Assembly (NCBI GenBank): GCA_016748015.1 | Contig: JAAOMT010000703.1 | Span: 372,001-436,000, forward strand | Direction of reading: 5' to 3' | DNA length: 64,000 nucleotides | Origin: Geosiphon pyriformis uo1 | Lineage: Eukaryota; Fungi; Glomeromycota | Part shown: positions 1 through 64,000 of the stretch, piece after piece | Position numbering within the stretch: the stretch's first letter is position 1 | Layout: the number at the start of each line of letters is the position of its first letter | Notes under the pieces: generated by a model | Databases searched by the model: none | What the model was told of the DNA's origin: nothing | The model's input: only the letters and a program-made list of their open reading frames with translations | Made by a program: the position numbers and the translations under genes

Positions 1-1815
1 TCAGATAATAATGAGAGCGATGATGAAGAAGATCAAGAAGAACAAGAAGAAACTGCTGAACTCACTTATACCATCTTCACTAGCAATAGCAAGCCACTGG
101 ACAATATTAAAGCTGACAAAGAAGGAATCATGGTAAATGGCAAGCTAATCTGCTAGCCCTATTATAATATCTTCACAAGAACCTTTGACAGAAAACCTAG
201 CAAGAAAGCCAAATATAGTTATTGGTAGCATGGTCCTTGTACATAGTGCTGGTGCAATAAACCTTTGTATTTACCAAGTGATGAATGCAAATCTTGCCTA
301 ATCTATTACAAAGATTGGAAACTAATTAGTTTGATACCTTGAAAAGAACTTAAAAAAGTACAAAAGTCCTTTGAAAATGAATCACCTGAAATCCAATCAC
401 TAGTTATAGAACAAAGAAAATTTTTCCCTGAAGAAAGAAAAGTGGACATTGAAAATCTGTTGGCTAGAAATAGCCCAGTTATCTCAAAAAAAGGTGACAC
501 TTCTGAATGAACCCATGTGATACAACACACCATCATTACCAAAGAAACTCATCCCATCCATTTGAACCCTTATCAATCCAATTGACACAATGATGAGTTT
601 ATTAAGAAAGAGATAAACCAGATGAAAGATCTTGAATTCATACAAGAAACCAAGAGTAAATGGGCTTTTCCAGTTGTAGTGGTATCCAAGAAAGGTGGAA
701 CTCTATGCTTCTGTGTTGACTACTGCCAATTAAATATCATCATTATAAAAGACATATACTTACTCTTCAAAATTGATACAATGCTAGATAAATTCAATGG
801 TGCTGCTTTTTTCTCAACCATTGACTTAACTGCTGGATTCTAGCAAGTAGAGATAGATCCAAAAAGCAAAAAGAAAACTGTTTTTATTACCAAGTATGGT
901 ATTTATGAATTCACAGTCATGCCTTTTGGTCTCATCAATGCTTTTCCCACTTTTCAATGCCTAATAGACAAAGTATTTGAATCAGTAAAAAAAAACTTTG
1001 TTTTGGTCTACTTAGATGACATAATGGTCTACTTAAAAACCTGGGATAAACACCTTAAAAATTTACAGAAGGTTTTTGACCTGTTCAGAAATGCTGGTCT
1101 TAAGATTAACCCAATCAAATCTTTCTTTGGATGCCAATTCACCCAATTTCTTGGTTATCTTGTTACAAAAGATGGAATTTTTTCTGACCCAGCTAAAGTT
1201 GAAAAAGTTCAAAACATTAGACAACCAATAAATGTTCCTGAACTATGCTCTTTTCTTGGTTTGGTCTCTTACTATCACAAATTTATCAAGGATTTCTCCA
1301 AGATTGTCTTTCTTCTCAATCAGCTACTCAAGAAAAATGTCAATTATCATTGAAATATTCATCAACAAAAAGCTTTTGAATTTCTAAAAGAAAAACTTGT
1401 TACTGAACCAATTCTCAAGCAATCTGATCTGGACCAACCTTTCATCTTCCACACTGATACATCTGGCTATGAACTTGGTGCTGTCTTTTCACAGAAAAAT
1501 GAAAATGACAGAGAACATACTATAGCATATGCCAGTAGATCTCTCACACCAGCAGAAAAGAACTATTTAGTTACTGAACAAGAATGCTTAGCAGTAGTTT
1601 GGGCTACTAACTACTGGGATCAATATTTTCTTGGTGCAAAATTCTTAGTAGTAACAGATCATCAAGTCTTGGTTTGGCTGCACAAGAAAAAGAAGCTGGA
1701 ACACAAACAAATAACTCGCTGGATACTTCACTTAAATGAATTTGACTATGATATTCAATACCGTAAAGGAGCAAATTATCAAAATGCCAACATTTTATCT
1801 AGACTTACTATCTAG
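1..1815 (+). pseudogene. Element A pol remnant: Cys-motif spacer, reverse transcriptase, RNase H
   Basis: One frame with nonsense codons: WAFPVVVV..FCVDY, FSTIDLTAGF*, MPFGLINA, VYLDD, FILHTDTS, AYASRSL..EQECLAVVWA. Ends ILSRLTI* at 1813-1815. Confidence 0.9.
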
Positions 1816-1882
1816 TAACAGTACAACCTCTTAAACCAAACCAATTTAATTATTAGTAATTTCTTCACAAACAAACACAATA

Positions 1883-3190
1883 ATAGACTTGGACAACTAC
1901 TCTGCCTTAATGGAATTTTTGGGTAAAGGACAATACCTACCAGAATACACTCGACAACAAAGAAAACATTTGTGCAAACAATCAAATTTCTATTTGATCC
2001 ACCAGAACAAATTATACAAAAAAAACAGAAAAGATTTTGACCGCCCCCAGAGAGTCATCAGATTTGAAGAAAGAGAAATTGTAATATACAACATGCATAC
2101 TGACCCATTAACTGGACACTTTGGAAAAGCAAAAACAATTCAGAAAACTTTAGCTCGCTATTATTGGCCTACCTTGGGAAAAGACATTGCTGAATACATT
2201 AAAACCTGTGACATCTGTCAAAGAAGAAGCAAACCCAATTGCAAAGAAGATATCCATCTAATCTCTGTTGGTCAACCCTTTGACAGGATTGGTATAGATG
2301 TTGTTGGACCTTTAACAATCACTCTTGATGACAACAGATATATTATCACAGCTACCAACTATCTTACAAAGTGGGTAGAAGCAAGAGCCACCCCAGACCA
2401 AACAGCAGTCTCAATAGCTAACTTCATTTATGAAGATATTATTTGCCATCATAGCTGCCCCAAAGAACTTTTATCTGATAGAGGAAGAGCTTTTTTTAGT
2501 ACACTGATTAAAGAACTTTACAGAAAAATGGGAATACATCATAAACTTTCCTTCTCTTATCACCCCTAAACAAATAGCCTAGTAAAACGTTTTAATAGAA
2601 CATTATGTAAAACCTTAGCCAAAACCAGTAAAGAAACAAACTTATAAGACAAAGTACTGCCTTCAGCTTTGTTTGCTTATAGAACTGTGAATTATGACAT
2701 AACAAGTTATGAACCTTTTTATCTGCTCTATGAATGCATGACAACACTACCAATAGAAACTGATATTGAAACAATACTCTTTAAAGAAATTACAATAGGA
2801 AATTACAAAGACATTTTGCAAATAAGACTTGGTACCATTCTTGACTCCTTGATAGAAGCATGAATAATTGTTTTTGAAAAAATAAAACAGTTCCAAGAAA
2901 AGCTTAAGAAAAAAAAAACCTATAAAACACTTTCTTTAAGTGTTGGTAACTTGGTATTGGAATATCATTCAGACAGAGACAATATTTATGGTGATAAATT
3001 CTCTAGCCAGTGGAAAAGACCCTTTATAGTCAACAAAGTTTTAAATAATGATTCTTATATTCTTCAAGATCAATCTGAAACAATCTTTAATGATTGTCCT
3101 GTTCATGGTACATGATTCAAGAAATATCATAAACGACCTGATTGGCTGCCTGTTGTGGTAATACCGACTCAAATGATTAGCAAAAATTAA
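1883..3190 (+). pseudogene. Element A integrase (separate ORF)
   Basis: HHCC (H..GHFG..YYWP..CDIC), IGIDVVGPL, LLSDRG, YHP*TN..V, and a GPF-like WKRPF motif. Different frame from RNase H. Probable ATG>ATA at 1883. Confidence 0.88.
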
Positions 3191-3237
3191 GTATAAATAA
3201 ATGCATCATTCCCAAAACAGAGGTATTTTCAATTGAC

Positions 3238-3894
3238 ATGAACAATTATTTTCTGGATCAAAACATTTAAAACATCTTCTATACTCTTTATAAGTATTGG
3301 ATCAAAAACTATCCAAATGCTACTCTGACCATTGGAAAACAAACCACCATAACTGATAACAGTAGAACACATACTGTTATTAGACCAAAGAAAACCACTA
3401 TCAGAAGAGAAAGAATTGGTAGTAAAATGGATAAATATCTGTTGGAAAGTATAACAACAGCTATACTTCTATTTTCCAACACAATTGGAAAAACACTTCA
3501 AAAAATCTTATCCATAGACAAAAACTTGTCATATGGAAGGCAATTAGAACTTTATGGTCATCTTGGTGAAATCATAGAGAATATGAAACTCATAAAGAAA
3601 ACAACTTCAGAAATACAGTCAGAAATTTTGGACATTATACAGTTAGATGTCTCAAGAGTTTTAACTATTGCTAAAAGAGCCAAAACTCTAATACAAAGAT
3701 TTGGTCTCTTGGATACAAAACTCATTTCACCTCAAGTGTTATATACCTTATCCACAAAAGACTTCAACAAACTAGTTAGTTTTGAGTTAGATAAAACCCT
3801 TCAAATAAATTACTCCATGAATAGCTTGATTTTGCCGGAGCTCAATCTCTTTGGAGAGGATAATGTTATGGTTGAAACTTATACTTCTTATTAA
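3238..3894 (+). CDS. Element A accessory ORF3, unknown function (one internal CAA>TAA)
   Basis: ATG 3238 is in frame with the 155-aa ORF at 3427. TATAAATA at 3192-3199. The frame reads through the PPT into the LTR. Confidence 0.65.
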
Positions 3895-4555
3895 TTATCA
3901 CATGTATTAGCCACTGATGTCATATAAATTAGCCACTTTATTTTTAGAAAGTAATCATTGACCTGATCATTAATCTGATCATTGATCTGACCATTGATCT
4001 GATTATTGACCACTTTTGATAGCTATATAAGTGATAAATTTTTTAGCTATAGAAAAGTATGTAAGAATTGGATGTAAGAATCAAAAGAAATAAAGAAATA
4101 AAATAACAACTTCATCTCAATCCTTCTCTTATCACTAATTTCCCTTTCCCTACTTTCAAGTATCTGAATATCTTAAAGATAAAAGATTACTTGTTGGTTA
4201 TTCTTTACCTTTTTCCTAAAACATGTAATTGCAACATTTGGAGATTATTGAATAAAATGTGACTGAAGAGCACATCTGATACTTGATATTGAATTCTAAG
4301 AGTGCTGACGTAAGGCATAAAATTATACCAAGTGTGATCATTTGTTGACAGTACAGACTATTCCTCTATTTTCAGATTCTCCAGTTACCTTTTAAAAAGT
4401 ATAGCAACTGAGATATTTTATGAGACTGATCTCACACATTGAATTCATACTTATTCAATTCGCTCTTTAAAGTTGAATTCTCTTTGATTATTTCCATTAC
4501 TCTACAATCCTGTTCTTTCTTGCTATCCGTTAGCTTGTTATTTCAACCTGTAACA
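3864..4555 (+). repeat. 3' LTR of element A
   Basis: Starts TGTTATGG right after the PPT and ends CCTGTAACA. Has a 12-bp tandem array 3957-4011, TATATAA ~4025 and AATAAA motifs. Confidence 0.75.
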
Positions 4556-7500
4556 ATACACCCAGAATTGCCATCAACATCTCATCAACAGATGTGTCCA
4601 CATCAAATGTGACATCAACTTTTAAATGCTTCCTATTTCAAAGTAAACAATGAAAAGCAGAGTTATTAGAACCATATGGTGATTACTTTGAAGAATTTAA
4701 ATTACAATCACCAACACCATTAGGATTCCAATCACTACCACCTCAACCAAATTTCAGAAACATGAGTTCTTAGAAAATAATGGAATCAGAAAAAGAGGAA
4801 GAAGAAGAATTTAAAGATCAAGAATTTACTTACTAGAACCAGATTACAGAAAACTCAGAATTTGGAACCCCGAATCTTCAAACCCAGCAAAATTCAAATT
4901 TAAAAAACCTGGAAATCAAAACTCCGAATATTCAACCACTGCCAAATCAAAACAATCAAAACTCTGATCTAATTAATTAACTGGACTTACCTCCCATTAT
5001 TATCATTAACCTACCACCAGTGAAACCGATTGGCCAGCCACTACAACAACCACACCAGCAGATTCAACAGCCACTAGTACCACTTTAACAACCACTACAA
5101 CTCAACTTAGATCCAATGGCATACACACCAATAGCCAAACTCAAAAAATTCACCAGCAAAGAGAACGACGCCCAAGTATGACTAAATAATGTGGAGAAAG
5201 CCATTGCAGCTAATGGCTGGAATAATGCCAGAGCCATGCAAGCCATCCCATACTTTTTTCAGAATACTGCTAATTTATGGTACCAAAGTCTGGTCAACAA
5301 ACCTCAAGATTTCAATGCATTCAAAATAGAGTTCTTAAGATACTTCAGCAACAATAACAGCATTAACAGGCTAGCAAACACCTTTACTACCATCAAACAA
5401 GGAGAAAATAAAGCAGTCAATACTTACTTAGAATGCTTCCACAGGAATCTGCACCAGATCCAAGCCATCGACTCCAATTATTTCACAATAGCCCAGATCC
5501 TAAATCAGTTTATTCGCAGATTATGCAGTAGTATTCTGCAATACATACATCCAATACATTCCATCGATTTGCAAGCAGCCATCACAAATGCCAGAAATTT
5601 TGAAGCTGCTGAACTCGAAGCTAATCATGTCCAAGCCATTAATCTAGTAATGAATAGATCATCTGAATTGGATTCCAAATTGAAACAATTTAGTAATTCC
5701 ATCAATCAGAAATTAGAGAGATACTTAGCTGACAATTGTGCAATTTATCAACCACTATAATGACACAATAATTCTGGAAATGCAAATCATTTCCAGAATC
5801 AGTTACATTTATCATCATTGACTAATCAACAGTGGCAACAGGAAATGCGTGTTTGTTACTATTGTGGTAAACAAGAACACCTACAAATTGATTGCCACCA
5901 TTACTTAAATAACCAATGATCAAGAAATCAATATCGAAACCCCAATTGCTGGTTTCATATTCCAAATAACCCACCAAACTCAGATCCATACCATCAAAAT
6001 TACTTACTTATGATGCAACAGCCACCTTATCAACTACCAATATATCAAATGCCAATTTATCAACTGACAACACCAGCAATTTATCAGCCACAGCCACAAC
6101 CCATTTATCAGCCACAGCTTCAGGTAATATATCAGCCCCAACAAATTCAAACACCACCACAGAACTTATCTCAAAATGAAATCCAAAGGCTGAGATTGAC
6201 CCAACAAAGCTGGAAATCATCAATGATAGCCTATCAACTGATTCTCAGTTTTACAGCACAACCATCAGGCTCTCGACAATAGAATTCGGGTACTGGGTAC
6301 ACCCAAAACCCAAATTTCCAGAACTATTTAAGTTTTCTAATCACCCCAGAAAACACCCAACCCAATAACCTGGAAACCAATCAACACCCAATACTTACCA
6401 GCAATATTCTGCCAGCTATCATTACTGAGAACAAATCACTGAATGCCATCTTCCTATTTGAACTCAAAGAACTGTCGATCATGCCGTTATTTAGTGGAGC
6501 TGCTTTGGAAGAAAAACCCATTACTGCCATGTACACTAATGCCAAAGTTGATGGCCACTCCATCAAACTGATCCTAGACAGTAGATTAGCTGGCAGCATA
6601 ATTACAAAACAACTCATGGACCAATTAGGTTACCAAGTTGATCATGATGCCAGTGCCAAGATTATAACCACTGATGGAGCAACCAAAACCCCCATTGGTG
6701 AAATCAATAACTTTCTTTTTGAAGTCAATAGCATCTTTACTCTCATCAAAGTCCTAGTGATAGAAGCAACCCAATATCAAGCATTGGTAGACAATGATTG
6801 GTTATCCAAAACTAATGTTATACTCGATTGGATCATTCAAGAATTACAATTCAGTTAAAACGGTCAATATACACATGTACCAGCCATGTGTGGCCACTTT
6901 AAGACCACCAACTCGACAACTCCACTCATCAAATTGGAAGAAGAAAAAGAGAAACCTACTTGGGAAGCTTATCAAGTGTTCCGGGCCGATAAAAATCACA
7001 ATGAACTACCACCTATACTCTTCTGGAATGACAATGGCAAAGAAAAACAGAAGGAGACTGAACTTATCTAGAATACCAACCAAACCTGGGAAATTAACAA
7101 TAACCAGGATGAACTAACTTGGGAGTGGACAGATAATAATAGTAAGGGGAAAGGAAAAGAGAAGGAAAAAGAAACAACACCTACCAACAGCATTTATAGT
7201 CCACATGCTTACACTTTACCATCACCATTTGGTTATTGCCGACCAAAACTGGTATGCATCGATTGCAACAAGAAATTGTCATCAATGGGCACATGCTGTG
7301 GCGATGACAAAGAATACTCCACTGCCACCAGATTCTACTGCCACCCATGTATCATAGAGCACTTTGGATAACTGAAACAACAAGAAAAGTGGGACAACCA
7401 ATCATGTCTTGCATGTGAAACTATCTTGTCTGACAAAGAAATGTGGAATGACATTCCTGGATGAGAAGAAACATGCGATAAGACATGTCAGTACACCATT

Positions 7501-10368
7501 TTGATAAATGACTGGGTATGCAAGGGAACACCAATTGATGATGCATGGAAAAGAGTGCTACAACAATTGGAAGGATATTCTCATGATGAACATGAACTTT
7601 GGAGAATGGCATATGCGAAAGCAGAAGGCGTGACAACCAGTGAATTACTGGAAATAAAGAACAATCCTCTATCTCTTCCTAAACCCGAATATGTTCAAAC
7701 TTTTAATGTCTTTGGCAACATTGAAAACAACCCAGAAGAATTCCATGAACATTACCAGCAATTAGTGCCTACAATAGAAGAGCAAAAACAATGCTTAAAA
7801 GAAATCAACACTTGACTATGTGACTACTGTTTGATTTCATGTGACTTCCAGTATTGTAATAAGTGTGACTTTATTTACAATCTACCACCATGCATAATCT
7901 ACATGATCCCAGAAAAAGAAGAACCAATCAACAACTATGCATCAGAATCAGAATCAACTTTCAATCCTGATTCAAACTCTGACAACAATGACAACAAAAA
8001 CAATGGTTCCAGCTCTACTCTAAATAGCAATGAAAATTATGATGATTCAAACTCCAATTCAAATTCCAAAACATTTATTGCACTTCCTGATCTCTCCAAG
8101 AAACAGGAACTTAAATGATATAGCGATAATAATGAAGGTATCATGCTAGAATGTACACATGATACTAACACAAAGTTTGATTTGAGATATCTGGGAAAAA
8201 AAGCCATCAAATTGGAACCAAATTTGCGTACATGTATTGATCTCAAAATAGCTCTGGAAATTCTAGCAACAACTATGGTTCAATTAACATCTAAGAGTAG
8301 TTTAGTGAAAAAAGGAATCAACATCAGAGGAGGAATAATTGATGCGGAATACATAGAAAATATTATCATCATGCTACAAAATGACTCAAAAAAGACCTAT
8401 ATTATAGAACCAAATGAAAAGATAGCACAGGCAATATTCTTACCTCTGATGAAAATAGCTCAGTTAGTTTCAATAGGAAAAAGGGAAGAATTAGATATAA
8501 CAGTAAAAGAGATACAGAGATTTGGATCAACAGGTAAAATAGATATACCAGTTAATATGGCAGAGGAAAAAATTGTTGACAAAGGAGAAATTATCTCAAC
8601 CCATCAAACAATTTCCATCCCACCATATGATCAATATAGGTTAGCCATAAAAAGAGAAGTAAAGAATCAAGCTTAATTGTTTAAAGCAGAAGCCACCATT
8701 TGCAAATCAGGGGAGATTGGACTCACTAATCTCTACATATCAACCAAAAGCCCCAAAAATATCAAAATTCTCATCTATAACACAACTGGAAGTGTTATCA
8801 AAATACCAAAGGGAACTATCATTGGATATTTAACCACCAAAGTTGAGAATCAACCACCAAACTACATTTCAGATTTTTTACAGCTTTGCGAATATGTAGA
8901 CATTATATCACAAACCATCTATAGAAGAAATAAATGTTATCTGCTCCAACCAGAACAATTGGAACAGATAAACATGGAGAATCTAGATCCACTTCAACAG
9001 ATGCAACTTAAGATGTTACTCAACAATTTCAATGACATTTTTGCCAGCAAAAATGAATTTGGCTGAACCAACATCATCCAGCATTAGATCAAGACTAGAA
9101 ATACAATGCCAATTAAACAAAGAACATACAAAGTACCACCAGCTAGCCATAAGATCATTCATCAAGAAATTAACTAAATGCTTGACAATAGACTAATTCA
9201 GCCATCAATGAGTCTATGGTCATCACCAGTGGTACTGGTCCATAAGAAAAATGGGAAAATCCGTTTTTGTGTAGACTACTGGAAACTGAATAGAGTAACA
9301 AAAGATAATAGCTATCCAACTCTAAAGATCCAAGAACTATTCGATGCTTTTGGAGGAAATAAATGGTTCTCAACACTAGATTTAGATAGTGGTTACTGAC
9401 AAGTAGCCATGAATCCAGCTGACAAAGAAAAAACAGTGTTCACCACAAGAGAAAAAAATTTTGAGTTTGAAGTCATGCCATTTGGCTTGATGAATGCTCC
9501 AGCAATATTCCAACAGCTCATGGAAATTGTCTATATTAGATTACTATGGAAATCAGTAGTTATATACTTGAATGACACCAATGTGTTTTCAAAAACATTT
9601 GATGATCATTTGCATCATCTCCAACAAATGTTTAAAAGGTTGAAAAGAATAGGATTGAAACTAAACACAACCAAATGTTTCTTTGGAAAAACTGAACTCA
9701 AGTTTTTGGGACATGTAGTGAGCAAAGATGGAATCAAAACAGATCTAGACAAGATTGAAGTAGTTAAGAACTTTCCAGTACCAACCAACTTGACAGAACT
9801 AAGAGTATTTTTAGGTTTTGCAGGCTATTATTGCCATTTTATTAAAGACTTTTCAAAACTGGCTCAGCCATTTCACTATCTACAGACCAAGAATGTGAAG
9901 TATAAATGGACCAAAGCTCAACAAGAAGTGTTTGACACATTAAGAAGAAAGCTTATCCAAGCTCCAGTATTAATGTATCCAGATTACAGCAAATCATTCA
10001 TAATTACTACTGATGCATCAGGTTAAGCATTGGGAGCAGTACTATCACAGAAAGGATCAAATAGAAGAAAACATTCAGTAGCTTATGCCAGTAGAAGCTT
10101 AAATTCAGCTGAGAAGAACTATAGAACTCTAGCACTAGAACACTTAGCTATCTATTGGGCTGTTATCAAATGGAAGGAATACTTGAGTTAAAAGTTTGAA
10201 GTGTACACTAATCACAAAGAATTGACTTCAATCCAGAAACAAGAATTTGCAAACAATCACCATGCTAGATAGAAAATAGAACTTTCACCATTTAATTATA
10301 CAGTACATTATAAAAAGGGAAAAGACAATAGAAATGCCAATGGACTGTCATGAATGAAACAAATCTAA
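4556..10368 (+). pseudogene. Element B Gag-PR-Cys-rich-dUTPase-RT-RNaseH polyprotein, single frame, many stops
   Basis: ORF fragments at 5191, 6010, 6481, 7501, 7831, 8143, 8677, 9178 and 9409 are all in frame 1. Gag CA-like region, zinc knuckle CYYCGKQEHLQIDC 5854-5895, protease ILDS, RT YLND, RNase H TDASG. Confidence 0.92.
8143..8550 (+). pseudogene. dUTPase domain in element B pol (also C ~14803-15210, E ~37337-37740, D ~20405-20800 minus)
   Basis: Five trimeric-dUTPase motifs recognisable across copies: (D)TGFDL, ASRSS, GGIIDAGY, KIAQ, GFGSTG. Confidence 0.88.
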
Positions 10369-10398
10369 AAACATTTCAACCCAAAAATATAACAAAAC

Positions 10399-11775
10399 AT
10401 GAATATACAAAAATACCAACAACTTTAACATTATATAGATACCCAATTGTTCAAAGAGAAATTATCTCAAAAAGAACAAAACAATATAAAACAGCAGTCA
10501 AAACATTTTATCAATTACCAAAACATACTTTACTGAAAAAACAGAAGAAATCTAGATCAACCAACCAGAGTAATTACAGAACCAGAGAAAGAGACAATAT
10601 TGTTCAACATGCATTCAGATCCAACAGCAAGATATTTTCATAAAGAAGCAACAATAGAAAGAACCAAAAAAAGATACTATTGGCTATTAATGTATCCAAA
10701 CATTATCTAATATGTTCAAAATTGTGATGTTTGTTAAAAAAGAAAAAGAACAAAACCAAGTGAACCATTAAGACCAATCAAAGTGGGACAACTATTTGAT
10801 TGCATTGGAATTAACTTAATCGAACTATTAACAATAACCAGCAGAGGCAACAGATATATTGTAGTAGCCATGGATTATTTTACAAAATGGCCAGAAGCAA
10901 AAGCCATTTAAAGAGCAGATGCAAAATCCATTGCCAAATTTGTTTATCAAGATTTAATCTGCCAATACAGATGTCTAAAAGAACTATTATCAGATCAAGG
11001 AACTCACTGTGTGAATAGAACATTGGCAGAATTAAGTCAAAGATTTGGGATAAGAAGACCATTATTATTACCATATCATCCACAAACCAATAGACTAGTT
11101 GAAAGATTCAATAGAACATTGTGTGAAGCAATCACCAAAATCAGTCAAGAAAACCAAGACAAATGAGACTTGATTATATTATCAGTATTATTTGCTTATC
11201 GAACAATAAAACAAGACACTACATAAGCAACACTATTTGAATTAGTATACAATAGAACAGCAACATTATCAGTTGAGATAGAAGTTAAGACATATTCAAC
11301 AGAACTAATAACAAAAAAGAATTTTCAAAGAACATTGTTAAAAAGAACATATGACTTAATGAAGACACTAGAAAACACATGGTAAAAAGCAGCTGATAAC
11401 ATTTAAAAGTCACAAAAAAAACAAAAAAGATAACATGATAACCAATTACTAGATAAACCAGTTGAATTCAAGATTGGAGACAAAGTACTTCTATATCATA
11501 CCAAAGCAGAAAAACAATGGAGTAAAAAATTCGACCCCAAATGGGACAGACTATTTCACATAGAAGAAATTCTTGGAAATGGAGCTTATAAATTAAAATG
11601 AGACAATAAAATCTTAGCCAAAGCAGCACATAGTAATTGACTAAAACCATATCACCAAATAGCATCATCATTTACCAATAACATTCCACAACTGGGAGTA
11701 CAACAAATACTAGTTCAACCAAATGAAATTTCATAAAATCTGGAACCAATTATAATTATTGGACTAAACACATAA
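10399..11775 (+). pseudogene. Element B integrase (separate ORF with own ATG)
   Basis: ATG 10399 (MNIQKYQQL..), HHCC, DDE core, GPF-type C-terminus, no chromodomain. Confidence 0.88.
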
Positions 11776-11835
11776 AATCAAACAATAAAAGAGTATATAA
11801 AGAGACAGTATATGTAACAAAAACAACCAAGAAAA

Positions 11836-12471
11836 ATGGAAATACCAGATCATATTCACATTATAGCTTAACAATTATTCCAGACCTTAAGTCAACAATC
11901 TTTAGACATAAAAGTTATTGTTAACAACCAAACAATTTGCTATCAAAATACCAAAAAAAAGACAAAGAATACATCATATCAGCAGTTACCAAAGAATGAT
12001 AAAAACTGGTTAGATAACATAATAGAAAAAGTAAAGAACACTTTTGGGAAAATACCTATTATGGCACCAACAGAAAAACTTACAAAAAAAAATTGGAAGC
12101 AATGGACAGAACAACTTCCAATATTATACTGTTACTACCAGTTGGTTTGAAAGTTGAATATTCAGGAGTTGTATATCAACAAATCCAAGAGAATATTTAA
12201 CCAAAACATAATATGGCAAATTGAAAAATTTATTGGAAAGAAAACAAACTCAACACTACATGTAAGAACAATTTACTGACTGCATAACATATTTCAGAAC
12301 TATCCAGAAATACTGTTACACTCTGACATGGAAACCATAACCATTAACCAATATAAAAGAATGAATAATGTACAAGTAAAAAAAGTAAAAAATAAAGTTG
12401 AACAGACACTACTAGAAAAAAAAGTATTAGAGCTAATTCAGAATGAAAATTTTGACAAAGCTCAATATTAA
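11836..12471 (+). pseudogene. Element B accessory ORF3 (~211 aa)
   Basis: MEIPDHIH..FDKAQY* in one frame with a few stops. Homologous to ORF3 of C and E. TATATAA at 11794-11800. Confidence 0.75.
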
Positions 12472-12486
12472 AAAAGGAGGAGATAA

Positions 12487-13397
12487 TGTTACTCATAAAA
12501 AGAAAACAGATATAAGAAAATAATAAACCAATAAGTGAATAGTATTTAGCACGTGAGCACATTGCTCAGCAATGTGAAACAATGTCAAAAAAACATGGCA
12601 CATTGCTCAGCAATGTGGAGCAATGTTAGAAAACATGACACATTGCTCAGCAATGTGGAGCAATGTCAGAAATTAGGACACATTGCTCAGCAATATGAGC
12701 ATTGCTCAAGAAATCATAGCACATTGCTTAAAAATGTGAGCAATCTCATAGAACATCAATTATGTATATATAGCAGTAACATTAGAAGTAAAAAAGACAG
12801 AATCTTTTAGTTAGAGACCTCTCAGTTTAGATTTTATCTAGACAACTTTCCAAATCACAATAAATAACTATTTGCTATTTAAGAAACCTACTTCCACTAT
12901 CAACACTTTATGTTAATAGTAATTAATACTTAACCACACTGGAACAATAGCTCTTGATTACGGCTATTAACAGGATACTAACTTACAAATTGCCTTGGCT
13001 TATTTCTTATATTTCTTTATTTTTTTTATTTCTTTTCTTTGATTTTTGTTGTATACTAATTGATTAAAAGATTAAAAGTGCTGAGTTATTGACGTCACAG
13101 ATAGTCTGGTAAAAGACCCAGAAATAAGAGTAGCATTATATATATTATTGGATAGCTTACCAGAAGAACATGACTGTCAGAATAAATCCAACCACCAAGC
13201 TGAAAAAGAAATTGGGAAACAATTTACAAGAAAACTGCAAATAACATTGACAAAGAATCTCTGTTTATTATACAAAGGACTCCAAAAAAAAACTCTTCAA
13301 ATACAAACCTTGAAAGCATCATCCACGCAAATAGCTTTTAAACACCAAGTTATGGGTTTGTTATTTGCCTTAAGACTCCAAGTAATCATCTGTAACA
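12487..13397 (+). repeat. 3' LTR of element B
   Basis: PPT aaaaaggaggaga, then TGTTACT..TGTAACA. R/U5 homologous to the LTRs of C and E. Confidence 0.9.
12558..12738. repeat. Five ~40-bp tandem units, each with palindrome CACATTGCT-C-AGCAATGTG
   Basis: Cores at 12558, 12599, 12639, 12679 and 12720, between a CCAAT box and the TATA box of the LTR. Confidence 0.9.
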
Positions 13398-16300
13398 ATG
13401 ACATCATTGTATCCATCAAAGTTCTTGTGATGGAGCAATCCAGTACCAGGCACTTGTTGGTAACAACTGACTAGTCAAAACAAATGCTGCACTCGACTGA
13501 AACATCCAAGAACTATAGCTGAGTCAGAATGGCCAATACACACAAGTACCTGTCATGTGTGGACACTTCAAACCCATCACTATGCCATCAGTCCCACTTA
13601 TCAAATTCAAAGAAGAAAAAGAGAAACCTATCTGGGAAACTTATTAAGTGTCTTGGACTAATGAAAACTACAATGAGCTACCACCAATACTCTCTTGAGA
13701 TGACAATAAAAAAGGAAAATGAAAGGAAGAACTTACCTGAAATGCTGACCAAGCCTGGGAAACCAACAACAATCAGGACAAAATAACAACTTGGAAGTGG
13801 AAAGAAGATAACAATAAGGAAAAAAGAAAAGAAAAGAAAGAAAGTCCAACACTAAACACCACTTATAGCCCATATACTTACTTTTTAATACCACCATCTA
13901 ATTATCACTGACTGAAACTAATATGTGTAAATTGCAGCAAGAAATTGTTGTTAATGGATGCATGCTGTGGCAATGATGAGGAATACTCCACAGCAACAAA
14001 GTTCTATTGTCACCTATGCATCATAAAACAATTTGAATGTCCAAAAAGGCAAGAAAAATAGGACAACAAACTCTGCTTGACTTGTAGAGAAACACTACTT
14101 GACAAAGAAATATGAAACAACATTCCTGGTTAAGGAGGAATTTGTAATGAATTATGTCAATACACGATTCTAATAAGTGACTGGGTTAAGAAAAAAACAC
14201 CAATAGAAGCCACTTGGAGAAGGGCCATAAGACATCTGGACAGTTGTCTATATGACGATGACAAAATATGGCAAATGGCCATCACCAAGATTAAGGAAGC
14301 ATTATTCAAAGAGATCAGAAAAATCAAGAACAACCCACCAGAACCCATAGAACTCGATTGGGACAAAAAACCAGTCATAAATATCCTGGAACCAGAAAAA
14401 TTTTATGAACACTATCAAACTTTGGCACTTACAAGAGAAGAACAGGAAGAGCATTTAGCACAGTTAAATACTTGACTATGTGACCACTGTTTGATTCCAT
14501 GTGACTTTCAATATTGTAATGAGTGTGATTTCATTTACAATCCACCAATCTGCATGATCTACACAATTCCAAAAGAAGAGGAACCAATTATCAGCTGCAC
14601 ATCAGAATCGGAATCAAATCTCAATCCTGATTCAAACTCTGACAATAATGATAATGAAAACAATGGTTCCAGCTCTGCTCCAAATAGCAACAAAAATTAT
14701 AATGATTCAAACTCCGATTTAAACCCCAAAACATTTATCGCACTTCCTGACCTCACCAAGGAACAAGAACTTAAATGGTTTAGCAATAATGGTAAAGGTA
14801 TCATGCCAAAATGTGTACATGATACTGATACAGGGTTTGATTTGAGATATCCAGGGAGAGATGCCATAAAATTGGAATCCTATTTGCACACCTGCATTGA
14901 TCTCAAAATAGCATTAGAAATTCCAGCAACAACAATAGTTCAATTAGCATCTAAAAGTAGCTTAGCCAAAAAGGGAATCAACATCAGAAGAGAAATAATT
15001 GATACAGAATACATAGGAAATATCATTGCTATGCTACAAAATGACTCAGAAAAAGCATATATTATAGATCTAAATGAAAAGATAGTACAGGCAATATTCC
15101 TACCTCTGGTGAAAATAGCTCAGTTAGTGTTAGTGGAAAACAGGAAAAAATTAGGGATTACTGCTAGAGGAATACAGAGATTTGGATCAATGGGTAGAAT
15201 AGATATATCAGTTAATATGGCAGAGGAAGAGGTTATTGACAAAGGAGAAATTATCTCAACCCATCAATCAATTTTCATTCCACCATATAACCAGTATATG
15301 TTAGCCATAAAAAGAGAAGTAAAGAATCAAGCTCAATTGTTTGAAGCAGAAGCCACCATTTGTGAATCAGAAGAGATTGGACTTACTAATCTCTACATAT
15401 CAGCCAAAAGTCCCAAAAACATTAATATTCCCATCTATAACACAATGAGAAATATTATTGAAATACTAAAGAGAACCATCATTGGATATCTTACTACTAA
15501 AGTTGAGGATCAACCACCAAACCACATTCCAGATTTTTCACAGCTTTGTAGATATGTAGACATCACATTAAAAACTATTTACAAATGAAGTGAATGTTAT
15601 CTGCTCCAACCAGAACAATTGGAACAGATAAACATAGGAAATCTAGACCCACTCCAACAAATACAACTAAAGATATTACTCAGCAATTTCAATAACATTT
15701 TTGTTAGTGAAAATGAATTTGGCCACACCAACATAATCCAGCATCAAATCAAGACCAGAAATACAATGCCAATCAAACAATAAGCATACAGAGTACTACC
15801 TGCCAGCCATGAGATTATTTGTCAAGAAATCAATCAGATGCTTGACAATGGGTTAATTCAACCATTAATGAGCCCATGGTCATCACCAGTGGTACTAGTC
15901 CATAAAAAGAATGGAAAAATCTGCTTTTGTGTGGATTACTAGAAACTGAATGGAATAACAAAAGAAGATAGCTATCCAACACCAAAAATCCAAGAACTGT
16001 TTGACGCTTTTGGTAGAAAGAAATGGTTCTTAACACTAGACTTAAACAGTGGTTACTGATAAGTAGCCATGAATTCAGCTGACAAAGAGAAAATGGCATT
16101 TACTACCAGAGAGAGAAATTTTGAGTTTGAAGTCATGCCATTTGGATTGATAAATGCTCCAGCCACTTTTCAGCAACTTATAGAAATTGTTTATATGGGA
16201 CTACTATAGAAATCTGTAGTCATATACTTAAATAACACCAATGTGTTCTCAAAAACATTTGATGATCATCTGTACCATCTTCAACAAGTGTTTGAAAGGC

Positions 16301-18510
16301 TAAAAAGAGCCGGATTAAAGCTAAATGTAAACAAATGTTTCTTTGGAAAAACTGAACTCAAGTTTTTGGGACATGTGATGAGCAAAGATGGTATTAAAAC
16401 AGATCCAAACAAGATAGAGATTGTTAAGAACTTTTCAGTACTAAATAATCTCACAGAATTAAGAGCATTCTTGGGATTTATTGGATACTACTACCACTTT
16501 ATCAAGAACTTTTCCAAAATAACTTAACCACTACACCAGCTCCAAACAAAGAACACCAAATATAAATAGACAGAAATTCAGCAAGAAGCATTTAATACAT
16601 TAAGAAGAAAGCTGATCCAAGCTCCAATACTAATCTATTCAGATCATAGCAAGCCATTCATAATCACAACTAATGCATCTAGTTAAGTGTTGGGAGCAGT
16701 ATTATCCCAGAAAGAACTAGACAGAAGAGAACATCCAGTAGCTTATGCAAGTAGAAGCTTAAGTCCAGCTGAAAAAAATTATAGAACTCCAGCATTGGAA
16801 CACTTAGCTATCTATTGGGCTGTTATCAAGTGGAAAAAATACTTAAGCCAAAAGTTTGAAATATATATAGATTACAAAGAATTGACTTCAATCCAGAAGT
16901 AAGAATTTGGAGACAATCATTATGTCAGATGGAAAATAGAACTTTTACCATTTAATTATACAGTACATTATAAAAAAAGAAAAGACAATGAAAATACCAA
17001 TGGCTTGTCACGAATGAGACAAATCTAAAAACATTTCAATCCAAATATAACAAAACATAAATATACAAAAATATCAACAACTTTAATATTATATAAATAC
17101 CCAATTGTTCAAAGAGAAATTATCTCAAAAAGAACAAAACAATATAAAACAGCAGTCAAAACATTTTATTAATCATTAAAACATACTTTACCAGAAAAAC
17201 AGAAGAAATCCAGATCAACCAATCAGAGTAATCACAGAACCAGAGAAAGAGACAATATTGTTCAACATGTATTCAGATCCAATAGCAGGACATTTTCATA
17301 AAGAAGCAACAATGAAAAAAACCAAAAAAAAATACTATTGGCCATCAATGTATCCAGATATCATCTAATATGTTCAAAATTGTGATGCTTGTCAAAGAAG
17401 AGAAGGAACAAAACCCAGTGAACCATTAAAACCAATCAAAGTGGAACAACCATTTGATCACATTGGAATTGATTTAGTCAGACCATTAATAATTACAAGC
17501 AGAGGCAACAGATATATTGTAGTAGTCATGGATTATCTCACAAAATGGCCAGAAGCAAAAGCCATTTAAAGAGCAGATGCAGAATCCATTGCCAAATTCA
17601 TTCATCAAGATTTGATCTGTCGACATAGATATTCAAAAGAATTATTATCTGATCAAAGAACTCATTTTGTGAATAGAACATTAGCAGAACTAAGCCAAAG
17701 ATTTGGAATCAAAAAACCATTATTATTATTATACCATCCACAAACAAATAGACTAGTTGAAAGATTTAACAAAACATTGTGTGAAGCTATTGCCAAAATC
17801 AGTCAAAAAAACCAAGATGAATGAGATTCAATCATACCATCAGTACTATTTGCTTACCAGACAATGAAGCAAAACACTACACAAACAACATTATTTGAAT
17901 TAGTATATAGAACAACAACATTACTAGTGGAAATAGAAGTCAAAACATATCCAACAGAACTAATAACAGAAGAGAATTTCCAAAGAACATTGTTAAGAAG
18001 AACATATGACTTAATAGAGACACTAGAAAACACATGATAAAGAGCAGCTGATAACATTTAAAAGTCACAAGAAAAACAAAAAAAAAGACATAATAACCAA
18101 CTACCAAATAAACCAATTGAATTCAAGATTGGGAACAAAGTACTTTTACATTGTACCAAAGCAGAAAAACAATGGAGTGGAAAATTTGACTCCAAATGAG
18201 ATGGACTATTTCACATAGAAGAAATTCTTGGAAATGAAGCTTATAAATTAAGATAAGACAACAAAATCTTAGCCAAAGCAGCACATAGTGATCGACTGAA
18301 ACTATATCACCATATAGTGTTACCATCTACCAGTAATATTCCACAATTAGGAGTACAGAAAATACTAGTACAACCAGATAAGATTCCATGAGATCTGGAA
18401 CCAATCATAATTATTGGACCAAACATGTAAAATGAAACAGTAGAAAGAATATATAAAAACATGGTAAACATGACAAAAGACATCAGAAAAATAGAAATTA
18501 TTAACAACAT

Positions 18511-21500
18511 TGTTACGGGATGGTTTTCTTGTTATATTTAATTGCTGATATCCTGCTTTAATTGCAATCAGTTTTTCGTGAGTTCCTCAATTTTATTTGT
18601 GTGATAATGTCACTTGTTACACTGAAGGCTTTCTTTTTACTGTTGTGATGTAAGTTATTCTTTAATTCTTGATTGTTGTGTGTGTTTATGTACTCCTTCT
18701 CAGAGGCTGAACTGAAATCTACCCACTGTCTGGGGTCTTCTCTGAGACTATCCTTGCAATTGCCTGATGTGTTTCTCTAATCTAGAAACACAGAATGTTA
18801 ATGGTCTTTAGCGCTTTTCTAATTCTCACAATAAAGCTTTTATCAATTAGTAACAACGTGAATAATCTTGATCAAGGATTATTNNNNNNNNNNNNNNNNN
18901 NNNAATTTTTCTGACTCGGGACCGTCAGGTGAGTCTTGTTGATTTATTAATTGATTTTGAGACTGCTGATTCTCAATTTCCATTTTTCTTTCTAAGTCCC
19001 TTTCGTCTTGACACTCTTCACAGCACTGACTTTGGCACGGGATGAGACAGTTTTCGCAGAGGTAAGTGTTGATTTGGGTGAGGTATTGTTCTTGCTCTTG
19101 TCGAGTGGGGCATAGTTGTTGGTAGTAGTCCTGGAATTCGTCTACTGGGTCAAACATGTTGTAGCTGGCGACTTCGTCGGCTACTTCGGCTGACTCTTTC
19201 CAACATCATATTTCTTCGGCGGTTCCTCCTCTTACTTTGGCTTGTGTGGTGTTGTACAACTCATCCTCATCGTGTGGGTAGTGCTGTAGTCTTTTTAATG
19301 CTCTGTTGAACGCTGCTTCGAACGGCGTTCTTCCTCTTACCCAGTCACAGATGAAGATCGTGTATTGGCAAGTTGCGTCACACGTTCCTCCTCTGCCTGG
19401 TAAGTCATTCCAGTCGCACCCTCTTGGTAACAGTTCTCCACAAGCGAGGCACAGTTCCTCGTCCCATTTTCCGTGTCTTTCTGGGTAACCGTATTTTTCT
19501 TTGTTACAACGGTTACAATAGTAGTGGGTGGGGTTTCTTGGGTCTTCATCCGGTGCGCTGCACGCAGTCATAGACAAGAGTTTCTTCTTGCAAACTGAGC
19601 ATTCTAGCTTTGGTCTGCGTCGCTGGTGGTTTCTTCGTGAACTTACCTGGTTCCATTCGGATCTTTCTTCACTGGTCCACGTTGATACGGCTGGTAGTCC
19701 TGTTCTTTGGTCATCAGCCCAAGAGAGCTGATAGGTTTCGATGGCTGGTAGTGCTGGATTTTCCTCAAATTCGAAGGTAGGTCTTTGGTTGGCACTGGGT
19801 TTTTGGAAGTGGCCACAGGTGGCTGGAATTTTGGCCTGGTGGCCATTATAATTGATCAGAAGCTCTTGGGTGGTCCAGTCTAGGGTGGCGTTGGCTTTTG
19901 TTAGCCAGTCATTCCCTACTAACGCTTGATATTGTGTAGCGTCCATTACTAATACTTTTGTAGGTATTACTATGCTGTTAATTTCGAAAGGGAATGAGTC
20001 GATTTCGCCATAAGGCAGCTTTGTACTTCCATCGGCTGTTATGATTTGGGACGTCGCGGCACGATCAACTTTGAAATCCAGTTGGTTTACTAGTTGAAGC
20101 GTTACGATGCTTCCAGTGGATCCGCTGTCTAAGATAAGTTTGATTGGGGTATTGTTTACAGTGGCTTCCGTATACATAGCAGTGATTGGGCGTTTTTCGT
20201 CCAATGCTGCTCCACTGAACATAGCCTCGTTTTCCTCTAATTCAAAAGGAAAAATAGCTGTGAGGCTGCTATCTTCGGTGGCAACTGCTGGTGNNNNNNN
20301 NNNNNNNNNNNNNGATTTTCCATATGGTAGGAGCATGATGGACCGCTCATTTTTAATTACTTCGCCTTTTTCCTCTATTGTTTCAGCGAAATTCGCTTCA
20401 ATTCCTTTTTCTGTCAATCCGAAACCAAAAGTTCCTCTCGTTGTTTGTGACAATTCCTCACGATTTTCCACTGGCACAAATTTCCCAATTTTTACCAATG
20501 GTAGGAAAATTGCTTGTGCAATCTTTTCCTTAGATTCAATGGTATAAGGCTTTTCTGAATTGTTTTGTAGCAAAACCATCAAATTTCCAGTGTATCTGGA
20601 GTCAATTACTCCTTCTTGAATGCTTATTCCTTTTTTCGTGAGGCTTGATCGCGACGCCATTTGAACCATTATTCCTGGCGGAATTTCAACCGCTATTTTT
20701 AGGTCGATTTTGGTGATGCTCCTGGGTGGTAACATTGTGGATTGGTCTTCCGGATAATGTAGATTGAATTCAGCGTTGGTTGGATGGGCTCTTTCGGGTA
20801 TTATTCCTAAGTGCCCGTTGTCGAAGTATCGGATGTCGGTCACCTGTTCTAGATCGGTATAGGCTACAAATTTTTCTGACTCGGGACCGTCAGGTGAGTC
20901 TTGTTGATTTATTAATTGATTTTGAGACTGCTGATTCTCAATTTCCATTTTTCTTTCTAAGTCCCTTTCGTCTTGACACTCTTCACAGCACTGACTTTGG
21001 CACGGGATGAGACAGTTTTCGCAGAGGTAAGTGTTGATTTGGGTGAGGTNNNNNNNNNNNNNNNNNNNNCGTTTTCCTCTAATTCAAAAGGAAAAATAGC
21101 TGTGAGGCTGCTATCTTCGGTGGCAACTGCTGGTGGTATTGTCTGGCTCAATTTGGAGGAATTCTTGGTTCTGTTTATGTTTCTACCGTCATTGTTTCCG
21201 ATGATCAGGTTTTCCGGTATATTAAGGTAAGTTTGTTGATAATTTTGGTAGTTTGGATTGGTTTGCTGATTGGTTCCGGCGCGGTTTGGATTCCTTTGGA
21301 CCAACGCGTTCTGGTTCCACATGGGCTGATTTCGGGCCTCGGGACGCCAATTCGGGTTGGCTATCATGGGCTGTTGCTGGTAAGCTCCTTGATTTTGATA
21401 CGTGGTGGGATATTGGTGTGGTATTGGCGTGTACTGGTTTCTGGGCATTTGGGGTGGCGTGTAGTAATTATTTTCGCGTGCTTCCTGCATCATTCGCGTT

Positions 21501-24381
21501 CGACATTGACTAATCAAATGTCCTACGCGTTTGCAAAAATGGCAGGCGCGTGTTTCTGTTCTGAATTCCTGGCGCGACGAGCGATTATTTTGACTGTCGC
21601 TGACTTCCTGGCTGCGTCTTTGGGGTGGTTGGTATGTATTTTTTCTCGGATCCGGGATGAGGTAACTTTCTATTTTCTTAGAAAGTTCCTCCCCTAATCG
21701 CATTATTCTTTTCTCTAATGTTTCTGTCTTATTTTCCTCCATTACCATGTTAACCATTTGACTATGGTTAGCTTCTTTCTCAGCCAATTCAAGAGCTCTG
21801 GCAAGCGTAACGGCTTCTGGTAAGGAATTAGGGTGGGCAGGGNNNNNNNNNNNNNNNNNNNNCGTTCCCTAGTGTTTCCTGTGGATATTGGAAAATTTTC
21901 ATTGGCGTATTGCTCAATTTCTCGATGGATTTTGACAATAGTTGCGGCTATTACTGCTACTTCTTTTGTAGTGTATTGTGATAATTCTCTATACAATCCA
22001 AGTTTTGCGTCATGTAGTTCTTCTTCCTTTCCTATATGATAATTTATTCTGGCGTTGATATAATAAGTGAGGGCAGATTCTGCTGGACAACACCCTTCTG
22101 GTAATCCAAGATCACTTTGATTTTGTGTGTAAATAGCACGGCAGAATTCAAGAACAGTAAGATTAAGGGTTTTTGTCACCACTTTTGTCTTTTCCTTTTT
22201 AGCAATGAATTATTGCTAATTATTATTTCCTTTTTNNNNNNNNNNNNNNNNNNNNGTACTCTTCCTAAAATGCTGCTTTTTAATCCTCTAATAAACTGAT
22301 TTAAAACCTGAGGATCAGTGTAGTATTCTTGTTCAATCGCTTCAATCTGACGGCGAATTCGATTGAATCGAGCAAGATATTGGGTGACAGTTTCACCGGT
22401 ATTTTGCTTGATAGTATTGAATTCGTTCTGTAGTTGGATTATGGCGTTTGGGTCGCTAAAATACTCCAGGAGTGCATTTTTAAATTCGGCGAAGCTCATG
22501 GGTTTTGTTTCCAGGCTTTGATATCACAAGTCAGCTGTGCCTTTCAGGAAGAAAGGTAATGTTTGAATTGCTCTTTGGTCATTCCAGTTATTTGCCTGGA
22601 TGGCTTTTTGTGTTTCTCTGAGCCATGTGTGCACGTCCGTTTCTTCTTCCTCTCCTGAGAAATCTGTTAGTCTTGCAATGTATGGTGTGGTCATTTCGTT
22701 GCCGTTTTCTGCTGGTGGGTTTATTGGTCTAAGAGGAGGTGGGATGATATTTCCTTGAGCATTCCTAAAGGTGGCTTCCCTTATATCCGGTTCTTCCTCT
22801 TGATNNNNNNNNNNNNNNNNNNNNTTCTGGTTCCACATGGGCTGATTTCGGGCCTTGGGACGCCAATTCGGGTTGGCTATCATGGGCTGTTGCTGGTAAG
22901 CTCCTTGATTTTGATACATGGTGGGATATTGGTGTGGTATTGGCGTGTACTGGTTTCTGGGCATTTGGGGTGGCATGTAGTAATTATTTTCGCGTGCTTC
23001 CTGCATCATTCGCGTTCGACATTGACTAATCAAATGTCCTACGCGTTTGCAAAAATGGCAGGCGCGTGTTTCTGTTCTGAATTCCTGGCGCAACGGGCGA
23101 TTATTTTGACTGTCGCTGACTTCCTGGCTGCGTCTTTGGGGTGGTTGGTATGTATTTTTTCTCGGATCCGGGATGAGGTAACTTTCTATTTTCTTAGAAA
23201 GTTCCTCCCCTAATCGCATTATTCTTTTCTCTAATGTTTCTGTCTTATTTTCCTCCATTACCATGTTAACCATTTGACTATGGTTAGCTTCTTTCTCAGC
23301 CAATTCAAGAGCTCTGGCAAGCGTAACGGCTTCTGGTAAGGAATTAGGGTGGGCAGGGCGTACTCTTCCTAAAATGCTGCTTTTTAATCCTCTAATAAAC
23401 TGATTTAAAACCTGAGGATCAGTGTAGTATTCTTGTTCAATCGCTTCAATCTGACGGCGAATTCGATTGAATCGAGCAAGATATTGGGTGACAGTTTCAC
23501 CGGTATTTTGCTTGATAGTATTGAATTCGTTCTGTAGTTNNNNNNNNNNNNNNNNNNNNTGGTGGGTTTATTGGTCTAAGAGGAGGTGGGATGATATTTC
23601 CTTGAGCATTCCTAAAGGTGGCTTCCCTTATATCCGGTTCTTCCTCTTGATCACGTGTTTCTTGGTTTCTGGACTGGCTGCTTGTTCCAGTGACTGGTCT
23701 TGTGATTGTTTTTTCGCTGGTCTCTTTTTCGGATTCTGATTCAGACTCCTCTTCACGGTTTTCAAACTCCGTTCTAAATTTTGGCTGAAAAAGAGGGTTT
23801 TGGAATAGTGATGAATATCCTCCTGTAATTGGTATGTCTCCCCAGTTACGTTGTTTAATTTTATCAATATAACTAAGAGTTCTTGGCATTTGTGGAGTTG
23901 ATGTTGATGATGATGCAGCTCCTAATGGAATTTGTATCTTATTTTCNNNNNNNNNNNNNNNNNNNNATAGTTCAGTTTTAAATATTCTTTTTCATTTCTT
24001 TTTGATTTTAAAGGTTTCTTGGGATATTTAATTTGAAAGTATGATTTAAAGTGGAGTTTGTTAGATAAAATTGGATCTATTGCTTGATAAGTTATGATTT
24101 TTATTACTTGATTGATTCTTTCCCAATATTAAAACTACTGTATATATACATGTTTGTAGTTCTACAAGAAAATACTTTCTTTTTGATATTTCAACCTGGT
24201 GCTTGCTGCTATCACCAGTTGGTGTTGGCTGCTATTGTGAACTGGTGCTTGCCACTATCGCGAGATGGTGTTTGTTACTATGTTAATCATTACCTTTCTA
24301 AGATTATTACTGTGCTATATTATGATTGAATAGTTTGTATTATTTTTATGATTCTTTTTGCTAAATTCTTAAACCGTAACA
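18511..24381 (-). mobile_element. Ty3/Gypsy element D, comparatively young (CpG-rich), collapsed and scrambled assembly with 20-N gaps
   Basis: Termini TGTTACGG..CCGTAACA, TSD ACAT at 18507-18510 and 24382-24385. Minus-strand gag with CHFCKRVGHLISQC, protease LDSGS, Cys-rich region and dUTPase. RT and IN not present in the assembled sequence. Confidence 0.88.
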
Positions 24382-25018
24382 ACATTCACTCATTAGCACA
24401 ACAACTCTTTCAATTGATCCAACAACAAAAAATGGAAATCACAATCAATTAACAAACCATCAAATACACAAACACCAGAAAAAGACCATGGGATAAAGTA
24501 TGGAGGAAAACAGAAAACACTGTTGACAAAATAATGGTAAAAGTAAAACTGGCGATAAAAACACAACTCAAGGTTACCCAATATTAAGAGTTGACTATAG
24601 AAAATTAGAAGTGGTAAATACAACAATTTCCAAGAAACTTTTGTTACTTTTACTTGGGACAACATATGAACATTCAGAATCTATACACAGATAAGACAAA
24701 ACAATTATTTGACACAACAATACTACAACAACTAGAACAATTTGTGGGGAAAAACAATTTAACTACACAAGCAAGAGCCATTTATTGGCTACATACTGGA
24801 TTTTAAGATTGACCAGAAATCTTGCTCAACACTGAAATGGACACTGTTACTGTTAACCAAATGAGAAAATTAACCAACACCCAATTTGAAGAATTACAAA
24901 ACAAGATAACCCAAATAATTCTTGGAAAAGAAGTTCAAGAACTACTCAAAAATGGAGAAATAGAGCTAGGAGATTTGGAAAATCTTAACAGAACTCAATA
25001 TTAAAAAGGAGAGAATAA

Positions 25019-25898
25019 TGTTACTTATAGAATATAGGAAGAATACTAGCATATAAATTAGCCAATCAGAAATAGGCACAGTAAATGTGGAATTCTAGAA
25101 TTCCTCTCAAAGGAATTGCAGAATTCTAAAAATTTCAGAATTCTCATATAAGGAATTGCAAAATTCCAAAATTCCAGAATTCCTCTTAAAGGAATTACAG
25201 GATTCCAGAAATTCCAGGATTTTTGGTGTAAAGAATTAAAGAATTGAGAAATCTCAATTATGTATATATAGCAATAGTGCTAGAAATAGAAAAGACAGAA
25301 TTTTTTAGTTAGAGACTTCCTAGTTTAGATCTAATTAAAACAACCTTTTATTTACAAAATATCAATAAATAATTATTCACTATTTCAATCTACTCTCCAC
25401 TATCAACATAAAGTGTTAATAGTAATTAATACTTAACTACACTAGAACAATAGCTCTTGATCACAGCTATTGATGGAATACTAACTTGCAATTGCTTTTG
25501 TTTATTTCTTTTCTTTTATCTTTTTTTATTTTCTTTGGCATTTCTTTTGGTTAACTAATTGATTAAAAATTAAAAGTGCTAAGTTATTAATATTAAAGAT
25601 AGTCTGGTAAAAGATCCCAAAGGAAGGGTATAAGATTTATATATATTAATGAATAGCTTACCAGAAGAGCATCTTTGCCAGATTACCAGCCACCACGCTG
25701 AGAAAAAAATTTGATGGAATTGCAATTCTGGGAGGCTATGGGAAAGACAACCACTAAATATCTGTCTATTATACAAAGGACTTCACAACAAAATCTTCAG
25801 ATCCATAAATTCTTCAGATACCAATGCCAACAAATCAATTAAGCATCAAATTATGAGTTTGTTATTTGATTTGAAACTCCAAATAATCACCTGTAATA
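25019..25898 (+). repeat. 3' LTR of element C
   Basis: PPT aaaaaggagagaa, TGTTACTT start, CACCTGTAA(T)A end. ~40-bp GGAATTGCAG/GATTCC array at ~25089-25225. Confidence 0.88.
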
Positions 25899-28800
25899 AC
25901 ATGTACACAATAGTATGCAAAATATGTACAAATTTGTTTAATTTAATGCAGTTATAAACAAGTGAACCAAAAGACACTTATAATTAAACAGAAAGCTTAA
26001 TAGCTTAGTAATTATTTACTAATCAGTTAAAATAGACATAATTATATATAATTTAATATATATATATATATAATAGCTTTCTAACAAAAAAATAAAACAA
26101 ATAAGAAAAAAAAATAATAAAAAACAAAAAAGTTAATTAAACAAAATAAAAACAAAAAAAAAGTAAAAAAATTGAATTATAATCCCAAAAAAAGCTGAAT
26201 AATGTATTCTTTAAGCTTTGTATTATCCACTAATACTAAAATCAATAAAATTAAAAATTTTTCTTCTTTATAATTCAATTCTTTACAAATGACCAAAAAG
26301 GTCACTACTCTCCTTTCTACTATTGTTTTTTTATTAAGAAAAAACAATAATAAAAACATTCATACATTAACAAAAACACAAATAAGACTCAAGCTTAACA
26401 AGATTAAAAACACATTAAAAAAATATTAAATACATAAAATCACCTAGAAAATACTTGTAATACTTTGATCAAAATCAATAATTGACTTAAAAATCTGAAA
26501 CAAACTTTTTATATCTTTGGAAAAATAATCTTTAATCAAAATTATTTTATAAATACTAATTTTATTGAATTTTACTTTTTATTTTAATTTTTTTTAAATT
26601 TATTAGAAATAAGATACTATTTTACTACAAGCAAAAAAATACAGATATCTAATATTAGCATAAGATAAAAAGAGTATTTTTATAGAAGTTTTAAGGAAAG
26701 ATACAATTAAAAGTATAAAAATACAATAGAAATTTTTCTTAAAAGATTAGCATAACAGTGGCTACCAATAGTAATTTCGATAGAAACATTATACCACATA
26801 CTAGATTCAATAAAAAAGACACTTATCAAAAGAAATTATCCAATATTTGCTAAGAAATTAAAAAAACTTACCAAGCTAATCTTCAAATCTTTAAATAAAA
26901 AAATAGTAGTAATATATTAAATAAAAATTTACCATAAATCAAAAACAATACTAATTAAGACTGATATACTTATCTTCATGTCAAAATTAGATAATTTACT
27001 ATATTATTACTTGATCTAAAAGTCATAAAAATTAATTATAATACAACCACTAAAGATAAAAAAAAACACTTGTAATATTTGGTATTCACTTTGAGATTCA
27101 ATTTTAACTTATTCAAACCACCTAAATCCTAACAATAATTAAATACAAAAATTAATAGATCAAAGTAGCAGAATTAATAACAACCACTAATTTTTTAGCC
27201 AAAACTTATATTATCAATTTTAAAAGATTGAAATTACTTAATAATTATTTTCTAACTGAATCAATATTTAACTACTACATGTATTATTGAATTCAATACT
27301 TATTTGGGCAAAATTCAAAACCCCAAAAACAAAAACAAAGTCTATATTAGAAATTAACTCAATATACTATATTACTCAATACATAATTATTTTTAATAAC
27401 TTTGATACAAATACACCAAGAAATTAAAAAATACATTTGGCAAAGTTTTTTATTTATTTTTAACAAAAACAGAAAAAACAACAATAACCAAAATAACTAA
27501 CTAAAAATCTTAGTATAAACATCTTATTAAAAAATTATGAGTCAATAGCAAATCTTAAATTCATTATATAAAAATTTTCAAGTCATATTATTAGAAACTT
27601 TATTTTATTATTTATTATCAGATAATTAAATTAATATATTACTAGAAGCCATGTCCTCATTTATCACAAAAACAATCTCCTAAATTCCTAATTATGTTCA
27701 CACTTTATTTGAAGAAAAATTTTTTAAAAGACTTATTCTAAAGGAATACTTATCACAATTTTTAAATCTATTTTCTCCACAACTAAATTTTTAGACTGCT
27801 TAAAAACTTGGACCTAAACCTAAACCAAAACCAGAGTTTAAACATAACCAAAAAAACAGAAAACCAAAAAAAAAGAAAAAAAATCTTCAAGTAAATTAAA
27901 ACCAGAATCAATAACTTCCTTTGTTCAAATATCTGTAAATTCTCAAAAAATAGCCACCTCTTATATTACAAAATTAACCAATTTTACTGAAGAAAAAAAA
28001 GTTGCTCATAATTGAATTGAAAAAACACAAAAAACAATTCTAGCAAATAATTAAGATGAGACTTACAGCCTTTAAATCTTACTATTTTTTTTAAAAGACA
28101 CAGCTAACTTCTAATATTAGAATTTAAATTCCAAATCTAATACTTTTACACAGATTTGAAATGCATTTCTAAAATATTTTTGTAATCTCAACATTATTAT
28201 CAAACTTTAAAATAGATTTAATACTATTAAACAACAGTTCAGCAAAACAATAACTTAATATTTAATAGATTTAATCATGTCTTATAATAGATTAAAGTTG
28301 TAGAAAACAATTATTATACAGCTTCTTAGATTTTCAATCAGTTTGGAAAAGAATTAAGAAGTAGTATTTTAAAATAAATAAAACCACAACACCTAAAAGA
28401 TCTATCCCAAGCTATTATATTGGTTTAAGATATTGAGTCAATCAAAAAAAAAGCTAATCATAATAAAATAGTAAACTTAATAATAAATTTTAATAACACC
28501 AAAAAACTAGAAAACAAAATCACTTAACTCAAGTAAAAATTATCTTAAAAGATAAAAAGTTATCTTGCTAATATCAAATCCCAAATACCAAATTAATATT
28601 AACCATTACAACAATAAAACCAAACACCTTTCTAAAATTACAGCTATTAAAACCCAAATAGAAACTAACAGAATATACTGATGTGTTATTATTGTTAAAA
28701 GTGTAGATATATTAAAGCCAAATATTAATTACTGTAATTTCATCAAAATTTGCAAAGAAACAATTTATGAAATCCATTTTTCAGCAATCAATACATAATA

Positions 28801-31800
28801 TTTCAGAATTAATACTTAGTATCAATTCAACAATAATTTCAGCAATAGCTATTATAACAATAAGATCCAGCCCAGCCATAATACTTAGCTCTACTACAAC
28901 AATTATGACAAGCACTAACTCTTAAATTATATCTCCAAAACTCAAATTGAAGAAAAAATTATTTACTTCCAAATTCAAATTTCTTAAATCAGCCAATAGC
29001 AAATGTAATAATATTACAAAACCTGAGTTAAAATAATAATAGACAATACAATATATTTATACATTATTAACAAATATTTTTTAATTTACCTGAACCATAG
29101 AATTTTTATAATATAATATTTTATAAAGATTAAAATATTAGCACTATTAAAAGTTCCATTATTAATACTAGTAAAAACACTAGCATGATTTTTCTTGCAA
29201 CTATTATTAATAATAAAATATTAGCTACCATATTTTTTTTTAAACTTGAAAAAAAAAATTCACCTCTATCTTGTTTAATAAAGCTGCTTTAAATAAAGAT
29301 AAACCAATTATTACTATGTATATTAAGGTAAAAAAAGATGGTAAACCTATTAAACTGGTTTTAGACAATATATTAACAAAAAGTATTATTATTCTTTAAT
29401 TAATGAATTAATTAGATTGTCAAATTAACAAAAACACCAGTATCTTTATTATTATTGCTGATAAAACCAAAAAAATGTCAATTAGAGAAATTGACTCCTT
29501 TTTTTTTAACATAAATAGAATAATTATCTCTATTAAAGTATTAGTTATGAATACAACTTAATACCAAACACTAGTCAAAAAATAATTGATTAAAAAAAGC
29601 AAATGTTACTTTGAATTGGTTGACTTAAAAATTACAACTAACATATTAGGATCAATATACACAAGTATTTATTATATGTGAATATTTTAAAAAAAATTCT
29701 CACACAAATAATCCATTCTAGTTTGTATTTGAAGAAACATTGAAAATAAAAGACATTAAAGTATATTAGATTAAGTGAGATAAAAATAACTGTAAAAAAC
29801 TATCATCTGTTTCTAAGTGAACTAATAAAATTTTTAACTTTATATTATTGCACTTTCTTTGTTTCTAATGTCACTAAAGTCATTGACTAAGATTACAATA
29901 TTTAGTTTGTTAAAAGAAACTGTCTTTTATGATAGCTTGTATTGTTTCACATAAAGATAACCAACAGATCACCTATTATTATTGTAATTGATGTTATAAA
30001 AAAACATATAAATATCCAAAATAATTAGAAAAATAGGACAAAACTTCTTGTATCACATGTAAAAAATCTTATTTAATAAATACAACTAGATCAATATGCA
30101 ATTCAGAAGAGCTACATGTGATTTTATTTGTTAATACATCATTTTTATTATTGACTGAATAAAAGAAGAAATCTTCTTTTATATCACTTATAATAGAGTC
30201 TTAAATTACATATATTATTATCTATATAATACTAAACAACTTTATAATATGGTTAAAGCAAATGTACAAAACAGAACAGCCAAAAAAATTCGAAATTAGA
30301 AAACACTAACAGAAGTTATTAAAAAAGTTATTTGGTACAATACTTTAGACTTTCTATAAAAATTTTAAAATTACTATTAAAAATTTTATTTAATATAAGA
30401 AAAACAAAAACAATATTTTGTGCAAATAAATACTTATCTGTATAAAAACTGCTTAATTTTTTGTCAATTACAATGGTGTTTTAATTATTAGCTCTAGTTC
30501 AAACTATTTGAAAAAACAGCTCAATTTAAAAATTATTTAGATCATAAAACAAAAAATACAACTTTATAAACACTAGAAATATTATTAGACAACTTACATA
30601 TTTTTATCAATTTTCAACAAAAATTGAACATTAAATATTTTATTAATGGCAACTAAAAAATTCTTTCAGAGTGAGCACATTTAATTAATGCTGAATTTGA
30701 TCTCCAATATCTCAGAAATCAAATATTAACATTAGAATCATTTGTTGTTATTACAATTAATCTATAGAACTAATAATAAACATTTATCCAATAGAACCAA
30801 TAAATAAGAACAACTTACAAAAAACTATTAAAAAATGGGCTTATAAATTGCTAGAAAAGCTAAAAGACAATTGCTAATACACAACCAATAATATTGAGTA
30901 CTCCCAAAAACAACAAAAAGTTTGACATAATAGCAAACTACCAGAACAATTTGTTGTCTACAAAATAGAAGACAAAGTTTTATTATATTAAACAAAAGCA
31001 AAAAAACAATGAAATAAAAAATTTGACAACAAATAAAACAGACTTTTCTATGTTCATAATATTTTGAATAATAGAGCATATAAGTTATATTTAGATAATA
31101 AAATTTTGAAAAAAGTTACACATAATAATTAATTAAAAATTTATTATCAACAATAATCATCTGATTTGTTAATATCTAAATTAAGAATACATATACCAAT
31201 TGTGTTTCCTAACCAAATCTCATAAGACTTAAAGCCAATAGTAATTATTAAACATTACCTAAAAAACAATTAATTCAATCAACCACATTTGGATTATTAC
31301 CATTAATATTTAAAAAAAAATTAAAACAATCTTAAAAATAGTTAAAAAAATCAAAAACATTAAACTATTAAAAAAAATTTTTAAAATTTTGATATATAAA
31401 AATAATTTATTTTAGTATTTATTTATTATTTATTTTTATTATGAATATACTTGAAGATATTATAAATACATTTTAACTTTTATTTCAACTACTACAAAAA
31501 ATAATATTCTATTAGAAATTACTCTTAATAATTTTAAAATATTATATAAAAAAAAAAATTCAATCACATAAAAAACAAGCCAAATACAAATTGTTTTAAT
31601 CTTTACTATGAGAAACAAAAAAACATCAACACATTAATTAATAAAATTATAGAAAAATTTCAGCTTCTAAAAAGTACAATGTCCAAAAAAAAAAAAACTT
31701 AATTGCTTTCTTTTATTATATATACTTCATAATAGCTATACAATTAGATTTTTAAACAATTTATACCAAAAAAAATAGCAAAAAAATTGACAAAACAAAA

Positions 31801-32491
31801 CTTTAAAAGTTCAAAAAACTAACTAAAAAAAACAACTCTAAGCATTATTTTAAGACAGTATATCAACTTTATATATTGTTCTAATATTGTTTAGAAGTAT
31901 TATTAACAAACAAAATAAACATACTTATTCTTAATAAAATTAGAAAACTTACTAACAACAAATTTCAAGACTTGCAAAAACAAATAGTTTAAACAAGTAT
32001 ACAGATTTTTATGTTAAATATTAATATTAAAAAATTACACATCAATTTTAATAAAGCTTAATCTTAAGAAAAGAATAATATTATCCAATAGAAATTAACA
32101 AAAATTAAAAATAATAATATTATAATATATTAACCAATTATTAAATAACAATATAAATAGTACAAATTAACAAATAAAATTAAAAAACATAACATGTATA
32201 TGATAGCATATAAAATATGCACAAATATGCCCAATTTAACATAATTATAAACAAATAAGCCAAAAAGCACTTACAGTCAAACAGAAGACCCAATAGTTTA
32301 GCAATTACTTATTAATTAGTTAGAATAAGCATGATTATATATAACTCAAAATATGTATATATAATAGTTTTTTAATTAGAAAAAAAAACAAACAAGAAAA
32401 GAAAATAATAAAAAACAAAAAATCAATTAGACAAAAAAAAAATAAAAAAAAAATAGAAGAATTAGATTATTATCTTAAAAAAGCTAAATAG

Positions 32492-33280
32492 TATTACTTA
32501 TAGAATATAGAAAATATATTATTATTATTAGCAAGTAGATATTAGCCAATCAGAAATAAACGTAGTAAATGTGGAATTCCAAGATTCCTCTCATTAGGAA
32601 TCGCAGGATTTCTGTTGCAAGGAATTGAAGAATTGAAGAATCTCAAATATGTATATATAGCAGTAGTGTTAAAAGCAGAAAGAAAAAAATCAACACCAAA
32701 AATCCTTAGCTTAGTTACCACAATCTTCAAATAAATAATTATTCACTATATCAAATTCATTCTTCACTATCAACATTTCATGTTGATAGTAACTGATACT
32801 TAATCATACTAGAACAATAACTCTTGATCATGGCTATTGATGGGATACTAACTTGCAAATTGCCTTGGCTTATTTTTTATTTTCTCTTTTATTTTTTCTT
32901 TATTTTCTTTGTTGTCTACTAACTTGATTAAAGAATTTACTCTTAAAGAACTTACAGAGGAATAAACTTGCTTAAATTAATACTTACTCTTGGAGGACTT
33001 ATAGAGGAACTGACGTTAGGAAACAGCACTAGTATACACTTATGAAGGATATTGTACTAGGAAAATCATCAATCATCAAGCTGAGTAAGCAATTGATGAA
33101 ACTACAGTTTCAAGAAACTACTAATAAACTGTTACCAGTGAATTTCTGTTCATTATACAAAGAACTCAATTGGAAAACCTTCAGATAAAATACCTTCAGA
33201 TTATCATTGTCACCAATTGCTTTGAGCACCAAGTTATGGGTTTGTTATTCACTTGACACCCCAAAGAATCACCTGTAACA
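32492..33280 (+). repeat. 5' LTR of element E (789 bp)
   Basis: Direct repeat of 41693-42579. The differences I inspected are mostly transitions, plus contraction of the U3 array. Confidence 0.93.
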
Positions 33281-33282
33281 TT

Positions 33283-33299
33283 TGGTGCTTCTTGTGAGG
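33283..33299 (+). promoter_or_regulatory. Primer-binding site TGGTGCTTCTTGTGAGG (elongator tRNA-Met or tRNA-Ile type)
   Basis: TGG lies 2 nt after the LTR end. TGGTGCnnnnnGTGAGG matches the complement of eukaryotic Met-e/Ile(UAU) tRNA 3' ends. The exact tRNA is not determinable here. Confidence 0.75.
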
Positions 33300-33341
33300 T
33301 ATAATCTTACAAAAAACCAGCACCAACAACACCATCCAAAT

Positions 33342-36300
33342 GTGGCAGAATTAGAAATTATAGGAGCCAACCACTTAGGATTCACAAAATCTTTGTTTCA
33401 ATAATACAGCCAACAATTAGGATTAAACAGTAATCACTACTCAGCCAAATCAGCCTTCAACTATTACGTCAATGATAAAATCACAAACTGTTTAGGAAGA
33501 ACTGTTAATATCAAGTCAGCAAGAGAAAATTTCTATACAGAATTATTTCAACACACCAGTTTACCAAGAAATCACAGTTTTATCCCAATCATCAGGGAAA
33601 TCAATCAAACCATTGAAAGATACACGCAACAACAATTTCTCATTACCTATGCAGACAAAGGTAAAGAAAGAATACAAACACCAGCAGCAACACCAAAAGG
33701 AATACAGTTACTTAGTTGGAAGAAACACAGAGTAGAATCACCAACTGCTCCATCATATCACTACACACTTGGAAGCACCATCAACATTTCATTAACAAAC
33801 ATGTTCACATCAAATGTGACATCAACATTTAGAAGATTTCAGTTTCAAAACAAACAATGGAAAAAAGACTTACTAGGACTATATGGCACATATTTTGAAG
33901 GATTTAAATTACCATCAGGAATTTGATTACCAATATCCCAACCAGATTTTGGAGCTGCTACTCCATGAAAATTATCAGAGAAAGAAGAGAAAGGAAGTAA
34001 AGATCAAGGATTCACTTACCAAAACCTAATCTCAGAAAACTCAGAATTTGGAACCCCGAACATTCAAACTCAGCAAAATCAAAACAATCAGAACTCCGAT
34101 TTAATTAATCAGCCAAATATAACCCCAAATATTATCATCAATTACCCACCAATTGATCCAATAGTCGAACCCATTTAGCAGCCATCTCAACAACCAAATC
34201 TGCAAATTCAACAGCTACAAAGACCATCTCAGCAACCACTACTGTAACAACAACTGCTACAGCAGCCACAACAACAACTAAATATAAACCAAATAGTCTA
34301 CACACTTATTGCCAAGTTAGAAAACTTTACTGGTGAAAAAGATGACACTCAAGCATGGATCAATGATGTCTCTAAGGCCATCATAGTAAACAATTGGGAC
34401 AATGCCAGAGCCCTACAGGCAATCTCATACTTTCTTAAAGAAACCACCAATTCTTGGTACTAGAGTTTAGCCACCAGATCACAAACATTCTAACAATTCA
34501 AAACTGTCTTTCTGGAATATTTTAGCAACAATAACAGTATTAATTGTCTAGCCAATACTTTCACCACAATCAAACAAAATAATACTGAAGCAGTCATAAC
34601 ATATCTAAGATGCTTTCATAGAGTCCTATACCAAATTCAAGCCATCAACACCATGTATTTTACAGAACCCCAGATCCTTAACCAGTTTATTCGTGGCCTG
34701 CACAGTAGCATTTTGTAACACGTACACCCATTACACCCAGCCAACCTTCAAGCTGCAGTCACACATGCCAGAGATTTCAAATCAGCTAAGCTAGAAGCCA
34801 ATCACACTCAAGCTGTAAATATAGTAATGAATAGATTATCTGATTTGGATTTCAAATTGAAGCAAATCAGTGATACCATCAATCAAAAAATTGAGGAATA
34901 CTTAGCTAACAAACATCAGTCCATTTATTAATCTCCCCAAAGATGCAGTAATCAGGAAAACTACAATTATTCCCAAAATCAAGTGCATCCCTCAACATTG
35001 GCCAATTAGCAGTGGCAGCCAGAGACACATGTCTGCCACAACTGTGGTAAACAAGGCCATATAAGAGCCAACTGCAATGCTTATAACTGATGATCGAGAA
35101 ATCAACATCAAAATCCCGATCACCAATTCCAAAACCCGAATCAATATCAAAATCAAGAGCAAAATCAAAACACTTACCTGCCAATGACGCAGCAGCCAAT
35201 TTATCAAGCACCAGTATATCAGACCCCAGTTTATCAACCACAGCCACCAGCAATATATCAACCACAACCATCCATAATATATCAAACCCAGCCACAAGTA
35301 ATCTATCAACCTCAAACCATTCAAACACCACCCCAAAACTTACCTCAATACAGAACCCAAAGACTGAGAATGATACAACAAAACTAGAAATTGGCAATGG
35401 TTGTCTACCAACTGATCCCCAGTTTCTCCAACTTACTATTAGGATTGCATTCTCAGAATTTGGGTACTAGTGCCACCCAAAACCTGAATTTCCAGAACTA
35501 TTTAAGTCTTCTGGTTATTTCAGAAGACACCACACCCAGCAATCTGGAAACCAACCCAATCCAAAAACTTACCAGTAACATACTACCAGCAACAGTCACC
35601 GAAAATGAAACATTAGCAGCCATCTTCCCATTTGAGTTTGAGGAAACCACCCCAGTTTCATTATTCAGTAAAGCTGCCTTTGAAGAGAAACCCATTACAG
35701 CAATGGATGTCAAAGTAGATGGTCATTCCATCAAATTAATCCTAAACAGTGGTTCAGCAGACAGCATTATCATGTGACAACTCATGGACCAATTAGGTCA
35801 CTGAGTTGATCGTGCTGTTAGTGCTCGTATAATCACTACTGATGGAGCAACCAAAACTCCAATCGGCGAAATCAATGATTTCCCATTCAAAATCAATGGC
35901 ATTATAATACCCATCAAAGTCTTGGTAATGGAAGCCACACAATACCAGACTCTCATGGGCAACGATTGGTTGTCGAAAACCCATGCTACCCTCAATTGGA
36001 CCACCTAAGAACTACAATTAATCTTTAGTGGTCAGCATACTTGAACACCAGCCACTTGTGGCCACTTTAAGCCAAGCAATGCCCAATCACTTATCGAGTT
36101 CAAGAAAGAAACAAGAAAACCTACCTGGGAAGCCTACCAAGTCTTATGGGCTGACCAAGACCATAACAAGTTGCCACCAGTACCCTCTTGGAACAGCAAC
36201 GTCAAAGGAAAGCAAAAAGAAACAGAACTTACCTGGATCTCTGACCAAGCTTGGGAAACAAAAAATGACTACAACAAACCAGCCAATTGGGAATAGGAAG

Positions 36301-39300
36301 AGGAAGATAATGGAAAGGGAAAAGAGAAAAAAACCACACTGGAAGAGACTATCAGCACCAGCAAAATAACCAGTGGCTGGACCAGTTCATACTCAGTCCA
36401 TAAACCATTACCACAACCGTCATATATTCCATTCAAATGCAAAGACTGTGAAAAAAAACTTTCTTCCATGAGAGCATAGATTGCACCAGATAAAGACTAC
36501 TGGATGTGAACCCATTATTATTATAAGCCATGCCATAGAGAATGCTATGGCTATCTAAAGAAACAGGGCAAGTGGGACAATAAACCATGTCTCATTTGTG
36601 GTAAACAACTGCTCAATGAAGGAATGTGAAATGACATTCCTGATTGAAGAGGAATGTGTAACACTTTGTGCCAATACACAATCCTCATTAGTGACTGGGT
36701 GAGTTGTAGTACCCCAATTACAGCAGCATGGCACTGAACACTCAATCGTTTAGACAGTTACCCCCATGATAAAAAGAAGATCTGGCAAATGGCCAATGCC
36801 AAAGTAGAAGATGCTACACCTAGTGAAATACTGGAAATTAAGAACAATCCTCCAGAACTGGTCAATATCATTCGTATTCCTAACCCAGATGCTTTCATGG
36901 ACAAAGAAACAGATCCAGAAGACTTCCACAAATACTACCAAAATTTGGCACCTACAAGAGAAGAACAGAAGCAGTATTTAGAACAACTAAACACCTGATT
37001 ATGTGACCACTGTTTAATTCCCTGTGACTTCCAATATTGTAATGAGTGTGACTTCATTTACAATTCATTACCACACATGATCTACACAATCTTAGAGAAA
37101 ATTGAACCAATCAGCAGCTGTGCATCCGAATCGGAATCACCATTCAATCCCAATTCAAACTCTAATAATGATGACGATGAAAACACCAGTTTCAGCTCTG
37201 TTCAAATTGGTGATAACAATGACAACAATTCCAACTCAGATTCAAACTCTGACCCAAAATATGAACAATACATTGCACTGCCAGACCTCTCCAAAGAACA
37301 GGAGTTAAAATGGTATAGTAACAATAATGAAAGTATTATACCAAAATGCATGCATAATACTGATGCTGAGTTTGATCTGAGGTATCTAAGAAAAGATGCC
37401 ATCAAATTGGAACCACATTTGCACACTTACATTGATCTGAAAGTAGCATTAGAAATTCCAGCAACAACAATGGTTCAACTAGCATCTAGGAGTAGTTTAG
37501 CAAAAAGAGAGATTAATATAAGTGGAGGAATAATTGACGCAGGATATGTAGAAAATATTATTGTTATGCTACAAAATAACTCTGAAAAGACCTATATCAT
37601 AGAGCCAAACAAAAAAATAACACAGACAATATTCCTGTCTCTGGTAAAAATAGTGCAGTTAGTATCAGTGGGAAATAGGAAGAAATTAGGGATAACAGTA
37701 AGAGAAATACAGGGATTTGGATCAACAAGTAGAATAGATGTACCAGTCAATATGACAGAAGAAAAAATTGTTGACCAAGGAGAAATTATTTCAATGGGTC
37801 AAGCAATCTTTATTCCATCATATAGTCAGTACATGGTAGGAATAAAGCAGAAAGTAAAAGAACAGAATTAGATTTTTGAAGCAGAACCAAATCTTTGTGA
37901 ATTAGGAGAGATTGGACTCATCAATTTCTATATACCAGCCAAAGATTACAGCCACATCAAAATTCCCATCTATAATAACACAGGAAATGTCATAGTAATA
38001 CCAGCTGGAACTACCATTGGATACTTAAGCACTAAAATTGAGGATCAACTACCAAGCACCATTCCAGACTTTCCATAGCTTTGTGAATATGTTAATATCA
38101 CATTACAAACAATATATGGACAAAGCGAATGTTATTTGCTCCAACCAGAGCAATTAGAACAAATGAACATGAGAAACTTAGACTCACTTTAACATATGCA
38201 GCTTAAGATATTGCTTAATAATTTCAATGACATCTTTGCCAGCGAAAACAAATTTGGCAGAACTGACATCATCCAACACCAGATTAAAACTGGAGATACA
38301 ATGCTGATCAAACAAAGAGCATACAGAGTGCCACCAGCCAGCCATGAGATCATCTGTCAAGAAATCAATTGAATGCTTGACAACGGGCTAATTTAGCCAT
38401 CAATGAATTCATGGTTGTCACCAGTAGTACTCATCTGTAAGAAGAATGGAAAAATCTGATTTTGTGTAGATTACAAAAAACTCAATAGTGTAACTCGTGG
38501 AGACAGCTATCCAACTCCATAGATATAAGAACTATTCAATGCTTTTGGTAGAAACAAATGGTTCTCAATGTTAAACTTAGATAGTAGTTACTGACAAGTA
38601 GCCATGGATCCAGCTGACAAAAAAAAAACAGCATTTACCACAAGAGAAGAGAATTTTGAATTTGAAGTAATGCCATTCAGCTTAACTAATGCCCAGCCAC
38701 TTTCTAACAGCTAATGAAAATTATTTATACTGACTTATTGTGGAAATCAGTAGTTGTATACTTGGACAACACCAATGTATTTGATAATCATCTTCATCAT
38801 CTTCAACAAGTGTTCGAAAGGCTAAGAAAAGCAAAACTAAAGTTAAATGCAACAAAGTGCTTCTTCGACAAGACAGAACTAAAATTCTTGGGACACATAG
38901 TCAGCAAAGATGGCATCAAAATAGATCCAGAGAAAATAAAGATAGTAAAGAACTTTCCAGTACCAATTAATGTAACTAAATTGAAATCATTCTTGGAATT
39001 CACAAGCTATTATCGATGCTTTATAAAGAACTTTTCAAAGATAGCTCAACTGCTCAATAATTTGCAAACCAAGAATACAAAATATAAATGGACAGAAAGT
39101 CAACAAGAAGCTTTTGATATTCTGAAAAAAAAGCTCATTTAAGCTCCAGTACTGATCTACTCAGATTACAACAAACCATTCATTATTATCACCAATGTAT
39201 CAGACCAAGCATTGGGAGCAGTACTATCTCAGAAGGGACCAGACGGCAGAGAACATCCAGTAGCATATGCCAGCCGAGGTTTAACACCAGCCGAAAAGAA

Positions 39301-39550
39301 CTATAGAACACCAGAACTAGAACATTTAGCAATCTATTAGGCAGTTATGAAGTGGAATGAATACTTGAGCCAAAAGTTTGATATATACACAGATCATAAA
39401 GGGTTAACATCACTTCAAAAGCAAGAATTTGATAATAGCCACCAATCCAGATGGAAAATGGCACTCTTACAATATACTTATACTATACACTATAAGAAAG
39501 GAAAAGACAACAGAAATGCTAATGGTTTGTCGCGAATGAGACAAATCTAA
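33342..39550 (+). pseudogene. Element E Gag-PR-Cys-rich-dUTPase-RT-RNaseH
   Basis: Zinc knuckle CHNCGKQGHIRANC ~35033, ILNSGSA, GGIIDAGY/GFGST, YLDN. RNase H ends GLSRMRQI*. Confidence 0.9.
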
Positions 39551-39612
39551 GAACATTTTAACCCAAAAATATAACAAAACCAGAACAATACCAACGAAAA
39601 ATATAACAAAAG

Positions 39613-40995
39613 ATAAACATACAAAAATATCAACAACTTCAACATTATATAAACACTTAATAATTAAAGGAAAATTTATCTCAAACAGAACAAAAAAGTA
39701 TCAAACAACAATCACAATATTTTATTACTCACCAAAATATACTTTATCGGAAAAATAGAAGAGATCTAGATCAACCAACCAGAGTAATTACAGAACCAGA
39801 AAAAGAGACAATATTATTCAACATGCACTCAAATCCAACAGCAGGACACTTTCACAAAGAAGCAACCATAGAAAAAACCCGAAAAAGATATTATTGGCCA
39901 TCAATGTATCCAGATATCATCCAATATGTTCAAAATTGTGATGCTTGTCAGCAAAGAGGAGGAACAAGACCCAGTAAACCATTAAGACCAATTAAAGTGA
40001 GACAACTATTCAACCATATTAGAATTGATTTAGTTAGACCATTAACAATCACCAGCAAAGGAAACAGATACATAGCAGTAGCCATAGACTATCTCACTAA
40101 ATGGCCAGAGATGAAAGCAATTCAAAAAGCAGATGCAGAATCTGTTGCTGAATTCATTTATCAGGATTTGATTTGTCGACATGAATGTTTAAAAGAATTA
40201 TTATCAGACCAAGGAACGTATTTTGTGAACAGAACATTAACAGAATTGAGCCAAAGATTCAGAATTAAGAGACCATTATTATCACCATACCATCCACAAA
40301 CCAATGAATTAGTCAAAAAATTCAATAAAACATTGTGTGAAGCAATAGCTAAGCTCAGCCAAGAAAACCAGAACGATTGAGATTTGTTGATACCATTAAT
40401 CCTATATGCTTATCAGACAATAAAGCAAGATACTACACAAGCAACACCATTTAAATTAATATATGGTAGAACAGCAACACTACCAGTGGAAATAGAAGTC
40501 AACACATACCCAACCAAACCAATAACAGAAGAGAATTTCAAAAACACATTGTTGAGAAGAACATATAACTTAATAGAAACATTAGAAAACAAATGACAGA
40601 AAGCAGCTGATAACATACAAAGGTCACAAGAGAAACAAAAAAAAAGACATGATAACCAACTACCAGATAAACCAGTTGAACTCACAATTGGAAACAAAGT
40701 ACTACTACATCATACCAAAACAGAAAAACAATGAAGTGGAAAATTTAATCCCAAATGGGATGGACTATTTCACATAGAAGAAATTTTAAGAAATGGAGCT
40801 TACAAATTAAGATTGAATAACAAAATCTTGACCAAAGCAGCACATGGAAATTAACTGAAACCATACCACCATATAGTATCATCATCCACTAGTAATATTC
40901 CACAACTGGGAGTACAGAGAATACTAGTCCAACCAGATGAGATTCCACAAGATCTGGAACCAATCATCATCATTGATAACAACACGTCCAATTGA
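39613..40995 (+). pseudogene. Element E integrase
   Basis: HSNPTAGHF..YYWP..CDAC, IDLV, LSDQG, YHPQTN, WDGLF. Confidence 0.9.
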
Positions 40996-41049
40996 TCGAC
41001 AGAAAAAATATATAAAGACATGGTTGATACAACAGAAAAACGCAGAAAA

Positions 41050-41679
41050 ATGGAAATTACCAACAACATCTATTTATTAGCACAACAAATCTTTCAATTA
41101 ATCCAACACCAGGAGATAGAAATTACAATCAATTAACAAACCATTTGATACAAAAGTACTGCAAAAATACCACAACACAAAGTACAGAGAAAACTCGAAA
41201 ATGTTGTTGACAAAATCATGACCAAGGTAAAATTGGCTATGAAAGAACAACAAATAGTCGGATTACACCAAGAACTTACCAGAGAAACTTGGACTTGGTG
41301 GACACAACAATTTCCAAAAAACTATTGTCATTTTCACTTGGGACAACATGTAAATATTCAGAATTTGTATACTGACAAAACAAAATGGTTATTCGACACA
41401 ACAATACTGAGACAACTGAAACAATTTGTGAGAAAAAACAATCTAACCACACAAGCTCAAGCTATTTACTGGCTATATATGGGATTTCAAAACTGACCAG
41501 AAATTTTACTCAATACAGCAATGAATACAATTACAAGTAATCAATTAGAAAAAATGACCAACACCCAATTTGAAGAACTACAAACTCAAATAACACAAAT
41601 AATACTTGAAAAAGAAGTTCAAGAAATAATTCAAGAGGGGTAATTAAAAGAGTTAGATTTCGACAGAGCTCAATATTAA
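41050..41679 (+). pseudogene. Element E accessory ORF3 (209 aa)
   Basis: MEITNNIY..DFDRAQY*, single frame with four stops. TATATAAA at 41009-41016. Confidence 0.78.
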
Positions 41680-41692
41680 AAGGAGGAAATAA

Positions 41693-42579
41693 TGTTACTC
41701 ATAGAATATAGGAAGTATATTATTATTATTAGCAAGTAGATATTAGCCAATCAGAAATAGATATATAGTAAATGTAGAATTCTAGGATTCCTTTCAGAGA
41801 AATTGCAGAATTCCAGGAATTTCAGGATTCTCCGGTGAGAAATCGCAGGATTCCAGAATTCCAGGATTTTTCTCATTAGGAATTGCAGGATTCCAAGAAT
41901 TTCAGGATTCCTGTTGCAAGAAATTGAAAAATTGAAGAATCTCAAATATGTATATATAGCAGTAGTGTTAGAAGCAGAAAAAAAAAAATCAACACCAAGA
42001 ATCTTTAGCTTAGTTACTACAATCCTTAAATAAATAATTATTCATTATATCAAATTCATTTTTCACTATCAATACTTCATGTTGATAGTAACTGATACTT
42101 AACCATACTGAAACAATAGCTCTTGATCATGGCTATTAATAGAATACTAACTTGCAAATTGCCTTGGCTTATTTTTTATTTTCTCTTTTATTTTTATTTT
42201 ATTTATTTTGTTGTCTACTAACTTGATTAAAAAATTTACTCTTGAAAGACTTATGGAGGAATAAACTTGCTTAAAACAATATTTACTTTTGGAGGACTTA
42301 TGGAGGAACTGACATCAGGAAACAGCACTGATATACACTTATGGAAGATATTGTACCAGAAGAATTATCAACCATTAAGCTAAGCAAGCAATTGACAAAA
42401 CTATGGTTTCAGGAAACTACTGATAAACTGTTACCAGTGAATTTCTGTCCATTATACAAAGAACTCAATTGGAAAACCTTCAAATAAAATACCTTCAGAT
42501 TATCATCATCACCAATTGCTTTGAGCACCAAGTTATGGGTTTGTTATTCACTCAACACCCCAAAGAATCACCTGTAACA
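41693..42579 (+). repeat. 3' LTR of element E (887 bp)
   Basis: Follows PPT aaaaggaggaaa; TGTTACTC..CCTGTAACA. Confidence 0.93.
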
Positions 42580-43444
42580 ATAGTATACTCTCTAAGTTTT
42601 GTATTATCTACTAATATTAAGATCAGTAAAATTAAAAATCTTTTTTTTTTATAATTTGGTTTTCTGCAAATAACCAAAAGACCCACTATTTTTTTTTCTA
42701 TCATTATCTTTTTATTAAGAAAAAACAATAATAGAAACATCTAACACACCAACAAAAACACAAATAAAGACCTAATCTTAACAAAATTAAAAACACATTA
42801 AAAAAATATTAAATACATGAAATCACCTAAAAAATACTTGTAATATCTTGACCAAAATTAACAATTGACTTAAAAATCTGAAAAAATAATTTCTAATCAA
42901 AATTATTTTACAAATACTAATTTTGTTGATTTTTATTTTTTATTTTTTATTTTTATTTTTTTGAATTTATTAGAAATAAGGTATTACTTTACTATAAATA
43001 AAAGAATACAAATGTTTAATATTAATGTAAAATAAAAAAATATCTCTATAGAAGCTTTAAGAAAAGACACAATTAGAAGTATAGAAATACAACAGGAATT
43101 CTCCTTAAAAAACTAGTATAGCAGTGGCTACTAATAGCAATTTTAATAGAAATATTATATCACATACCAAATCCAATAATAAAAACACTTATCAGAAAAA
43201 ATTATTTAATATCTGCTAAGAAATTAAGAAAACTTATTAAGCTAATCTTCAGATTTTTAAATAAAAAAATAATAGTAATATATTAAATAAAAATTTAACA
43301 TAAATCAAAAGTAATGCTAATTAAGACTAATATACTTATTTTTGTATCAAAATTAGATAATTTACTATATTATTACTTGATCTAAAAAGCTATAAGAATT
43401 AATTATAGTATAACTACTAAAGAAAAAGAAAAACACTTATAATA

Positions 43445-46400
43445 CTAGCCAAGAATACAAACTAATATAATTTAATATGTTTACAACTGCAATATATGTT
43501 AAAAAAAAAGAAAATTCAAGAATAATCAAACTGCTGAAACCTATTAAATAGAAAAACTATTTAATAGAATAAAAATTGATTTAGTAAAACCATTAATTAT
43601 TATTATTAGAAGAAATTAATACATTGCAATTATTATAGACTAATTAACAAAATGGCCAAAAACAAAGGCTATTAAAATTACAGATGCTAAATTAGTTGCT
43701 AACTTTGTGTATAAAAATTTGATCTGTAGATATAACTATTCAAAAAAACTATTATTAAATCAAAAACTTATTTTGTAAATAATTTGCTTATTGAAATCAG
43801 TCAACATTTAAGATAAAATAGTTTTTTTTGTTATTTTACCATCCACAAATAAATAAATTAATAAAATGTTTTAATAAAACACTAAGTAAATTATTTGTAA
43901 AAATAAACAATAAAATAGAACAAAAATAAGACTTATTTATTCCTTTAATTTTATTAACATATTAAACACTAAAACAAAATATTATAAAATTCACACTATT
44001 TGAATTAACATAGAAGAAATATTATATTACTAATAAAACTAATAATAAACACTTACCCAACAAAACTAATAAACAAAAACAACCTACAAAAAACTATTAA
44101 AAAATGGGCTTATAAATTATTAGAAAAACTAGAAAGCAATTATTAATATACAACTAATAATATTAAGTACTTTTAAGAATAACAAAAAGCCTAACATGAT
44201 AGCAAACTCTCAAAACAACTTATTGTTTATAAAATAAAAAACAAATTTTTATTATACTAAACAAAAACAAAAAAACAATAGAACAGAAAATTTAATAATA
44301 AATGAAATAAATTTTTTTATGTTTATAGTGTCTTAAGTAATAAAACATATAAGTTACATTTAAGTAATAAAATTTTAAAGAAATTGCACATAGTAACCAA
44401 TTAAAAATCTACTATTAACAATAATTATTTAATCTATTAATATCTAAATTAAGAATACATATACTAATTATGTCTTTTAACCAAATTTTATAAAACTTAA
44501 AGTTAATAATAATTATTAATTATTATTTAAGTAACAATTAATTTAATTAGCCACATTCTGATTATTATTATTATTATTTAAAAAGAATTAAAACAATCTC
44601 AAAAACAGTTAAAAAAATCAAAAACATTAAATTATTAAAGAATTTTTTTAATTTTTATATATAAAATAATTTATTTTATTTATTATTTTATTTTATTATA
44701 AATATACTTAAAAATAACATAAATACTATTTTTTGTTACTATAAAAATATAATTTCTTATTAAAAATTACTCTTAATAATTTTGAAATTTTATATAAAAA
44801 AAAAATCCAGTTATATAAAAAAATAAACCAAACACAAACTATTTTAACTCTTATTGTAAGAAACAAAAAATAGCAATATATTAATTAATAAAATCATGAA
44901 AAAATTTCAGCTTTTAAAAAGTACAATATTTAAAAAAAGAAAACTTAATTGTTTTTTCTTGCTATATATACTTTATAATAATCATATAATTAGATTTTCA
45001 AACAATTTATATTAGAAAAAATAGCAAAAAATTTGACAAAAAAAAACTCCAGAAGTTTAAAAAACTGATTAGAAAAACCAATTCTAAGAACTATTTAAGG
45101 CAGTACACTAACTTTATATACTGTTTTAATACTGTTTAAAAATACTGTTAACAAATAAAATAAACATATTTACTTTTAATATAATTGTAAAACTTACTAA
45201 TAATAAAATTTAGAACTTACAAGAACAAATAATTCAAATAAGTATCCAAATTTTTATGTTAAACATTAACATTGAAAAAATACACATCAATTTTAACAAA
45301 GCTCAATCTTAAGAAAAGATAATATTATTTCATAAAAATTAACAAAAATCAAAAATAATAATATTATAAAATATTAACTATTTATTAAATAACAATATAA
45401 ATATTACAGAATAATAAATAAAATTAGAAACATAATATTTATATAATAATATGTAAAACATATACAAATATATTTAATTTAACATAATTATAAACAAATA
45501 AGTCAAAAAGCATTTATAATTAAACAAAAAACCCAATAATTTAACAATTACTTACTAATTAGTTAGAATAAACATAATTATATATAATTTAAAATATATA
45601 TATAATAATTTTTTAACTAGAAAAAAACAGATTAATAAGAAGTCAATTAAACAAACTAAAAAAAAGAAATTAAATTATAATTTCAAGAAAAACTGAAAAA
45701 TGTGCTCTTTTAGCTTTGTATTATATAATTTATTAATAATAAAATCAATAAATTAAAGACTTTTTTTTTATAAATCTAAACTTTAATAAAAGTTTAAAAA
45801 GAAATCACCACTTTTTAGTTATTACTTTTTATTAATGAAAACAATAATAAAAATATCTAATATAATAACAAAACACAAATAAAATTCAAGCTTAACAAAA
45901 TTAAAAATATATTAGAAAAATATTAACTATATATAATTATATAAAATTTATTTATAGTAATATTTTGGTCAAAATCAATAATTAACTCAAAAATTTGGAA
46001 TAATTTCTTTATAGCTTGAAAAAATAATCTTTAATCAAGATTATTTTCGAATACTAATTTTGTTAAATTTTATTTTTTTTTAATCTTCTATAAATTTATT
46101 AAAAATAAGATACTGCTTTATTAAAAATAAAAAAATACAGACATTTAATATTAGTGTAAAATAAAAAAAGTATTTTTGTAGGAGTTTTAAAGAAAGACAC
46201 AAACAAAAGTATAAAAATATAACAGAAATTCTTGAAAAACTAACATAGTAGTGGCAATTTTAATAAAAACAATACACAAAATATTAAATTAAATAAAAAA
46301 ACATTTATTAAAAAAAACTATTTAATATTTGCTAAAAGTTAAAAAAAACTTATTGAGCTAATTTTTAGGTTCTTAAATAAAAAAAATAGTAATAATTTAT

Positions 46401-46559
46401 TAAATAAGAATCTAATATAAATCAAAAACAGCATTTATTAAGACTAATATATTTATTTACATATTATAATTATATAATTTTCAGTATTATTATTTAATCT
46501 AAGACCATATTAAAAATTAATCATAATATAATCTCCAAAAAAAAAACTACTTTATAACA
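43445..46559 (+). mobile_element. 3' part of old Ty3/Gypsy element G (F family): integrase relic, ORF3, 3' LTR 45323-46559
   Basis: YVYNCNIC, IDLVKPL, KWPK and YHPQ relics. 44030-46559 parallels F 30770-32491 plus 42584-43444. Confidence 0.8.
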
Positions 46560-49500
46560 ACACTAAAGCAATTGCTTATAATTTTATTATCATTAAAAAC
46601 AGTAACTTATATATCTCAACATTTATGTTTATTTTAATATTAAAAAAGTAAGTCACTGTCTTATTAACTACTTTTACAATACCTAAGTTTTTTAATAAAC
46701 TATTAATATAAATACTTATTGTTTTTGTTTACAACTTATACAAATATTTTTAAATGTCTAAAAATTTTTTTAAGCAAAAAAAGTTCAAGCAGTTAGAATT
46801 AAGAATAATCTTATTAAATTTAACAAAAAAATTATTTATGTAAACTAAAGCTTTTATAAATTATGATAACATTAGATTTTTAAAAATATTTTTTTTTAAT
46901 AATAAAAAATCTTTCAATTTATAACCAATTTATACTTGTTTAATAACTGTTTTCAAATACAATACTAAAGTATCTCAAAAAATAAATCACATTAAAATAA
47001 TAAAAATTTTCTAATATTTTGAATATTAAAAAACAGCCAACACTATAAAATACATTAAACAAATTATTAGCCAAAAAAATTTTGTTATCCAAAAAATTAT
47101 TTATAATATTTGCCAAAAAATTATTTACAAAACTGACTTTTAATTTGACTAGATATTACAACAGATTTATAGACACTTAATCTAAAATCTGCAAATCCAA
47201 AAAATAGTGTTTAAATAATTAATTAAGAACTTCTATTGTATTAAAAAATCCAATTATTGAGACTATTTTGGTTTTTGTCTGTATCTGCTCAAAAAAAACC
47301 AATCTATACAGAAATAAATAATATAAAATCTTATTAAAAAAGTTTTTTAAAAAATTGGTCTTAAATTTAAGCTTTTTTTATTATTATAATATTTTATTTT
47401 TAACATATGCTTTTAGATACAAAACTGAATTGTGTTTAATAAATAATTATAAATTGTAAAACTTCTAAAGCTTGGCTTAAATATACTCTTTATTAACAGA
47501 AAAATTCTTAAATATCTGTAAGATTTATCTTATTTGACAATAAAAATTAGTTAACTATTAATGCACAAAAAAGCATTTATAACTTTTTAATTGATAAAAT
47601 AGCCACTGTTTGTTATTATTAATAAAAATGTTATTGATTTTAAAAAACTTATTAACTATATCTAAAATATAGTGTGTTAAAATCTGATTATTTTTTATCC
47701 AAATTATATTATTAACAAAAGCACTAATCATAAAAAAATAAATCTTCTTTTACTAATCTTTATTCTGTTTATTTTTGTCGTAAAATTCATGTTTATTTTA
47801 TATTTATATAAATATTTATGTCTTTTTACCTTATATAACAAAAAATTATAAAAAATCTTTTAAAAAAATAGTAAAAACATCTTATTTTGATCAAATTTAT
47901 TTTGTATTTTATAACTATTTAAAAGACCAAATTAATTATTACTTTGTTAATTCTGCTTTAATAAATTTATTGTATATTCTAATATGTTATAAACTAGCTT
48001 TCAAATAATATTATCTAACCAAATTATATGTTTTGCAAAATTAACTAAAGCTTTTAGTTTTTTTCAAAGCATTTTTTACTATTAAACCAATAATAAATAC
48101 AGAAAATTAAGTCAAAGTACTTTTTAAGACCAAGAAATTGTTATTTTAAAAAACATTAAACTTACTACAAGCAAATAAAATACAATTTGACAAAATTTTA
48201 GATGAAATTTTTTTACTTGTTTCAATTATTACAATAGACTATATATTTGTTAAAACATTATTCTAATCATAAAACTTGAAAATTATTAAAACTTATGTCT
48301 TTTTTTAAAGAACTAGAATATTATTAAGAGCCAGACAAGAATTTAACAGATCCAAAAGACATTTTATTATTCTATTATTATAGTGCTTTTAAAATTTCTT
48401 TAATATAACAAATAAATTAACAGCTTTGCTATTAAGCAGATTATTAATTACTAAAACCAATTTATCTATATTGATTTTTTCTATTATATTAGAAAAAACA
48501 TCTTTTTTTATATAGTTTAATAATACATACTAGTAAAACTACAAATTGGGTAATATTGAAAACATGTTCTACTTTTTTATCTAATTTACTATGATTTTAT
48601 TAATTCTAAGTTTTATTTTATTTAGCTTTAAAATCAACTTTTTTCAATTATTAAATAGTTTAAAATTATCTTACAAAAAAGTCATTCTAAAATACTTCTT
48701 ATTATATTTTTTCTATTAGAACTAAAAATTTTTATGTATTGGTTGATTATCTTTTTAATTAATTTAATTTTAGTTGTTTTGATTTATAGTACTTGAATTT
48801 TCTATATTTTTTCTTGATTATTGACAAATATTTAATAATATTTATTAACTTTATATTATTTTGAATCATATTACTAACTTTAAAAGTTTTTTTATTATCA
48901 ATAACTAACTATTTTATAATGAAACTATTAAATTTAAATCTATTATCTGAATTTATTTTCTTTACAATCTTGACAACCAATAATTTTAACTTAAAAAACT
49001 TTGATAATTATTTGTTTTTTAAACATTCAAATTTACTGTATCAATGTTTAAAGAAAACTTTATTTATTGAATTTACTATTATTTTTCTTAATATTTTTTA
49101 TATCTTATTTATATTATTGAAATTTTTTACATTCATAAATCCACTCATTGTTATCTAAAACTTAGCCAAAAAGCATTCTTAAAAGTATATTTATTTGATA
49201 TTATCTATATTTTTAACTCTAAATTTTCAATAATTTTTATTTGCTTATTTACAAATATTATTTAGACAAATATTTAAGAAATTATTTAATTTAACTAAGA
49301 CTATGACTGTTTTGTTATTAGTATTAAAAAAGTTAGATACAAAATCAACTTTATAATTCACAATTGTTAATAACAAAATTTTATTTACAAAAATATAGTT
49401 AATAATTTTTTTAACTTTATTTGAATTATTTTAAGTAGAAGTTTTGACTAAAAAATATCTAGTATTAAAAAATTTCTTATTTAAACCAAATTCTATCAAA

Positions 49501-51560
49501 CTTGTTTATAATTTAAGATTTAATATTAGACTTTAACTTTGTTTTTATAATAATTAAAATTATATTGTCAAACTTTACATATTAACAAATAATATATATT
49601 TTTTTAATCAGATTGTTTATGTCTTTAATATTGTATATGACTACTTTTCAAACAATATTGGTTATTAAAATAATAAAAACACTCAAAAACCTGAACTAGT
49701 GTATAATTAATTTAATTTTACCAAAATAAAAACTACAAATACTTCAAAAACAACTATTTTTTCAAACCATTTACTTTGGTGGTTAGAATCTTAAAACTGC
49801 TTATAATCAAACCTAAATTCTTATTTAATATTATTAAATAGAGAGAAAATAACATCTGCAAAGTATTTAAACTTATATTCAAATCTAAATTTGAATTCAA
49901 AACCACTAAATTGGTTAAAACAAAAAATAAAAAAATAGAAACCAAAGATACCAATTCTAAACTGTCTAATTTGTACACAATACTAGATATTTAATTAGTC
50001 AGCAACTCTAAAAACTATTTTAAAAAAGCCAACCAAGCATTAACAAAAAAAATTTTATTAAACTAAAAAGCACTAAAGTAAAGAAAACCAAAAAAAAACA
50101 GAATAAAAATCAACAAAAACAACAACTAAAAAAACTATTTTTGTCTAAGATTTGTTATTAAAAGCAACAAATTAGAAAATAAAATTATTTTTTAACATAA
50201 AAACAGATTAGCTAAAAATAATTTCTGTTTAAAACAAACTTTTTATAAATTTTTTTCAAAGTAAAAGCAGAAAAGTTTTTAAAGTCATATTTAAAAAAAA
50301 AGTATTTAAGATATTTATATTTTTTATATCAAATAAAATCCAATCTAACTTATAAAAATTTTATTTTACCAAAAATTAGTTCTATGTAGAAGACAGATTT
50401 CAGATTTTTTTTTAAAACCAATTATAGCACAATAAATTCTATTGTTAATATTGAATAACTAATTAATTATATATGTTTTTTTATTAATTTTTTTCAATAA
50501 AGTACTTAAATTATAAGTAATTATTTCTACAAACAGAATAAACAAAAGCATCTTAAACTAATTTTTAATAATTTTAATTATATATACTAAATTTTTTCCA
50601 ATTAAGAATAATTATCTTAATGCTAACTAATTGGTTTAACTTAATTCAGCAAATTTTACTATAGTTTTTTGTCAAAGTTCAATAAGTTGCAATTAGATTA
50701 ACACTATTTAATCAAACTTAAAGAAAACTGTAACAATTATTTTTTTGACATATTTATAAAAATTTTTTTAATAACTACAGTTTAATTTAAGCAAAATTTT
50801 TGTTTCTTGAGATTATTATTTACTTTGATGTTTTTTTTTCAACCAATAAAACAGCTTTTTTTATGTTTTTTTTTAATGTAAATATTGATTTAATTATATC
50901 TTTAAATTTTAAAAAAATAGTAATCTTTCCAAACCTATTTACTTTTAAAAAAAATTTTTAACAACTTGTACTTTTACTGTTATTAATTTTTTTTTAATTA
51001 TTAATAGATTAATATCCAAAATAAAAATTTTTTTAACAGAAACTTTTACCTAAATTTTTACAAATTTGGAATCAATCTATTTTTTGTTCAAGAAAATATT
51101 GAAAAAAAATAAGAAAGATCCAATATTTTCTTCTATTTAAAATTAAAAGAACCAAAAAAAAGCCATAATTAATATTAATATTTATTTTTTTGGCTTTAAA
51201 AATAGTAGCAGTCAAACTTAAAAAGAATTTATTATTAATGCCAATCAGAATACTATTGCTTTTATTATTATTAAACTTATTGTTTATATTCAAATACATA
51301 TTATTATCAAGATTAAACTTGACCAAAGAAATATTTCTCTTATTATTAAAGTATTCAATATTACTAAGAACAATTTTTTTTTGAAAGAAAAAACTATTAG
51401 CAAGATCATAAAAAGTCTTTTTAAATGTTTTTTTCTTATATATGTTATTACTTGAAGCAGCTTTTAAGTTCACAATAAAGAGATTATTTTCTTAAAAAAT
51501 ATTGAAAAAAAACAACAAGAAAACAAAAACTTTTTTTAAAAATATGTTTTTTAGAGAATT
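46560..51560 (-). mobile_element. Decayed non-LTR retrotransposon (LINE) H: ORF1 ~51473-49700, ORF2 APE endonuclease-RT from ~49660
   Basis: Minus-strand translation gives IV*KVVIYNIKDINN (APE start), IINYIFV and FFNTNNKTV (IDY/DTDH relics), and SAFVNNIIW at ~47700-47725 (RT FVDD with G>A). ORF1 shows QLIEL*QKTIVKFAEL. Confidence 0.75.
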
Positions 51561-51599
51561 TTAGACATAAAAAAATAATAATAAACAATTTTTAATTTA

Positions 51600-53250
51600 T
51601 AAAAAAACTATTTTTTTTTGTGTTTTATTTTGTAAAAGAGCTATAAATTAGATTAAATAAAGATAAATTTTATGTTTATTATTATAATATATATTTTAAT
51701 ATTATTATTAAACATATTATTTTAAGAAACAAACATATTATTCTAATTATTTGTTATTTTTTCAAGTTAAAAAAAGCTAAATTTATATTTGATTACTTAT
51801 ATATAAAACATAATAAGTTAAATTGAGTTATAAAATTTTGATTTATATTAATTTTAAGTTAAAATATTTATAATTTAAACTTAATTTCTACAAGTTAAAT
51901 ATTAAGTCAAAAAAGTTAACTTGATATTTTTAAAGTTTTAATTGGTTTAAAAATGATTATTAAATATATTATTAAGTTTTTTTGTATAAAAATTGCATTT
52001 TAAATTTTTTAAATATTATTATTAAAATTAAACTTATTAAATTATTATTTTTACAACTTTTAAAATTATAAAATTTTTTGTAATTTTTGTTGTGTATACT
52101 ATTGTAATTTTTTTAATAAAATGAAAAATATTTTTGGTATTTTTAATAAAATTTTTAGTATTGGGTTAAAGTTTATTAGTTTGTAATAATATGTTATGTG
52201 TTTTAAGTTTATTAAAATTGTTTTTACTTTTTTTTATTTTTTATTGTTGTTATTAAGTATTATTAATTGTTAATTATTTTATAAAAATCAAAATTTTTTA
52301 ATAAGTTATAATTTATGTGTTTTTAATAATAAAAAATAAATATTAAAACAATTATTATTTTTTATAATATATTTAAAACTAAATTAATTAATTTTTTTTT
52401 AATTTATATGGTTTTTAAAATTAATAAATTGGTTTTTTAAGTTGGTAATTAAATTTTTTTATTTTTAGTAATTATTATTAAAAATATGTTATTATAAATT
52501 TTAAATTTAAAAAATAATTAATTAAATTATTATTAAAATTATTTTATAAAAAAAATTATATTTAATAAAAAATTTTAAATATTAATATTATTATAAATAT
52601 TAAAATTTAAATTATTTGGGTTTTAATTATAAAATTATTATTTTTGGTTTTTTAAAATTTTAATTTAAGTCTTTTGTAATTTTTAAAATCTTATTTTATC
52701 AATTTAATAATTTATTATTATACATTAAAACTGCTGTATTTTTATTTTTCTAATATTGTTTATTTAATAATAGTTTTTATTATAATAATTAATATTAAGA
52801 TTGTTTTATTAAAATTATAATGCTTAAACTGTTTTAATTAATTAACCAGTTGTTTAACTTATTAAAACTTTAATAGTTTTGTTTTTTTTGTTGGTTGTAA
52901 AAAAAAATCAATTTAATAATTAATATATAAATATTATTTTTAAAAAAGCAGTTTGTTAATATTATTAATATAATTGCTAATATTTTTAAGAATTTTATTG
53001 GCTTTAAAAATAGGTTTAATGTTGGTTTTTTAATAATAAAAATATAAAAGTTATTATTATTATTTGTATAAATAAAAATATTTTTAAGTAATTAATAATT
53101 TTTTTAAATTTTTAAATTTTAGATGTTAAAAACAGTAAAAAAAACTTTCAAGTTGTAAATAAGTAAGTTTTTAAAAAATAAAAATTATTTAAATGTTTGT
53201 ATTAGCAAAACGAAAACACAGAATTTATTAATTTAAAGTAAATTTAATTG
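51600..53250. other. Extremely AT-rich relic, probably terminally eroded retroelement sequence
   Basis: Almost no C on the + strand and no ORF. Only faint gag-like traces on the minus strand. Confidence 0.35.
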
Positions 53251-53773
53251 GCTTAAGTAGTTAATTATATATTATATGTAATTTAATTCATATTTAATAT
53301 ATAATATTTTATATTATTTAAAAATCAATGGTTGAATTACAGTTATATAACATAAATTGATCTATTGATTAAGGTATATCAAGCAGAAAAAAAAATTTAA
53401 AACTTTGATTTTTATAATAATAAATTTATATTTAAAAATTTTTTAATAAAAATTATTTACATAATATTTATTTTTAAGTTTATATTAATAAATCTTAAGT
53501 GTAAATAAAACATAATATTATAATATTATTTAGTTGAAAATTAATTTATTTTATCTTTTTATTTTTTTTATTTTAAAAAACAATTCAATTTTAAATATAA
53601 CTGTTAAAATTAATAAAATAAATGTAAAATTATCAAAAAAAAACATTTTTAGTGTTTATTTTCTAATTTTTTTCCATACACTCAATTTAAGATAATCAAT
53701 AATTAAAATATAAAATATATTTAAACAATTAATATGAGCGCAATTAGGTTTTTTTTATTAGTTTTATTAAATA

Positions 53774-53777
<4 letters not shown>

Positions 53778-53828
<51 letters not shown>
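53778..53828. repeat. (AAT)n microsatellite (others ~55960, 56979, 58285, 59192-59270, 60678-60781)
   Basis: Directly visible. Confidence 0.95.
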
Positions 53829-53830
<2 letters not shown>

Positions 53831-54184
53831 CAAATCTTGTTCAAGATAAAGATTTATGACAATTTACACACAATTTAGAAAAAATTTTAATTTTTTTTTT
53901 GGTTATTATAAACAATTAAACAATTTTAAATTTACAAACAACAATATTATTTTTTTAATTTTTAAAAAGTCTAAATTGCTAGTCATTTAACTGTAAAAAG
54001 ATTTTAAATGTTAGGTGCACAAGGATAATTATTCAAAATTGTAACGCATATACCATCAGATTGTGCATGTATAAAGTCAATCAATGTATTTTAATTGACC
54101 CCCAAATTACGTCATTTCACAGATGCCTGGCCAAATAACAAACTTTTTTACCTGATGATCTTTATCTTCGCTTTATCACTCATC

Positions 54185-55152
54185 ATGTCCTTTCGAATAA
54201 CAAATACAGCAACCACATATACAAGTTTTCATAAATTTTTTCAAAACACAAAGAGCATGTGCCGACCTACAAATTTCGGCATTTCGTTCTTTCAACCATT
54301 GGAGCAGCAACAACAGCCAGAGATATGTATTTTCAAGAGAGGAGTGAAAAAGCCAAAGATTGAAGTAAAATTGTTACAGCCAGTTCAGAATCTTGGAAGA
54401 GCAGGTGATTCGTGCTTGTTTTTCATTTAAGTCTAGCACGATATCCTTTTTTAGCAGTGTTTATCTTAATTATTACTTTTTTATGGAGTTTAGGCGATAC
54501 AGTTTCGGTCATGAGAGGTTTATAAAATTATTTAAATTTGATATTTTATTTATCGCAAAAAGGTTCGTTCAATTAATTGGTCTAAATCTCATTTTTTTAT
54601 TCATACAGGTTATATGAGATATGAATTATATCCTAGACAATTAGCAGAATATATTTATCGGGTAGAGCCCAAAAAAAGGAATCTTGTGACAGGGGTTGAA
54701 TTGGAATGGGGAAAAGACATTGTAGGCCAAAGTTGCTTTTATCAATCTTTAATTCAAATGCACTTCATGAGATTCACTCAAATTTTGAATTTCTTTATCA
54801 TTATAAAACTTAGATGACATTACCGGGAATCAAACCAACAGAGATTAATTTCAAATTCCTACATCAAATTCAAGTCAACATGGCGATCGTGCAACATATT
54901 ACAAAGTTGACTTTTACTCGGGCAGTTTCACTTGATCCAAAATCATCATCGCAAATTGTTCCCACTGTAAGAATAGAACACATCATGCAAAGGCTGGAGA
55001 CTTATGGGGCAACATTAGAAAAATATAATCTTATGTTTCCACAATATCTTGGCAATGAGGTAAGAACATTTGGGGAACATCGATGCCTGATGTTGTTTCC
55101 AGAAATCAGGCAAAAGATTTGGCTCATGCTTAACGTCAGCAGGGGAACATAG
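54185..55152 (+). CDS. Mitochondrial ribosomal protein bL9m-like, 4 exons (54185-54404, 54494-54517, 54609-54721, 54814-55152), 231 aa
   Basis: GT-AG splicing yields IEVKLLQPVQNLGRAG-DTVSVMRG-YMRYELYPRQLAEY, matching the L9 N-terminal motif. The N-terminus is S/T/R/K-rich and acid-free, like a presequence. Exon lengths sum to 696 nt. Confidence 0.85.
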
Positions 55153-56975
55153 AAAATTGAAATTCGAGTTTCTTGGAAATCTAACTAATAAATTTCATGA
55201 ATGACGAATACTGTATTGTGAATGCGGTATCCAGAACCTTTTTTCAATTTTAATTAATACCTTATCACAGTCACATTTTTGAATGGCAAAAAATAAGTTG
55301 TGAAACTCACTCATACCTTAATAATAACTTAGTGACAAAAATGGTATACCAAAGGCGTGTATCCAAAAGATAATCCAAATTAAATTTCAAGTCATATCGA
55401 AAATTTGATTAAATTTTCCGTGATATTAGGAACATTTTTTGATAAGTAGGACGTTTTATAAGATGTCAGGATTTCTGGATCGTTTTTGTAGTACCATTGG
55501 TTGCAAATTCCGAAATGAAATACATGAAGGGGTTGTCCATTTTTTGACGCACAGGTTTATTTGATATTTGATAAAAATTTCCAAAAATTATAATTAAGAA
55601 ATAATGAGCAGAAGAGGTGAAATGATCATCATCCTAAAGAGCCCTCTTGGATAATAATAATTATTAATATGTGAGCTTGGTTTCATGTTTTCCGCATCAT
55701 TTTGGAAGGGCCACCAAAATACGACGTGCGTCTGTCTGACTGCAGGATGTACGAGAGAATAGGAGAAAAAAGGATTTTTAAGTAAGGGGAACAAGTCAAT
55801 TTCGGTGAGTGATAAATGTGATAGTAATTTAGAGCAATAATGAAATTGGGAAAAGTGAAATAAAACTTTCGATTAGAAGCTTGGAAAATTTAGAAAGCCT
55901 CGTAAAATAATATTAAAACGACAACAAAAACAACACCAACAACAACAAAACAACAACAACAATAATAATAATAATAATAATAATAATAGAAGGAAATAGT
56001 TCAAAAATTAAAAAACATAATATCGTTATCGGTGGGGGTAGATGTTGAAAAAATATCAAAGTTATCCAAACGGTGAAAGAGTGAGGATTAAAAATTGAGA
56101 ATTATCAATTATTGTTACCTCTAACTGCCTCCCTGAATTTCAACAACAGCAGTAGCGGCCAAGTAAACAGGCTTGATTTATATGTAAACCGATGATGGGC
56201 TTGGGGGCGTTATTCTTCTTTGTTTTTTTTTTTTTGAAATACGTTTTTTAGTGATATTATGTTGATTATCAAATTTTTACCCATGCGAATCACTAAATAA
56301 TTAATTAATGGTAAGTTCATCAGGCGTAAAAAGATAAGAATGATGATTTATACAGTAATATCAGCAAAGCAAGCAGCCCCTATTTTCTAATGCGGCACAA
56401 AATTTTTTAGAGTACTTATTTACTCTGGATAAAATGGCTTTTTTTAGCGTGTGAATATAGTAAGTAAGTAAGTAAGTAGGTGGGAGGCAATTTTTGAAGT
56501 ATCTTTTAATGGTAAACGTACACGTGGTTTTGCTCAAATGATTCCAAACATATGGCTGATTTCCGAATTTCTATCAAGCTTTTTTTTTTTTCAGAATTCT
56601 TTTTCATTTTTAAAATGAAAAACGATCTTTCTTAGATTGGGTAATGATGTCGATTAATAAAAAATTTGTTTATCTTCATATGGTCATAACTTTTTTTATC
56701 GGTAGTAATGTTCAAGAAACTTTGTCGACAATGGACAATCTTGCATGCTTGTCTTTTCCTATTCCTTCTACCCCTACTTCACTTTTTCATATGCATTATA
56801 AAGAATTATCGATTGAAAATCACGTATTTTTTGTAAGATCACGCAAAAATGCAGACTAATATTAGGAATGTGAACACACTTATATCAAGGGTAATAAGTT
56901 ATCATCATAGAAACAAAAAAAACTGCTAACCCTTAAATTATAGTATTACCAATTAATCAAATGATATATATCTTT

Positions 56976-57014
<39 letters not shown>

Positions 57015-58283
57015 TTACAAAGCAGTTTTATTTTTAATTTTTTTTTGCTTTGTGATAAAGTTTTTTTTTTATTTTATTTTATTTCGATTTGGATCAAATA
57101 AATTTTTTTTTTTTTTTAATTATTGATGAATCGTGAATATCAACTAACACACACCCAATTTAATGATTTTTATCATCATCAATGGGGCAAATGATAATTT
57201 TTGGGAAAGGGAGAGCCTGTTGTATCATGGATAATTCTAGAACACAAAAACATATATCCTTTTTTAAACTTTAAAAAGATTCATTGTTTCTTTTATTTGC
57301 TCGTGGATCAATGGTACCCCTAGCATGCAGGTAATAGATTTAAGTTTTTTTTTTTTTTTTAACCAGTTAAAGAAAATATATATATATATATATTGTACTC
57401 AATTGGACGGTCTGAAAGTGATATTGAATTATTGGTTGTTATTTGTTTTTCATTTTTATCATAGAAAATGAAAAACAAAAAAGAAAAATTTACATTTGGG
57501 ATTTTTAAAATGGTTCATTCAATCGTATCAAAATAAGGAACAGTCATCTTTTTTTTTTTTTTTATATGAATCGATTTACTTACTTACTTACTTACTAACT
57601 TACTTGATTACTTGCTTGCTTACTTTATTTAAAAAAATAAAAAGGAAATTATTTCAACGTGTTAAAAATACCCAATAAATTCACGGGGAGGGGGGGGGGG
57701 CAACCTAATGAATAAGGAAATATGTAATGTTGATTAGGAAGATGACGCAGACGATTCACAAGTACAAAAAAAACAATTTTAAGCTTCTTAGATTTTTTAC
57801 CCCGTTTATGATACCGAATTAGAAAATTTACCGATTTTTTGTTGGTGTTTATAATAGGCTTTTTCATTTTATAATAAAGCAACAGCAGCAACAGCAGCAG
57901 TGGTAGTGTTTTTTTTTTACGGTTTGCCTATTTTCACAGCTGGCTAAGCCCTAAATGGTAAAACATAATAATGGCAGTGTGGAAAAAAATGTTTCATTTA
58001 CAACTTTTTTATTTTTTCACCCATAAAAAAAAAAAAATTGATTTAACTCAAAGTAACTTAAACGCTTTCATTCTATTTACCATGTGTTTTGTTTGGATAT
58101 GTTTTAAATAGATAGAAATATATTTTGAACATCGACTCACCAAATTTGGTAATGATTCAAAGAAAGAAAAAAGAAAAAAACATTATTACCAGACAACTAG
58201 GAAATATTTAGTACTCATTGAGGCGGTGTCAAAAGAAAAAAACGTGTGTCTATGTGGGAGGGGGGGGGGTCTTGGTTGTGAGA

Positions 58284-58319
<36 letters not shown>

Positions 58320-58987
58320 GAAGTTCCTTCATCATCATCTACTAGGTCCTAATAAAATGTAGATTATAATTCAACATGGATATTATATATATTAGATTAT
58401 TATGTTAGATACTCTATAAATTATTTTTGTCATATTTTGATGCCAAGAAATAGTGCTGTGTAAATTTTGCCATACCAAAGAAATTAAAAGAGTTACATCA
58501 ATCTAAAAATTTGTAGTTTCAATAGAGTCTAGAAAAACGGAAAAATCTTACAAGGTAGGTTTAAACCACCACCACCACCACCACCACAACCACCACCACA
58601 ACCACCACAAAAAAAATAAGCAACTCAACCACATAATAACATACACAAAAAAATACACATACATAATACATACACATACATACCTGAACACAAACCGAGC
58701 GTGCGCGTTTTCAAGAACCTTTTTCTCGCGGGATAAACTTTAAATCAAATTGAATATCCAACAAACTAATTAGGAACTAACTTCTAAAGAAGATTTAAAA
58801 TATGGTAAAAATACAAAGTAGGAAGCGGTGAACGAGGCTGTCTCCGTTCAACACCGAATTTTCTCATCTTCTTTGTCAATAACTGTTCATAAAATTTTAT
58901 CCGCAGGATTGATTGATTGATTGATTGATGATGATTATGATTTTTTTATCATTATTATTTCGCCGGGCTTATAATTTTTATCATCAG

Positions 58988-59018
<31 letters not shown>

Positions 59019-59208
59019 TATATATCGCGAATAATAATATATATGAAGGCTTTCCTTTCACCTTTTCTCCTCCTCTTCTTAAACCTTTCAATTTCTTATT
59101 CTCATACCCAAAGATTTTTTAAAAAAGTTTTGAGAAACCATTTTTTGACGAAAAATAAAAATCACTTTAAATTTTAACGTTTCATAAAAAGATAATAATA
59201 ATTATAAT

Positions 59209-59274
<66 letters not shown>

Positions 59275-60677
59275 AACAATCATTATTATAACAATTTCAA
59301 CGAATTGAAAAACTTTCCGAACTTTTTTATACCTCTCGTGACAAATTCTAACACACTCAGGCTATCAATAGTAATAGTCAAAGAAGTTTTAGCATCATCA
59401 TCATCATCATCATTATCTACTACTGACCGTTATTTCCATCTATCTATCGCTTTTTTTTTTATGAAACAGACAATATTAAAATTAAACCCGAGAATAATCA
59501 TATCTGAAATTATTTTTAATTTTTCATTTTGACCCCTTTCATCATTTACGGATTACCTTATCATCAACAAAAAACAACAACAACAACAACAACAACGACA
59601 TCAACTTCATAGGCTTACCATTGAAATTAAGAGTTTCAAAAAAGTTTGATAGTTCTTTTGAGACCTGATTTAAAAGAAGACTAGCATCAACAACACTACA
59701 TTTACCATTATCACAAATTTAAAATTTTTTTATAATAACTGATAATACAAATTTCTAAACCGAGTTCATGCGCGCCGCTCAATCAATATCACAAATCAAA
59801 CACACCTCAGACATAATATCAATCATTTATTATTAATACTGATAAAAAAACCTCTACACGATACACGACACGCTTCTGACACACGAGAAACACGAGACAC
59901 ACAAAACTTTCACTGAAATCAAACCGTGCCCGGAAAAGAGAAAAGGTAAGATTTGATTTCCGATAATTTGAAAATCTGCATTTAATTATTCTGTACCCTA
60001 TTTTTCTTTTTTATTTAGACTAATGGTAGTTAGTCAATTAGTTAGTCATTTTGAATTGTTTTATATTGTTATTCCTTCTTTTTTTTCTTTTATTATTATT
60101 ATTATTATTATTAAAAATCATTCGTTTTAGTGTCAGATTATTCACCCACCCCATCCCATTCCATCCCATCCCTACACTATCTTCTGCTACCCATATGTTT
60201 TTCACAAGTTTTCTTTTTCATTTTGTTCTTTATTTCTTTCTTTCTCTCTATTCCAAATCTTATTCCTTCCTCAATATTTTTTGATATTATTGATATTATT
60301 ATTACGATATTATTATTATTACAATATTATCAATTGAGACCATATTGATGCGGTCTCACTTTACACAGCAAAAACTTCAAAATACACATTAAACTCCGTG
60401 TGTTCTTGTCCTCCCCCCACTTTCTGATTCTCTTTTTAAATACCCTTCATCTCTTTCCTATTCGCACAATCGCTGCTGCTGCTGCTGCTCTCTAATTCAA
60501 ATCAATTTACCCTTCAACCTATCCTACTTATCATCATCAAAGTTATCCTCAATTACCAACTGCCGTTTACCCTAATCTCAAATTTGGTTTTTGTAATAAT
60601 TGATTTATTGGAAACAAACGTTTTCTAAAAACAACGACTACCCGGCTGGCATTCTGAACAACAAACCAAACAACAAC

Positions 60678-60733
<56 letters not shown>

Positions 60734-61555
60734 GAACTCTTATGAAATATCATAAATAATAATAATAATAATAATAATAATCATCATCATCGTCATTCAA
60801 CATTTTCCCCTTCATACCCCTCTTCTTCCTAAAGTTTCACAAAAAAAACCTATCTTACTGCTTGTGACCACTTGCCGCTGCTGCTGCTGCTTTTGGTGGC
60901 ACTGTTGTTACCCAACCACTACCTCTTATTACCATCAAAACCACCAATATTACGATTAATACTTGAACCCACCCCGTTGTTGTCATCGTCCGCCTTTTCA
61001 CATTCCTAGCGGACGAAAACTCCATTTGTGCTTGTCTTTACTTCTGACGTCACATTCACAACAGTTTCTCGCATAGGAAAAAAAGGACTGTGACCCAACT
61101 TGAATACTACCTACACTGACCCGAAGGGGAGTTTTGCTAGTTAACAAACAAACAACGCGCGTTGACAAGCAACTCACCTTGTGGGTTGGTTCTTCTTGGA
61201 TTATTCACCGTTCGAGTCTTTGCAGCAACTCGTTCCCTCTCTCTCCCTCCCTTCCTCCCTTTCTTTCTTTCATTTTTCCCTCGCTCTTTATCTTTTTATT
61301 CCTGAACAGTAGTTTTTGCTCTGTTTTTCACAAAAATAAAACGAAACTTTACCAACTCTTTTACTTATATTGTTTCTGATTTTTTGAAAAAAAAAAAAAA
61401 CAAATACTCGATACAAGTATTTAAATACATACAGGTAGGCATTTTTCCGGAAAATTTTTTCAAATTTCATTCTTTTATCTCTCTTTCTTTCATTCTTTTC
61501 ACTTCCTACTTTCCTCATCTTTTTTTTACGACCACTTCTCCCACCCACCCACCCT

Positions 61556-61556
<1 letters not shown>

Positions 61557-61612
<56 letters not shown>
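61557..61612. repeat. (CTTT)n microsatellite
   Basis: Directly visible. Confidence 0.95.
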
Positions 61613-61615
<3 letters not shown>

Positions 61616-62012
61616 TTCAAAAAATTTATCTTGTTCTCTTACACCCTACTGTTCTTCTCCATCTCTTTGTTTCTCTGTGTTTGGTCTAATTTCTTCTTTG
61701 CAGTCCAATGAACTTTATGTAAATTTTACTATTACTACAACAATAACAACAACAATAATAACACTACCCAATATCTATTACTACTATTCAATTGTACAGC
61801 CAAAACTTATCTAATGGCAGATACCAGTCTCAACTTTTGGGTATAAAAAACTTTTTCATTATCCAGTTGCTTTATTTTTTTTGTTTCTTTCTGTTTCTAC
61901 ATAACTATTAGGTGCAACGACTTAAACCTGAACGTATTTCAAAAACTCTCATACCAACACACAAACACAGGTCAATCCTTTTCAACTTCTTCGTCTCAGT
62001 GATAAAGACGAG

Positions 62013-64000
62013 ATGCAAAGGTCAGTCGAGTTTGCCAACAAGGAAATATTAGGAGACGACGGTTGCTGTGAGAGCGGTGGTATGTCCATTTTTTTTTTTC
62101 GTAAACAAAAATATATATATCTTGTTATATTTTTCCAAAAAAATCAAATATTATTTGGCCTCATTCTCTTTCTCAAGAGTAAAGTTTTACTTGCTCAGTT
62201 TAAATTTTATTCGAGTTTTCTCTCGACCTCCTAAAGACTTCAACTTTTCTTTTTGAGTCGCAACTCTTTTACCCTACCAACTGCTCCGTCTTGTGCTTTC
62301 AGGTCACTATGCTACAGTATAATCTGTTCTCAAGAAACAGTGTTGTGCATATTTTCTCAGAGCCCCAATGCGCTCTGTAAATTAAGACAATTCAGCTGAA
62401 CAAGGTGGAGCAATGGGGCAATTTGGCTAGAGGTCGTTGGGATTTTCTTTTTCCGTTTTCCCTATGAACGTTTTTCGGGCCTTTTTTTTTTCTGTATATA
62501 TGCCATTTCTACGAATTTTTAATTCTTTTGTTTATCAAACTTTTTACGTCATCGTGTACGTCAAATGTTGATAATTTCCTTTTATTTATCCCGTTATCTT
62601 TCCTTGTCGCTGAACCGTTTTGGTTTTCGACGTAATTTCCTGGAAAAGAATATTTAACTTTTCCCAGAGTAAAGAGACCAAATGTCAAATTTTACAAAAG
62701 AGAAAGCTAAATATTTGAAATAGAAGAAAAAGAAAATTTTCGCTAATTCAATTCTCGTTCATTTAACTCTAGATAAATCCATATATCAGGCATTTTCGCC
62801 TCTAACACCTGGTACCCCAACCAAAACAAAACAAATGTCGACACCAACGCGTAATAACCGCGGTCATCCCTTTAATACCACAACTACCGACAATTTAGCT
62901 TTATCACCAAACTCGCCAAAAGGCGTAAACAATTCCCCCACAAATTACTTAACACCCGAACAAATCGCAGACGCGGCGGCAGTGCTGGCACAACTTGCGA
63001 CAACACCTTCTAAAGACACTTCTATACTTAACATGTTTAATAATACACCACCCACAAAATATCTAGTAGATGAAAAACCATCCAAAAAACATTTAAAAAG
63101 GAGTTTATCCTTTAATCACTCTAGTCGTCCTACATCACCTCGTCAACAAACTTCTTCTTCAAGTGCCTATATTGATGTGACTGAAGTATTAGCTACAACG
63201 GTATCTCTAGTACGAGAAAACAATAGAAAACTTGATAAAATATCTGATGAGGTTAGAAGTGAGGGTAACTATAGTGAGAATGACAATGATTATTGGAGTG
63301 ATGAAGATTCCTGGCAACAAGAGGAGGAGGATGACGATGATGATGAGGGGGAATACGAGCAGGAGGATCAACAAGTATCTGGCTGGAAAAAAGGAGAAAT
63401 TGAAAATGAAATACAATCGCTCAGTGTTCAGCTAGTGAGCATGGAAACCAAATATAAAGAGCAAGTTTATGGTAAGACACTTTTGATCCAAGAACTCGAG
63501 AATGCATTGGAAACAAGCGAAAAAGACAGTCGACGTAAACGTGCAGAGATTGAACGACTCGAGGGCCAATTGGAAGCTTCACGACGTGCTATCGCTGAGC
63601 TAGTTGATCAACAACAACGCGAAAGTGAAATAATGCGTAATCAAACTCTTGCTCTTCAGACAACCGAGACGGTGCGACGATTGGAAGCGGAATTACGTGA
63701 AAAGAATAAAGCCATCTCTGAGCTAAATAAGCGTATCACCGTATCGTCTCGACAGGTGAGTGACTCAAAAGAAAAAGAAAAAAAATTGGAAACTTTAACA
63801 AATCAACTATTGCGATATCAATCACTTGAGATTGAATGGCAAGGTAAACAAGCAACGCTTGATGGACTTTCCTCTCAATTAGAAACACTTCGAGAGCGAG
63901 AAGCTGAGCTTAATGAAAAGGACGCTTTAATTCAATCATTAAATATACGTTTGGACACTTCTCAACAAGTGATTGCTGAACTAAGAGAAAAACACGCGCC
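62013..64000 (+). CDS. Host coiled-coil protein, 5' part (probable exon 62013-62079, then 62773 to beyond window; internal ATG 62835)
   Basis: Open frame from 62775 to the end of the window: S/P/T-rich disordered N-terminus, acidic tract, long E/L/R/Q heptad region. The phase-1 GTATGT..CTCTAG intron joins in frame. CpG retained. Confidence 0.75.

Follow-up and report, generated by a model that had tools for sequence, protein, structure and literature searches.

Geosiphon pyriformis carries a member, element E, of a group of LTR retrotransposons whose Pol terminates past RNase H (RH) and whose integrase (IN) occupies an ORF apart, started from an ATG of its own; the layout is seen in Glomeromycota and in soil metagenomes. 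Element E (32492-42579) is a full-length yet decayed and inactive Ty3/Gypsy-type copy, and its lineage is a variant of Ty3/Gypsy with a stand-alone integrase and a third ORF (ORF3) of unmatched predicted fold. It lies in a window of 64,000 nt from G. pyriformis uo1 (Glomeromycota; assembly GCA_016748015.1, contig JAAOMT010000703.1, positions 372,001-436,000, forward strand), together with copies A, B, and C and a fragment (Table 1).

Table 1. Features of element E and related copies in the window (window coordinates)
Feature	Position	Strand	Remarks
Target-site duplication ATAG, 4 bp	left 32488..32491, right 42580-42583	.	flanks of E
5' LTR	32492..33280	+	TA...CA ends, first G decayed
Primer-binding site	33283..33299	+	begins TGG
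Polyprotein	33291..39550	+	single frame, decayed; stop TAA 39548-39550
Gag capsid	from 34308	+	after N-terminal region
CCHC	35034-35075	+
Protease	near 35733	+
Cys-rich region	36438-37052	+
dUTPase	about 37300-37730	+
RT	from about 38277	+	1-nt frameshift near 38695
RNase H	ends 39535	+
RH-IN spacer	39551..39612	+	62 nt; no TATA, no conserved acceptor
Integrase ORF	39613..40995	+	N-terminal extension, H2C2, DDE core, SH3-like
Candidate internal promoter TATATAAA	41009..41016	+	41 nt 5' of ORF3 ATG
ORF3	41050..41679	+	209 codons; clade-wide family predicted all-helical
Polypurine tract	41678..41689	+
3' LTR	41693..42579	+	TG...CA ends
U3 tandem array	41776..41912	+	40-bp unit x3.4
Copy A	1..4560	+	different family, same group; runs off window
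Copy B	4544..13397	+	family of E, 71% identical; single frame from gag to ORF3, interrupted by stops
Copy C	13396..18510	+	cut at both ends: protease to ORF3 start
ORF3-PPT-LTR fragment	24378..25896	+	E subfamily; source for dN/dS

Element E shows TG...CA LTRs, a target duplication, a primer-binding site, a polypurine tract, and the PR-RT-RH-IN order of Ty3/Gypsy elements. Pfam families RVT_1, RT_RNaseH, and Retrotrans_gag were found in the E family and Ty3_capsid in its relatives, and among solved structures the integrase profile had its best match in Ty3-G Gag-Pol (E 9e-51), with PFV IN also related (E 1e-32). The domain order Gag-CCHC-PR-(Cys-rich)-dUTPase-RT-RH was obtained by Pfam on copy B with stops read as X, and the same motifs were found in E, which bears out the Gag-PR-Zn-dUTPase-RT-RH polyprotein proposed in an earlier sequence-only reading. 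The Cys-rich region had no match in a Pfam search, and this region and the dUTPase are extras of the Geosiphon family that do not characterise the group at large. The integrase of the E copies, 3' of RH, showed H2C2, rve, and a weak SH3_Tf2 match; in E it terminates past an EPxIxI motif, matching intact relatives, which end about 16 residues past the SH3-like motif, and a search for a chromodomain in three integrase copies gave no match. The integrase start codon, ATG in B, has decayed to ATA in E, and the RH-IN spacer of 62 nt, with a short duplication, compares with 30 nt in B and 28 nt in C. The 5' LTR has lost most of the U3 array and has a TATA-like TATATATAG near 32652; the LTR pair differs by a K2P of 0.11 (74 transitions and 4 transversions over 789 aligned columns). 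A search for tRNA genes across the 64-kb window to match the primer-binding site found none.

The window copies are heavily degraded. Element E carries 44 nonsense codons and one frameshift, with 31+3 stops in the polyprotein frame (counted from 33963 onward), 6 in IN, and 4 in ORF3, and no ORF is open. A ciliate genetic code did not open the frames, and we therefore read the stops as decay. RH closes with TAA in B, C, and E, and the stop positions common to all three are 3 of 36 in pol and 1 of 21 in IN. In B, which has no 5' LTR, IN shares the frame of RH, and a TATA lies at 11794 (-42); in C, TATA lies at 18450/18452. In A, the RH stop is followed by IN in another frame, a TATA at 3192 (-46), and a divergent ORF3 (3238-3894) that is out of frame with IN and extends into the LTR. 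Thus, the plan LTR-polyprotein-IN-TATA-ORF3-PPT-LTR, said earlier to be shared by these copies, was recovered as an order in E, but its ORFs are not open, and among A, B, C, and E two LTRs are present in E only. Since decay can also give stops shared by B, C, and E, the window, taken alone, argues weakly for separate ORFs, and proof of the split layout rests on intact relatives.

Among in-group metagenome loci with both an RH end and an IN start, all 14 were split, Pol terminating past RNase H or past a tail and IN opening with its own ATG, and 22 out-group loci were fused; 7 decayed or unclear loci were given no label. The integrase is therefore an ORF of its own, as had been claimed. The RH-IN gap across the split loci ranged from -8 to 727 nt, with frames 0, 1, and 2 in 4, 4, and 6 loci. 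On trees built from fetched relatives only, the split mapped to one change in IN (87 rows; SH-aLRT 96), the split group had a 36-row branch in RT-RH (SH-aLRT 93), and it formed one side of a branch with support of only 76/15 in the careful RT tree. A Met start was found in 117 of the 120 best IN relatives, and in 64 the H2C2 histidine lay exactly 78 residues past the start, the spacing of the ATG of B and the ATA of E; that search was confined to proteins of 253-807 aa, and the absence of fused forms does not follow from it. Among 120 polyproteins listed, 17 ended without IN, 16 of them within the split branch. In viral contigs, a single-IN query found no relative and the IN profile gave three weak partial matches. 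In three gene models of Rhizophagus clarus, RH runs on into IN with the RH end and the IN start left out; we read these, known here as gene models alone, as predicted introns spanning the stop. The split could also be an artefact of stops accumulating at random in an ordinary element with a fused gag-pol, as the 44 stops of E and the few pol stops common to the three copies might suggest; nevertheless, intact relatives with open ORFs are split alike, as is copy A of another family, so this reading is refuted for the group, and we hold it to be extremely improbable overall. In addition, 26,063 contigs of run X1 aligned to a 2.4-kb stretch of the E family (1 and 0 contigs in runs X2 and X3); among the variants listed for run X1 at 39250-41690, only two indels reached at least 5%, one per spacer.

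As for expression, we lean moderately toward a scheme in which Pol and a reinitiated integrase would be made from genomic RNA and ORF3 from a short RNA starting at the internal TATA. That the integrase itself would be translated from the LTR-driven RNA, through internal initiation or through reinitiation after termination, has about an even chance. The overlapping or short RH-IN gaps (-8, -1, 27, 30, and 37) are consistent with translational coupling, and for reinitiation the distances of 163, 365, and 727 nt in other loci are large; a TURBS-like motif sought at the RH-IN junctions was not conserved. In a sister subclade, a covarying RNA hairpin lies directly before the integrase start; it is absent from E, had no Rfam match at E 5, and its pattern gave 0 matches in viral contigs. 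Alternatively, the integrase could have its own RNA, either a spliced LTR transcript or one started within RH or the spacer at a promoter lacking a TATA, with no coupling. The long spacers of some relatives and the R. clarus models spliced at the RH-IN junction agree with this, as does the typical splicing of third ORFs of LTR elements described in PMC5408684. Yet only 6 of 21 loci have a YAG 12 nt or less from the IN ATG, a TATA precedes IN in 1 of 24, the -1 and -8 gaps are start-stop overlaps, and the R. clarus splice would delete the RNase H end, so we regard an integrase RNA as rather doubtful. The earlier proposal of three separately expressed genes thus stands for the integrase ORF and the conserved ORF3, while separate transcription of all three is no more than a proposal, TATA being scarce before IN. 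The restart scheme would hold integrase scarce relative to the one-frame Gag-PR-dUTPase-RT-RH protein and would require its non-covalent entry into the particle.

ORF3 RNA would probably come from an internal promoter, with a 5' leader of about 10-25 nt, and end in the 3' LTR. Of 14 lineages, 9 have TATAWA 39-52 nt 5' of the ORF3 start, against 0.5-0.9 expected for a window (-60..-35) picked post hoc, after inspecting the data, and the other 5 lack it; a position conserved beyond chance confirms the internal TATA noted previously. Around the IN stop, TATAWA occurred in 9/12 loci with ORF3, 3/18 fused loci, and 1/7 ORF3-less loci; four of the nine matches overlap the IN stop codon, and the held-out locus L014 had no TATA before ORF3.

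By its sequences, ORF3 is a conserved family, predicted to be helical, under purifying selection, which had been set as a test and was passed with a dN/dS of 0.17 (0.08-0.26), similar to that of IN (0.22). All 86 ORF3 matches were gene models labelled Geosiphon pyriformis. Profile-profile comparison linked the Geosiphon group to the metagenome group (E 8e-5, probability 61%), and the ORF3 of copy A matched the family weakly (probability 13%; iE 2.3). Across 17 members, the maximum hydropathy was 1.29, with no membrane segment, and Pfam found no family common to at least two. A sequence search for solved structures gave no relative, and the predicted model (pLDDT 93.8) had no Foldseek match at E 0.001 in PDB or BFVD; its best VIA scores were Z 5.1 (rmsd 3.2, 69 aligned) and 3.6 (rmsd 2.8, 63 aligned), and these scores do not establish a new fold. 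Atlas leads to a closterovirus coat (0.94) and a RegA-like repressor (0.92) shared fewer than 170 features and were not confirmed. ORF3 is missing from one whole subclade of the split group. We tentatively suggest, at somewhat less than even confidence, that it would be a dispensable accessory factor, probably binding nucleic acid; the binding is only a guess, because the pI spans 5.3-9.7 (over 8 in 11 of 17 members).

For the E subfamily of Geosiphon, another reading makes ORF3 a C-terminal extension of the integrase, a targeting domain cut off by a stop that arose by decay. Copies B, C, and E all have ORF3 in the frame of IN and 63 nt from it, the intervening stop is TGA in E and TAA in B and C, and in E this single in-frame TGA, possibly decay, is the sole separator. 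However, IN relatives already end at EPxIxI, copy A and 10 of 12 relatives have ORF3 in a frame other than that of IN, the spacer shows a 1-nt deletion at 7.6% of depth, gene model P0077 crosses the spacer in the ORF3 frame and by back-translation implies another IN frame, and B keeps the TATA in another codon phase. We consider an extension very unlikely.

The sequence-only reading had also proposed an autoregulatory circuit, in which ORF3, expressed from the internal promoter, would be a transactivator of the Tas kind: by binding the U3 array it would raise transcription from the LTR. The conserved TATA, the existence of U3 arrays, and a soluble, helical product, basic in 11 of 17 members, are compatible with such a role. 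Nevertheless, arrays are present in all six ORF3-less relatives with sufficient downstream sequence, a whole subclade lacks ORF3, the array units of B and E are unlike, and most of the array is gone from the E 5' LTR. A search near the internal TATA found no motif common to the U3 array and the internal promoter; the closest 12-mer of the E array there mismatched at 3 positions, and 22 of 25 control windows did better. With no transactivator-like fold match either, the circuit is not supported, and we judge it improbable.

Compared with known systems, E shares LTRs, primer-binding site, polypurine tract, target duplication, and PR-RT-RH-IN order with Ty3 and Tf1 (Metaviridae). An integrase cut from the Pol polyprotein is the typical Ty3/Tf1 layout, though not a formal superfamily criterion; in contrast, the E group has its integrase outside Pol with its own ATG and a third ORF downstream, and in the E family a single frame holds Gag and Pol together with a Cys-rich region and dUTPase. 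Ginger-type DNA transposons carry a Gypsy-like integrase alone between inverted repeats, with no RT; this identity was ruled out, since IN lies 3' of RT-RH inside LTRs in E and after RT-RH in 14 loci. Foamy viruses make Pol, IN included, from a spliced mRNA, apart from Gag. Unlike them, E reads from Gag to RH in one frame with IN apart, has no room or ORF for env, shares no motif between internal promoter and U3, and has an ORF3 matching no known transactivator. The likeness to foamy viruses suggested earlier therefore holds as an analogy for one feature, the internal promoter near the 3' end that drives their accessory genes (PMC3185757), and not for the circuit. By analogy, a closer precedent for an internal promoter of a third ORF is Oikopleura Tor3b/Tor4b, where PMC4402516 places one in pol or the intergenic space by 5' RACE; that third ORF is a membrane Env, whereas ORF3 of E has no membrane segment, its promoter is predicted, and the integrase is split off. 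A dUTPase between PR and RT, as in the E family, also occurs in the fungal and rotifer Gypsy elements PosPlaTy3-5, Tmt1, and bdelloid Juno/Vesta/TelKA (PMC2864245 and PMC6431247). Extra ORF3s are known in dUTPase-bearing Gypsy elements (PMC5408684); in the excerpts available these are of env, GDSL, or DEDDy type and the integrase lies within pol, whereas the E family has no chromodomain and an ORF3 unrelated by Pfam.

The integrase usually enters the particle within Gag-Pol; if it is made as a free protein, the group must dose and package it some other way. A published description of the split-integrase layout was not found in the literature searched, which lay outside Repbase, GyDB, REXdb, and subscription papers, and the family may already sit in the TE library or supplements of PMC11952901. 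According to that source, LTR elements make up 41.2% of the G. pyriformis genome. Annotations list pieces of the E family as hypothetical genes of the host (86 ORF3 gene models), and in Rhizophagus they show integrases of the group as free-standing DDE enzymes; knowing the layout therefore corrects mycorrhizal genome annotation. ORF3 adds a protein family that matched no fold, and the hairpin an RNA that matched nothing in Rfam. It is conceivable, though we think it unlikely, that this is a widespread undescribed fungal LTR group with a polyprotein from the LTR, an integrase by stop-restart or RNA-structure-guided initiation, and a regulator or anti-silencing ORF3 of new fold from an internal TATA. 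If so, complex-retrovirus-style gene control would have arisen independently in fungi.

The retrotransposon copy E is the subject of this finding and the only complete one, with both LTRs (789 nt at the 5' end, 887 nt at the 3' end), among the copies in the window. It is flanked by a 4-bp target duplication, a PBS and a PPT were also found, and the LTR pair differs by a K2P distance of 0.11. The underlying 74 transitions (against 4 transversions) are distributed over CT, CA and CC contexts, a strong C-to-T decay that goes beyond CpG, and no long ORF is open in E. Read through its stops, the polyprotein is a single frame starting directly 3' of the PBS, with a one-base slip near 38695, and comprises Gag, a CCHC knuckle, protease, a Cys-rich region, dUTPase, RT and RNase H (RH), a domain order shown by Pfam on copy B. 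It terminates at a TAA directly after RNase H, and integrase (IN) and then ORF3 lie downstream; internal stops number 34 in the polyprotein (counting from 33963), 6 in IN and 4 in ORF3.

Element E, other parts of the window and one metagenome locus
Sequence	Positions	Observation
E	32492-42579	Complete copy
Within E, between dUTPase and RT	37800-38270	By eye, a second degenerate dUTPase-like stretch, without Pfam support
A	1-4560	Related family
B	4544-13397	Same family as E
C	13396-18510	Same family as E
Fragment	24378-25896	Same family as E
Sister family	18884-23966 (minus strand)	Pieces of a younger family with hardly any stops (gag, protease, Cys-rich region, dUTPase), separated by eight 20-N gaps; repeated segments 99-100% identical; a recent element of high copy number whose assembly has collapsed
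Relics	26000-32400, 42600-54000	9-23% GC; IN and ORF3 traces at 31471-32007 (iE 1e-5) and 44884-45267 (iE 0.02)
Right end	54000-64000	~30% GC, AAT microsatellites, short ORFs; unrelated to the elements
Metagenome locus L025	2945-5367	Split-integrase element without the family ORF3, then ORFs of 197 and 612 aa, neither matching a Pfam family above cut-off

The window alone is no proof of this layout: B has RH and IN in one frame, IN and ORF3 share a frame in B, C and E, and decay yields stop positions common to these three copies (3/36 in pol, 1/21 in IN). Therefore, intact relatives were sought. The best 120 of 457 IN relatives, from a search restricted to 253-807 aa, were 390-453 aa long and carried IN domains only. 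A Met stood at the start in 117 of them, exactly 78 residues upstream of the H2C2 histidine in 64, and most terminated ~16 residues past the SH3-like motif; the same 78-residue point is ATG in B and ATA in E. A profile search of metagenome contigs gave 568 confirmed stretches, of which the top 80 were taken. Among loci covering both the end of RH and the start of IN, 14 have IN as a separate ORF after RH (split) and 22 have IN inside Pol (fused), 7 decayed or unclear loci being given no label. The RH-IN gaps of the split loci (-8, -1, 27, 30, 37, 62, 63, 74, 75, 89, 110, 163, 365 and 727 nt) cover all three frames. Among the variants listed for sequencing run X1 across 39250-41690, indels reaching 5% number just two, and these fall in the two spacers. 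The separate integrase ORF proposed in the sequence-only reading is thus borne out by the split loci and by relatives with their own Met, and integrase is a separate gene in this group.

A single branch divides split from fused in the IN tree (87 rows, SH-aLRT 96), and one branch of the RT-RH tree (133 rows, SH-aLRT 93), with A, B, C and E all inside it, comprises 33/34 split rows plus three gene models from R. clarus. In a careful tree, built on 49 rows, one change still suffices, though its support is weak (76/15). The R. clarus models connect RH with IN but are missing the RH end and the first IN residues, and we take these junctions as putative predicted introns spanning the stop. The polyprotein of P0409 (Calcarisporiella thermophila), which falls in the split group of the careful tree, stops 8 residues past RNase H; judging by this protein, the split layout may extend beyond Glomeromycota.

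One subclade (L001-L007, L011, L013 and L028) has a covarying RNA hairpin 3-15 nt upstream of the IN ATG, formed by a 5-bp outer stem, an 11-nt purine-rich bulge, a 6-bp inner stem and an 8-nt loop CANNGUGA. Both sides change in 10/11 pairs, 92.7% of cells are paired, and the pattern occurs in 10/81 sources, two of them beyond the training set. The hairpin had no match in Rfam, and none was found in the window, E included; an initiation element, a packaging signal or a nuclease block are candidate roles. Following RNase H, the polyproteins of this subclade have a 75-400 aa tail (L005, P0356, P0365-P0369, P0373-P0375, P0380, P0385, P0388, P0390, P0393), which in most cases includes an acidic stretch and a His/Cys motif, CDxENHHxHxYCxxC; Pfam gave no match for the two that were scanned.

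ORF3 is a real protein family, and its reading as an accessory gene under selection held up. Homologues of 119-290 aa lie downstream of IN in 12 loci (L014 has a partial one), in a different frame from IN in 10/12, and usually reach or enter the PPT; between E and the 24-kb fragment, dN/dS was 0.17 (0.08-0.26) for ORF3 and 0.22 for IN. All 86 ORF3 matches were gene models named Geosiphon pyriformis, which places the window in that fungus or a near relation; in a wide search, two non-Geosiphon proteins bridged the Geosiphon and metagenome groups, whose profiles matched at E 8e-5 (probability 61%). Structure models are helical (pLDDT 93.8 and 79.0), with no convincing match in structure comparisons. 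In seven loci of one subclade, IN leads directly to the PPT and ORF3 is absent, which indicates that ORF3 is accessory and that integrase can be split without it.

The internal TATA noticed before ORF3 survives testing as a predicted promoter. TATAWA begins 39-52 nt upstream of the ORF3 ATG, in a search range chosen after data inspection, in 9/14 lineages (12 loci, E and A) versus 0.5-0.9 expected by local background or shuffles, and in the equivalent range upstream of IN in 1/24. Near the IN stop, it occurs in 9/12 ORF3-bearing, 3/18 fused and 1/7 ORF3-less loci (the last counted at -100..+40); four of the nine matches before ORF3 overlap the IN stop codon, and the held-out L014 was negative. 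The portion of PMC4402516 on Oikopleura Tor3b/4b describes an internal promoter driving a third ORF, a precedent for the arrangement predicted here from sequence.

We infer every expression step of the element. LTR-driven genomic RNA would yield one Gag-PR-Cys-dUTPase-RT-RH protein, and a short internal transcript would likely supply ORF3. For integrase, translation restart on the genomic RNA seems the most likely route, at about an even chance, because no TATA and no conserved acceptor precede IN (YAG candidates in 6/21 loci) and several relatives have short or overlapping gaps. The main rival, an RNA of its own for integrase, is favoured by the long RH-IN gaps and rates somewhat below an even chance. 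A foamy-like circuit, with ORF3 acting on the U3 array, had also been put forward and is unsupported. Foamy virus Tas, in the relevant section of PMC3185757, has binding sites at the internal promoter and also in U3; here the array unit matched the region near the internal TATA no better than elsewhere, units differ between B and E, and arrays are present in 6/6 ORF3-less relatives having enough sequence. Most of the array is deleted from the 5' LTR of E. Unlike in foamy viruses, no env gene is present, and Gag and Pol share one frame.

Extra ORF3s are already known, as is a dUTPase placed between PR and RT (PMC2864245, PMC5408684 and PMC6431247), and sections of mycorrhizal TE papers (PMC11952901, bioRxiv 2021.03.30.436303) report family counts rather than the split layout. 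Searches of the literature, Repbase and GyDB not included, turned up no account of such elements with integrase on an ORF of its own. Overall, the dead copy E brings to light a Ty3/Gypsy variant that is real and probably undescribed.
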